This document shows, piece after piece, positions 1 to 64,000 of a stretch of DNA of 64,000 bases (position 1 is the stretch's first letter; the number at the start of each line of letters is the position of its first letter). The position numbers and the translations under genes were made by a program. The DNA is from Eledone cirrhosa (Eukaryota), in the NCBI GenBank assembly GCA_964016885.1, contig OZ024744.1, positions 14,074,001 through 14,138,000 on the forward strand, written 5' to 3'. Under the pieces are notes generated by a model. That model saw nothing but the letters and a program-made list of their open reading frames with translations, had not been told where the DNA came from and ran no database searches.

Positions 1-141
1 CAAAACATAAGCATATAACATCATCACAACCAAACACGTCAGAGCACATCAACACAATACATCAACAAACCAAATTCTCAGCCCATACATAGCAACCTAA
101 AAAACCATATAGAAGAACCGGCGCATAGAAAAGCATCTAAA

Positions 142-550
142 TGTAACTGCCATCTACCTGACAAACGGCCTTTACAAAATAGATGCCTAGAGACAAATAT
201 AGTATACCTATGTACTATAAATTCAGGTAGCTTAGCATGGCATTATATTGGTTCCACAGCTAGGGAGTTTAAGAAAAGGTGGTACGTACATAGATACTCT
301 ATGACTAACAGGAATCTCTCAATGACAACGACTCTCGCCAATAAAATCTGGCAACTCAAAGATGCAAACATGGAATATAAAATCAGCTGGACAAAGCTAT
401 CAACATGGTATGTCCCACTGTGGTCTCTGTAATATGGAACTTTTCCAAATTTTAAATTACAACAAAATTCTTCTTAACAGTAAAATTTAAAAAACTATTT
501 TTTGTCGATATAAATCGGCGACTAAATTTGAGAACTTTAGACCAGCTTAA
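142..550 (+). pseudogene. Penelope-like (Neptune-type) GIY-YIG endonuclease fragment, frameshifted; the element probably extends to ~2330
   Basis: Manual translation from 142: CNCHLPDKRPLQNRCLETNIVYLCTI..HYIGSTAREFKKRWYVH..TTLANKIWQLKD..YKISW. This matches the PLE linker Cys motif plus GIY-YIG pattern also seen at 11996-12628. Confidence 0.8.
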
Positions 551-626
551 TTCCATCTTATCTATTCCATAACCCAGATTGTACCACTTGGATCTATTAT
601 GATATCACATTATCAACATCATCATT

Positions 627-668
627 ATAATTATAATTATAATTATAATTATAATTATAATTATAATT
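627..668. repeat. (TAATTA)n microsatellite
   Basis: Direct reading. Confidence 0.9.
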
Positions 669-1034
669 GTCATCATCTATCAAAGAACAACATCAAAACC
701 TCTTATATTTACATTCTTAATTTATATATCTCTATTTTTCACTCTTTATCTTTATATTTCTCTCCCTAAATTTATTTCATCTCTGTCATTTTATTTTATC
801 ATATAATATAACTTAACTAATTAATTTATTTATTTATTAAAATAACCAATACACACATAAATATATTTAACATTATCATATGTTCACCTTATTATCTCTC
901 CATATATTTCAACAATTCTCAAAAACCATTCTCAATAATTTTAATATGTTTAAATATTCTTCGCAAATTTTTACTCCTTTTACGTATTTATTTTTATTCT
1001 TCATTATTCACATTTTATACCATTTTATATCACA

Positions 1035-1749
1035 CTAGCAGTGGTACCCGGCGTTGCACGGAATAAGGTATTTTGGAACGCGGACCGCCAAGAGACCTAA
1101 TCGTGGAAAAACTGCATGCCTGGACAATATGTAAAGAAAATAAACCGAATACTCTGATGGCTGGATAATCTTTAAGATTTTCCTCGATGAAGCAGGAAAA
1201 ATGCAGGTTTTCACCTAATGCGGGTCCTAGGGAATTAAGAAAATGAATTTTTTTATGTGCATAATATACCTTGAAATTTCGGGAAAATCACCTAAACGCC
1301 TCCAAAAAGCCTTAAAAAGCTGAAAATATGAAGTTTTTCACCTAATGCGGGCCCTAGGCCATACAGAAGTTGGATTTTCTTTGATCACGGTATGAAGAAG
1401 AGACTGACTATTACATAGTTACAATTTCAAGGAAATCAGTCTGACGTAACGCCTCAAAAAACCCCTAAAAACCTGAAAAAACGCAGTTTTTCACCTAAGG
1501 ATGAAAAAGTTGAATTTTTTTATGTGCATAACACCACCTGAAACATAAGTAATACACATGTAAAGTTTGAATAAGCTCGGTTGGGTGCTTCTCGAGTTTT
1601 AGGGATTCAAACTCACAGACACACACACACAGACATCCTCAGGGAAGTGACGTAATGCAGACAGATATTATAAGGGCGCGTGTTACTTGAGTTTTAGGGA
1701 TTCAAACTCACAACACACAGACAGACATCCTCAGTTTTATATATATAGA
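1035..1749 (-). mobile_element. Non-autonomous Helitron
   Basis: Minus strand starts A|TCTATATATATAAAACTG and ends in a CCG..CGG hairpin followed by CTAG|T. Same family as 17292-18765. Confidence 0.85.
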
Positions 1750-2164
1750 TTAGATATTATTTATTTATTTATTTATTTATCAATTTTTATATATATTTTT
1801 CATATATTTTTTATATATCTTTTATTTTTATTTACATTTATTCATGTATTAACGTTTATTCATCTATTTGTCCCTCTATTCTTCTTCTTATCCTACGTTA
1901 TTTCTACTTATGTTTGTCTCTCCTCTATCTACCATCATCTTATATATATGTTCTCTTTATATTTCTCTCTATAATAATTTCTCCTTTTTCTTCTTTCTCT
2001 TTTTCTTTTTCCTTTTCCTTCTTCTTCTTTCGCCTTCCTTTCTTTCTTTACTGTATCTATCTCCCTTTCTTCCCTTTTTTCTCTCTATATCTTTATTATT
2101 AATATTATTATTGATGATGTAATTTGAATTTGTAAATTTGCCGGTTACATATATATTTTTTTAA

Positions 2165-2274
2165 CAGTTTCCGAAGATCTAATGGAGTTAACATCGTATT
2201 TAAAATTGAGTGGCACTGCTTTTAGTGTTCAGCCAGTTTTAGACAACTCTATCAGTGAAACAATTGTTAGACTG
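2165..2274 (+). ncRNA. Type I hammerhead ribozyme motif with extended domain II (CCGAAGA core variant)
   Basis: cagttt-CCGAAGA-[79 nt; basal stem ctaatggagtt/aactctatcag]-GAAA-CAATTG-TT-agactg. Confidence 0.7.
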
Positions 2275-2464
2275 CAAATAAATCCCATCTTTTGTACTGT
2301 TGACCATGTTATTCTCCACTTTTTCTATTTTATATATATATATATATATTAATAAGAGGAATTCCAACTTTGTCTGATTTACTCGTTTTATTTACAATCC
2401 TTTAAAATTTATAATGGTATTATAATGAAATAGTATGATAGAATATTAAATTGTAAGTGTTAAT

Positions 2465-2502
2465 TGAACAAGTACTTTCATGTTTTCGCAATCTTCAGGT
2501 TC
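2465..2502 (-). ncRNA. Minimal hammerhead ribozyme (inverted pLTR copy)
   Basis: Reverse complement of the 6379-6416 motif. Confidence 0.8.
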
Positions 2503-3787
2503 GAAATTATCAACACTTATCACGATGATTGACACACAATCCTCTATTTTAAAGGAAATAGAAAAACAATCTACAGACGGAAAACTTATAACTGAACATA
2601 TAAACTCTGAAATTAAGAATTTAGCTGAAATTATACCAACAGTTATCAAAGATACAAGAGAAAGCCTACCACAACCTCCTTGGATGTCAGAACTAAACGA
2701 AAGAAATTTGGAAAACAAAACACATCGAATAAGAAAAGAAATGTGGAAGACATGGAAAAAATTCCTTAACATAAGAAAACAAAACTTCTGGAAAGCATAC
2801 AAATGCGAAAAATATGTCGAAACACATTCGAAATGGCTCTCTCTAACGGCACCCATACTCCCTCGTAAATACCTAATTACAGAAATTGCAGGAGAACCAG
2901 AAAAAGAAACAAAACTCCGATGGGAACTTACATTGACAAAATTCAGGACCGACATCTCCATTTCTCAATGTAAACAATCCGGCTACAAAGCCAAATATGA
3001 AGCTATTGATGACCAAATTGAAGTTGAAATTTCAAAGCTAACGACTGGTATTATAGCTGAAAAACTACGAGAACTATGGATCAGAGATATCTCAAAAGAA
3101 GAAAACAAATCAAGAAAGGTATGGCAGCAGAAACAATTATTTCTCGACGAATATGCTGCAAATTACGGTAAAGACTCTGGAACCCTGAGAAAAAGCATTA
3201 AAAGTGGACAATCTCACCAACACAACATACGCCAGAACACGTGCCAACACAAACACTCACCTTACCTTGAATCAAAGAAGAACTACGGTAATAACTCTTC
3301 GCTTTTTCTACAAAAACACCCTATCGCACACAACATGAACAAAAAGCACAAACACGATAGATATTCTTTTGACCAGACCATGAGAAGTAGTAAAACCAGG
3401 AGATCATTCTCAAGATCTCAACAGAGACTACCAACAAGGAATGTGGAAACAAAACGTAGAATAACCAGATCACTCTCAAGATCTCAACAGAGATTGCCCA
3501 CAAGAAACTGGGCGAAAAAACGATCTAAACCTGAAAGCAAACCTAGGTCATTTCCCCAGATTGTTAAAAATAATGCTAACAGGAAAAATAATATACATAA
3601 TACCAAAAATAGGACAAAATACATAACGAAACCAAATATAATATCACGACCAAAAGTTCATCAAGCGAACACCAACAGGAATATAAATCCTGAACAGAGA
3701 AAAATCCATTTTTTAACGTCAGGACAACAAAAACCGGAAAAAGAAAAACTCCAGGAGGAAACATACCCAAAACAACTGTACACGTAG
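2503..3787 (+). CDS. PLE ORF1-like protein (helical N-half, basic low-complexity C-half); 5' end cut by the inverted pLTR
   Basis: Uninterrupted 435-aa ORF inside the element. It overlaps the RT frame, and a RSxSRSQQRLPTRN motif is duplicated at 66-bp spacing. Confidence 0.65.
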
Positions 3788-6002
3788 ATCCTAAAATAAT
3801 TAATTTATCTAAAAGAGATCTTGACAATGATGAAATGAAAATTCTGTCAAAAGGACTGAAATTCACACCGACTCCAACAGTCAACCACCAAGAACTGAAG
3901 GAGGATACCCAAGAATTCTGTCGAAAATTACGTCTTGTAGAATTCTTCGCTGATAAAAGTAATGAGAGTGATGAATCACTAGTAAAGAATAAATCAAATT
4001 TCACTCCGCCAAAAGGAAGAAATATCTATCTCGACCAATACATTGACATCCTGTCTAAATTTCCTCTTAGACGTAATACTAACAAATCAGAAATGTCTGC
4101 ACTTAAACGTATACAAAATGATAAAACAATAATAATTAAACAAGCAGATAAAGGGGGTGCAGTTGTTATAATGGATACTGAATACTACAAGGATTTGGTT
4201 GAGGAACAACTGAAAGACACAACATTCTATCATGAAATACCGTCAAATATAGACCACAACATCATGAAGAAGATCAACAACCTGGCTTCAAAATACCACA
4301 ACTCATTTACTGATAAGGAAAGAGACTACATCACCAATTTTGAGCCAAAACCCAGCAACCTGTATGGCCTACCGAAAGTTCATAAGTCAAAAGAAATACA
4401 ACTGGCAGTAAGAGAACAAAACAGTGAATACATTAAATTACTACACCCAAAAGAATTAAAACTTAGACCTATTATAGCTGGTCCAACATGCCCCACCCAC
4501 CGTCTAAGCAATTTTGTTGACATTATTTTGAAAGCACTATGTATTCACATACCCAGTTTCATCCGGGATGATATCGACTTCCTGTCCCATCTTCCCAAAA
4601 CCACGGAAACGAATTCACTTCTACTCAGTTTTGATGTGGTAAGCCTTTACACCAACATTTCACATGATTTAGGAATAAAGGCTGTTAAATACTGGGTGGA
4701 AAAACATAGAGAAGTGATTCCCATCAGATTCACAGCGCCATTTATATTAGACGCAGTTAAACTTATTCTGGAAAACAACACATTCTTCTTCAATGGAAAG
4801 AATTACATCCAAATTAGAGGCACAGCGATGGGAACGAAGTTTGCTCCCGTTTACGCGAACTCTGTAATAGGATACTTAGAACAACAACTCTACCAAGAAA
4901 TAGAGGAAAAATATAGTACTGACTTTAGAAAGTACATTGAAAAATCTTGGAAGAGATACCTTGACGACTGTTTCATCATCTGGACAGAATCTCTAGATAC
5001 CTGGATGAGTTCAATATCCTCCTTAATAACCTACACCCATCTCTCCAATTCACAAAAGAGATGAGTAGGACCAAATTACCATTCCTAGATATAATGATAA
5101 TCAAAAACGACACCACCATTACCACGGATATATATTATAAACACACAGACACCCATCAATATCTGAATTTTAAGTCGTGCCATCCACCTCATACAAAACG
5201 TAACATCCCATACTGCCTAGCCAGAATAATTTGTACCATTGTAGAAGATACGAATACCAGGTACAAACGCCTAACAGAACTAAGAGAATTTTTGCTGAAA
5301 CAAAAATACCCATCTCTACTTATAGAAAATGGCATAGAGCGGGCTATAAAAATACCTATACAACAACTTAGGACAACCCAAGGAAGAAGAAACCAAGAAC
5401 TAGTCATACCATTTATAATGACACACAACCCATGTCACCAGAATATCTTCAACACTGCCAAAGCAAACCTACCGATCATTGCTCAAGGTAATGAATTAAA
5501 AGGCTTAATCACAGACCGATCTTTGACTCTTAGTAAAAAACAGTCGAAAAATTTGAAGCAATTACTAACAAAAGCAAAGTTTGACCTTAACAACAAAGAC
5601 CAATCATTCACTGTATCTAAATGCAATGATAGTCGATGCGGCACATGTCAATCCATACACACCGGTCAATATATGAAAACAAAAAATGGAAAATATTCCC
5701 AAATACAAATATGAACTGCAAAAGCAGAAATCTAATTTACTGCATTAAATGCCCGAATTGTGAAGAACTATATGTCGGTCAAACTGGAAATGCACTATCG
5801 GAACGTGCACCGGTACACCGTCAGCAAATCAGAGACCCAAATGTCCGTCAGATACCCCTAAACAAACCATCTAGCAACATGTGGTCAGGGAATATTTATA
5901 ATATTCCCATTCTACAAATTACACAGCCCAAGTGAAATCAAGAGAAAAATCAAAGAAAAGAATTTTATTGATAAATTCAAACCCAAGCTAAATGAACAAT
6001 AA
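3709..6002 (+). pseudogene. PLE reverse transcriptase + Cys-rich linker + GIY-YIG endonuclease, with a few frameshifts
   Basis: Motifs IINLS..LSKGLKF, ADKGGAVV, LYGLPKVHK, LRPII, SFDVVSLYTNI, GTAMGT, RYLDD, LPFLD, CNDSRCGTC and NLIYCIKCPNCEELYVGQTG. Confidence 0.92.
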
Positions 6003-6377
6003 TAACGCTTAGGGGTATTACTTCTACTATGACTATGACTACGACCACTAACAACAACAACAACAACAACAACAACAATAACAACAACAATAATAATAAT
6101 AATAATAATAAAAGTGATTTTGATGGTGATGATTACTAGAAAATGCTATTTTCATCATTTCTAAAAATAGCAAAACAATTGATGCTTTGGATATGATTAA
6201 TTATTGGTCGTTAGACATGCTCAACCAGCTTTAGTAATTCAGTGAAACTACACACTGATTGGTCGAAATACAGTTTGCAAGATTTAGCATTCTGGAGCCA
6301 CTTTTCACTGTATATAAGGTAGAAAATTTACCCACCTCATTACAGTTGAAAATTGCAAACTTGACTGTCACCACATA

Positions 6378-6416
6378 TGAACCTGAAGATTGCGAAAACA
6401 TGAAAGTACTTGTTCA
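6378..6416 (+). ncRNA. Minimal type I hammerhead ribozyme in the PLE pLTR
   Basis: tgaac-CTGAAGA-t(tg cgaaaa ca)t-GAAA-GTAC-TT-gttca: 5-bp stem I and palindromic helix III. Confidence 0.85.
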
Positions 6417-6568
6417 ATTAACACTTAGAATTTAATATTCTATCATACTATTTCATTATAATACCATTATAAATTTTAAAGGATTGTAAATAAAACGAGT
6501 AAATCAGACAAAGTTGGAATTCCTCTTATTAATATAATCTTCTATACACAATCATACACACCCGTGTA

Positions 6569-6629
<61 letters not shown>

Positions 6630-6632
<3 letters not shown>

Positions 6633-6985
6633 ATACATTAACAGAGAAAGCTTTAAGCGATACTCTGACCAACTCCATCTCACTCAACAAACATTAGGAT
6701 ATACCTAAGTATAATCCCAATTTAGTGTTTGGGGTGCTAACTATACAGTATTCCGTGGATAGCTGGTTGTATTATTTTATATGAGACATAATTAAATAAA
6801 TCTCTCTTTCCTTCCATACGATCGTTTCGTTATAAGATTTCTACAATTTGGGATAATGTCCAGGTTATGTAGAAACTTGTATATAATCCATAGATATACA
6901 CACAAGCGGGCCCTTATAACTCATCAGTGGATGCCCATTTAATATCGATATAAAAAACTACATCGATATTAATAAATTAGTGATG
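6630..6985 (-). mobile_element. Short non-coding PLE end (solo pLTR) next to (TA)n; homolog at 14105-14445
   Basis: Aligns by eye with 14105-14445 and contains an extended hammerhead. Confidence 0.7.
6813..6931 (-). ncRNA. Hammerhead ribozyme with a 92-nt branched domain II
   Basis: tcca-CTGATGA-gttataag..cttataac-GAAA-CGATCG-TA-tgga; canonical core. Confidence 0.85.
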
Positions 6986-7040
6986 GTCTCCGTCAGTGCT
7001 AAAAGATACATATATATATATATGTGTGTGTGTATGTATT

Positions 7041-7166
<126 letters not shown>

Positions 7167-7219
7167 CATATATTTTTATGTGTATATTTATATATGTGTA
7201 TAAGTATATATGTGTATAT

Positions 7220-8940
7220 TACCATTTCCTCAATGGCCAAGAAAACCCACACAGATAGATGGAACGGGTGGACCAGAGCCATACGGACCCCCGAAAACCA
7301 CGATGAACTAAAGAAAATGATTGCACATGCGGTGGGGGCTAGTATAAAATTAACCCTTAAGGAACATATGTTCAAATTTAATGGAAAAACATATGCCGAG
7401 GAGGAGGGAGCAGCCATTAGTGTTAGCATTGCAGGTGACATAGCTAACCTATTCATGGTATGGTGGGAGAATAGACTTAAACTTAAACTTAAAGAACAAT
7501 TAGAAGACAGCAACCTCATAACCCTGATAATGTACTCCCGCTACGTTGATGATATAAACATCGTAGTAAAAACACCCCCACTAGAGAACAGTTAGGAGGT
7601 AAAGAAAAACACCATGGAAAGCATCCAGCAAATAGCTAACTCCATCCACCAGAGTTACTATAGACTACCCAAGCAAACACCCCAACCATCGATTACCTGT
7701 ACTAGACACAGAGCTCTGGTTAGATACCATTAATAACAAAAAACAAATCCTCCATTCCCATTATGCCAAACCCATGACTTCCAAATATCTGATCCACCGA
7801 AACTCAGCTGTTTCGGACCATACCAAAATCAACATACTGATTGCGGATTTGGTACGGGTGATGAGAAACGTGTCCCGCATGTGCAACCTCAAAGAACTAG
7901 AGAGACACATACAACACTTCATCCACCGTATGCAGTTCTCTGGTTACAATCAGAGAGATAAAATCAGAGTATATAGAGGAGCCATAACCAAGTGGGAAAA
8001 AATGCTAAATAATGATACAAATGTATAGGAGCCAATTTTGGAATAAAATAGAAAGAACTAGGAATAAGGTTAATAGAATAAACTCATGGTATGATAGCAA
8101 TAAATACCAGAGTGTAATGTTCATCGATACAACCCCTAGAGGTGAATTAGCTTACAAATTTAGAAGGGCCCTAGATAAACATAAACTCAATATTAAGATA
8201 GTAGAAAGACCAGGTACCTCCATTAAAACACTTATTAGCAATACATACCCTTTTCAAAGACCTCCCTGTATAGATAAGAAATGTATAATCTGTAAACTAA
8301 GCCCTATATTAACTGTAAAACTAGAAATGTAGTATATAGCATAAGATGTACTGAAGGACAATGTAGAGATAAGAATATAGTGTACATAGGTGAGACAGCT
8401 CGTAGTATAGGGTAACGGATAAATGAACACTGGCGAGAGCTTCAACATATTAAAGAATCATCTGTACTCTACCAACATGCTAAAATATAACATAAGGGTA
8501 AATTAGAGAACATAGAAATAAAAATAGAATCTATACACAGAAAAGACGCAATGTTTAGACAAATCACAGAGACAATAAACATAAATGAACTCCGACCAAA
8601 ATTAAATAGAAAACATAAATGGAACAGCAACATCACAACTTACAATTAAGGACAAAATGAAAACACACACACACATAGAACAAACAACCAACCAGTAACA
8701 TGTAAATAAATAAATAAATAAACAAATATAAACACACACACAGACACCCGGATGTAACACATGCGCAAACTAAGCACACAGCACACACAAAAACAAGATG
8801 GCGTAGGACAGAACAAAGGAGAGGCACAAAAACAAAGAAAATAATCCCAGTCACTGAAGAGGTCACAGAATATGTGACGAAAGAAATTTGACAATATATG
8901 AACAATCGTCTGGTTGTGGAACCAACCAACCAACCGGAAA
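7220..8940 (+). mobile_element. 5'-truncated, decayed Penelope-like element (RT C-half + GIY-YIG), second family
   Basis: Motifs EGAAISVSIAGDIANLFM, YSRYVDDIN, LPVLDTELW, CIDKKCIIC and VVYSIRC..VYIGETAR, broken by stops and frameshifts. A hammerhead lies in the 3' region. Confidence 0.85.
8850..8892 (+). ncRNA. Minimal hammerhead ribozyme motif
   Basis: gtca-CTGAAGA-g-gtcaca gaata tgtgac-GAAA-gaaa-TT-tgac. Confidence 0.7.
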
Positions 8941-9654
8941 TTTATAAATTCCTAAATTTATAAATTTAATTTATAATAAATTGAAGTGAAAGCAACTGGT
9001 GCGCGTGTTTCTTATTGGCAACACAAAACTGTGTAGCACTGTATATTTTTAAGCTGCGTGGCTCTCTAATCCTGTATTTTCTATTTGAACTTTTAAAAAT
9101 TGTATGTATATATTATATTTTTTTTCCCTTTCTTACATGCTTCTTTCATATATTTTTGAAATTTGTTATACCTTTCATGCTTAGTTGGGCTGATTGCTCC
9201 TTGTTTTAAATGTTGTGCTAGTTGCTCATCATCTTCCTACATACATGGTCCGTTGAACCGATTTTTTTAAAAAATCTGGTGGGAGGCCATTTGCAAGATG
9301 ACGCCACCTGGTGTCTGGCTTTAAAAACAGACTATTAACTGCCCTTAGTTCTGACGTCACGTTCTGACGTCATTAGCTGAAGGCTGTCTCTTCCGACTTT
9401 GACTTTCCTGCCAACAAGACGTGTTTGTTGGCCTGTCGCATCTATAATGCAACATGCGGTCAACGATACATTTCAACGCATCCCCTTTATGAAAATATCT
9501 GACACGACGTCAAGGAGCAACAGATGTAGTAACCTGTCTCGTTTATTTCAGTGATTAATATGTATGTCTTTTATGAACTGTTTGTTGCGCATACACTTAC
9601 AAAAAACCTATAGGAGATGTTCATTCAACCAAACTAAGGAAGTGAACAAAACCT

Positions 9655-9730
<76 letters not shown>

Positions 9731-9744
9731 TAGCGAAGATAATA

Positions 9745-10014
9745 CGTCAGCAATGACGTGTTCGTCAGAATGTCGTTATGCAGACAGCCAGACATACAGA
9801 CATATATTATAAGGGCTCGACGGAGATCGATAACCGGCACCTAACACCCCTTTAACAACAGAAAATTGAAAAATAAAAGCTACAGTTAATATCTTTAGAC
9901 CGCAGGGAATATATAAATGTAAGTTTGAAGTCAATCGGAGTAGAAATGTGGATTTGTATAGACTTTGCAAAAATGAGGACACACACACAACAACAACAGT
10001 TTTATATATATAGA
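9745..10014 (-). mobile_element. Helitron 5' fragment related to 17292-18765
   Basis: Has the A|TCTATATATATAAAACTG terminus and shares a block with 17530-17580. No convincing 3' end found. Confidence 0.55.
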
Positions 10015-10159
10015 TATATATATATTGGAAAATGTGTGAGATCCTTGGTACAGTTAGGTATATTTGAAAAAAGGAAAAGAATTTTATGATATAATATTAT
10101 AACATTAAATCATAAACATTTTTAACACTACAAGTGAAGTGATTCTTTTCCTTTTTTTT

Positions 10160-10222
<63 letters not shown>

Positions 10223-10223
<1 letters not shown>

Positions 10224-10510
10224 TGTATTCGAATTTCGTATTTCTAAATAAACATTTAGAGAGCTGTAGTTATGCAGAAACACCGACAGATGGCGATAGC
10301 CTGTTTTCAAAGTTCAGCAGTTGCAAGAGCGGGAGGCATCGTCCTGATGAGAGCCAGTTCAGTTCGAAATCCATCGACGATTGTACCCCTTGTTTCTGCT
10401 GGACACCGCCAGGAGGCGATAGCTACCGGTGTTTCTGCATAGCTACGACTTTATAAATGTTTTTTTATAAACATACCCTATTTCTTTAGAAATACGAAAT
10501 TCGAATACAT
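10223..10510 (+). mobile_element. ~290-bp fold-back element with a central hammerhead
   Basis: Inverted ends atgtattcgaatttcgtatttctaaa / tttagaaatacgaaattcgaatacat, plus an inner pair tagttatgcagaaacaccg / cggtgtttctgcatagcta. Confidence 0.7.
10338..10381 (+). ncRNA. Minimal type I hammerhead ribozyme
   Basis: atcgtc-CTGATGA-gagc cagttca gttc-GAAA-tcca-TC-gacgat; 6-bp stem I. Confidence 0.88.
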
Positions 10511-10640
10511 ATCTGTATACAGCTATGCTTGAAGCTAAATTCTAATCACCCCCCCCCCCCCCCCACACACACATATATATATATATACAGTGAAAGATTG
10601 ACGAATAACACGGTCGGCTGTACAGAAAGGGTTTTATTTA

Positions 10641-10755
10641 CAGTATTAACAATTGTTTCATTGATCAGGTGAGTCTAAAGGCCGCTAATCACTGGAAATT
10701 GCGTCACTCGACCTTAAATACAGTGTGTGTCTCTGATCAAATCATCGGAATACTG
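10641..10755 (-). ncRNA. Hammerhead motif with an 82-nt domain II (CCGATGA core variant)
   Basis: cagtatt-CCGATGA-t ttgatcag..ctgatcaa t-GAAA-CAATTG-TT-aatactg; 7-bp stem I and 8-bp basal stem II. Confidence 0.78.
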
Positions 10756-10829
10756 GGTACAGAGAACAGAGTACTCACAACCTCTAACTGGATTACCTAA
10801 AACGATAACTTGTTATCCTATATATATAT

Positions 10830-10895
10830 ATAGGAAAAGATATGACCCCGACGGCAGAGCTCAAGCCGTTTCGACGGGGTCATACCTTTTCCTAT
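10830..10895. repeat. Hairpin element adjacent to (TA)n; its left part recurs at 22611-22657
   Basis: ataggaaaagatatgaccccg...cggggtcataccttttcctat with an inner acggc/gccgt stem. Confidence 0.7.
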
Positions 10896-11004
10896 CACCC
10901 ACTCTACTACCCTAAGTATTGAGTACTCTGGTGCGTTATGGTCCACCTGGTTCCTTACCACTATTCCCTCACTATATGTATATACAATATAAAACGAAAA
11001 ATCT

Positions 11005-12955
11005 TACCCTACAGTAGGCGCACGTACACACACTGGCTCATATACACTCAAACAAATACGCACCTATTATCTACATGTCCACGTACATCTACAAAGATAC
11101 ATACATATATCTGTCCGTACTCAAATATGATATACTCACAGAGTCATATAAATCTACACAATGGGTCATACAGAGTCATCCATGAAAGGATGCATCTTGT
11201 TATACACATGCACAAATATAAATAATGTAACCAAATACATACATCCTTACACATACATGCATGTATACATACACACATATAAATAAATAAATAAGTAAAT
11301 AAATAAATAAATGTATATATATATATATACACATACATATATATATACACACACACATACACCTACACATATATATGTGTACATACACACACATACGTAC
11401 ACATCTATAAAAAAAAAACCTACAATATACTAAAATATACATATAACGACATACGTTAAAAGATGTATCTTGTACTAAACATGCACATATATAAACAGTG
11501 TAATCATATACATACATCCATACACATTCACATAACATATACATATATACCTCTCTACATACACACATATACACTATATATATACACATACGCGTACATA
11601 TATACACACATATAAAAAAATAAAATAAATATACAATATTAAAATATACATATAACGTCACAGAGATACATATATAAAAAAGAAGAAAGAAGAAGGGACG
11701 TGCGTATGATATAGTACATATGGGGAGTATGGGCCTGTATACGGGCCTGTATACGGAGCAAATAATATGTGTCCCAAAATGGAACACGTGGAGAGTATGT
11801 ATTCTCGATTGAAAAGGTACACATGCATGGGGATGCGTGGACCGGCCATATTGGAGTATGTCACTGTGGCTGAGGTGTGTTGTCCTATAGGTGTAAGATA
11901 TTTGATTGAAAGCCAGTGGAATCCGGGTCAACCTGTCCCGGCTCAGGCGATGTTCTTGCCTAGGGTGACGTGCAGAGTCGGGTATGCATCTTGGGTTATT
12001 TTGGTTTACTCCACGGGGCATATATTGTCATCAGGGTATGGTGTCTGATCTCTTGAACCCGTTCCGTCGCTCTGGTCGACGCGTGCTCCGACGCATGCCC
12101 ATAGCCTGGGCTTCCCGGTGGATTCCATGCGGAGAGTGTGCACCTTCTCTGGTGTCTGCACGCCATGATAATTTCCGATTTCAGGTTGACTGCATCATCC
12201 TTCAGTCTGACTATTTCCATGGCCTCGTATAGGCATAGGTTACACTTTCTACTTCCAGCCCAGTATGCATTCGCGTGCCGAACGGTACTCCAGTCAAGGG
12301 CGTACGAGGTGCCTTTGTCTTTCAAGTCCCACACCAGGTCCGCTAGCCTAGTGGAGTGCCTCTTACTGCGGTCCTTGGAGGAGTTCGTGTGGTTATACAT
12401 CCGCGATTTAAAGGTCGTGGATGTTGCGCCGATGTAGGTGCGCTTTATATTGTGGGTGCTAACCACACATTTATATACCAGGCCCTTCGTCAGAAATCTT
12501 CCCTGCAGGGGGCACTGGGTGCCCGCTCTGCAATTACATGTTCTGTCGTTATTTTGTTCACTTCGGACGCCTGGCCCTCGATCTGCTAGGGACCTCTCCC
12601 GATTCTCAGGGTGTTGTTCTGCCGGCACGATGCCCTCCCTCCCTCCTGGCGTTGGATTGTATCGCCTTCCGCGGGCGTGGCGGCTGCCGGGTTGTTGTTG
12701 GAAGGCGAGTCCCAGAGGGGTCCTCCACGCTCCGATGGACGGTCATTCTGCCGCCGCGGTTGACGGTCGAGCTGTCCCATCTTTACCGCGTTAGCTTTGG
12801 CCATGTAGTCGGCCATGTTAGGAGCTGTGGAGAAGGAAAACTTCACCGCGTGGCGGTTGAAAATCTTGTGGTATTTGTTCGACAGCGGGAAGCACTCGTC
12901 TAACGCTTGGAAAAAAAAGCCTGGCACGTTGCTGCATACATGCTTAGAGTATATA

Positions 12956-13005
<50 letters not shown>

Positions 13006-13628
13006 CATTTATTTATTTTTTTATTTATTTATTTATTTATATGTGTGTATGTATACATGCATGTATGTGTAAGGATGTATGTATTTGGTTACATTGTTTA
13101 TATTTGTGCATGTGTATAACAAGATGCATCCTTTCATGGATGACTCTGTATGACCCATTGTGTAGATTTATATGACTCTGTGAGTATGTCATATTTGAGT
13201 ACGGACAGATATATGTATGTATATATGTATGTATGTATCCAATGATGTTGACTTGTTCTTCTTTTTGGTAAATAACATCTTGGTTAAGAGAGTGGGACTG
13301 GCTTTGTGCAGTGCCTTTGCTCACTATAAAAGCTTCACGGTACAGGCATTGCTTTATATCTGGAGATCTCTCTGCACTTGTCGTCACATGGTACCATGGG
13401 CCCAGCACTATGTGTCAATAATTGTCACAAGTGTAGTGTTTGTACCAGAGTTTTCAAGTCGCTGGCTGGACTAAAAAGTCACACTCGTTCAGCTCATCGG
13501 TAGGGCTCTCCTACATGGATATAAAGTAGTGGCCGTACTCGAAAACGAGTTGGCAGCCACCATGTATCTTTGTAGATGTACGTGAGCATGCAGGTAATAG
13601 GCGCGTATTTGTTTGAGTGTATATGAGC

Positions 13629-13671
<43 letters not shown>

Positions 13672-13690
13672 TGCACTTACTGTAGGGTAA
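11005..13690 (-). mobile_element. Truncated Neptune-type PLE (GIY-YIG at ~11996-12930) with an inverted copy of its 3' region
   Basis: CNCRAGTQCPLQG..LVYKC..TYIGAT..CNLCLYE. Region 11005-11360 is inverted at ~12960-13225 and 13562-13690. Confidence 0.85.
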
Positions 13691-13997
13691 GGGCTTGTTT
13701 GTGTGTACATTTATGTGTGTGTACATATACATATATATGTGTGTTTAGGAGCGAGTCTGTCTTTGTGCCTGTATGTACGGACACGTGTGTGCATGTGCGC
13801 ATGCGTGTCTATGTACGTGTTTGTGTATACGAGTAGATATACGCGTATGCATGTGTGTGCATATGTATGCGTGTGCGTGTGTGTGTGCGCGTGTGTCTGT
13901 GAGAGCTGATATACCTGGGCATGTAGGCAGGCGTCTGTGGACGCGTATGTTGTTATTTATATGGTTGTGTGCGTGTGTGTGTGTGTGTGTGTGAGTC

Positions 13998-14055
<58 letters not shown>

Positions 14056-14071
14056 CACATATATATATACC

Positions 14072-14104
<33 letters not shown>

Positions 14105-14445
14105 TTAATACAATAACAGAGATAGTTTAAAGCTAAACTCTGACTGGTAACCATCTCACTCAACAAACATTAGGTTATATTAAAATATAAACCCAATTTA
14201 AGTGTTTGGGGTGCTAACAATATGTATAATGTGGAAAAACCAGTTGTATTATTTTATGAGATATAATTAAAGTTAAAGTATATCTCTCTTTCCAAACAAT
14301 TGTTTCATTATAAGTTTTCTACAAGTTTGGGAGAATGTTTCCAGTTTATGTAGAAGCCTAATATATATTCATGTAAGAATATATTTAGGTGGGCACTTAT
14401 AAATCATCAGTGGAAGCCCATTAAACATTGATATAAGAAAACAAT
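14105..14445 (-). mobile_element. Solo PLE end next to (TA)n; diverged homolog of 6630-6985
   Basis: Shared blocks ccatctcactcaacaaacattagg, gtgtttggggtgctaac and tcatcagtgga. Confidence 0.7.
14290..14415 (-). ncRNA. Hammerhead ribozyme with a 97-nt branched domain II
   Basis: ttcca-CTGATGA-t ttataagt..acttataa t-GAAA-CAATTG-TT-tggaa. Confidence 0.85.
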
Positions 14446-14627
14446 TTCTTACCGCTGTCAAAAATCATGTCCGTAAAGTTGCTCTCTCTCACCTTGAATG
14501 ACCGCCAAATTTGAAATTCCATCAGTTTTTGACTGAGGAAGTATCATAGCGACACGAAGCGGGAAGGGGAGACAACCCACGATCCACGAAATGAGGAAAA
14601 AAATAATATATATATATATATATTATA

Positions 14628-14675
<48 letters not shown>

Positions 14676-15105
14676 ATATGTGTGTGTGAGTGGACTTGTG
14701 AAATACCAAAGCCAGCATGAATTTATTGAAGTGTGTCAGGCGGTGGGACAGCTGATGGCCAGTCTGACAGCAACTATTAGCCAGAATTTATGATGACGTA
14801 GAAAAACAACAGCCAACAGCAGGACAAGCGAGGAAGATGTTTTTTGACGCTAGTGAGAAAATTTGATCCGGAATTATTGCAAGTGTCCGACGAACCTGCA
14901 GTATCCAGAATCAGACAGATACATACAATGATCGCGTCTCGAGCTGTCTGCCGGCGAAACAATTGTAACACACAATAATTTTGAGTTCAGATGCATCACT
15001 GATTTTTCGTTTTATATTATATCACACTCTGCTCTGTAAGAACATAGAGTGCTCAACCGGCATACCGCCTATAGAAGCATCATAGCTACCATCAGACACA
15101 CACAC

Positions 15106-15230
<125 letters not shown>

Positions 15231-15258
15231 TGGTTACACAACAGTTAGTTCACCATAC

Positions 15259-15296
15259 CGAGAACAATTGTTTCACCTTAGCGGATCCTCACCTCG
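15259..15296 (-). ncRNA. Hammerhead-like motif, C3G variant
   Basis: cgag-GTGAGGA-t cc gctaa gg t-GAAA-CAATTG-TT-ctcg. Confidence 0.55.
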
Positions 15297-16397
15297 TAAT
15301 GGACATGGTTATACGGAACAGGAAGGACAACTGTACGAACGCGCATGCGCAGAAACCGGTCACTTCACACAGGCAATACTAAAATGCGTGCGAGATGTGT
15401 AAGGGAGATAACTGCGAAAGTCCGAAAAGTTTCTAATTGATAAGAAAATTATGATGTTGTAATTCAAACCGGAGCTATGTAGTTATGCAAGAGGTGTTTC
15501 GAGACATGTGGACAACGTGTGAAGAATTCATTTCTCGTGTTTATGCAATCACTATTGCATAATCTCTTTAGAATATTTATTCGTTCATCAATACATAGTC
15601 CACACGACAGATTTCCCCCTGCATATGGCTTGAACTTAGGGATGGCTTTCCATTGAATGGAGTAGTCTATACTTGAGTCCTTGAGGGACCATACGTGGCT
15701 CGCGAATTTTGTGGATGAACGTCTGTCCGGGTACCTAAAGGTCGACTGGTGTTTCAGGAAACGTTCTTTAAATCGGCCCTCCGCCATACCCCCATAGAAT
15801 TTGACCTCCTGTGGTTGATTTGGTCGGTTGGAAGTGACCACAGCTTCGTAAATTACAGCGGGTGTGTTGCATTGCTGTTGAAAGGGACAAGCTTCGGGCT
15901 TACGGCAAGAGCACCCTGGTGGGGTGGGCCTTCATGTTCTTAGCGCAGTCAACTTTTAGGTACTCGGACAGACGTTCATCCACGAAACTCTCGAGCTCCG
16001 TATGGTCCTTCAAGGACTCAAGTATAGACTACTCCATTCAATAGAAAGCCATCACTAAGTCCAAGCCATACGCAAGGGGAAATCCGTCGTGTGGACTATG
16101 TATTTATGAACGAATAAATATTCTAAAGAGATTATGCAATAGTGATTGCCTAAACACGAGAAATGAATTCTTCACACGTTGTCCACACGTCTCGAAACAC
16201 CTCTTGCATAATTACAAAGCTCCGGATTGAATTACAGCATCATAATTTTCTTATCAACTAGAAACTTTTCTGACTTTCGCAGTTTTCTCCCTTACACCTC
16301 TCGCACGCATTTTAGTATTGCCTGTGTGGAGTGACCGGTTTCTGCGCATGCGCGTTCGTACGGTTGACCTTCCTGTTCCGTATAACCATGTCCATTA

Positions 16398-16435
16398 CGA
16401 GGTGAGGATCCGCTAAGGTGAAACAATTGTTCTCG
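16398..16435 (+). ncRNA. Hammerhead-like motif, C3G variant (mirror copy)
   Basis: Identical to 15259-15296. Confidence 0.55.
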
Positions 16436-16539
16436 GTATGGTGAACTAACTGTTGTGTAACCACTTCTACCTAACTCGTCCCATCGACTGAGTGCTCTAC
16501 CACTACGGATATTACCTTCCAGTGTTCCCCCACTATATA

Positions 16540-16609
<70 letters not shown>

Positions 16610-17291
16610 CAAAGACGATTGGTTAAACCTTCATTACGTTTATTGGTTGGTGACGTGCGTTTCGTTATTGATCAGCTCAAAGTTTCATCTGTATCGATCT
16701 GGCCCGACTCTGAAATGAAAAACTCGTCGGACCTCTGTTGTATTAATGACAGAATCAATATACATGGCATATAAAAAGTCTAAGGTGGGTCAGTTTGTGT
16801 TGTTTTGATTGGTGGGTTAGTTATGAGGAATGTTTTAGCATGTATGATAGGTGTGTGTGTGGGGGGGGGGTTAGTGGTGAGGAGTAAAGGTTGACGTGAG
16901 TTGGCGGGTGTGGTGTTTTGGCTTGTCCAAGACATGCCGGCGTGTACGTGGTGAAGTTGTGGTGCTGTGTGTGGTGTGGTTGTGGTAGGGATGTGCGTGA
17001 TATGAGATGAAAGACTGCGGTGTTTTACTATGGCTAGTGGGTAGAGTGTCCTGTTTAGACATCGTTAAAGGGGACATGCGCTATAAGGAATTAATGAGGT
17101 GATGGGAGTGGTATGAGGTTAATATATAAATATATATATGGAAAAGAGTGAAACGAAATTTCATTTCTCACTCTTAGTACGGCTGATACTTAAATATAAG
17201 TATGTATACAGACGTACAGTAGTATGTATATATATATATACATACATGCACACACACATATATATATATGTACGTATGGCTTTACTGAACA

Positions 17292-18765
17292 TCTATATAT
17301 ATAAAACTGAGGATGTCTGTCTGTGTGTGTGTGAGTTCGAATCCCTAAAACTCGAGAACCACCCAACCTACTGTTTTCAAACTTCACACATGTAATACTT
17401 ATGTTTCAGGGAGTGTTCTGAGCGAAAGAAATTTCAAATTTCCAATACCCTAGGGACCGCATTAGGCGATTTAACGATCTCGCTCTATAATTCTTAGTCT
17501 TTCTCTTTTTAGATAGATACATACATATAACGTCGCGCCCTTATATTATCTGTCTGTATGTCTGACTGTCTGCATTACGTCAGCAATACTAAGCTTAGCT
17601 AAGGCGGTTATATATTTCACACAACACTAAAAATGAAAGCCAGTAACTATGTATTAGTCAGTCTCTTCTTCATACCGTGAGCAAAGAAAATACAACTTTT
17701 AGTGGAGCGAGTGAAATAAAGTCGACCCTGCTGCGATTCAAAAATCAGGTTTGCAGGTTATATATTTCACACAACGCTAAACATTAAAGCTGGTAAAGAA
17801 AGACATCGCTGCAATAGCTTCAGTTTGTTTACTTACGTGCCTTTACGGGAACAACAGTTACTATTTTACCGCTTAGTATTGTAGAGAAGCAGCAAACCGA
17901 CTGTTTTCAAACTTTACACATGTAATACTTATGTTTCAGGAAGTGTTCTGAGCCAAAATAATTCAAATTTTCAATGCCCTAGAGACCGCATTAGGCGATT
18001 TAGCATCTCGCTCTATAATTCTTAGTCTTTCTCTTTTTAGATAGATACATACATATAACATCGCGCCCTTGTATTATCTGTCTGTATGTCTGGCTGTCTG
18101 CATTACGTCACTTCCCTGAGGATGTCTGTGTGTGTGTGTGTATGTGTGTGTGTGTGTGTGTGAGTTTGAATCCCTAAAACTCGAGAAATACCCAACCGAT
18201 GTTTTTCAAACTTTACATGTGTATTACTTATGTTTCAGGGAGTGTTATGCACATAAAAATATTCAACTTTTTTTTTATCTCCTAGGGCCTGCATTAGGTG
18301 AAAAACTGCATTTTAAAAGATTTTTAGGGGTTTTTTGAGGCGTTACGTCAGATCGATTTCCTTGAAATTGTAACTATGTATTAGTCAGTCTCTTCTTCAT
18401 ACCGTGAGCAAAGAAAATCCAGCTTTCTTATGGCCTAGGTCCCGCATTAGGTGAAAAACTTCATTTTTTTCTGCTTCTTAGGGCTTTTTGGAGGCGTTAC
18501 GTCTAGCCGATTTTCCCGAAATTTAAAGGAATATTATGCACACAAAACAAAATTCCTTTTCTTGATCCCCTAGGGCCCGCATCAGGTGAAAACCTGCATT
18601 TTTCCTGCTTCATCGAGGAAAATCTTAAAGATTATCCAGCCATCAGTGTATTCGGTTTATTTTCTTTACAGATTGTCCAGGCATGCAGTTTTTCCACGAT
18701 TAGGTCTGATGGCGGCCCGCGTTCCAAAATACCTTATCCCGTACAACGCCGGGTACCACTGCTAG
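17292..18765 (+). mobile_element. Non-autonomous Helitron with internal duplications
   Basis: A|TCTATATATATAAAACTG...CCCGtacaacgcCGGG..CTAG|T. The empty site is visible in the inverted copy at 19131-19273. Region ~17370-17580 is repeated at ~17900-18110. Confidence 0.9.
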
Positions 18766-19273
18766 TTTATTATAATGTTCGGTTTGTTTGTAAACAAACA
18801 GCCCGAATTACGCCGTACAGTGTTCGGCAACCATCGTTGCCCTTTTGTTCAACACTGACAAAGGAACGATGAACTAGTTTCAAGCTTATTAGCTATCGTC
18901 AGCATCGTATACCTTCCTGTCAGATGATTGAACGTTTGAAAGTATATACTTTCCTTATGCATATTAACGGCTGACCAGCTTAATTTGCATATCGAGTGAG
19001 TTAATCGGCCGGGTGTACCGAAAACGATAAATGGAAAAGAATGAAACGAAATTTCATTTCTCACTCTTAGTACGGCTGTTACCTAAATATAAGTATGTAT
19101 ACGTACATACATATATATATACAGACGTACAGCTTGAAACTAGTTCATCGTTCCTTTGTCAGTGTTGAACAAAAGGGCAACGATGGTTGCCGAACACTGT
19201 ACGGCGTAATTCGGGCTGTTTGTTTACAAACAAACCGAACATTATAATAAATGTTCGGTAAAGCCATACGTAC
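18766..19273. repeat. Inverted repeat: (17270-17291 + 18766-18885) versus 19131-19273
   Basis: Near-perfect reverse complement; the left arm is interrupted by the Helitron. Region 17138-17220 is also directly repeated at 19031-19131. Confidence 0.85.
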
Positions 19274-19639
19274 ACACATATATATATATATGTGTGCATG
19301 TATGTATATATATATACATACTACTATATGTCTGTATACATATATGTATGTACGTATACATACTTATATATATATACTAGCAGTTTAGCCCGGCGTTGCT
19401 CGGGTTTGTTCATTTGCTATGAAAAGTTACATACAGGTAAACGTGGTTTGAAAGCGAATAAGCTTATCAATTAAGTGCATAAAGCAGTTGAACCGGTTAT
19501 TAAAAGTTACGAACCAATTAGCATTTTGGTCAATCAATGATGGGTTAATAATCTTCCAATAGCGAATTTAGTAGACCGGGAATTGTGATCGCCGGAAATC
19601 GAACAGGATATCTGACGCCGAGGGGAAAAGGTTCATCCT

Positions 19640-21399
19640 TGGAATGAAAACATTCTTCCCTCTTCCGCACCCCGTTACAATGGTGACCTCAATCAAGTGG
19701 GTGTCAGTGACTTGACGACCATGCGAGTACCGTTGCACTGCTTTGGTGGACGCAAGTTCCTTATTAGCATAATGGGACAGCCAACCCTAAGCTTAATAAT
19801 GTGAGGTGGGAGCCCTGGGGGCTTAAGGAGATTTAATAACTCAACTGGATAATTAACGATATCGTCGGGGTCTGATTTGAAGATGTGCTCTTTACCGGGA
19901 ATCATCTCAATCAGCTGCTCGTTAATAAAATTAACCATGGTATTTTTCGGAGCAAGGATCGCTCTTTCGTTGAGCCAATCGAGGTTTTTAAAGTTAGATG
20001 AGACATTAGGAAAAACTGCTTCCCAAAGGTCAGAAGGGCTGCTCACAATGTTGTACAGGGTGTCGATTGCTATGCCGCCCTTGTCATCCGCAGGGATCTT
20101 GCCCTCACCAAGTGCTAAAATGTTCTGTGCTGCAGACATGTTGTCACCATGCAAATGAGCACGCACATTTGTGCTCAGGTACAAACTATTCACCTGGAGC
20201 CACAACATGGACGACTTAAGACAGGCACGCACTTCATCAGCTCTTGTCCATTTTGGGATGACAGGCAGCGTTTTCCGAAAATCCCCTGATAGCAGAAGAG
20301 TTACGCCACACATAGGAGCCGTAGAATCCCTAATGTCTTTCCGGGCCTTGTCCAATAATCAAGGGCACCCTTGTGTGCCATTGTGCACTCATCCCAAACA
20401 ATGAGGCAACATCTTTTGAGAACCATAGCTTTGTGTGAACTCTTGCTGATATTGCATGTTGGTGTCTCAGTTTTTACTAAACCCAAAGGGAGTTTAAAGG
20501 TTGAATGTGCTGTCCTGCCTCCCGGCAGCAAAGTAGCAGCGATCCCGGACGATGCAACGGACAACGCAACTTTTTTCTCCTGACGAATCTTAGCGAGAAT
20601 CAAATTCGTTACAAAAGTTTTTCCGGTACCCCCAGGATCGTTTTTTATTGGGGGATCAGGGTTTTTTTTTTGACCTTGAGGTATAACCAGTCAGTAGTTC
20701 CTTCAAAGGCTCTGACGGTTCCGTAAGAGGGGGCAAGATGACCTTACCGTTTAAGCAGCACATTGCAGGTAGTTCCCCAGCCCACTTTGTAGCATTGCAG
20801 AATTGGCAATTGAAGCGCATCTCGCCTATATTTATGTCAGAGCGCATCGAGTAATTAACGTTTTGCTCATACTTGAAAGCCCGTAGGTGCCAGTAAGGGC
20901 TGTTGGGGCTCGTCACACCGCGTGAAGCTTCTCGCCGTCGACTGTTACGCTTGAACGTAGAACATTGGTCGTGTGGTTGGTGGGAAGGTCTGGCAGCAAT
21001 AGCAGAAGCAACATTTTCAATGCTAATGGACCGCCCGTCTGCATCTTCAGAAGCCATGGAAGTAGTCATAGCCGCAGCGTTCGTAGGAAGGCGAGCCGTC
21101 CGTTGTTTTAAACGTTCGAAAGACCTGGAAGCAGCATTAGTCGCATCGTTTCTAGCCAGGCGCTTCGACCTTTGTTCACGGCTCTCTGAAGCCCTGGAAG
21201 AAGCCTGGTATGAAGCCATTTTGGCTAGGCGTGCGGTGCGCTGTTGGAAACTTTCAGCGGCTCGACATTCTGCTGAACATAAGGCTGTCTGTGAAAGTCT
21301 TGAAGCATTTTCCTCAGAGGACTCGTTTGCTATAGTAGCCTTTTGCGCCACTGCTGACGCGGTATGTCGACTGAGGTGACTTCTCTATTTAGGTGGCAT
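19640..21399 (-). pseudogene. Helitron RepHel remnant: N-terminal Zn motif fused to a Pif1-type helicase; Rep domain missing
   Basis: MPPK*RSHLSR start and CQFCNATKWAGELPAMCCLNGK, then PGGTGKT, VASSGIAATLLPGGRTAHS, IVWDE, SGDFRKTLPV, RAILAPKN and CNGTR. Confidence 0.9.
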
Positions 21400-21784
21400 T
21401 TTATGTCCAAAAGAAAGGGTGAAAGTTACTTCTACAGGAAAATTGACTTTGAAAGTCTACTGTCTGTTTATGAATATTGTTATTGTTGTTGTGATACAAA
21501 TGTTAGTAAGTAAATGGGTATCGAAAAATAAAGGGTGAAAGTTACTTCAACATAAAAATTGACTTTGAAAGTATAAGGCTGATAATTGAATGCAAAAAGA
21601 TTGATAAGAAAGGCCACCCAAAAAAATTTACAGGTATTTGTATGTGTGTATTTTTATGTCGAAAAGAAAGGGTTAAAGTTACCTCTACAGAAAAATTTAG
21701 TTTGAAAGTGTAAGGCCGATGTGTGTGTAAATTAAATGACAGGTATTTGTATGTATGTGTGTATATGTATGTATGTGTGTATAT

Positions 21785-21871
21785 GTATGCATGTATGTAT
21801 GTATGTATGTATGTATGTATGTATGTATGTATGTATGTATGTATGTATGTATGTATGTATGTATGTATGTA
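21785..21871. repeat. (ATGT)n microsatellite
   Basis: Direct reading. Confidence 0.95.
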
Positions 21872-23095
21872 TTAAAGGTTGAAAGTTACTTCAACATAAA
21901 AATTGACTTTGAAAGTATAAGGCTGATAATTGAATGTAAAAAGATTGATGAGAAAGGCCCCCCCAAAAAAACTTTACAGGTCTTTGTATGTATGTGTGTA
22001 TTTTTATGTCGAAAAGAAAGGGTTAAAGTTACTTATACAGAAAAATATAGTTTGAAAGTGTAAGGCCGATTGAAAAACTTACAGTTTAGTAAATGAAAGT
22101 CAGCTTCGAAATGGAGTTTGAACGCGCTAATACAAACACACACACTCTTTATCATAATATGCTATTGTTATTTCTAAAACAAACTGTGTATGCGTTGATT
22201 GATTGAAATTCCCGCGTTCCTGTTTCTATGACGTCAATCGTAACCATACCAACATATATGTGTGTGTATGTACCCACATATATGTGTGTATATGTTTTTT
22301 TCAATGTTTCTCTTTTTCACAAACACTTATAAGAGAAGGTAGCAATTTTAAGGGGAGGTGATGAAGGGAGTAGATATAGGAAACGTATATCATATGAGAG
22401 AGGAGAAATCATCGATTGTTGAAATAAATCGATTTTTCCGTAATTGGGGCATTTTTTACCCAATAAGTTCGCCCATGACCCATGTTAGAATATTTGTAAA
22501 CATTCTGCTTAATTATTCATTCAATATTTTTGGAATTGTGTAAATGTATAAAATTGAAACATACATACAGACACAAAAATCTGCCTTTTATAGATAATGA
22601 TATATATATATAGGAAAATGTTTAACCCCGACGGCAGAGCTCAAACCGTTTCGACGGCTATTTCTGGACTCTATGTAAATTATTTTATTTTATTTTTTAA
22701 ATGTTTGCTTACTAGCTCTATACGGACGTTAAAATTGATTAAATAAATAATGTTGACGGCGGCATTAGTCTACTTGAAACTAATATACAGTAGGTGTTAT
22801 ATGTTAAAGGTGCTGAAGTAAATCTTTAAAGAGAGTCATTTGTCATGTAAAACGTGACAGAAAAGTTATTACAACTTATTGTTTTGTGTGTGAGGTATGA
22901 GAGTCTGTAGTAATGTTTGCCAAGTAAATCGCCTTCTATTACAAACATTTAGAACTTGTTCAACCTATCCAAATCACTTTAAATATCGCCGTCATCTCTT
23001 CATAATACTCACAGTTCAGAGAAGAACTGAGGAAATAACAAGGGAACACAACAATGGGAAGATTTCTTCTTTTTATTAACATTATCTTTGGTAGG

Positions 23096-23539
<444 letters not shown>

Positions 23540-23591
23540 CTAGAAACAGATGTGTCTATGGAATTGTAGGCCATTATACCATGTATAATTG

Positions 23592-23712
23592 TTTCTACTT
23601 TTGGCACAAGGCCAGCAATTAGCCCAGTACATTACTGGTACTTTATTTTATCGACCCGGTAAGGATGAAAGGCAAAGTCAACCTCGGCGGGATTTGAACT
23701 CAGACCGTAAAG
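23592..23712 (-). mobile_element. Octopus-type tRNA-derived SINE fragment
   Basis: Minus strand reads gagttcaaatcccgccgaggttgactttgcctttcatcc..gtcgataaaataaagtaccag, with a B-box-like GTTCAAAT. Homologous to 33062-33135. Confidence 0.7.
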
Positions 23713-24013
23713 GGGCGTAACTAGGTAAATGGTATATAAAGTATGTATTTTTAAACTTATATGATTGATGATGTGAAATGAAATGCATTGAGCTTTATAC
23801 TGAGAAACATTATTGATACATATTTCATGTATTAAAACTAAAATTAGTATGTATGTATATATATATAAGATACAAAGCTTTTTCAGCTTTTGTTTACAAA
23901 CAGCGGAGAATTTGAAATTAGATAGTGAAAATAGTGCCTCCGTTGTATTTATGACTAAGTAAATTAGTAGGCTAATTTACTTATATATATATATACTTTA
24001 CTTATATATATAT

Positions 24014-25010
24014 AAGCTGACCTTAGTCCAGCTAAGGCAGGAAACATCCACAGAAGCAAGGGAAAGTTAGAAGGTCTCAAAACATTTACAGATTACATAT
24101 AGATGGCAACAAAAATCTCTGCACAACCATTCCTACTTCGCATTCAAGATGCTGATGTAGACCAAGTACAAACCCATCAGCGGCTCCCTCTGCGAAGTAG
24201 GAATGGTTGTGCAGAGATTTTTGTTGCCATCTATATGTAATCTGTAAATGTTTTGAGACCTTCTAACTTTACCTTGCTTCTGTGGATGTTTCCTGCCTTA
24301 GTTGGAGTAAGGTCAGCTTCATTATTTAAGTATGTCTTCAGGTTTTACTTCTTTCCTGAAATTTCCTGTCGCTTTCAGTACTGAATGGAGTTTCTTCTGA
24401 TTATCATGTTCTCTCACTAACACCGTTATCCAGTCATTCGTACTCTCTACGTACATTTGTAAGTCTATTGTAGTTATTTTATATGACAGTTCCAGTTTGA
24501 CTAGTCCTCTTACTCTTTTTTTGTCTTTGCAAATATATGAGATCTACGTCTGCATTGGGGTGGTGCATTTTGTTGATTGTAAGGAGTTTTCGAGTTTAGG
24601 AGTCCATTCTTTGAAGATCAGATAAGTTCCAATTGATGTTATAACTGTATCGTACCACTGGTACAGCTAAGGTGTTTATAACCTCAAAACGTTTTTTTTT
24701 ATTTTTTAGAATTTAGTTCAGTTATCAGGATCAGCCTTACTCTTCTGCAATATTATTTCTGTATTTTCTCTTTCATTTGATTGTATTTAATTCCATCACC
24801 TTCGTTTATGGCGAGATATTTATAGGTCTAACTCTGGTATGGTCGTATCTATATTGAGTTTAACAGGTGATACTTTTGTTAGCTTTACTCCTTTCAACGT
24901 TGCTTTGGTATAATTGTCAAGACCAAATTCTATGCCATATTATTGCTAAATTGCTTCTCATTTTTAGCATACAATTTTAGGCCATCCATAAAAAACAAAT
25001 GGTCAATGAT
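24014..25010 (-). mobile_element. R4/Dong-type LINE RT fragment with a 129-bp fold-back at its 3' break
   Basis: Motifs IIDHLFFMDGLKLY, EFGLD, INTLAVP and MHHPNADVDLIYL. Arms at 24014-24142 and 24191-24319. Confidence 0.8.
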
Positions 25011-25957
25011 CTTATTGTACTGTTCATCTTATACCCGTATCTTATTGTTGCTGTTCACCTTATACCCGTATCTGATTGTACTGTTCATCTTATACCCGTA
25101 TCTTATTGTTGCTGTTCACCTTAAACCCGTATCTTATTGTTGCTGTTCACCTTATACCCGTATCTTATTGTTGCTGTTCACCTTATATCCGTATCTTATT
25201 GTACTGTTCACCTTATACCCGTATCTTATTGTTGCTGTTCACCTTATACCCGTATCTTATTGTTGCTGTTCACCTTATACCCGTATCTTATTGTTGCTGT
25301 TCACCTTATATCCGTATCTTATTGTACTGTTCACCTTATACCCGTATCTTATTGTTGCTGTTCACCTTATACCCGTATCTTATTGTTGCTGTTCACCTTA
25401 TACCCGTATCTTATTGTTGCTGTTCACCTTATACCCGTATCTTATTGTTGCTGTTCATCTTATATTCGTATCTTATTGTTGCTATTCATCTTATATTCGT
25501 ATTTTATTGTTGCTGTTCACCTTATACCCCTATCTTATTGTACTGTTCATCTTATAACAAAATACTAGTGTGTATGAATGTAACAAGGAGACGTTTCGTT
25601 TGGGTGTATAATATTTAATTAACAATTTGTGGATATATAGAACAGTATAGTTGACATGTCAATGAATAGATGAAAGAATGAAGCAAAGTTATTAGTTACC
25701 GTTTTGGTTGCCTGGCAGAAGACGCCTGGCGAAGGCCAGGCGCCGGAAAGGCAAATGAGAGAGAGAGAACTTAAAGTTGTTAGTTTTATAGGGTTCTGAC
25801 CGGAAGTTACAGAAAGGGTTCTACTTCCTGTCTAGAGAGCGTTAATCTATTGGGGATGCGAGTGTCACAACAAGGGAGGCAACTCCTGCTACAATCTTAT
25901 ACCCCTATCTTATTGTTGCTGTTCACCTTATACCCGTATCTTATTGTTGCTGTTCAC
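25010..25957. repeat. 30/31-bp minisatellite (~18 + 2 units), interrupted at 25557-25893
   Basis: Unit tcttattgttgctgttcaccttatacccgta, with a variant tcttattgtactgttcacc... Confidence 0.95.
25579..25893 (-). mobile_element. Putative solo LTR (315 bp)
   Basis: TGTAACAAGGAG...CTCCTGCTACA inverted termini; TATAAAA and ATTAAA on the minus strand; no clean TSD. Confidence 0.45.
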
Positions 25958-26140
25958 GTAATATAGTCACGCGGAGTATTATCATAAATGATAGTGATTT
26001 ATAATTTGAGGAAGATTTGGTTGCCATTATTTATTTTAATCACCGTATTTTACGATTTATAAGACACACTTTCTTTTCCAAAAATGTCCCGAAAATCACC
26101 CTACATCATATAAGGTGAAGGGTCAGTTTGTGTTACTGGT

Positions 26141-26490
26141 TAGTGGAGTTCTAGTGCCACAGTGGTCCTTAAGTTAAACCACAATAGCAACTAGTGGAGT
26201 TCTAGTACTGCAGTGGTCCTTAAGTTAAACCACAATAGCAACTAGTGGAGTTCTAGTGCCACAGTGGTCCTTAAGTTAAACCACAATAGCAACTAGTGGA
26301 GTTATAGCGCTGCAGTGGTCCTTAAGTTAAACCACAATAGCAACTAGTGGAGTTCTAGTGCTGCAGTGGTCCTTAAGTTAAACCACAATAGCAACTAGTG
26401 GAGTTCTAGTGCTGCAGTGGACCTTAAGTTACACCACAATAGCAACTAGTGGAGTTCTAGTACTGCAGTGGTACTTAAGTTAAACCACAA
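26141..26490. repeat. 51-bp tandem repeat, ~7 units
   Basis: Unit ctagtggagttctagtgctgcagtggtccttaagttaaaccacaatagcaa. Confidence 0.95.
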
Positions 26491-27079
26491 ACAGCTCCAC
26501 AAATGTAAACAACGTAGTGATTACTTCGACAATAACAATAACAATTCTTTTCTTTAAAAAGTTACAATTTTAGTAAATTTTATGATGAATAAAACAAATA
26601 TATTTTCACTGTCTTGTGCAAAAAAAGTACTAAAAATTTCAATAAAAAATACGATGTAAAGAAAAAAGTAAATATATTTCCCACTTCATTGTGGTTTAAA
26701 ATGTACTAAAATATTACAATTAGAATTACGATGTTGAATATTAATTTTAAAAAAATACTATGTATAAACCTTATATCCTTCACCTGACATTCGTTGTGAG
26801 GTAAAGCCTTTACTGTGAATATACAATAGTATATATAGAGTAATTACTTTATTTGCCACCAGGCCACAAAAGGTAGGGACAGATACAAGGGGGGGAAGTT
26901 TACATATAATTAACGAGTACAAAAATATAACAATGAAATAACAACAACAAACGAAGTCCTCAATAGGGAGGGGGCATTAACATGGGTCGCACACACCCCG
27001 GAAAAAATGTGCAACCCTTCTCCTCAGGAGCACAAAGAGTAGGTGCTTCCCTCGTCTCCTCTTTTTCCTCTTCTTTCAC

Positions 27080-30000
27080 CTACAGGCTGATATAGAGAGA
27101 AGACCCATTCACTCTGGCCATTCTCCCTACTTTCACCCACCTTTCATAAAACTTGCTGGGGTAGAGCACCTCTCTCTCCATTCTGATCCTTCTTTTAAAA
27201 TGGTATTTGAAAAAGTGGACCAGTTGTTGGCCGGAGAGAAAGGTGTCTGACCTCAGCCCTTTCAGTCTTGTCCACCATACAACTTCTTTAGCCATGGCTA
27301 TCACACAGAGAAAGACCGCCTCTCCTTCGTTTTTGAAAGGGGGAGGCGGTTTGATCGTGACAATGGACTCGGTGGTCAACCGGATTGGTCCCACCCTCGA
27401 CAGTAGTCGTTCCACATAGCCCCACAGGTCAGCAATGCCTGGGCAGTGTACGAATGTGTGCGCAACGGTTTCGTCGTCATGCACGCATCTCGGACAGATC
27501 TTATTCAAAGGATCCCTACCCAGGCTCCCATGCCTGTGGAGTTTGTCTCGAACTGGTAGAGCCCCTCGGTAGCACTGCCAAGCCAGGGACTTTTGGAAGT
27601 TGTCCATCGGTCCAGGGCCAAACGTCCTACCGAACAGACTGGCCAGTTCATCATCCTCCATGCCTAGAGCTTCTCCAAGAGCATCGTCGCACCTGCTGCG
27701 TACCAACCCTCTATAGAATGTCGAGGTGGAGTCTCCACTGATTGCCGGGTCCGCTTTCCAGAGGGCCGTGAGCGCCTGGGCACATTCAATGTGCCAGTGG
27801 CCCACTTTTCTCGGTCTTTGCTTGATCCAGGATTGCAGCTCGGTGAGCGAGATGAGTTTGGGAAAGGCTCGCCTCACAAACGGGGCCCACACCGGTTGAC
27901 CGGTGAGGAATACCTGGAGGTGCCGTAGCCTTAATGCGTGTTTACGCATCTGTAGCCACGGCATCCCCAGCCGCCCTTTCGAAGGGTGTTGACAGCAGAT
28001 GTATCTCCTCACCAAAGGGGTCCGCTTGTTCCAAAGAAATTGGAACAGCGCGCACTCCATTTTGGCAAGTCTTTTCACTGGTCAAGGCACGACAGTCAAG
28101 CGGTAGTAGATGACGGATGCTATATAAGCGTTCGCCACCTCTGCTCGACCTTTCAGGGATAGTTTGGACTGGGCCCACTTCTGGGCGAGTGCAAACACCC
28201 TGGCCGTTACCTCGTTCCAGTTTTTCTCCACCTGGAGGTCTGGTCCGAACCAGACCCCAAGCAGCTTCACCGGGCCCTCCGTCCAGCGTCCGACGACGTC
28301 GTTGGAGGGCATCGGTTTGCCTCTCCATGTTCCGAGTTGCAAACCGACGGACTTGTCCCAGTTCAGCTTGGCTCCTGTAAACCTTTCATATTCCTCCAGT
28401 AAAGTGCCGATCTCACGGATTTGCGAGGTTCTCGACACCATTACTGTCACGTCATCGGCGTACGCCTACGCCGCTTTCTGCAATCCCGGTTCCAAAGGGA
28501 TGCCCCGCAACCGCTCCAACTTCCGCAGTAGTGGCTCAAGAGCCAGCACATACAGAAGGGAGGAGAGAGGGCATCCCTGTCGGATGGATCGCATGATTTG
28601 GAACGGCTCCGAGAGGTGGCCGTTCACCTTGACCCTTGAGCAGACGTTACTGCTGTGCATCGCAGCAATCCAACCCCTGAAAACGGGTCCGAAGCCTGCC
28701 GCCGCGAGCACCGTATCCAGGTAACGATGGTCAACCCTATCGAAAGCTTTAGATTGATCCAAGTTGATCAGGGCCCCACCAAAGCCGGATTCATTCCCTA
28801 CCCTCTCTATGATGTATCGCATAAGGTGGAGATTGTCGTGAATGGACCTGGACGGGATTGCGCATGTCTGCGCTTCTCCCACCAGGTTTCCGACGACAAG
28901 CGCCAACCTCTTCGCTAACACCTTGGCCAAAATCTTTAACTCTGCATTTAGCAGAGTTATGGGCCTGAAGTTGCATATGTCATCCCCCTTGTTCTCGTCC
29001 TTCCTCGCCAGCGTAACTACGCCCTTGGTCACAGAACTGGGAATTCTCCCGTTCTGCTGCCAGTTGCAGTAGACCGCTTCGAGGATATCGGAGAACAAGT
29101 CCGGCATCGCTACATATAGCTCGTATGGTAGACCATCGAGACCCGGGGATTTGCGTTTGCCGTATTGGCTCAGCGCCGCCCCTATCTCAGCAGCTGAAAT
29201 CGGCCTTTCGCAGGATCGCCTCCCTGTCCGAGAGGCGCGGCAGACCGTCGAGGTATGGATTGAAATCCATAGTCTCACCCGGCGCACCGCCCCTCCCGAA
29301 CAGTCGTGTAAAGTGCCGATGAAAGGTCGCACACATCTGCCCAGGTTCAAGGATCACACGCCCATCCTGGTCCTTCAAAGACCGAATCGTGGACTTGTTC
29401 CCACTTTTTGCCTCTGCCACTCGGGCCCAGCTAACAGCTTTGGCTCCCTCATTACCCAGAGCACGTATTTTACTCCTGACAACGCAGCACTCGTGCTTCA
29501 CATCAAAGAACTGGTCTAAGGCCATTCTTGATGCCAGCACGCTGGCTAAATTGCCACTCCTAATCGCCTCTTCTACTCTATCTACTAATTCCCTTTCCGT
29601 CTTATTCCTATCCCGTGCTCATTCCTGACTAAAACATATCGATTCTATTCTAATTGCTCTCTTAAGAGAGCTCCACCACCTGTTGTTGACAATTGCCCCT
29701 GTCAAACTCTGCTTAACTAACATGCTAATCCGTTTACTGTAAGCTTTGCTTGTCGGTAAGGACAAGTTCAGCTTCCAGTAACCGGGTTCCTGTCTATGAG
29801 TTCTATCAAGGTTGGCTATGCAGGTCACTAACTTGTGATCCGAATAGTCAACCATGAACATTTTTGGACAGCTAAATGTGTCCCTATCCTTCTCTCTAAC
29901 TAGGACCCTATCTAGGTACGACCTAGATGTTCCGCTGCGATTGGTCCACGTCCATAGTGGTACAGTCGGAAAATCTAGTCGATATCTATCGGCCAGGTCA

Positions 30001-30515
30001 AATCGGCCGATTAACCTTTTGAGGCTTTTACACCCCCCTCTATTGGCACATGCCCCTACATAGTCCCAACTTGCATCCAGGATACCATTCCAGTCCCCCA
30101 CTAAAAGCAAGGAGCGGGACGTTCCCAGAAAAGTTTCCAGACGTTGGAAGTATTCCGGCCGTGCTGCCCAAAAAGGGGCGTACACAGCAATTAGTCTAAG
30201 GGCTCCACTTTCACTACTGCCGACGTCTAAAACCACCAGTCGACCCTCCGGGTCCAGGTGCACCTTCTGTATGGCGAGGCCCAGGTGTTTTCGCAGCAGA
30301 ACGACAACTCCATCCCCACCCCCCGGTTGACAGAGAGATGCGAAGATCTCAAAGTCGTCGAAGAGGGGCGCCAGTTGGTGCTCGCTGCTGATCCTGGACT
30401 CGCAAATAGCCATTACATCCATTCTATGCGACCTGAGATCGTTTAAAAGTTTGCCTTGTTTCCAAGACAGTCCCAGGCCGCGTACATTCAGACACCCAAC
30501 TCTTATATCAGCCAT
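27080..30515 (-). pseudogene. Tx1 ORF2: APE endonuclease + RT + C-terminal Cys motif
   Basis: CLNVRGL, GDWN, SYLDRV, YSDH, KSPGLDG, FRPITLLN, DQSKAFDRV, RQGCPLS, YADD and CPRC..ETVAHTFVHC; a few stops and frameshifts. Confidence 0.93.
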
Positions 30516-30536
30516 GTTGGTTAAAAGAGGAAGGAC

Positions 30537-32275
30537 CTACCTGTTCGGCTCCTGAGGAGCAGGTTGCACAATATCCATGGGCGTATTGGAGGGGTTGTTT
30601 GGTGGGGTGTTGTTCTGTGGCGGAGTGTGGGTGTTTGGTGAGGTGTGGGTGGGGAAACGTTTCAAGAGGACGCGGTTATAGGGTCGAGTACATGTTTCCC
30701 CCACGTCCTCAGGAAAGTTCTCTCTTAGTTTTGCATAGGTGTCCATTGGGAGTCTTATCATTTTTAAATGCAGTTTGTTGGCCGCGCTTGCAAGGAATTG
30801 CCCTTCAGTTTCCACCGAAGGGTCTTTGTGTACTGTTTTTACTAGTTCTTTGTTATTTGTGTTAATGTATGTATACTGTTTTATTTGTGTTGTGTTTGTT
30901 TGTTGTTCTTGTGTGTGCTTAAGTTTTGTTGTATGTGTTATGTTTTGGGGTGGGGCGGATTTTGTTTGTTCTGTTTGTTTTGTTTTTGTTGGTGGTTGTG
31001 TGTTTGTTTCGTTTATGTTCGAGTGGTGCTTTCTTTTTTCCTTTTTACAGGTTGGAAGGGTCCCCCCTCTTCGTCACTAGGTGCCGTTTCAGCTGGGTCC
31101 TCGTCCGTGCTGTCGGGTAGTGGTGTATTTTGGGGTTTTGTTGTGTTTGTGTGTGTTTTTGGACTTGTTTTGGGTGGGGCCGTGTCTTCTGTTATTTTTC
31201 CGTGTTGTTTTTGTTGTTGTTGTGGTGGTGGTGGTGGTGGTGGAGGTGGTGGTGGTGGCGGTGGTGGTGTGTGGGGTGTAGGCAAAAGAGCCTTTTTTTT
31301 GTCAATTGAGGACAGGCAGCCCTTAGATGACCCCTGCTTGAACAGTAGTAACATATGGGCCTCCTACCCTCGGCTGAAATATATATAAATGTTTCTCCAT
31401 CGAGGGACACCCTCTGTGGTATTCTAGCTATTCGTTCTGGTCTCATTTGGACCAGAACCCCCACGCTCAAACCACCGAAAACGTCTGTTGTGACTTCTCC
31501 TACTGAGAGGATTCCGTCCTCGTCTTCTAAAAATCCTGTTAGTACCCAGGAAATGCATGCATTTGGCCGGATTCCGGAGACCCTTATTTTCTGCGTTCTT
31601 TTCCCTAAATATGTGGGGAAAAATGTGTGTAGCTTGGAAACAATTGGTGCCACAGAGTATTTCCTGGCCGTCAATTGATCCTTCATAAGCACCGTTATAT
31701 TCCCATAGAGTGGCCCTTTTTGTATGAACGATATATCACTCCACACATTTTTTAGGACCAGCTCAATTTCATTTTGGGATAATTGAGTTGGTTTCCTTGT
31801 TATGTTGGAAATTGTTCTGAAAGATATCGTTCTTAGTGTCGTGTCTCTTTTGATTTCTTGTGGGGAGGTGATTGTGAAGTCTCCTCCTTCTTTGAAAGTT
31901 ACATACTGTTTTGCTTCCTTCATCTTTTCTCTCAGAGTTGTAATGTCCAGTTGCTTGCAGGTCTGTGTTTTTTTAGACCGCCTGTGCAAAGGAGGCACCA
32001 GTAGTGGGTTCGCTTTGTTTGGTGTTATCGTTATTTTTTCCTTGGTTGGTGTTGTGACTATTGCTGTTATTGTCGTTGTTGTTTTTGTCTGCGTTTATGT
32101 GACTTTCTGGGTTTTCACCCATTTTTACAAATTTTTCTTTTAATTCCGTGTTCCATGTTTCTTTTGCAGAAGTGAGGAGGGAAGACTTAGAGCCTTGTGC
32201 TTCTAGCTTCTCTGTATCACCTTTCTTAGGGGGCGTGGCTTTCACGTTAGGATGAGATGTGAAAATTCCGTCCAT
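30537..32275 (-). pseudogene. Tx1 ORF1 (RRM-like region, CCHC zinc knuckle, Pro/Thr/Asn-rich tracts)
   Basis: EGRRPICYYCSSRGHLRAAC; frameshifted. Confidence 0.8.
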
Positions 32276-32649
32276 TTCTATTAGTTTGCCGTAATAAATT
32301 TTTAACTGGAAAATTCGCCCCAAAAAGGGGCGAAAATAAATAAACTCAAAGTCTGACGACCCAGGCAAGGGGTTAACGTATATTACAGTATAAAAAATTA
32401 ATCAAAACTCACTTTTGAGTAAGTAAATCCGACTCGGTAGCCGAGCTTGTTCACACACGTCAACACACGTCTCTCGTATACGAGATGTTATGTGAGATAT
32501 TATGTGAGGTAAAGCCTTTACTGTGAAAATACAATAGTGTATATAGAGTAATGTAAATACTAAAGGGCTAGACCCATTTATTTATTATTTTGCATCTTAT
32601 AAGCCGTCAAATATGGTATTTTATTTTATTTACATTTTCTTTCGTCCAG

Positions 32650-32871
32650 CTGCAGTATCAACAATTGGGTGTCAAGCACAATGTCCTGTGGCACAAGGAT
32701 ACTTTTCGGACCCGTTATTCAATACCTGTCAGACTTACATTTGGTGTAATAATTTTATTCCTCTACGAATGGCCTGCCCTCTTGGATATCTTTTCAATCC
32801 AGCCTCACAAAGTTGTCAAAGTCTAATTGAATATACTTGTGAACCAAACAAAGTACCAACAACTACTGAAG
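32650..32871 (+). CDS. Internal exon of a host gene encoding one chitin-binding type-2 (CBM14/peritrophin-A) domain plus a Thr-rich linker
   Basis: Polypyrimidine tract + CAG acceptor, AG|GTGAGT donor, 222 bp, phase 1-1. Cys spacing C-x14-C-x5-C-x9-C-x12-C-x7-C with GYFSDP and GYLFNP. Confidence 0.88.
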
Positions 32872-33061
32872 GTGAGTGAATAAATAGCTGACACTTATCT
32901 ACTAGAATCTTTTTTCCATACGCCAACGCCTATGTGAATATGTGTATGCGTGTTTGTATGTGTATATGCTTACAGGTATATGGGAAGAGAGGAGTAGTGT
33001 GAGGTAGTCATAACAACAGTGGTAACAACACTTTCTTTTTGTTGTATTTGTTTCAACTCTG

Positions 33062-33460
33062 CTCTCTGAGTTCAAATCTCGCCGGGGTCAACTTAGTTTT
33101 TTCACCCTTTTGAGGTCGATAAAAAAAGTACCAGTCCAGTATTGAGATAGATTATTTCTCTATATTTCTTTTCTACATTATCTCTATCATTCTATTTCTT
33201 TCTGTGGAAGAAATCGGCTGCGTTCAGACCTGCAGAGGAGATGGGCTCTGCCAGGTTTTAAAAACTACCCAAATTAGTCTTCGTGATTGTTATTAATATT
33301 TATTATGAATCTAGAATGGTGGATTGGCATAATTGCTAGAAAGTTGAATAAAATGTCATTGGGGTATTTTTTTTTGGCTCTTTGTTTCGAGTTCAAATTC
33401 CCTTGAGGTCAATGTTTGCCTTCATCCCTCCGAGGTCGCTAACATAAAGTACGAGTGAAG
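33062..33460 (+). mobile_element. Two decayed Octopus-type SINE fragments (33062-33135, ~33315-33460)
   Basis: Both carry the gagttcaaat...gaggtcaa..ttgcctttcatcc..gaggtcg core. Confidence 0.65.
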
Positions 33461-33467
33461 TTCACCG

Positions 33468-34048
33468 TATGATATGTCATCTGGTGTAGCACAGGGATCT
33501 GTTCTTGGCCCCATTTTGTTTGTGGCATATATTAATGACGTAGATGCCAACTTAAAGAATGACACAGTACTGAAATATATATATATCTGTACCTTGAGAT
33601 AAAAAGGACAGATCGGGAACACTATAGATCTTTCCTGCAATCAGACCTGGACACAATGCAACAATGGATCACGGACTGGCAACTCAAGTTGGCTGTGGAC
33701 AAGTGCACCACCATGCATTTTGGGAGTAAAATCCCAGTGACCACATACTCCCTCCACAACACTAATATAAAGAAGTCTTCTTGTGAACGTGACCTGGGCA
33801 TTACTGTCAGCAGCGATTTGCGTTGTACGAAGCACATCTCTAAAATTGTCAAGAAGGCCGAGGGTGTCTTAGCATCACTCATCAAGACCTTTGTCAGCCG
33901 TTCTCCAGCTATCTACTTAAAGCTGTATATAGCTATGGTGCGGCCACACTTAGAATTTACATCACCAGTCTGGAACCCCTATCTTGCTCAGAACATTGAC
34001 CTCCTGGAAACTGTTCAGAGACATGCAACTAGCGAATACCCTTCATCA
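33468..34048 (+). mobile_element. CR1/L2-type LINE RT fragment
   Basis: SGVAQGSVLGPILFVAYIND, LQSDLD, DKC, ERDLGITVS, VRPHLEF..WNP and LETVQRHAT. Confidence 0.85.
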
Positions 34049-34639
34049 GGCAGGGCAGAGCAACTTGAAATAAAGTCTCTTGCTCAAAGAAATAACACAT
34101 CGGCCAGTCCATTCTTTTACTGATCATATTGATCCGAGTAGTTATTTTACCGACCTCGAATTGTTGAACCGTTAAGTTATAGGATATAAACAAATACCAG
34201 ACACACAAATACAAAAACACACAGTTTTGACAAACATACACACACACATATACGAGAAACCCGCATACACACACATATACGACATGAACACACACACACA
34301 CACGAAGTAAACACCCGCATACACACATACATGACATAAATTCACTCACACATATACAACATAAACACACATACAACATAAACACGCATATACATGACAT
34401 TAACACACATACATATGACATAAACATGATGGTGTGTAGCGAAAGAAATGTTCCAATGTATCCTCTCACTGACATGGCCATTCCTATGAAAGAGAACGCA
34501 GCAGGAGGTCATCGACCTTTGATCAACAAATAACTAGCGTTCGATAAATAGGCTGTCAAGGAACGAGGGCAGAGAGAGAATTTTCTGTTACAAAAGAGAC
34601 GATACCTTCCCTGGTCACTTGGCTTTTAACTTCTGTGGT

Positions 34640-34995
34640 GATACTAATGACGGACGATAGTAGGGAGGTGGTCTTAGGGCCAAGGACATCAGAAGTCTCC
34701 ACTACTAGGGGCTGATACTACTAACAGACGATAGTAGGGAGGTAGTCCTAGGGACAAGGTCACCAGAAGTCTCCACTACTAGGGGCTGATACTACTAACA
34801 GATGATAGTAGGGAGGTGGTCTTAAGGTCAAGGATACCAGAAGTCACCACTACTAGGGACTGATACTAATGACATACGATAGTAGGGAGGTGGTCCTAGG
34901 GCCAATGACACCAGTAAGTCTCCACTACTAGGGACTGATACTAATGACAGACGATAGTAGGGAGGTGGTCCTAGGACCAAGGTCACCAGAAGTCT
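34640..34995. repeat. ~74-bp tandem repeat, ~5 units
   Basis: Units start at 34640, 34714, 34788, 34862 and 34937. Confidence 0.9.
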
Positions 34996-35420
34996 TAACT
35001 GCCAAGGGTACCACAGTAAACCTGTCGGAGAGCGACCGATACTTGGAAAATTTACCCTCCTCAGCCCAAAGTGCAGCAGAACCTGGGTTAGTCGCAGACT
35101 GCACCAAGTTACGACTGGAGAATGTGTCGCTGCAAGTGGCATCTAAGACGAGGGGTTTGCCACATCGGAACGGGAAGATGGTCATACCGTCTGGCCTTTT
35201 GCAGTCTCCTCGAGCTGATAGGGGAAGCCTGCAGCGTCCAAGCCATTCTTTATGAGCTCGTTGAGGGCAGCATGGAGTGGAAGGCGGCCGGCACTGTAGC
35301 AACAGGAAAGCGGGTGGAGGCCGAAAAAGTCCATGGTGGATCCGTAGCGACATTTATGTGGCGCCCAGATCCGGAGGCCAAGCCTCAGGGAAACCTCCCA
35401 CACACTGAAGCATTAACACT
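34937..35420 (-). mobile_element. CRE-clade LINE 3' fragment (REL endonuclease)
   Basis: HPLSC..HAALN, KRPDGMTIFPF..LVLDATCSD and EEGKFSKY..VPLAVKTSG. Confidence 0.8.
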
Positions 35421-36600
35421 GCAGCAACTCAATCACTCTTACATACACAAGCAAAAGAAAACACAGAAAAATTAATTCAAAAACAAACAAAAAATGATCT
35501 ATCGCCTTGCTTCTCCACATTTTTATTGGTGAAGATTTTCATCCAACATCTGCTAACACAATAAATTAGTTTCAGAAGCCCCAAGTTCGAGCAGTGATTC
35601 AGTAATTTTGGTAAAGTTAAACCTACATAAGTAGATATAATTCAGACTAAGGGTCATACCTGTAGTAATTGAGTGAATTTCTCCACAATTTAGCTGTTCA
35701 TATTATAGATCATCTGGCCTGTGTTGAAATATGAAACCACAGAAGCAGCACTATCGCAGCCTTCATCGCGTTTCAGTGACACTACATGCTCAACCCATCG
35801 GCCAAGAGCTCCTACCCAATGACCAACATGACACCTCAACAAAAGAAATCGGTCATTTTTGTCTACGACCTCTTAACTACACGGTCAATTAATCAATTAA
35901 CACTCTTTGCTTTCTCATCGTTTTAGCTAAAAAACAACAACAAAAACAAACAACTTCATCCACTATCTTCAGTTAATTTCAAATTTCTTTCCTCAATTCC
36001 AATTTTTTCCCTTCAATGTTTTAATATCTCACTGTCCTATTTTTGCACCTCTATAGAATTTACTATTTTAAATATTTACACACATCTCAACATCTCACAC
36101 TAATTTCCCCGTATTTAGTACACCTCATAATTCTTTATTTTTTCTTTTCTTGACATGTTCTCTTTGTTTTCTCAGTGTCAATCTCCCTCTCCCCGATATT
36201 TTAATATCATCTCTCTATTTTTGCTATGCTTTTACAATTTTAAAATTTACTGCAGATTTACTGCAGTCTTGCCATATGGAATGTCACACACTCAGTTTTT
36301 GATTTCACTGCAATCTTGCCCATGTGGAATCTTACACAAACTCACAGCCTTTCAATTTTTACTTCTAATGTTTTTTCCTTCTGTTTACATGTTCATTGCT
36401 CTTTCTCTTCTACTGTATTTACCTGCCTCTCACATGACTACACTCATCTCCACGGACTCATAATTCCCCCCCCCCCCCTTCTCCACTTTCTATCCCTCCC
36501 TCTGCTCACCCCTAACTTCTTCCTCACGCACAGCCCACCTATGTCTTCCCTCACCCCGTTAATGGTCCGATGTTTTGATCGACCTATCACCGGTGGTTGC

Positions 36601-36646
36601 CGATTAATAAAGTTGCCACCACTTTAGGTGGCAACTTTATTGATCG
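36601..36646. repeat. 20-bp-stem hairpin
   Basis: cgattaataaagttgccacc-acttta-ggtggcaactttattgatcg. Confidence 0.85.
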
Positions 36647-36659
36647 ATGTCTAGGTGGC

Positions 36660-39600
36660 TGAGACATGCGTCGAACGACCAAGAGACCTGCTTGGTGGTA
36701 CAACTATGTGACAACAGGTCAACCTTCTACCCCCCCCCCCCATTCTTCACCAACTTCGGCACAAACGAGAGGAGCTAACTTCTCTCCACCTATCCCCCCT
36801 CCTCTCCACCGCTGGTTCCGAACGAAATTAACCCTGCCAACCCCACCACTCCTACAACTGTTAGCCCACCCCCAGCACCACCCAACCTCCATTCTAGTCC
36901 CACCGTTAGAACCAATGCTGCTTACCCTTCATCTTTTACCAGTTCCCTCCCTCAATCGAATTCCAACGCTGTCCCTCTACCGTTGGCCGCTGCCAGCTCA
37001 CCCCCTGATTGTGCTCTCTGTGCCGACACTAGCCGGTACCTAAAGACAATTAAATGTCACCTGTGCCACTTTTGCTGCAGCCCTCCAACGTTTATCCAAA
37101 TCAAAGCTCGTCAACCGGATCCCTAAGGGAGCTCGGAATAGCTTTGCACGTGCTCTCTCTAATCTATTGAAAAACGTTTGCTCGTCTAACAATAGGCCTG
37201 ACTGGCAGAAACTGTTTCTATTCCCTCTCATCTCTCTTCACGTGCACAATGCGACATCGGGATCCCTCACGTTCTCTCTCAAGCGGCAGTTCCAGCTGTT
37301 TGAGTCCACCCTAACCACTTCTCACTCATGTTGACATCGAGCTCGGTACCTACCAAAAGGCAATTAAGAAACCTCAAGCGTGCGGTCAATGCCAAATTCA
37401 GCGAATTTGAGATTAAAGGGGCTGTCCGTCTCCTCTCTTCTCTGTCCTCCCTTGCTCCGTGTAACTCTGATTCTCTTGAGCGACTGAAAGAGAAGCACCC
37501 ATCGGCACCCCCAGATGATCACCAGAATACTCGAGACCGGTCTACATCACTGATAACTTCAGAAAGGTGATTACATCCTTCCCCGCTGGTTCAGGTGCGA
37601 GGATTGACGGCCTTCGACCTCAGCACCTCAAGGATGGTATCTCCATATCGGCTGGTGACGCAGGACTCAAGCTCTTGGAGAGTCTGACTCAGTTTGTGAA
37701 TCAGTTCTCTTCAGTAATCATTCTCCCCTATATGCGCCCACTGTTCTTCAGTGCAAAATTATTCGGTCTCACTAAACCCACAGGAGACCTGTGCCCTATT
37801 GCGGTCGGTTGCACCCTTCGTCGTCTCACTGCAAAGGGGTGTTTTCTATCGGTCTCTGACTCACTGGCGGAGGAATCTTCCCCTATCCAGCTAGGGGTTG
37901 GTACTAAGCTTGAATGTGACGCTGCAGCCCACGCTACCAGAGCCTTATCAACTTGCCTTCTTTGTTCCCCAGGGTCATCCTCAAACTTGACATCAAGAAC
38001 GCGTTCAATTTCGTTAGCTGTGATGTCGTCCTCAGCTCAGTAAGAGAGAAGGTCCCACAACTCTACCACTTTGCTTGGCAGGCTTATTGGGAGCCCTCCT
38101 ACCTCTCTTTTGGTGACCAAAATCATTATCTCTGCCTCAGGATCAAACAAAGTGACCCTCTCGGGCCCGCTTTGCTTGCACTGTGCATTGATGACATCAC
38201 CAAGATGGGGGTTGAGTTGGACCTCAATGTCTGGTATCTCGATGACGCTTGTTTGGAGGGACCTCCAGATAAGGTTCTCTCCACTGCTAACAAAATGGTT
38301 GAAGAGCTTGTCCGTCGGGAGTCACCAGGTCAATAGCTCCAAATGTGAGCTCTGGATCCTCAACCACCCGACTTCTCAATATCAACAGACAATTGACCTG
38401 TTTACAGACTCCTTCCCTTCCATTGCAGTCCCTGCCCCGTCAGTTTGGTGCTCCTCAGGAGCCCCAATTACAGACCTTGTCTTGAGCAATTGTTGAAGAA
38501 TATTGAGGTAATCAAACCCCATCAAGGTTTTTCATACTCAGAAACTTCCTTTCGATTCCTAAGTTTCTATATATGTTCAGGGTCAGCCCTTCTCACAGAT
38601 TTCCGTCCTGTCTCCAACGCTTCGACGATCTAATCTTCGAGAGATTTGAGTCCTTGGACAATGTCAGACTCTCTCTAGAGTCCTGTGATCAGGCTGCGTT
38701 GCCCAAGCGATTTGGGTGTCTTAGTCTTAGTAAATGTTCGTCCCTCTTTCTCCCTTGCCTCCTTTCCTCCACCCACATTTGCTCCACCCTAGTAAGCAAC
38801 ATCCTCACCTCTCCAACATGGACTAGTTCCAATAGGGAGTTGGATGAAGCTCCTCAACAATGGAGTGAGTTGGGATTCTCTGTTCCTGAGAAAGTGCGGG
38901 ACAGTCGAAGTCAGAAAGCTTGAGACAGCATAAATTCGAAGGGCACTTTTGACTCTCTTCGACCAGTCAGATCAGCTTTCAAGGTGCCGCTTACTGTCAG
39001 CCAGCGCCAAATACTCAGGTGACTGGGTTGATGCCCTACCCGTGGCTAACGTTGGTAGCCTAATCAGCTTGGATGAACTTCGTGTCTCCATTGCCGCCAG
39101 AGTGGGAGCTAATGTCTGTACGGGTCTGAGGTATCGATGAGGCAAACTCCTCGACTCCACAGGCCTCCACGGTCTTACTTATCACCTGATGCCGGTCGCT
39201 TCGCACGGCACACGGAGCTAAACCTTATTCTGAAGAGAGCTTTGGCCCTGGCAAACATCCCCTATATTGGAACCATCTGGGTTATCCAGAAGTGATGGGA
39301 AAAGACCTGACGGCCTTACACTGTGCCCCTGGTCGAGAGGCAGATGTCTTGTCTGGGACGTCACAGTTAGTGACTTTTTTGCTTCTTCCCACATTTTGGA
39401 AGCTGTGGTTAGGGCGAGAGCTACAGCCACAGCTTCCCCACGGAACAAAATGCTAAAATACCGTCATCTGTCGGCCAACTACATTTTCCAGCCTGTGGTG
39501 TTCGAGACGTTTGAGGGAGCCGGGCTACTGACAGTGAGGTTCTTATCTTCACTGGCGGCTCGCCAAACAGAGGTAACTGGTGATGCTCGTGAGGGCACTT

Positions 39601-39949
39601 GGTTGTTCCAGTACCTCAGCCTCGCCATCACCCAGGTAACACTGCGAGTGTGCTGGCTTGCCTCAACAATTATTAGAGAGGTTTCCCAGTGCTCCTCACG
39701 ATACTGCTATCTTTTACTCTGCTATCGGCTCGGTTATCCACTCCTTTCACCTGGCTTTTGTTCTATGTGTTTCCAGATGTGTATTTTTTCTGTTTTTATT
39801 CTATTCTCTTTCCTTTCCTTTCTTTGTTTTCTGTTTTCCTCTCCCTTTCCTTTATATAATATTTGCTTGTGCTTTCGTTCTGTTAACATTATATTATATC
39901 TCTTTTTTATACAACGGTGAATAAAGTTCGTTTAGAATTTAAAAAAAAA
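36660..39949 (+). mobile_element. Decayed CRE-clade non-LTR retrotransposon (RT + REL); 5' boundary uncertain
   Basis: DGLRPQHLKD, PIAVGCTLRRL, QLGVG, KLDIKNAFN, QSDPLGP, WYLDD, RHTELN and GKRPDGLTLCPW..LVWDVT; AATAAA plus an A-run at 39920-39949. Confidence 0.88.
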
Positions 39950-40229
39950 GGATAGATGAATCATTACTTCCTTAAAGACAACTGACGCCACACACCAGGT
40001 CCGAACACAGAAGAGCTGAACTCCTACTGTCATCGCCTCCATTTCTCTCGCCCTCCCATCTCTCACTATTATGAGCAAATGGGGTCGCACATGCTGGCCG
40101 CTCCACGGCCCCGGAGAACAGAATGGAAAAGGCATTTCTCCGAAGGATGATTAGGAGATGCGCTGGAAGAGCCATTGCATCTCACGAGGGTCATTCCTAC
40201 GGGTAGCCATCTCTGTGCCGATGGTGGTG

Positions 40230-40425
40230 AGTAGGGAGGTAGCCCTAGGGCCAAGGACACCAGAAGTATCAACTGCTACAGATAGCCAGCTCAGCACCTA
40301 TGGTGGTGAGTAGGGAGGTAGACCAAAGACCACGGACACGAGTAATTTCCACTGCTACGGGCTCGACTGCAAACCTGTCGGAGAGCAACCGATACTTCGA
40401 GAGTTTACCCTCCTCAACCCGAAGT
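40230..40425 (-). mobile_element. Small CRE REL fragment related to 34937-35420
   Basis: EEGKLSKYRLLSDRFAVEPVAVE. Confidence 0.7.
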
Positions 40426-40477
40426 GCACACGCACACACACACACACATGACATATACGACATATACGACATAAACA

Positions 40478-43400
40478 TTCTTGGAACGTCACGCTCTTTA
40501 GTGTTAGTGGGTGACTGGAACGGTATAGATGCACGCTGGGATTATGTGGGGCTAGTAGACAGGGCAGGAGGGTGTAAAAGCCTCACCAACCAGCTCAGAC
40601 GTTTTGAACTGTCTGACAGGTATAGACTGGATTATCCGAAAGTGCCAATGTAGACATGGGCAAACCTCATCGGGTCATCCAGATCGTATTTAGATAGGGT
40701 ATTCTGTAGGGAAACAAATAAGGCTAGTGTAAGTTGTCCACATTTGTGATCTGTGAAGTTTACTTAGATAGACTCCATAGGCAAGGGCCCGGCTACTGGA
40801 AGCTGAACGCGTCGTTCCAGGCGCGCAAAGCTTACAGAGACCTGGTGGTGGTTTACCGTGAAAAGGGCTATTAGAGTAGAATCGATAAGGTTTAGCAAAG
40901 GAGTAGTGATAGAGAAAAATAGAGTAGAGGGAGAGTTAGAAAGCTAGAAGAGGTGTTTAGGACAAGCATCGCAACAGACGTTCTTGCGGCGAGATTGGCA
41001 CTCGACCAAATCTTCAAAGCAAAGCATGAAGGCTGCGTTGTCAGAGCTAGAGCGCTTGCCTTAAGACACGAGGGGACGAAAGCCCTTCAATGGGCCTGGG
41101 TGAGGAGGCGCGACGTGGCAACAAGTCCACAATTCGGTCTTTGCCTGATCAAAACGGGTGCATGCTGCTCGAACCCGAGCAGATGTGTGCGGCTTTTCAA
41201 CAGCACTTTGCTCAATTGTTCGGGACCGGCGGCGGGCCGTATCGGTGTATGGACTTCGGTGCATACCTCGAAGGACTGCCGTGGCTCTCGACGACCGCAG
41301 CGCAATGCTGCGAAAAGCCGATAACAGCAGGTGAAATATGGGGCGCAATGTCTGACTGCACGAGGGGTAAATCGCCAGGTTTGGATAGTCTACCCTACGA
41401 GCTTTATGCGTATATGCCAGACTTGTTCGGCGACATCTTGGCAGATGTCTACTGCAACTGGCAGCAGAAAGGGAGCATTCCCAGTTTTGTGAGCCGGCGT
41501 GCGGTGGCGCTTCTGAGAAAAGACCCGAACAAAGGGGACGTTATAGACAACTTCAGGCCCATAACTCTGCTTAACTCAGAGTATAAGATTTTGGCCAATG
41601 TGTTAGCAAAGAGATTGGCGCTTGTCGTCGGTGATCTGCTGGGAGAGGCACAGACACGCGCCATTCCGGACAGATCCATCAACGACAACCTCCATCTTAT
41701 GCGATACATCATAGAGAAGGTGGTTAAGGAACCTGACACGGGTGGGGCCCTGATCAACTTGGATCAATCTAAAGCATTTGATAGGGTCGACCATCGGTAC
41801 CTGGCTGCAGTCCTCTAGGCGGCCGGCTTGGGGCCCGTTTTTAGGGGCTGGATCGCTGCGATGCACAGCGACATCTGCTCGATTGTGAGGGTGAATCGTC
41901 ACCTGTCGCAGCCTTTCAGCATTATGCGCTCAGTCCGACAGGGTTTCCCCCTCTCGTCCCTCTTGTACGTACTGGCCCTCGAGCCGTTACTGCACAAATT
42001 GGAGACCATGAGGGGTGTCCCACGCGAACTGGGATGCGGGAGATCCGTATCAGCTTACGCCGACGACGTCACCATGGTGGTGTCGAGCACCTAACACGTC
42101 CAGATGTTCGGCACCGCTCTCAAGGAATACGAAACGGTGACGGGAGCAAAGATAAACCAGAATAAAGAAATGGGCCGAGAGGAGGCTGGCTCTGTAAGGT
42201 CGGGCGGAGGTGGCGAATGCGTACATAGGGTCCGTCATCTGCTACCGCCTGACCGTCGTACCTTGCCTACACCTTACTCTGATCAAAATGGAGCGCCTTC
42301 TCTTCCGCTTTTTGTGGAAGGGACGTGCTCCCATGATCAGACGATCCATTTGCTGTCAACACCCGTTGCTTGGAGGACTAGGCATACCGTGGCTGATGAT
42401 GCGCAAACATGCGCTGAGGCTGCGACATCTCTGGTGCTTCCTTGACGGTGAACCGGTGTGGTCGCCGTTTGCCAGACGCGCTTTTCCCCAGCTCGTTTCC
42501 TTGACGGAGCTGCAGTCCTGGATCAAGAAATGACCAAGGGATAGCGCTTGGAAGCTGGAATGTCTCCAAACGCTCTCCGCCCTCTACCAGCTGGGCACTA
42601 ATGTCGGTGGAACACCCACCCCTGCGTTCTATAGAGGGCTAGTGGAGGGAAAGAGCAATGACGTTCTCACGGAGACCCTGGGCGTCGAAGACGATCAGCA
42701 GTTCGTTCTCTTCAAGAGGACTTTTAGACCGGGTCCTATGGTCAACTTCCAGAAATCCCTGGCCTGGCAGTGCTACCGGGGAGTTTGCCGGTTCGGGATA
42801 AACTCTACAGGCACGAAGGTGCTGTCAGCTGAGCCTGTCCGAGATGCGCGCACGGCGACGTAACCGTCCTACACGCACTCGTTCAGTGCCCGAGGATTGC
42901 TGACTTGTGGACCTATGTCGAACAATTGCTGTCGCGTGTTGGACTGATCCGGTTATCGACTGAGTCCATTGTGCAGATAGCCCCGCCATCCTCCTTTAAG
43001 GAGGAGGAAGGGCAGGCAGTTTTCATCTGCCTGGTGGCCATGGCGAAAGAGATTGTGTGGTGGTCAAGGTTGAAAGGGTTGAAGGCGGACACTTTCCTCT
43101 CCAGCCGATCCCTGATTAACTTTTTCAAGTTTCACTTGAAGAGGAAAATCAGGGCGGAGAGGCAAGTGCTGTCTTCTAGTAAGTTTGTTGAAAGGTGGGT
43201 GAAACTGGCGAGTCTGGTCCGAATGAACGGGCCCGCTCTGAGTATACGCCTGTAGACTAAGGAGTGGGAAAAGTGAGAGAGGGCGCTTGCCCAGGTGGTC
43301 AGGGTGGCCGTGGTCTTTTGTGTGGTTTTCACCACGAGTGACCATCGGAGGTTTCCCACTTCTTGGGAAATTTTTGTTGTATGAAATTTTTTTAAATTTC

Positions 43401-44622
43401 TATCCCGATTTCTATCTTGTTATAACCTGTTTACACGACCAAAACCCACTTTGTATCGTCCTGTACTGTTCTGTACCGTCTGTAATGTTTTTCTCGTTCT
43501 GCACGCACTCGTCCAGTGTGCATGTATTACTGACTCGTGGAGTTATGTCGAACAGCTGTTGTCGCGTGTAGAACGGAACCGGCTATCGGCCGAGTCGATA
43601 GTGAAGATCGACCCGCCATCTTCCTTTGGCCAGGAAGGGCAGGCAATTTTCCTCTGTTTGGTAGCAGTAGCGAAAGAGGTTGTATGGTGGACGAGGTTGA
43701 AAGGACTGAAGACAGACATTTTTCTCTTCGGCCAATCTCTCATCAACTTCTTCAAGTTTCACCTGGAAAGGAAGGTGAGGGTGGAGAGAGAAGTGCTGCC
43801 CCTCAGTACATTTGCTGAAAGGTGGGTGAATGTGGCGAGAATGGCCCGTGTGAGTGGGCCTACTCTGGCCATGCGCCTGTAGGTGGGTAAATTTGAGGAG
43901 GAGAGGGGTGCCCTTCCAGGGTGCTCTCGAAGCGTCGGGTCGTTCAGGAATGGGGGGGGGTACCTGGGTGGTCATCCCCCCTATGGACTCAGTCGATAAT
44001 AATTATTATTATCGACTGAGTCCATTGTGCAGATGGTCTCGCCGTCTTCCTTCGAGGAGGAAGGGCAGGCGGTTTTCATCTGCCTGGTGGCCATGGCGAA
44101 AGAGATTGTGTGGTGGACAAGGTTGAAAGGGTTAAAGACAAACACTTTCCTCTTCGGCGAATCCCTAATTAACTTTTTCAAGTTTCACTTGAAGAGGAAA
44201 ATCAGGGGGGAGAGGCAAGTGCTGCCTTCTAGCAAGTTTGTTGAAAGGTGGGTGAATGTAGCGAGAATGGTCCGAGTGAACGGGACCGCTCTGAATATAC
44301 GTCTGTAGTTTGAGGAATGGGAAAAAATTGAGAGAAGGCGCTTGCCCTGGTGGTCAGGGTGACCGTGGTCTTTTGTGTGGTTTTCGCCACGAGTAACCGT
44401 CGGAGGTTTCCCCCCAATTGGGGAATTTTTTATTGTTTGAATTTTCATTTTTATTGTTTATATATATGTATATGTTTCTATGTCTTTTTTTTTCTTTTTC
44501 ATTTCTTATATAAATAATATAAATCTTTACACGCACAAAACCCACATCGTACCGTCCTGTACCGTGCTGTGCCGTCTGTAATGTTTTTCTTGATGTCAGC
44601 CCTTGTGGCCAATAAAGAAATC
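40478..44622 (+). mobile_element. 5'-truncated Tx1 LINE (copy D) followed by two extra stacked 3' ends (~43495-43980 and 44008-44622)
   Basis: APE and RT motifs; the C-terminal AKE(I/V)VWW..FFKFHL..ERWV block occurs three times; ends AATAAAGAAATC(ATT)n. Confidence 0.9.
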
Positions 44623-44663
44623 ATTATTATTATTATTATTAATATATTATTATTATTATTATT

Positions 44664-46853
44664 GTTCTCTGAGTCGCAGTCATTGATGTTAGTTAACTGG
44701 AAAGTTTGTTGAAATGTATATCAAGCTACTACCTGCAGCCTCAGATATTCAGGACGTATCGGAGGGTTCTTGCTGTTCCCTGCAAGCATGCCTTTTGAAG
44801 CTTTCCAAAAAGCGTGGCGGGGGCCAATTTTCTTTAACCATCCCTGGAAACTTTTTGAGATAGTACCTAGTGCGCCTATGACAATCGGGACCACTTTGAC
44901 TTCATGGCAGTTCCAAATCCTTTTTACCTCCCACTTTAAGTCCTGGTATCGGTTAATTTTGCACTCTCGTGTCGAATGGGCAGGCTACATCTACAATCAG
45001 GCACGATCTTTTTTCCTTGTCCAAAACCACCAGGTCAGGTCTATTGTGTTCCAGTTTCTTGTCCGTCTGTATCCTAAAATCCCACAGCACCTTCACCTGA
45101 TCGTTTTCTATCACCGACTCTGGCTTATGCTCATACCACTTCTCAGAATGTGGTAAATTGTTTACTTTGCATAGGTGCCAGTGGATCACCCTGCCCATCA
45201 CATCATGTCTCCAGCCCTTGTAGTGAGTCTGGGCTAGGTGTTTACACTCGGATACTCCAGCTGATGTTTTCCAGGACTTCATACTTTTGCCCAACAACTG
45301 TCTGATGTTATCTGCCACCTTGAAGATCTCTAGGCTTTTGGTGATCCAAGAATGAGGCACCATGTCAAATGCCTTTTTGTAGTCTATCCATACCATGGCA
45401 TTACCAGTGTGTCTCCTCTTGCAATTCCTCATTACCATCTTATCAATAAGTAACTGGTCCTTTGTACCACGGAACTTCTTTCGGCATCCTTTCTATTCGT
45501 CCGGTAACAAGTTGTTTGTGTGGAGGTGATGGTAGATTTCCTCAGACATAATGCTTGTCAACAGTTTCCACATTACGGACAGACATGTGATAGGTCTATA
45601 GTTTGTAACATCATTACCCTTGATTCGGTCTTTCATTACCAGAACTGTGGTACCTTTTGTCAACCACTCTGGTACCTCACCTGACATCAAGCAGTCATTG
45701 AACATGGTTGTCAGTTTCGGGTGGAGGGATGTTATATTTTTAATCCAATACCCCTGCACACCATCTGGGCCTGGTGATTTCCAGTTGGTTAGTTTTTTGG
45801 CCTGCCCCTTAAGAGTTTCAACTGTGATACTCAAATCAGTTTGTTGGTGTGCCTGTTCACTAATCTCCTTTTGTACTGTCTCAATCCACACTGACTGGTC
45901 ATTATGTTTAACATCCTGCTCCCATATTCCTCTCCAGAATATCTTAGTTTGTTCCGCCTCAGGGATCAAGTCGTTGCCTCTTTCTTTCCCTTCAAGCTGT
46001 CCAAACAGCATCTTCTGGTTGTTGTCAAACATGCGGTTCTGTCTATACTGACTGACTCTGCTCTCGTATCGCCTGATTTTTGCACTCTTTGCTACAATGC
46101 GTTGCTTCAGTTCCCCTATGATAATATTTAGCTTTTTCCTCCTAGTTTTGTACTTTATTTCTAGTCTATTTTTAGTGTCTATGTTTTTTACTGTCCCATT
46201 CAGTAGGGACTCAAGCTTTCCAATGTCATTTCTCATTTCCCTGATTTGACCATTCAGTCGTTTCTTCCACCAAGGCTCTGCTCTTTCTTGTTTGTTGTTT
46301 CCTCTCGCTTTTATACCAAGTAATTTCCTCGCCGTATTTGTTGTTGCTTTGAGGATATTGTTGCACTGGTGAAGGCTCCTCGCCTCAAGGTATGGGATGA
46401 CTTTGTTTACCTTAGCTGTTGTTTCTTTTAACTTTTTCCTGTCTACAAATCTTAGGTTCATAGGTTTCCCACTATCATTGTTCATTTCATCTAAGTTTAG
46501 GATATCAACCAAATCTTGTCCTAGCCCGTCATCATTCGTCTCCTCAATGGCCGTATCTTTGTTCCAGGTATTATTTATTTCAGCATTCAGATCATTGTCT
46601 GCTTCGGATGCTTCCTCCGTTCTCTCAACCTCTTTACCTTCATTTCCCACTGGCTCGTTTGCCTGGCATACTGCACTCTCCATTTCCAACCTAATCTCTC
46701 TGCTCAGTTCCTCCAGTTCCAGCTCGCTTATCCACCCATTAGTTCTTATTACCCGAGCCTGCCCGGCCAATTTTGTTCATCTAATTTAAATAGACCCATC
46801 TCGTTCCAGATGTTATGCATCCGTTTCCTATAGCCTTTTTCCTTGGGGGTTAC
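44664..46853 (-). mobile_element. R4/Dong LINE, 5'-truncated and internally deleted
   Basis: KSPGPDG, YRPITCL, DYKKAFD, RHD and RPDLVV..IVDVACP; flanked by (TAA)n; highly similar to 58466-62429. Confidence 0.88.
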
Positions 46854-46867
46854 TTATTATTATTATT

Positions 46868-49800
46868 GGTCTAAGCGGACGTATTTTGCTCGCTCCAAGT
46901 AAGTCGCTTGATTTGCCTGTTATAATTATTTGTTGTTAAATATTTCTTGTTGTGTAAGGGATATAAGGCCTTATACTTTGCTCTGTTAAGGGCAAAGTAT
47001 AATATTTGGGCCTTTTGGCCCAAATATTTGAACTTTTTTACATGTTAAAAAATTTACGGAGAAAAAAACCATGGCTGAGCCCCCCCCCCCCCCCCCCCCC
47101 CCGCGATATTTCTGCTGTCGTGCGACAACGACGTAGAAGTTGAGAGGAGCGCTACAACGAAATTAACACAAATTTATAACACAAACACCACCACAAACAA
47201 GGTAAACAAAGACACCAATGATACCAATGAGAACTCTAATTTTGAAAAATATGACAGTAACAGCGACAACGAAAATACAGATAACAAAAAAGAATGACAA
47301 ATACAACAACAATATCAACACCACTAACATGAAAACAAATAGTGACAACACCACCAGCAACAATACCAACTGCACTGAGAACAACGGTGGCAACAAAGAC
47401 AACAATGATAACAGCGACAGTGCTAACAACACCAACAAGAACAACGACACCCTTCCCCCCAGGGACAACAAGTAGAACACTTTCGCTGCGGCAGCAGCAA
47501 ATAAGAGGCCATGCTTCAACATGGACCTCTCAAACAAAGATGAAATGTTGGCCCAGGCATGGAAGCTCATCAAACAAGAGCAAACCTGGGTCAACTTAAC
47601 TGTCCCGGTAGAAGCTATTGAGGCAGTGAAGCGCAGAACGGTGCATTATAGATGCATCTCAGCACAAACCAAATGGGCAGCTTTAAGCCCACAAGAAGAT
47701 GTCGAAGTCGCGCTGAGGTGCATCAGAGAAGACACCGAATATATAGAGAGGGGCAAACAGTACGGCACCATTTCGGTGTTGTTCAAGTCAGAAGCCCTCG
47801 CTATGAAACACGCTATGACACCTTGCAAAACCAGCAAGATCATGATGTACCCCTCCCACATGGGAAAAAGAACGGCCCGTCTCCGCATTCCCAGAATCCC
47901 ACCAGGACTTGACATGTGGTGGCTTCTGGGATGTGTGATTGTGGAGGGGACGGATACCGTCCCTATAGAAGTGACCAGAACGGCCAGAGAGGACTGCTCC
48001 GGGGTTGACCTGGAGATCCTTCTCCAGATCAAACCCGAGAATGTGAAGACAATCCCGGACCACATCCGCCTTCAGAATGGGACGGTCATTCACATTATGA
48101 CCGAAGGCAAAAGGTCGCAGTGTTTTGTTTGTGGGGAAAAACCCATTTGCGAGCCTTCTGCCCTCAACTGCTGAAAGAGGCAAGGGGTCGAAAGGCTCCA
48201 CTGCTTCCGACGCCGGGGCGAGGACCACAACCAACACCAGCACCGGCAAAACCACCAACAACAACACCAATAGAAAGACCACCAACAACATTGACCACCC
48301 AGGGGGGAAACGAGGAAAGCTGTCAAATTCCCCCTCCCCCCCAAAATACACACACCAATAAAACCTTAAACATACATACAAACACACTTACAGACACAGA
48401 CCCCTCATCTACCAGTAGTGAAAATGAGGGAAATCCCAAATCCCCCAAAATACAAAAAAGGAAACACAAAAAGAAAAAGAAAACTCAACAAAACACAAAA
48501 GCACCCACAATAAAAAACGCAGACACCACCCACGCAAACATCTCTCCAATAACACCAACATCAACACCACCATCAACATCACCAGAATCCCCCAAACGCA
48601 AACAACCAAAACAGACGCAAGAACAAATATACACACAAACATCTGAAACCACAGACACCGCACTCACAACAAACACAGATACAACCGAAACAACACCACC
48701 AAAACCATCACCACCACAGCCACGCAAACAAATAAAATCACACCAACAAAACATACAAAACTTCGTGCTCGTCAGGAGGGCCAACAAGGAACTGATGGCC
48801 CTCGTAGCATGAAGTGAAAATATACAAAAAGAGGGGTAAATGTTTAAATCGAGAACATTTCGCGTGCCGGAAGATTTGGTTCTGGTGCGAATGTCGCTCG
48901 ACATATTCAAAGAAATACGAGACAGCTTTCCTCGGGACGTGGGAACCCCGAACGTAAAACCCACTTCAAGACTTTTAAAGGGGTTCCCAAAAGAAACCCC
49001 ACTATCTATGGAGGTCGAACAACCCGACCTTCACAAGAGCCCGGAAGGTAAGTAAACCTTCTTCTCTCTCTGTTTAACCTGCCAACATATCCGTATTAAG
49101 AGAAGGATGTTTAAATCTTTGAGGCCTGGGATCGTCCTGGAAGCAGGGTCACCTGCTCAACGACCTCAGGTCTATAGAAATAGATGTAATTGCAGCCAGC
49201 GAGACCAGGATTTCCGACACCCGCGCACTAGGCCCCATTTTCGACGACGATCAGATCTTTGCATCTGTTAGCCGTCCTGGAATGGGAGGCGGGGTGGCAG
49301 TGCTGTTTAGGAAAGGCCTAGATCTCGAGGTAAGGTCGATCTTCCGAGACCCGGACGGGAAGTTGGTGGTCCTGGACGTGAACAATAATGAAGGTGGTGC
49401 CTTTAGACTGGTGGCCGTCTATGCTCCTACTGGGGCAGGACGGTCGGACTTCTTTAGACGCCTGGAAGCCTTTCTGGGTACGTCTCGCCCTTTACTGTTA
49501 GCAGGGGACTGGAACGGCATCTTAGATACACGCTGGGACTGTGTGGGAGTATCCGATATGAGCGGGGGGTGCAAAAGCCTCAGCAAGTTCCAACTGTCTG
49601 ACAGGTACCGACTAGATTTCCCTAATGCGCCAGTGTGGACCTGGGCTAACCGCATAGAGTCATCTAGATCGTATATAGACAGGATATTCATTAGGAAAAT
49701 AGTCAGAAATAGTGTAAGCTGTCCACGATTTGAAACGGTCGCCTATTCAGATCACAAGTTTGTGATCTGTATGGTCGACCTAGATAATACGCGTAGGTTA

Positions 49801-52762
49801 GGACCTGGTTACTGGAAGCTAAACATGTCATTTCCGGCACGTAAGGCTTACAGGGGCCAGGTCAACAATTTAGTTAAGAAAAAGTTGACAGGGGAGTCGT
49901 GAACAATAGATGGTGGGGGGGGGGGGGCTCTCAGAAGAGAGATTAGAGTAATGTCAATAGAGTTTAGCAAAGAAGTAGCATTAGAGAAAAATAGAAAGGA
50001 GGGGGAGTTGGTAGATAAGTTAGACGAGGCTATTGGTAGTGGCATTGCAACTGACGTGCTAGCGGCGAGAATGGCATTAGACCATTTCTTCAATGCGAAA
50101 CACGAAGGTTGCATTGTCAGAGCTAAGGCGCGTGCTCTGAGAAACGAGGGAACCAAAGCTGTTCGATGGACCCGCGTGACAGAGGCGCAGCCAGGTAATA
50201 AAACCACGATTCGGTCTTTGACGGACCGAGACGGACACGAGCTGAGCGATTCCAAGAGGATGTGTGACGGCTTTCGCCAACATTTTGCTCGGCTGTTGGG
50301 GGGAAGTTGAGTCAGAGACGGTGGCGGACTTCAGTCCCTACCTCGATGGTTTGCCGCAACTCTCGACGGCTGACGCTGGGCGCTGCGAAAGGCCAATTAC
50401 TTCAGCCGATATTCAGGATGCCCTTGTAGGCTTCATGAGGCGCAAGTCACCCGGTTTGGATGGTCTGCCCTACGAGCTTTACGTAAATATGCCAGACTTG
50501 TTCTCCAATCTCCTCGAAGCCCTCTACTGCAACTGGGCAGCAAAACGGGAGTATTCCCAGTTCTGTGAGACGTGGCGTAGTGACGCTGATAAGGAAAGAC
50601 GAGAACAAGAGGGACCCATTAGACAATTTCAGACCCATAACTCTGAGTTTAAGATTTTGGCCAGGGTATTAGCGAAGAGGTTGGCGCTTGTCGTCGGGGA
50701 TTTGGTTGGAGAGGCGCAAATTTGCGCAATCCCCACCAGGTCCATCCACGACAACCTCCACCTAATGCGATACATCATATAGAGGGTAGGGTGTAAACCT
50801 GGCTTCGGTGGGGCTCTGAACAATTTAGATCAATCGATAGCATTCGATAGGGTCGACCATCGGTACCTGAAGGCTGTCCTCAAGGTGGCTGGCTTCGGCC
50901 CCGTCTTCAGAAGCTGGATCGCTGCAATGCACAGCGGCACCTGCTCGATGGTCAAAATTAATGGCCACCTCTCGGAACCGTCTCAGGTCTCCCGATCGGT
51001 CCGTCAAGGGTGCCCTCTCTCTGTCCTTCTGTACGTATTGACTCTCGAGCCTTTACTGCGAAAGCTGGAGCTGTTGCAGGGCATCCCGCTCGAACCGGGA
51101 CGCGAAAAGGCTGTGTCGGCTTATGCGGACGACATCACCGTGATGGTGTCGGACACCTCAGAAATCGAGGTGGTCGGCAACTTATTGAAGGAATATGAAA
51201 GGTTGACGGGAGCAAAACTTAACCCGGAAAAGTCAGTGGGCTTGCAACTCGGCACCTGGAGAGGCAAGTCCATACCGTCCAACAGCGTCGTTAGGCGCTG
51301 GGCGGACGGACCGGTAAAGTTGCTAGGGGTTTGGTTCGGGGCAGACCTCCAGGTGGATAAGAATTGGGACGAGGTGACGGGCAGGGTAGACAGTCTCACC
51401 CAGAAATGGGCTGGGATGAAGCTATCACTGAAAGGTCGGGCGGAGGTGGCGAACGCGTACATCGCGTCCGTCATCTACTACCGTCTGACTGTCGTCCCTT
51501 TCCGCCGTTCGCGCCTCGCCATCTTGGAGCGGCTCCTCTTCAATTTCTTGTGGAGGGGTCAAGTTCCGCTGGTGAGGTGGTCCATCTGCTGCTAGCACCC
51601 TCTACATCTTGGGCTGGGCATGCCGTGGTTAATGACGCGCAGGTACGCGCTGAGGCTGCGGCATCTCCAGATGTTCTGCCTGAACGGTGAACAGGTGTGG
51701 TCGCCGTTTGTCAGACGGGCCTTTCCACAGCACGTTTCTTTGACTGAGTTGCAGTCCTGGGTCAAGAAGAGACCGAGACTGGGTGACTGGCATCTGGAAT
51801 GTTGCCAGGAACTCACTGCCCTCTACTAGGCCGGCAATGTGGTCAGCGGAACTTCCACTCTCGAGTTCTATAGAGGATTAGTGGTGGGCAAGTGCGACGA
51901 CGCCCTCGGAGAGGCTCTGGGAGTCAACGAAGTCGAACTAACCAGTCTGTTCCGGACGACTTTCGAGCCTGAGACGATGGATAATTTCCAAAAATCCCTC
52001 GCTTGGCAGTGCTACCGGGGGGCACTGCCGGTTCGAGATAAACTCTACAGGCACGGAAGTGCTGTCAGACGGACCTGCCCGAGATGCGCGCAGAGCGACG
52101 AAACCGTTCTGCACGCACTCGTCCAGTGTCCGTGCATTACTGACTTGTGGAGTTATGTTCAACAGCTGTTGTCGCGTGTAGAATAGATCCGGCCATCGGC
52201 CAAGTCCACAGTGAAGATCGACCCGCCGCCTTCTTTTGGTCAGGAAGGTCAGGCAATTTTCCTCTGTCTGGTGGCAGTAGCGAAAGAGGTTGTATGGTGG
52301 ACGAGGTTGAAAGGACTGAAGACAGACACTTTTCTCTTCGGCCAATCCCTCATCAACTTTTTCAAGTTTCACTTGGAAAGGAAGGTGAGGGAGGAGAGAG
52401 AAGTGCTGCCCCCCCCCCCCAGTACATTTGCTGAAAGGTGGGTGAATGTGGCGAGAATGACCCGTGTGAGTGGGCCTACTCTGGTCATGCGGCTGTAGGT
52501 AGGTAAATTAGAAGAGGAGAGGGGTGCCCTTCCAGGGTGCTCTCGAAGCGTCGGGTCGTTCAGGACTGGTAGGGTACCTGAGCGAACCCTAGGTGGTGAT
52601 ACCCCCTATTGGGGAATTTTTTCTTGTTGTTATTTTATTGTTACTTTATTGATACTTTGTTATTGTTATTCATATTGTTTACCTGATTTTTCTGTAAAAC
52701 CCCACTGTCCCAGACTTTTTTATTGTCCCCTATATGTCGGCCCTTGCGGCCAATAAATGAAA

Positions 52763-52764
<2 letters not shown>
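46868..52764 (+). mobile_element. Full-length decayed Tx1 LINE (copy B): ORF1 ~47071-49051, ORF2 ~49087-52498
   Basis: Knuckle CFVCGE.THLRAFC; APE and RT motifs including RQGCPLS and YADD; bounded by (ATT)n on both sides. Confidence 0.9.
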
Positions 52765-52815
<51 letters not shown>

Positions 52816-55800
52816 GGCGACCTACGTAGTAAATCGTATCATCGTGAGCTCCGCAAAGGTTTGTTATTTTCAGTTGTTTAAAATTGCCATTTATGGAAAA
52901 TTTTTATTTTTAACTGTATATAAGTGCACATACATTGTTATCTGAAAAGGACACCCAAAAACATTGGGGCCTTGAGCCAAAAATTTAAACTTTTATAATT
53001 ATCAAACAAAAATTTTTCTCTGAAAAATCATGTACGACTCAGAGTCACACCTTCCCCACAAACTAACACCTCACACTGACACCACCATTGTAAATATTAC
53101 TACGTTTGCCAACACTAAAAATATAAGCGGTAGAATATTTTAAATTTGTCTCAGGCAGACATTCATTTCCCGCCATTACCAATGTCTGCAGGTGTTAAAG
53201 CCGCCACCCCCACCACCACCACAGCGACAACAGAAACAAAATAAATAAATAAATTAACTCGTGATATCGAAATGAATTCAACCAAAATGAACTCTTCCAC
53301 ACCGAACACCACTGACACCACCACCACCACAACTGAAACTAAAATTAACAATAACAAAAATAACGATAACAAGAACAGCAACAATGAAATTAAGAAAACC
53401 ACCCTGAGTTTTGCCAGAGTAGCAAAAAAGTGCGAAGCATTCCAGGTAACTAAGGAGGAATTAGAAGAAGCCAAAAACATGGTAAAGAAAGATGGGTACA
53501 GGGTCAGCCCCCCCCCCCCCCCCACCTAATAAAATGGACCATCGGCTCCTATGCACCATGTCTTATCGAACAATTAAGATAAAATCGCGCCGAGTGGAAC
53601 GGGCATCCGAGTCCCAAATCCAAAAAGCTTTGGGACATGTGTGGGCAAAAAAAACCCCACATCAGACGTGGGCAGAAATATGGAACCGTGGACGTGTTCT
53701 TTGAAACACCACAGGAGGCCAGAGAACACTCCATGGCCCCATTAAGAAGTGACGACTTCACACTCGTCCCAAGCTATTGTGGCCAGAGACTTGTGAAGAT
53801 CAGGGTGACCCACGTTCCACCGGCCATCGAAATTCCCTGGTTAATAGCTGCTGTCCTCGCCGGCATCGAAGCCAACACCAAGATAATCGAAATAGCGAAA
53901 GAAAAGCAGGAGAACTGGTCCGGATCTGGGATGGAGCTCCTGATCCAAGCAGACCAAAAAAGCATTGAGGTGATTCCAGAGGTAATAGACCTCACTGACG
54001 GCAACCACCTCACCGTAATCGTCGAGGGCAGAAGGCCTAGGTATGTCGTTTGTGGTGAAGGAACCCACCTAAGGCTTTCTGCCCTTAGGCTAAAAGATTG
54101 AGGCCACCTCTCTTACCCACCCTAGTGACTCAACCATCAACACCACCAGTAGCAGAAATGGCAGCAACAACTGTAGCAGCAACAACAGAAGCAACTGTAA
54201 CAGCAAGAACCCCAGCAACAGTAGCAAAACCAACACCACCACCACCCAACGCGCCAGAACTAGCACCAGCGCCTACACCATCCACCACGCCACAACCAAA
54301 ACCAACGCCTGTGGAGTATTTTCCACTCCCCGACCTATCGCAACTGGAGACAGATTGTGACGACGAGGAGTGGGAAACGGTATCAGGAAAAATGAAAAAA
54401 AGAAAATGAAACCAAAAAAGAAAAAAATCCTCTTCCTTCCTCCTACAAAAACAAAATACAGAGGGAAACGAATAAACTATGAAACAAAAAAGTTAGGACA
54501 GCTATGCCACCATCCACACCAACATCACCAACCCCATCACCACAAACACCAACACCATCACCATTAACCCCAACACCACCATCACCAACACCACAAAAGT
54601 CACCAAAAAGCGAAACAGAAACAAACCCACAACAAACGCAAACAAAACAAAACAACCAAAACGATACACACTACACAGCATTAAATTTGAACAACAACCA
54701 ATTGTTACACTACATCCAACACAACACCAGCATCACAGAAAAAGACTACACAACAACCCAAAAGTTCACACCACCTCCACACACACAAATCACTCGCATC
54801 ACACAGAAAACGTACACGACACTAAAACAAAAATTCCCCAAAGACATCGGAGACTTCCGACAAGCACTCTCCAGGACGATTTATAAGGACATCCTTCCGG
54901 AGGAGGCCACAAGCAGTGAAAAGGATGGAGAAACTATCCTTCCTCTACGAGAAGTAAGGTAAGTGGTCTTTCCCATCTTTTCCACTCCATTTCAACATGA
55001 CCTCACTAAGAATAGGCAGCATAAATGCGCGTGGCTTGGGGTCGTCATGGAAGCAGGGCCACCTGCTCAACGACCTCAGGTCACTAAACATAAATGTAGT
55101 GGCCATCAGCGAGACCAGAATCTCCGAAGCACAGGCTTTCGCACCGATCTTCGGCGGCTACGATGTGTACGCATCTTCCAGCCGCCCTGGATCGGGGGGA
55201 GTAGTTGCTGTGCTTTTTCGGAGAGGTTGGGATCTCGCCATACGGGCCATCTTCCTGTACCCAGAAAGTAAGTTGGTGGAGCTGGACGTGATCAGCGGAG
55301 GTGGGCAAGCTTTCAGGCTAGTGGCCGTCTATGCCCCGACAGGAGCAGGGCGGCCTGATTTCTTCCGGCGTCTGGAGACCTTTCTTGGAACGTCCCGCTC
55401 TTTAGTGTTAGTGGGCGACTGGAACGGGATCTTAGATGCACGCTGGGACTGAGTGGGATTAGCGGATAGTGGAGGAGGGTGCAAGAGCCTCACCAACCTG
55501 CTCAGGCGTTTTGAACTGTCTAACAGGTACCGATTGGATTTCCGGAATGTACCAATGTGGACTTGGACAAATCGCATAGGGTCATCCAGATCATATCTAG
55601 ATAGAGTATTTTGTAGGGAAATAGATAGGTCTAGCATAGGCTGTCCACAATTCAAGATAGTCAGCTACACGGACCACAAATTCGTGATCTGTGTGCTTGA
55701 CTTAGATAGGCTTCATAGACGAGGACCCGACTACTGGAAGGTAAACGCGTCCTTACCAGCGCGCAAGGCCTACAGAGACCGGATTAGCGAACTAGTTAAG

Positions 55801-58444
55801 CGGGCGTTGACGGAGGCCATCGTCAACAACAAATGGTGGTTTGCTCTGAAAAGAGCAATTAGAATAGAGTCCATTAGGTTTAGTAAGGCTTTAGCAATAG
55901 AGAAAAATAGAGCAGAAGGAGAACTAGTTAGAAAATTAGACGAGGCGCTTAGCAAAGGCATCGCGACCGACGTACTTGCGGCGAAATTGGCCCTTGACCA
56001 ATTCTTCAATGCAAAGCACCAAGGCTGCGTTGTCAGAGCTAGGGTGCGTGCACTCAGACACGGGGGGACGAAAGCCGTTCAATGGGCCCGAGTGGCGGAG
56101 GCGCGTCGTGGCAACAAAGCCACGATCCTGTCTTTGGTAGACCACGCATGCTACTCGATCGCGGGCAAATATGTGAAGCTTTTTAGCGACACATCGCCCA
56201 GCTGTTCGTGGGCAGCGGCGGGCCGGATCGAGGGATGGACTTTAGTGTCTAAAGTCCTCTTGGCGGACGTCTACTGCAACTGGCAAAAGAACGGGAGAAT
56301 TCCCAGTTCTGTGAGCCGAGAAGCTGTGGCGCTGCTGAGAAAGGATCCGAACAAGGGGGTTAACATAGATAATTTCAGGCCCATAACGCTGCTAAACACA
56401 GAGTTCAAGATTTTGGCCAAGGTGCTAGCAAAGAGGTTGGCGCTTGTCGTTGGTGGTCTGGTGGGATAGGCACAGACATGCGCTATTCCCGACAGATACA
56501 TCCACGACAACCTCCACCTCATGCGATACATCGTGGAGAGGGTAGCTAGGGAACCTGGCACGGGTGGGTCCTTGATCAATTTAGATCAGTCGAAAGCTTT
56601 CGATAGGGTTGACCATCGTTACCTAGCGGCAGTCCTTTGGGTGGCTGACTTTGGGCCCGTCTTCAGAGGCTGGATCGCTGCCATGCACAGCGATATCTGC
56701 TCTGTGGTGAGAGTGAACGGTCACCATCATGCGCTCGGTCCGCCAAGGATGTCCCCTCTTGTCCCTCTTGTACATATTGACTTTCGAGCCATTACTGCAC
56801 AAACTGGAGACGTTGAGGGGGTCCCGCGCGAACTAGGATGCGGAAGATCCGTGTAAGCATATGCGGACCATGTCACCGTAGTGGTGTTGAACGCCAAAAA
56901 CATTGAGGCGATCGGCACTACACTAAGAATACGAAGCGGTGACAGGAGCAATGATCAACCAGGAAAAGTCAGTGGGCCTGCAGCTCGGCACCTGGAGAGG
57001 CAGGTCCATGCCGTCCAACAGCGTCGTCGGGCGCTGGACGGACGGACCGGTTAAACTGCTAGGGGTCTGGTTCGGTCCGGACCTCCAGACGGACAAAAAC
57101 TGGGACGAGGTGACGAGCAGGGTGGCTTCTCTCACCCAGAAATGGGCGGAGAGGAAGCTATCCCTGAAAGGTCGAGCGGAGGTGGCTAACGCGTACATCG
57201 CGTCCGTCATCTACTACCGCCTGACCGTTGTACCTTGTCCTAAGCCCCGCCTGACTGCGCTGGAGCGTTTGCTCTTTCGCTTTTTGTGGAAGGGACGCGC
57301 TCCGATGGTCAGGCGGTCCATCTGCTGTCAAGACCCGCTACGTGGAGGGCTGGGCATGCCGTGGCTGATGATGCGCAGACACGCGCTCAGGCTACGACAT
57401 CTCCACCTCTTCCTCGACGGTGATCAGGTGTGGTCGCCGTTTCCTAGACACGTCTTTCCCCAGCTCGTCTCCTTGACGGAGCTGCAGTCCTGGGTCAAGC
57501 GAAGACCGAGAGGGAGCGCTCACAGCCCTCGACTAATCGGGCAATGTGATCGGTGGAAACTCCACCTTGGCGTTCTATAGAGGATTAGTGGAGGGGAAGA
57601 ACGACGACATACTTGGGGAAACTCTAGGTGTCGACGAAAATCAACTAGCCAATCTCTTCCGAAGGACTTTCGGGCCGGAGCCTATGGACAACTTCCAGAA
57701 ATCCCTGGCCTGGCAGTGCTACCGAGGAGCTTTGCCAGTTCGGGATAAACTCTACAGGCATGGAGGTGCCGTCAGCCGGGCATGTCCGAGATGTGCGCAG
57801 GGCTACGAAACCGTCCTGCACACATTAGCCCAGTGTCCGAGCATTGCTGACTTGTGGGTTTATGTCGAACACCTGCTGTCACGTGTAGGACTGATCCAGC
57901 TATCAGCTGAGTCCATCGTGAGGATTGCCCCGCCCTCTTCCTTTTGCCGGGAAGGGCAGTGAGTTTTTATCAGCCTGGTGGCCATGGCGAAAGAGATAGT
58001 ATGGTGGACACGTTTGAAAAGGCTGAAGACGAGCACTTACCTCTTCGGTGATGCCCTGATTAACTTTTTCAATTTCATTTGAAAAGGAAAATCAGGGTAG
58101 AGAGGAAAGTGCTCTCTTCCCAGCATTTTGTTGAAAGATGGGTGAGAGAAGCAAGAATGGCCCGAGTGAATGGGTCTACTCTGAGTATGTGTCTAAATTA
58201 AAGGTGGAAAACTGGGAGAGGGCACTTGCCCTGGTGGTCAGGGTCACTGTGGCCTTTTAATGGGCTTTCTCCACAAATGTCCCTCAGAAGTCTCCCCCCT
58301 ATTGGGGAATTTTTTCATTGTTATTTTTTTTATTACATCCTCTGTTTTTTTACACGCAGAAATTCCCATTTGTACCGTCCTGTATTGTCCTGTACTGTCC
58401 TTAATGTCTACTTTATGTAAACCCTTGTGGTTAATAAAGAAAGC
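52816..58444 (+). mobile_element. Full-length decayed Tx1 LINE (copy C): ORF1 ending at 54962, ORF2 54997-~58197
   Basis: GSINARGL, GDWN, YTDH, FRPITLLN and DQSKAFDRV; bounded by (ATT)n. Confidence 0.9.
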
Positions 58445-58465
58445 ATTATTATAATTATTATTATT

Positions 58466-61400
58466 GTTCTTTGACTCTCAGTCATTGATGTTGGTTAACT
58501 GGAAAGTTTGTTGAAATGAATATCAAGCCACTACCTGCAGTCTCAGATATTCAGGACGTATCGGAGGCTTCTTGCTGTTCCCAGCAAGCATGCCTTTTGA
58601 AGCGTTCCAAAAAGTGGGGCGGGGCCAATTTTCTTTAACTATCCCTGGAAACTCTTTGAGATAGTAGCTAGTGCGCCTATGACAATCGGGACCACTTTGA
58701 CTTCATGGCAGTTCCAAATCCTTTTTACCTCCCACTTTAAGTCCTGGTATCGGTTAATTTTGCACTCTCGTGTCGAATGGGCAGGCTACATCTACAATCA
58801 GGCACGATCTTTTTTCCTTGTCCAAAACCACCAGGTCAGGTCTATTGTGTTCCAGTTTCTTGTCCGTCTGTATCCTAAAATCCCACAGCACCTTCACCTG
58901 ATCGTTTTCTATCACCGACTCTGGCTTATGCTCATACCACTTCTCAGAATGTGGTAAATTGTTTACTTTACATAGGTGCCAGTGGATCACCCTGCCCATC
59001 ACATCATGTCTCCAGCCCTTGTAGTGAGTCTGGGCTAGGTGTTTACACTCGGATACAATGTGAGCCACAGTCTCCTCTCTCTCTCCACAGATCCTGCACA
59101 GTGAGCTAGCCTCCTCGTTGTAAATATGGTGTTTCAGCCACTTCGTTTCGAGGGCCTGGTCTTGCGCAGCCATTAGCATTCCTTCTGTAGCCTTTTGAAG
59201 GTCTCCTCTTTTCAACCAGTTCCATGTCTGTGGATCTCTAAATTCAGTTTTCTCAAAGAAGGTACTATGAAGGGATTTTTCCTGAAGGCTGCTCTTTCTC
59301 CTTGATGTTATTTCCTCCTTGGACATCCCCTGGCCTATTGTCCCCTCCTTCAGTACAGTTCTGAGCATTGGCTCCTTACTATCAGTCACCTATTTGTATA
59401 GGTTGTTATTCTCCATCTGAACACAGTCCTCTATGCTGATAAGACCTCTTCCACCTTCAGATCTCCTTAAGTAGAGTCTATCGACATCACTCCTCTTGTG
59501 GAACATGTTGTAGATAGTCAATAGCTTCCTAGTCTTCCTATCCATTTCTTTTTGTTCAGCAACATTCCATCTCAGAATTCCCGCACTGTACCTAATAATA
59601 GACACAGCTCGGGAATTTACTGCACTTATGGCATTCCTACTGTTCAGATGTGACTTTAATACGCTCCTTACTCTCCGAATGTATTCCGATCTTATCAATT
59701 CCTTCATTTTTTTTTTGTTCTTGATGTCATCAACCTCCAGAACACCTAAATATTTGTATCCTTCTTCAGTGTCAATTTCCTTTATCATCTCACCTGTTGG
59801 TACCTGAATTCCGTTGCTTCTGTTCAATTTACCACTCTTCATCACAAGGACTCCACACTTATTAATACCAAATTGCATACATATATCATTGCTGAAAATA
59901 CGGACAGTGTCAACAAGCACATCCAACTCCTTCTCACTCTTCCCGAAGAGCTTAAGATCTTCCATGAAGAGAAGGTGTATGATAGTAAGCTCACCCTTTC
60001 CCAACTTGTATCCTGCTCTCACTTTTCGCAGTATAATGGTCAGGGGCATCAGGGCAAGGACAAACAACAGAGGGGACAGATTATCTCCCTGGCAGATACC
60101 TCTCTTGATCTTCACGCCTCCCAAGGATTCTCCAGCTGATGTTAACTCTTTTCCCGGACTTCATAACTGTCAACAACTGTCTGATGTTATCTGCCAACTT
60201 GAAGATCTCTAGGCTTTTGGTGATCCAAGAATGAGGCACCATGTCAAATGCCTTTCTGTAGTCTAACCATCCTATGGCAAGACCAGTGTGTCTCCTCTTG
60301 CAATTCCTCATTACCATCTTATCAATAAGTAACTGGTCCTTTGTACCACGGGACTTCTTTCGGCATCCTTTCTGTTCGTCCGGTAACAAGTTGTTTGTGT
60401 GGAGGTGATGGTAGATTTCCTCAGACACAATGCTTGTCAACAGTTTCCGCATTACGGATAGACATGTGATAGGTCTATAGTTGGTAACATCATTACCCTT
60501 GACTCGGTCTTTCATTACCAGAACTGTGGTACCTTTTGTCAACCACTCTGGTACCTCACCTGACATCAAGCAGTCATTGAACATGGTTGTCAGTTTCGGG
60601 TGGAGGGATGTTATATTTTTAATCCAATACCCCTGCACACCATCTGGGCCTGGTGATTTCCAGTTGGTTAGTTTTATGGCCTGCCCCATAAGAATTTCAA
60701 CTGTGATACTCAAATCAGTTTGTTGGTGTGCCTGTTCACTAATCTCCTTCTGTACTGTCTCAATCCACACTGACTGGTCATTATGTTTAAAATCCTGCTC
60801 CCATATTCCGCTCCAGAATAGCTTAGCTTGTTCCGCCTCAGGGATCAAGTCGTTGCCTCTTTCTTTCCCTTCAAGCTGTCCAAACAGCATCTTCTGGTTG
60901 TTGTCAAACATGCGGTTCTGTCTATACTGACTGACTCTGCTCTCGTATCGCCTAATTTTTATACTCTTTGCTACAATGCGTTGCTTCAGTTCCTCTATGA
61001 TAATATTTAGCTTTTTCATCCTAGTTTTGTACTTTATTTCCAGTCTATTTTTAGTGTCTATGTTTTTTACTGTCCCATTCAGTAGGGACTCAAGCTTTCC
61101 AAAGTCATTTCTCATTTCCCTGATTTGACCATTCAGTCGTTTCTTCCACCAAGGTTCTGATCTTTCTTGTTTGTTGTTTCCTCTCGCTTTTATGCCAAGC
61201 AATTTCCTCACCGCATTTGCTGTTGCTTTGAGGATATTGTTGCACTGGTGAAGGCTCCTCGCCTCAAGGTATGGGATGACTTTGTTTACCTTAGCTGTTG
61301 TTTCTTTTAACTTTTTCCTGTCTACAAATCTTAGGTTCATAGGTTTCCCACTATCATTGTTCATTTCATCTAAGTTTAGGATATCTACCAAATCTTGTCC

Positions 61401-62429
61401 TAGCCCGTCATCATTCATCTCCTCAATGGCCGTATCTCTGTTCCAGGTATTATTTATTTCAGCATTCAGATCATTGTCTGCTTCGGATGCTTCCGCCGTT
61501 CTCTCAACCTCTTCACCTTCATTTCCCACTCTCCATTTCCAACCTAATCTCTCTGCTCAGTTCCTCCAGTTCGAGCTCGCTTATCCACCCAATAGTTCTT
61601 ATTACCCGAGCCTGCCCGGCCAATTTTTGTTCATCTAATTTAAATAGACCAATCTCGTTCCAGATGTTATGCATCCGTTCCTGTAGCCTTTTTCCTTGGG
61701 GTTACTCTTCACGTAACATTGCATAACAGCTCTATTCATTTCTTTCGTCCAGTTGGTTCTGGACCCTTTCCTATTTCCTCTTCCTCCAACACCAGCAGTA
61801 TTTGGATGACAGCCAGGTCCCTGCTGCTGGGCCAGGGAGCACCTGCTGGGTGAGAGTCTGTCACATAACATTCCAGTCTCCACTTCACTGTTATTCGAAC
61901 TGTTTAGGTTCGACATTTAAGCACTGGTGAATGTATGGTTACATTGGTGAATGTATGGTTACATAACTACCGGTGATTTCATCACCCCGGTGATTTTAGC
62001 GTGGCACCCTCACGCTGTAGACGAACATAAATAAACAAACAAACAAATAGATACCCCCCCCCAAAAAAAAGAAACCCCACAAGTTTTATTGTAATGTTTG
62101 AATGTCTGACTTAGCTTTTCTTTCCTTTTTCTCTCTCCCTTTTTTTGTTTGTTTTTCTCCTTTGCGTTTTTCGTTTTACAAGGCCAGTAACATCGGTTAC
62201 TAGTGTTGCTGTTGCTGCTGCTGCTAAGGGAAGTAGGGGTTGTTGTGTTCAATACTTTAAAAACCCATGTCCGTTGTTGCGTTTGCCTCTGTCTCTGTTC
62301 TGTTCTATAATTTTTCGACTATAATTTTTTCTATAATTTTTTCCGCTTTCATCCCTACGTGGCCGACACCACAAAGCACCTGCAACACACCGTGACAATT
62401 GCTGACCCCGTGCCAAAAGCAGAAGCACT
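58466..62429 (-). mobile_element. Near full-length R4/Dong LINE (RT, CCHC, REL) in (TAA)n
   Basis: [61 protein letters not shown] and RPD; frameshifts present. Confidence 0.92.
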
Positions 62430-63029
62430 TATTATTATTATATTATAGTTTAGATTTGACATTGTTTAAACTAAACATTTTGAGAGAGTTTCGAGATATA
62501 ACAACATAATTATTTTGGTGTTGTTGTTGTTGTTGTTAGCTGTTTGACCGAGTCACTAACCCAGTCTATTTATATCTTTTGATACCTTGCTCGCTTCTTT
62601 TCATGTGTAGCGGCATCACCACACCTCTCTCAAGCAGTGAGGGAACAGTGGCGGCAGCGACGATGCAGCAGCGGAGGTGGTGATGGGACAGCGCCATAGG
62701 ATGGTGCTGGTCTGTATTTGGCTAGATTTTTTGTGGTAGTGGTGATGGTGATGGTGGCGGAGGCGGTGGCGGTGGTGCGGGTGGTGAAGTTATTTGGCTG
62801 TTATTTTCTAGCCATTTTCTTTTCTGACTATAATATTTCTGGTACAAAATTAAATATTAAATTAAATATTACATATTGTAGCCCTATGCCGCTATGTGAT
62901 GCGTTGCCACTTCCTGAGAGTGAAAACTGATATCTTACGTTTCATTTGTAATAAGAATTATTCTATCACAATTGTTTTAAATATGTAAAAAATCAAAAAC
63001 TTACGGGAGCGATATTATTATTATTATTA

Positions 63030-64000
63030 CAGCTGCATTTATCTTGCTTTATGTTCATACGAGTTATCACCAAGTCACAACCAGTGACCTCAAGAGACAA
63101 CAAGGTCCGCCATGTTCAAGAAAGAACATACATACACACACATGCATCTTTAGGTGTTTAGACTTGTGACGTACTTATATTGACAGAATCTTCCTTAGTA
63201 TATGGGCAGTTCCCATTAGTACTATCTTTTGTATTTCTCCTATACGCGGGTTTCCTGGGATTTGCGATAAGTAATCATTAGACCCCTTAGGTATCATTCC
63301 TAGAGCGCCTACAACCACTGGTATTGTTTTAGTTCTCAATTTCCACATTTTTCCAATTTCTATCTCCAGGTCCTTATACTTGCTCAATTTTTCAAATGTT
63401 TTTATAGATACATTCTTGTCTATTGGAACGGACATATCAATTAGCAGGCATACCCTCTTTTTAAAGTCCTTCAGTATTATATCGGGTCTATTTGCATCTA
63501 TTTTTCTATCTGTTTGGATGCTAAAGTTCCACAAGATTGAGATGTGATCTTTTTCAAGTATGGGAGGTGGTTGATGCTCCCACCAATTCTTTTGATGGGA
63601 CAGGTCAAAATGCTTACACATTATCCAATGTATGTATTGTGCAGCTCTGTCATGCCTGTTTAGGTGTTCGGTTGGAGCTATAGGGCTGCACATTGAAATT
63701 ATATGATCAATGGTCTCTGGTTGTTTTTTACATACACGGCATAATGGGCTGCATCTATTTTTTATTATGTTGGCTTGGTAATTTTTTGTTGGCAGACACT
63801 GATCCTGTGCTGATATAATCAGTCCTTCAGTCTCCGATTTCAGTCCAGAGGATGCCAACCACTGATGGGTTAAAGTTTTGTCAACATCAGGATTGTTAGT
63901 TCGTTCTGGGTATTTTCCATACAGAGGCTTTTCTTGCCATTTCTTAGCCAGTTTCTGTAGCAGTTCTTTCTTTGCAGTTACTTTTACCTGCTTTGCTTTT
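63030..64000 (-). mobile_element. 3' part of a second R4/Dong family, running off the window end (ORF stop at 63175)
   Basis: ETEGLIISAQDQ, CRVCKKQPETIDHIISMC, RHD, RPDII, KLSKYKDL and IPVVVGALG; (TAA)n tail. Confidence 0.9.

Follow-up and report, generated by a model that had tools for sequence, protein, structure and literature searches.

The window analysed here, a stretch of 64,000 nucleotides from Eledone cirrhosa (G000:C28 of a 3.0-Gb animal genome), carries a Penelope-like element (PLE) in which the reverse transcriptase (RT) frame overlaps a separate upstream reading frame, ORF1, and in which the conserved beginning of the RT lies upstream of the first Met of its frame. This leads to the question of how the RT and its GIY-YIG endonuclease (EN) are translated. 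The original prediction was that ribosomes slip by -1 on the heptamer T TTT TTA near the end of ORF1, as in gag-pol expression. The positions that it gave for the TGA, the heptamer, the ORF1 stop and the ATG at 3835 were all correct (Table 1), and direct reading confirmed that the -1 frame is open for 40 codons up to this ATG, a stretch that includes IINLS. We put the probability at about 0.85 that U UUU UUA, close to the ORF1 end, is the site of a programmed -1 ribosomal frameshift that yields the RT-EN, a reading built on comparative sequence evidence. By this mechanism the majority of ribosomes would complete ORF1, so that its 449-aa product, helical, basic and probably RNA-binding, is abundant, whereas the minority that slip at the Phe/Leu codons would make an ORF1-RT-EN fusion of 1194 aa, the ratio of the two being set by the slip in the gag-pol style.

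Judged by its sequence, the element is a young two-ORF Neptune-type Penelope-like retrotransposon, of which the window holds a truncated and broken copy. This copy shares 97.7% identity with an intact one and lacks the first 20 codons of ORF1, and because of three further 1-nt indels relative to the intact copy (near 5000, 5689 and 5863), which break ORF2, it is unable to make the full RT-EN. The ORF1 of 435 aa that had been read from the window was an artefact, its first 7 codons coming from the inverted pLTR and the first 20 genuine codons being absent; in intact copies ORF1 has 449 aa. Pfam places RVT_1 at residues 292-432 and GIY-YIG at residues 680-766 of the 768-aa intact ORF2, and Neptune motifs, namely CPNC with two downstream His (CCHH), GLKF (GxKF) and DKG, were recognised by eye in the intact translation. 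The pLTR is present as seen from the repeat and from the comparison of copies, and a candidate hammerhead-like core was picked up by regular expression, with no match in Rfam; a minimal hammerhead architecture has been described for PLEs (PMC4209133). In the RT tree, which was built without named Neptune or Nematis references, the element falls in a distinct branch, and Neptune is itself paraphyletic in the portion of PMC8557442 consulted. Canonical EN+ PLEs are described there as single-ORF whereas the intact copies have two overlapping ORFs, and the element is therefore filed as a Neptune-type variant. The earlier label of Naiad-like was wrong, since the GIY-YIG domain is C-terminal and Pfam finds none in ORF1; the EN-minus groups Athena and Coprina were also rejected because GIY-YIG is present.

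Table 1. Positions of the features of the element in the window
Feature	Position	Strand	Basis or remark
Whole element	~2330-6570	+	Flanks are (TA)n tracts; inverted pLTR piece, ORF1, RT, CX4CxxC linker, C-terminal GIY-YIG, 3' pLTR
Inverted pLTR piece at the 5' truncation point	2330..2502	-	Inverted repeat with 6379-6551, 95%
Antisense hammerhead motif within the inverted pLTR piece	~2465-2502	-	Motif regex
ORF1, 5'-truncated in the window copy	2501..3787	+	Intact copies 449 aa
TGA shutting the RT frame just 5' of the slip site	3691..3693	+	Read directly; identical position in 30/30 copies
Slippery heptamer T TTT TTA, in-phase, predicted -1 shift site	3709..3715	+	ORF1 codons CAT TTT TTA
Dual-coding overlap: 23 ORF1 codons and TAG, RT linker in -1 frame	3716..3787	+	No significant RNA structure
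ORF1 stop TAG, 23 codons past the heptamer	3785-3787	+	Read directly
ORF2 (RT, linker, GIY-YIG), -1 frame	3715..6002	+	768 codons in intact copies
IINLS motif, start of the conserved PLE RT N-terminus	3796..3810	+	Upstream of the first Met (3835)
RT-EN linker motif CX4CxxC, CNDSRCGTC	5622..5648	+	Sequence reading; Neptune/Nematis feature according to a passage of PMC8557442
C-terminal GIY-YIG endonuclease, N-terminal part; CxxC between GIY and YIG halves	5732..5854	+	Pfam PF01541
3' pLTR, then (TC)n(TA)n	6003..6570	+	Sequence, comparison of copies
Candidate TATA-like box 6311-6318 and initiator-like TCATT 6337-6341	within 3' pLTR	+	Chosen by eye
Minimal type-I hammerhead-like motif, palindromic helix III	6378..6416	+	Visual reading and a regex for the core consensus; no match in Rfam

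One objection to a frameshift is that a copy-specific indel in the T-run broke an element that had a single ORF, and the three other 1-nt indels in the window copy and the frameshift-prone A-rich blocks described for Naiads would fit with this. When the best 30 of 1580 first-look candidates were compared, the window copy among them, the -1 offset was the same in all 30 and the heptamer was kept in 29, and in every one of them the ORF1 stop was 23 codons past the site and the RT frame was closed 7 codons before it. Among 24 junctions in 20 larger regions, the -1 frame ran on without a stop for 768 codons, as far as the endonuclease end, in 13, and both ORFs were whole, with an ORF1 of 449 aa, in 4. 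Genome-wide, the exact site precedes 256 of 301 exact downstream 30-mers, and the 16 inspected out of the 45 non-matching copies showed 10 substitutions, 3 small deletions and 3 truncation/inversion junctions. Across 3.58 kb of an intact copy, six consecutive T occur on the coding strand only at the heptamer, which speaks against a chance occurrence. The -1 offset is a family trait because it is common to the copies, including those in which both ORFs are whole. The copies are unfused save for single mutants, and the explanation by a copy-specific indel is refuted, since the offset is common to all 30 copies examined and also to distant families. Two single copies of sister families, L292 and L318 (G000:C3:109897594), have a 1-nt insertion in the overlap which fuses ORF1 with the RT, and L318 is open for 1289 codons.

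That one added base does fuse the frames in these single copies is also what can be said for slippage of RNA polymerase on the T-run, by which one U would be added and fused mRNAs would arise. Codon phase should not matter for such slippage, but here it is fixed, and the run is only six bases long while longer A-runs nearby are not conserved; we regard it as extremely improbable.

In three other families of this genome the in-phase heptamer and the -1 offset were also present, in 19 of 20 copies of family B, 13 of 19 copies of family C and the one copy seen of family D; families B and D were first found through a pattern that contains the heptamer and are biased in this respect, whereas family C was found by a protein search that is free of that bias. 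The heptamer-plus-INLS pattern gave 6908 real matches against 10296 control matches genome-wide and was used as a lead only. Loci outside this genome were gathered by RT motifs alone (59 and 76 loci, plus one further search), and nine, all with upstream DNA, were assigned to the lineage by the RT tree or by an ORF1 profile. An in-phase U-rich heptamer, always with the -1 offset, was found in eight of these nine, the junction of the ninth, L207, being ambiguous. It is TTTTTTA in L200, L201, L204, L206 and L208, TTTTTTG in L141 and L226, and TTATTTT in L279. In the RT tree (FastTree) nine frameshift rows fall in one branch together with L207 and L226, with a support of 100. In more distant elements, two families of this genome among them, the upstream sequence mostly continues in the RT frame, and a turtle RT query led to two other families with in-frame N-terminal extensions, which served as a control. 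Thus, alignment of other copies and relatives found the offset and the heptamer conserved in copies, sister families and outside loci, and this conservation strongly supports the gag-pol-like -1 frameshift that had been predicted. The heptamer part of a canonical -1 signal, an in-phase X XXY YYZ within the ORF overlap, is present and conserved.

A search of 380 genomes gave 7 more matches and no new junction, and a metagenome scan with a single protein gave no match. Among proteins of 1345-3840 aa there were 7 matches, which were host-gene chimeras or tandem RTs with zero ORF1-RT fusions, evidence that carries little weight. Queries with P0002 and P0052 within this genome recovered the same family. 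Some PLE contigs and proteins (L141-L199, P0017, P0021, P0083 and P0111) are filed as bacterial MAGs or symbiont genomes, for which host contamination is the most likely reason. In L279 (T TAT TTT), P0228, P0229, P0257 and P0272 the junction encodes x-F-[RH] and not x-F-L, perhaps a weaker or single-tRNA slip.

The site can also be followed at the protein level, as ORF1 has 351 homologues at E<=0.001 in a 50%-identity library. The tests were done on 152 proteins for which the N-terminal domain was the sole search criterion; 89 of them are long-tailed. Phe-Leu occurs in the last 45 aa of 67 of the 89 long-tailed homologues compared to 13 of 165 background windows, and the residue before it is never Q, K, E, M or W, none of which has a codon with U in third position (0 of 67 against 22% in the background; p 4e-8 if the rows are independent, as these statistics treat them, though the tree shows that they are not). 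The pattern FF[RS] expected in the other phase was found in none of the 89. As read from these sequences, the x-Phe-Leu ending is the protein trace of x-xU UUU UUA. A point against the frameshift is that Phe-Leu is absent in 22 of the 89, some of which may have been cut at contig ends.

The requirement for U before Phe-Leu and the fixed -1 offset are left unexplained if Phe-Leu is a mere protein motif and the RT is translated separately after ORF1 by reinitiation or internal initiation at the ATG at 3835 or at a near-cognate codon. An in-frame ATG does lie 47 nt past the ORF1 stop, a Met just ahead of IINLS is present in some relatives, and a killifish Neptune is annotated with two non-overlapping ORFs in the part of PMC12602865 consulted. 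However, a start at 3835 would drop the conserved IINLS, and families B, C and D have no common Met between the site and IINLS, so that this route to the RT is very improbable.

The main and serious rival is that the T-run is part of a 3' splice acceptor and that the RT comes from a spliced RNA in which its frame follows on from an upstream exon. Of the 11 first-tier DNA junctions, 8 have acceptor-like TTTTTTAG, a codon starting with G follows Phe-Leu in 47 of the 67 homologues, which again gives acceptor-like TTTTTTAG, and the first AG past the T-run was in one phase in all nine loci tested, this family and L141 included. PLEs hold spliceosomal introns that are retained in genomic copies (PMC3846280, PMC4209133), and because the copies keep their introns DNA is unable to exclude splicing; for the same reason the finding of a spliced joint in none of the 16 non-matching copies examined, of 45, is weak evidence against it. 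However, there is no G after Phe-Leu in 20 of the 67 homologues, the L279 site has no adjacent AG, and a right-phase donor scoring at least 5 of 7 was found in just one of nine ORF1s and in none of this family, by a crude score and with several ORF1s partial. In addition, the T-run is read by ORF1 in the same phase every time, for which an acceptor has no need. Contigs from four sequencing runs showed no joint at the junction, but their kind is unrecorded and this carries no weight for or against splicing or expression. We consider splicing improbable and the ribosomal frameshift the preferred reading.

If ribosomes do slip at the heptamer, the next question is what stimulates them. The weak downstream hairpin (ccgga/tccagg) that had been pointed out is no stronger than shuffles, with z of +0.45 for 3716-3790 and -0.46 for 3716-3830. 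In the family, folds 3' of the heptamer had z of 0.0 to +1.3 and a crude search, with long-range and protein-assisted folds outside its scope, found no H-type pseudoknot; in most relatives as well no hairpin or H-type pseudoknot stands out. The stimulator is thus likely not a stable hairpin or pseudoknot, and the efficiency of frameshifting may be low because no stimulatory structure was found in the family. The stimulus that we tentatively favour is the intrinsic slipperiness of the heptamer, boosted by ribosomes that queue up while another ends translation at the ORF1 stop.

The distance from the site to the ORF1 stop bears on such a queue. In none of the 67 homologues does the stop come less than 10 codons past the site (null 23-57%), and in 17 of them it comes exactly 10 codons past it, although their tails are unrelated in sequence and the tree requires 7 changes; a distance of at least 10 codons in all 67 is as expected if the terminating ribosome stimulates the slip. 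Related homologues have similar distances (a value as low was reached in 0 of 500 shuffles on the tree), and p-values calculated from them are therefore too small. The distance is 23 codons in this family, 20, 22 and 31 in the sister families, and 1, 10, 10, 12, 12, 17 and 19 in the outside DNA. There are peaks near 10, 20-23 and 30, and all the distances of 23 belong to one clade, so that a 10-codon periodicity is at most a possibility. In E. coli, -1 shifting in a trailing ribosome goes up when the one ahead is held at a stop, with a maximum at a 9-codon spacer; at the IS3 pseudoknot motif, frameshifting falls with ribosome load (PMC6815119, in the sections consulted). In those reporters the heptamer lies about one ribosome length before the stop, 9 codons as compared to a mode of 10 in this lineage; they are, however, engineered bacterial constructs, and this family has a distance of 23, to which the queue model is a poor fit. 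Because this 23 and the other distances of 12-31 are unexplained by single-ribosome spacing, the queue step stays a hypothesis. A boost of the intrinsic slipperiness by a termination queue is a tentative possibility for the lineage as a whole and an unlikely one for the Eledone cirrhosa family. The wider proposal, of a structure-free, termination-driven -1 frameshift in a widespread marine-invertebrate lineage of EN-bearing PLEs in which the stop is held at least 10 codons, or one ribosome length, away and the 23 codons represent a two-ribosome queue, is doubtful. If it were true, this would be natural eukaryotic collision-stimulated frameshifting and RT output would be tied to the translation load of ORF1. 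The 10-codon floor bears on whether a ribosome queue at a stop codon can be a natural stimulator of frameshifting in eukaryotes, and the Eledone cirrhosa family is not the cleanest example of it.

A motif like [DEQ]-[ET]-T-x-x-K was seen by eye 3-4 residues before the ORF1 stop, with Phe-Leu at a distance of 22-38 codons, in P0001, P0002, P0004, P0135, P0136, P0143, P0156, P0158, P0161, P0170, P0175, P0178 and P0206 and at 3764-3787 of the window; it could be a peptide that slows termination, or an RNA signal. In the clade with distances of 22-23 codons, conserved Gly (+3) and Pro (+7) codons are further candidates for an RNA or nascent-peptide signal.

Hairpins go with a near stop, being seen at the junctions of L204 (z -3.5) and of a separate GGGTTTT branch. 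This separate PLE branch (support 99) comprises the metagenome contigs L258, L261, L262, L265, L267, L271 and L273, with an in-phase G GGT TTT/C heptamer (e.g. L262:2662-2711), an ORF1 stop 0-2 codons further on and, in 5-6 of the 7, a hairpin of similar build 6-9 nt 3' of the heptamer. The profile built on ORF1 of the Neptune-type lineage finds no match in the ORF1 of this branch, whose junction resembles a second kind of frameshift, of the structure type and with the stop close by.

What the first protein does was approached by prediction. Residues 11-241 of ORF1 are predicted to form an N-terminal coiled coil and a three-helix bundle, followed by a disordered basic tail with 48 K+R and 10 D+E in 199 aa; AlphaFold2 gave a pLDDT of 90-99 at residues 81-240 and mostly below 50 in the tail. 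No family was found in Pfam, only coiled coils among the PDB sequences and nothing at E<=0.001 with Foldseek. The best VIA-align match (Z 9.1, rmsd 6.4, 124 aligned) was to a generic three-helix bundle, and in the Atlas search all scores were below 0.9, a PNMA/gag-like match at 0.81 being within the shuffle range. Structure prediction, which had been proposed for ORF1, thus yielded a helical model with no specific fold or family. From its composition and position, the ORF1 protein probably binds RNA and oligomerises in the manner of Gag or L1 ORF1p.

The closest parallels are other PLEs and HIV-1. The HIV-1 gag-pol frameshift uses a 3' stem-loop, whereas no comparable stem-loop is detectable here and ORF1 has no match to Gag. 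PLEs with a frameshift and a pseudoknot are presumably those of the Athena/Terminon type. The likeness to HIV-1 lies in the identical heptamer U_UUU_UUA, which the original prediction had named correctly as far as the text of PMC5009743 consulted goes, and in the order of a structural ORF followed by an enzyme ORF in the -1 frame. In SARS-CoV-2 a near stop, 5 codons away, helps the pseudoknot to refold (PMC8168617, in part), whereas this lineage avoids near stops, with the exception of L204 and its strong hairpin. A frameshifted ORF1 in PLEs is already in print, in that the legend to Fig. 1 of PMC8557442 describes a PLE 'ORF1 ... separated by a frameshift (#) with a pseudoknot'. As here, those elements have an ORF1 of the coiled-coil type upstream of the RT and joined to it by a frameshift; unlike them, the present element has an endonuclease and no detectable pseudoknot, though the clades meant in the legend may include Neptune. 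The Neptune group of PMC8557442 has a C-terminal EN as here, whereas here a separate 449-aa ORF1 lies in another frame, and the text of PMC6431247 consulted ties two ORFs to the absence of EN in PLEs. The killifish Neptune of PMC12602865 is reported without a frameshift in the portion consulted, and Neptune-like PLEs with esterases are mentioned in PMC5408684, also seen in part. The turtle-type single-ORF elements, which this genome also has, form a separate RT branch and carry their N-terminal extension in frame. In a literature search with the primary Athena/Terminon papers, Repbase and figures outside its scope, no slippery site in Neptune or EN+ PLEs was found beyond the legend of PMC8557442. 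The words 'slippery' and 'pseudoknot' are absent from one text supplement of that paper, its figure supplements lying outside the search, and a term search did not find 'frameshift' in the accessible text of PMC11167929, PMC5718144 and bioRxiv 10.64898/2026.07.22.740005.

A conserved ORF1 with a frameshift would mean that the annotated RT ORFs of this lineage miss their true N-terminus, and it would make an unnamed helical ORF1 family, with its 351 homologues at <50% identity, part of the transposition machinery.

The window contains other mobile DNA. GIY-YIG fragments of another PLE type, with a CxC..C..C prefix, are found at 19-432 and 11996-12742, and 11090-13229 has an inverted repeat at its bounds. 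A second, decayed PLE with RT and GIY-YIG remnants is inserted at 7230-8640 beside (TA)n/(TG)n. Motifs in the translations of 19693-21384, 27080-32094, 41051-57580, 45493-46776 and 58754-61556 belong to what we take to be pieces of Helitron-like helicases, several L1/Tx1-like copies and RTE/CR1-like non-LTR fragments.
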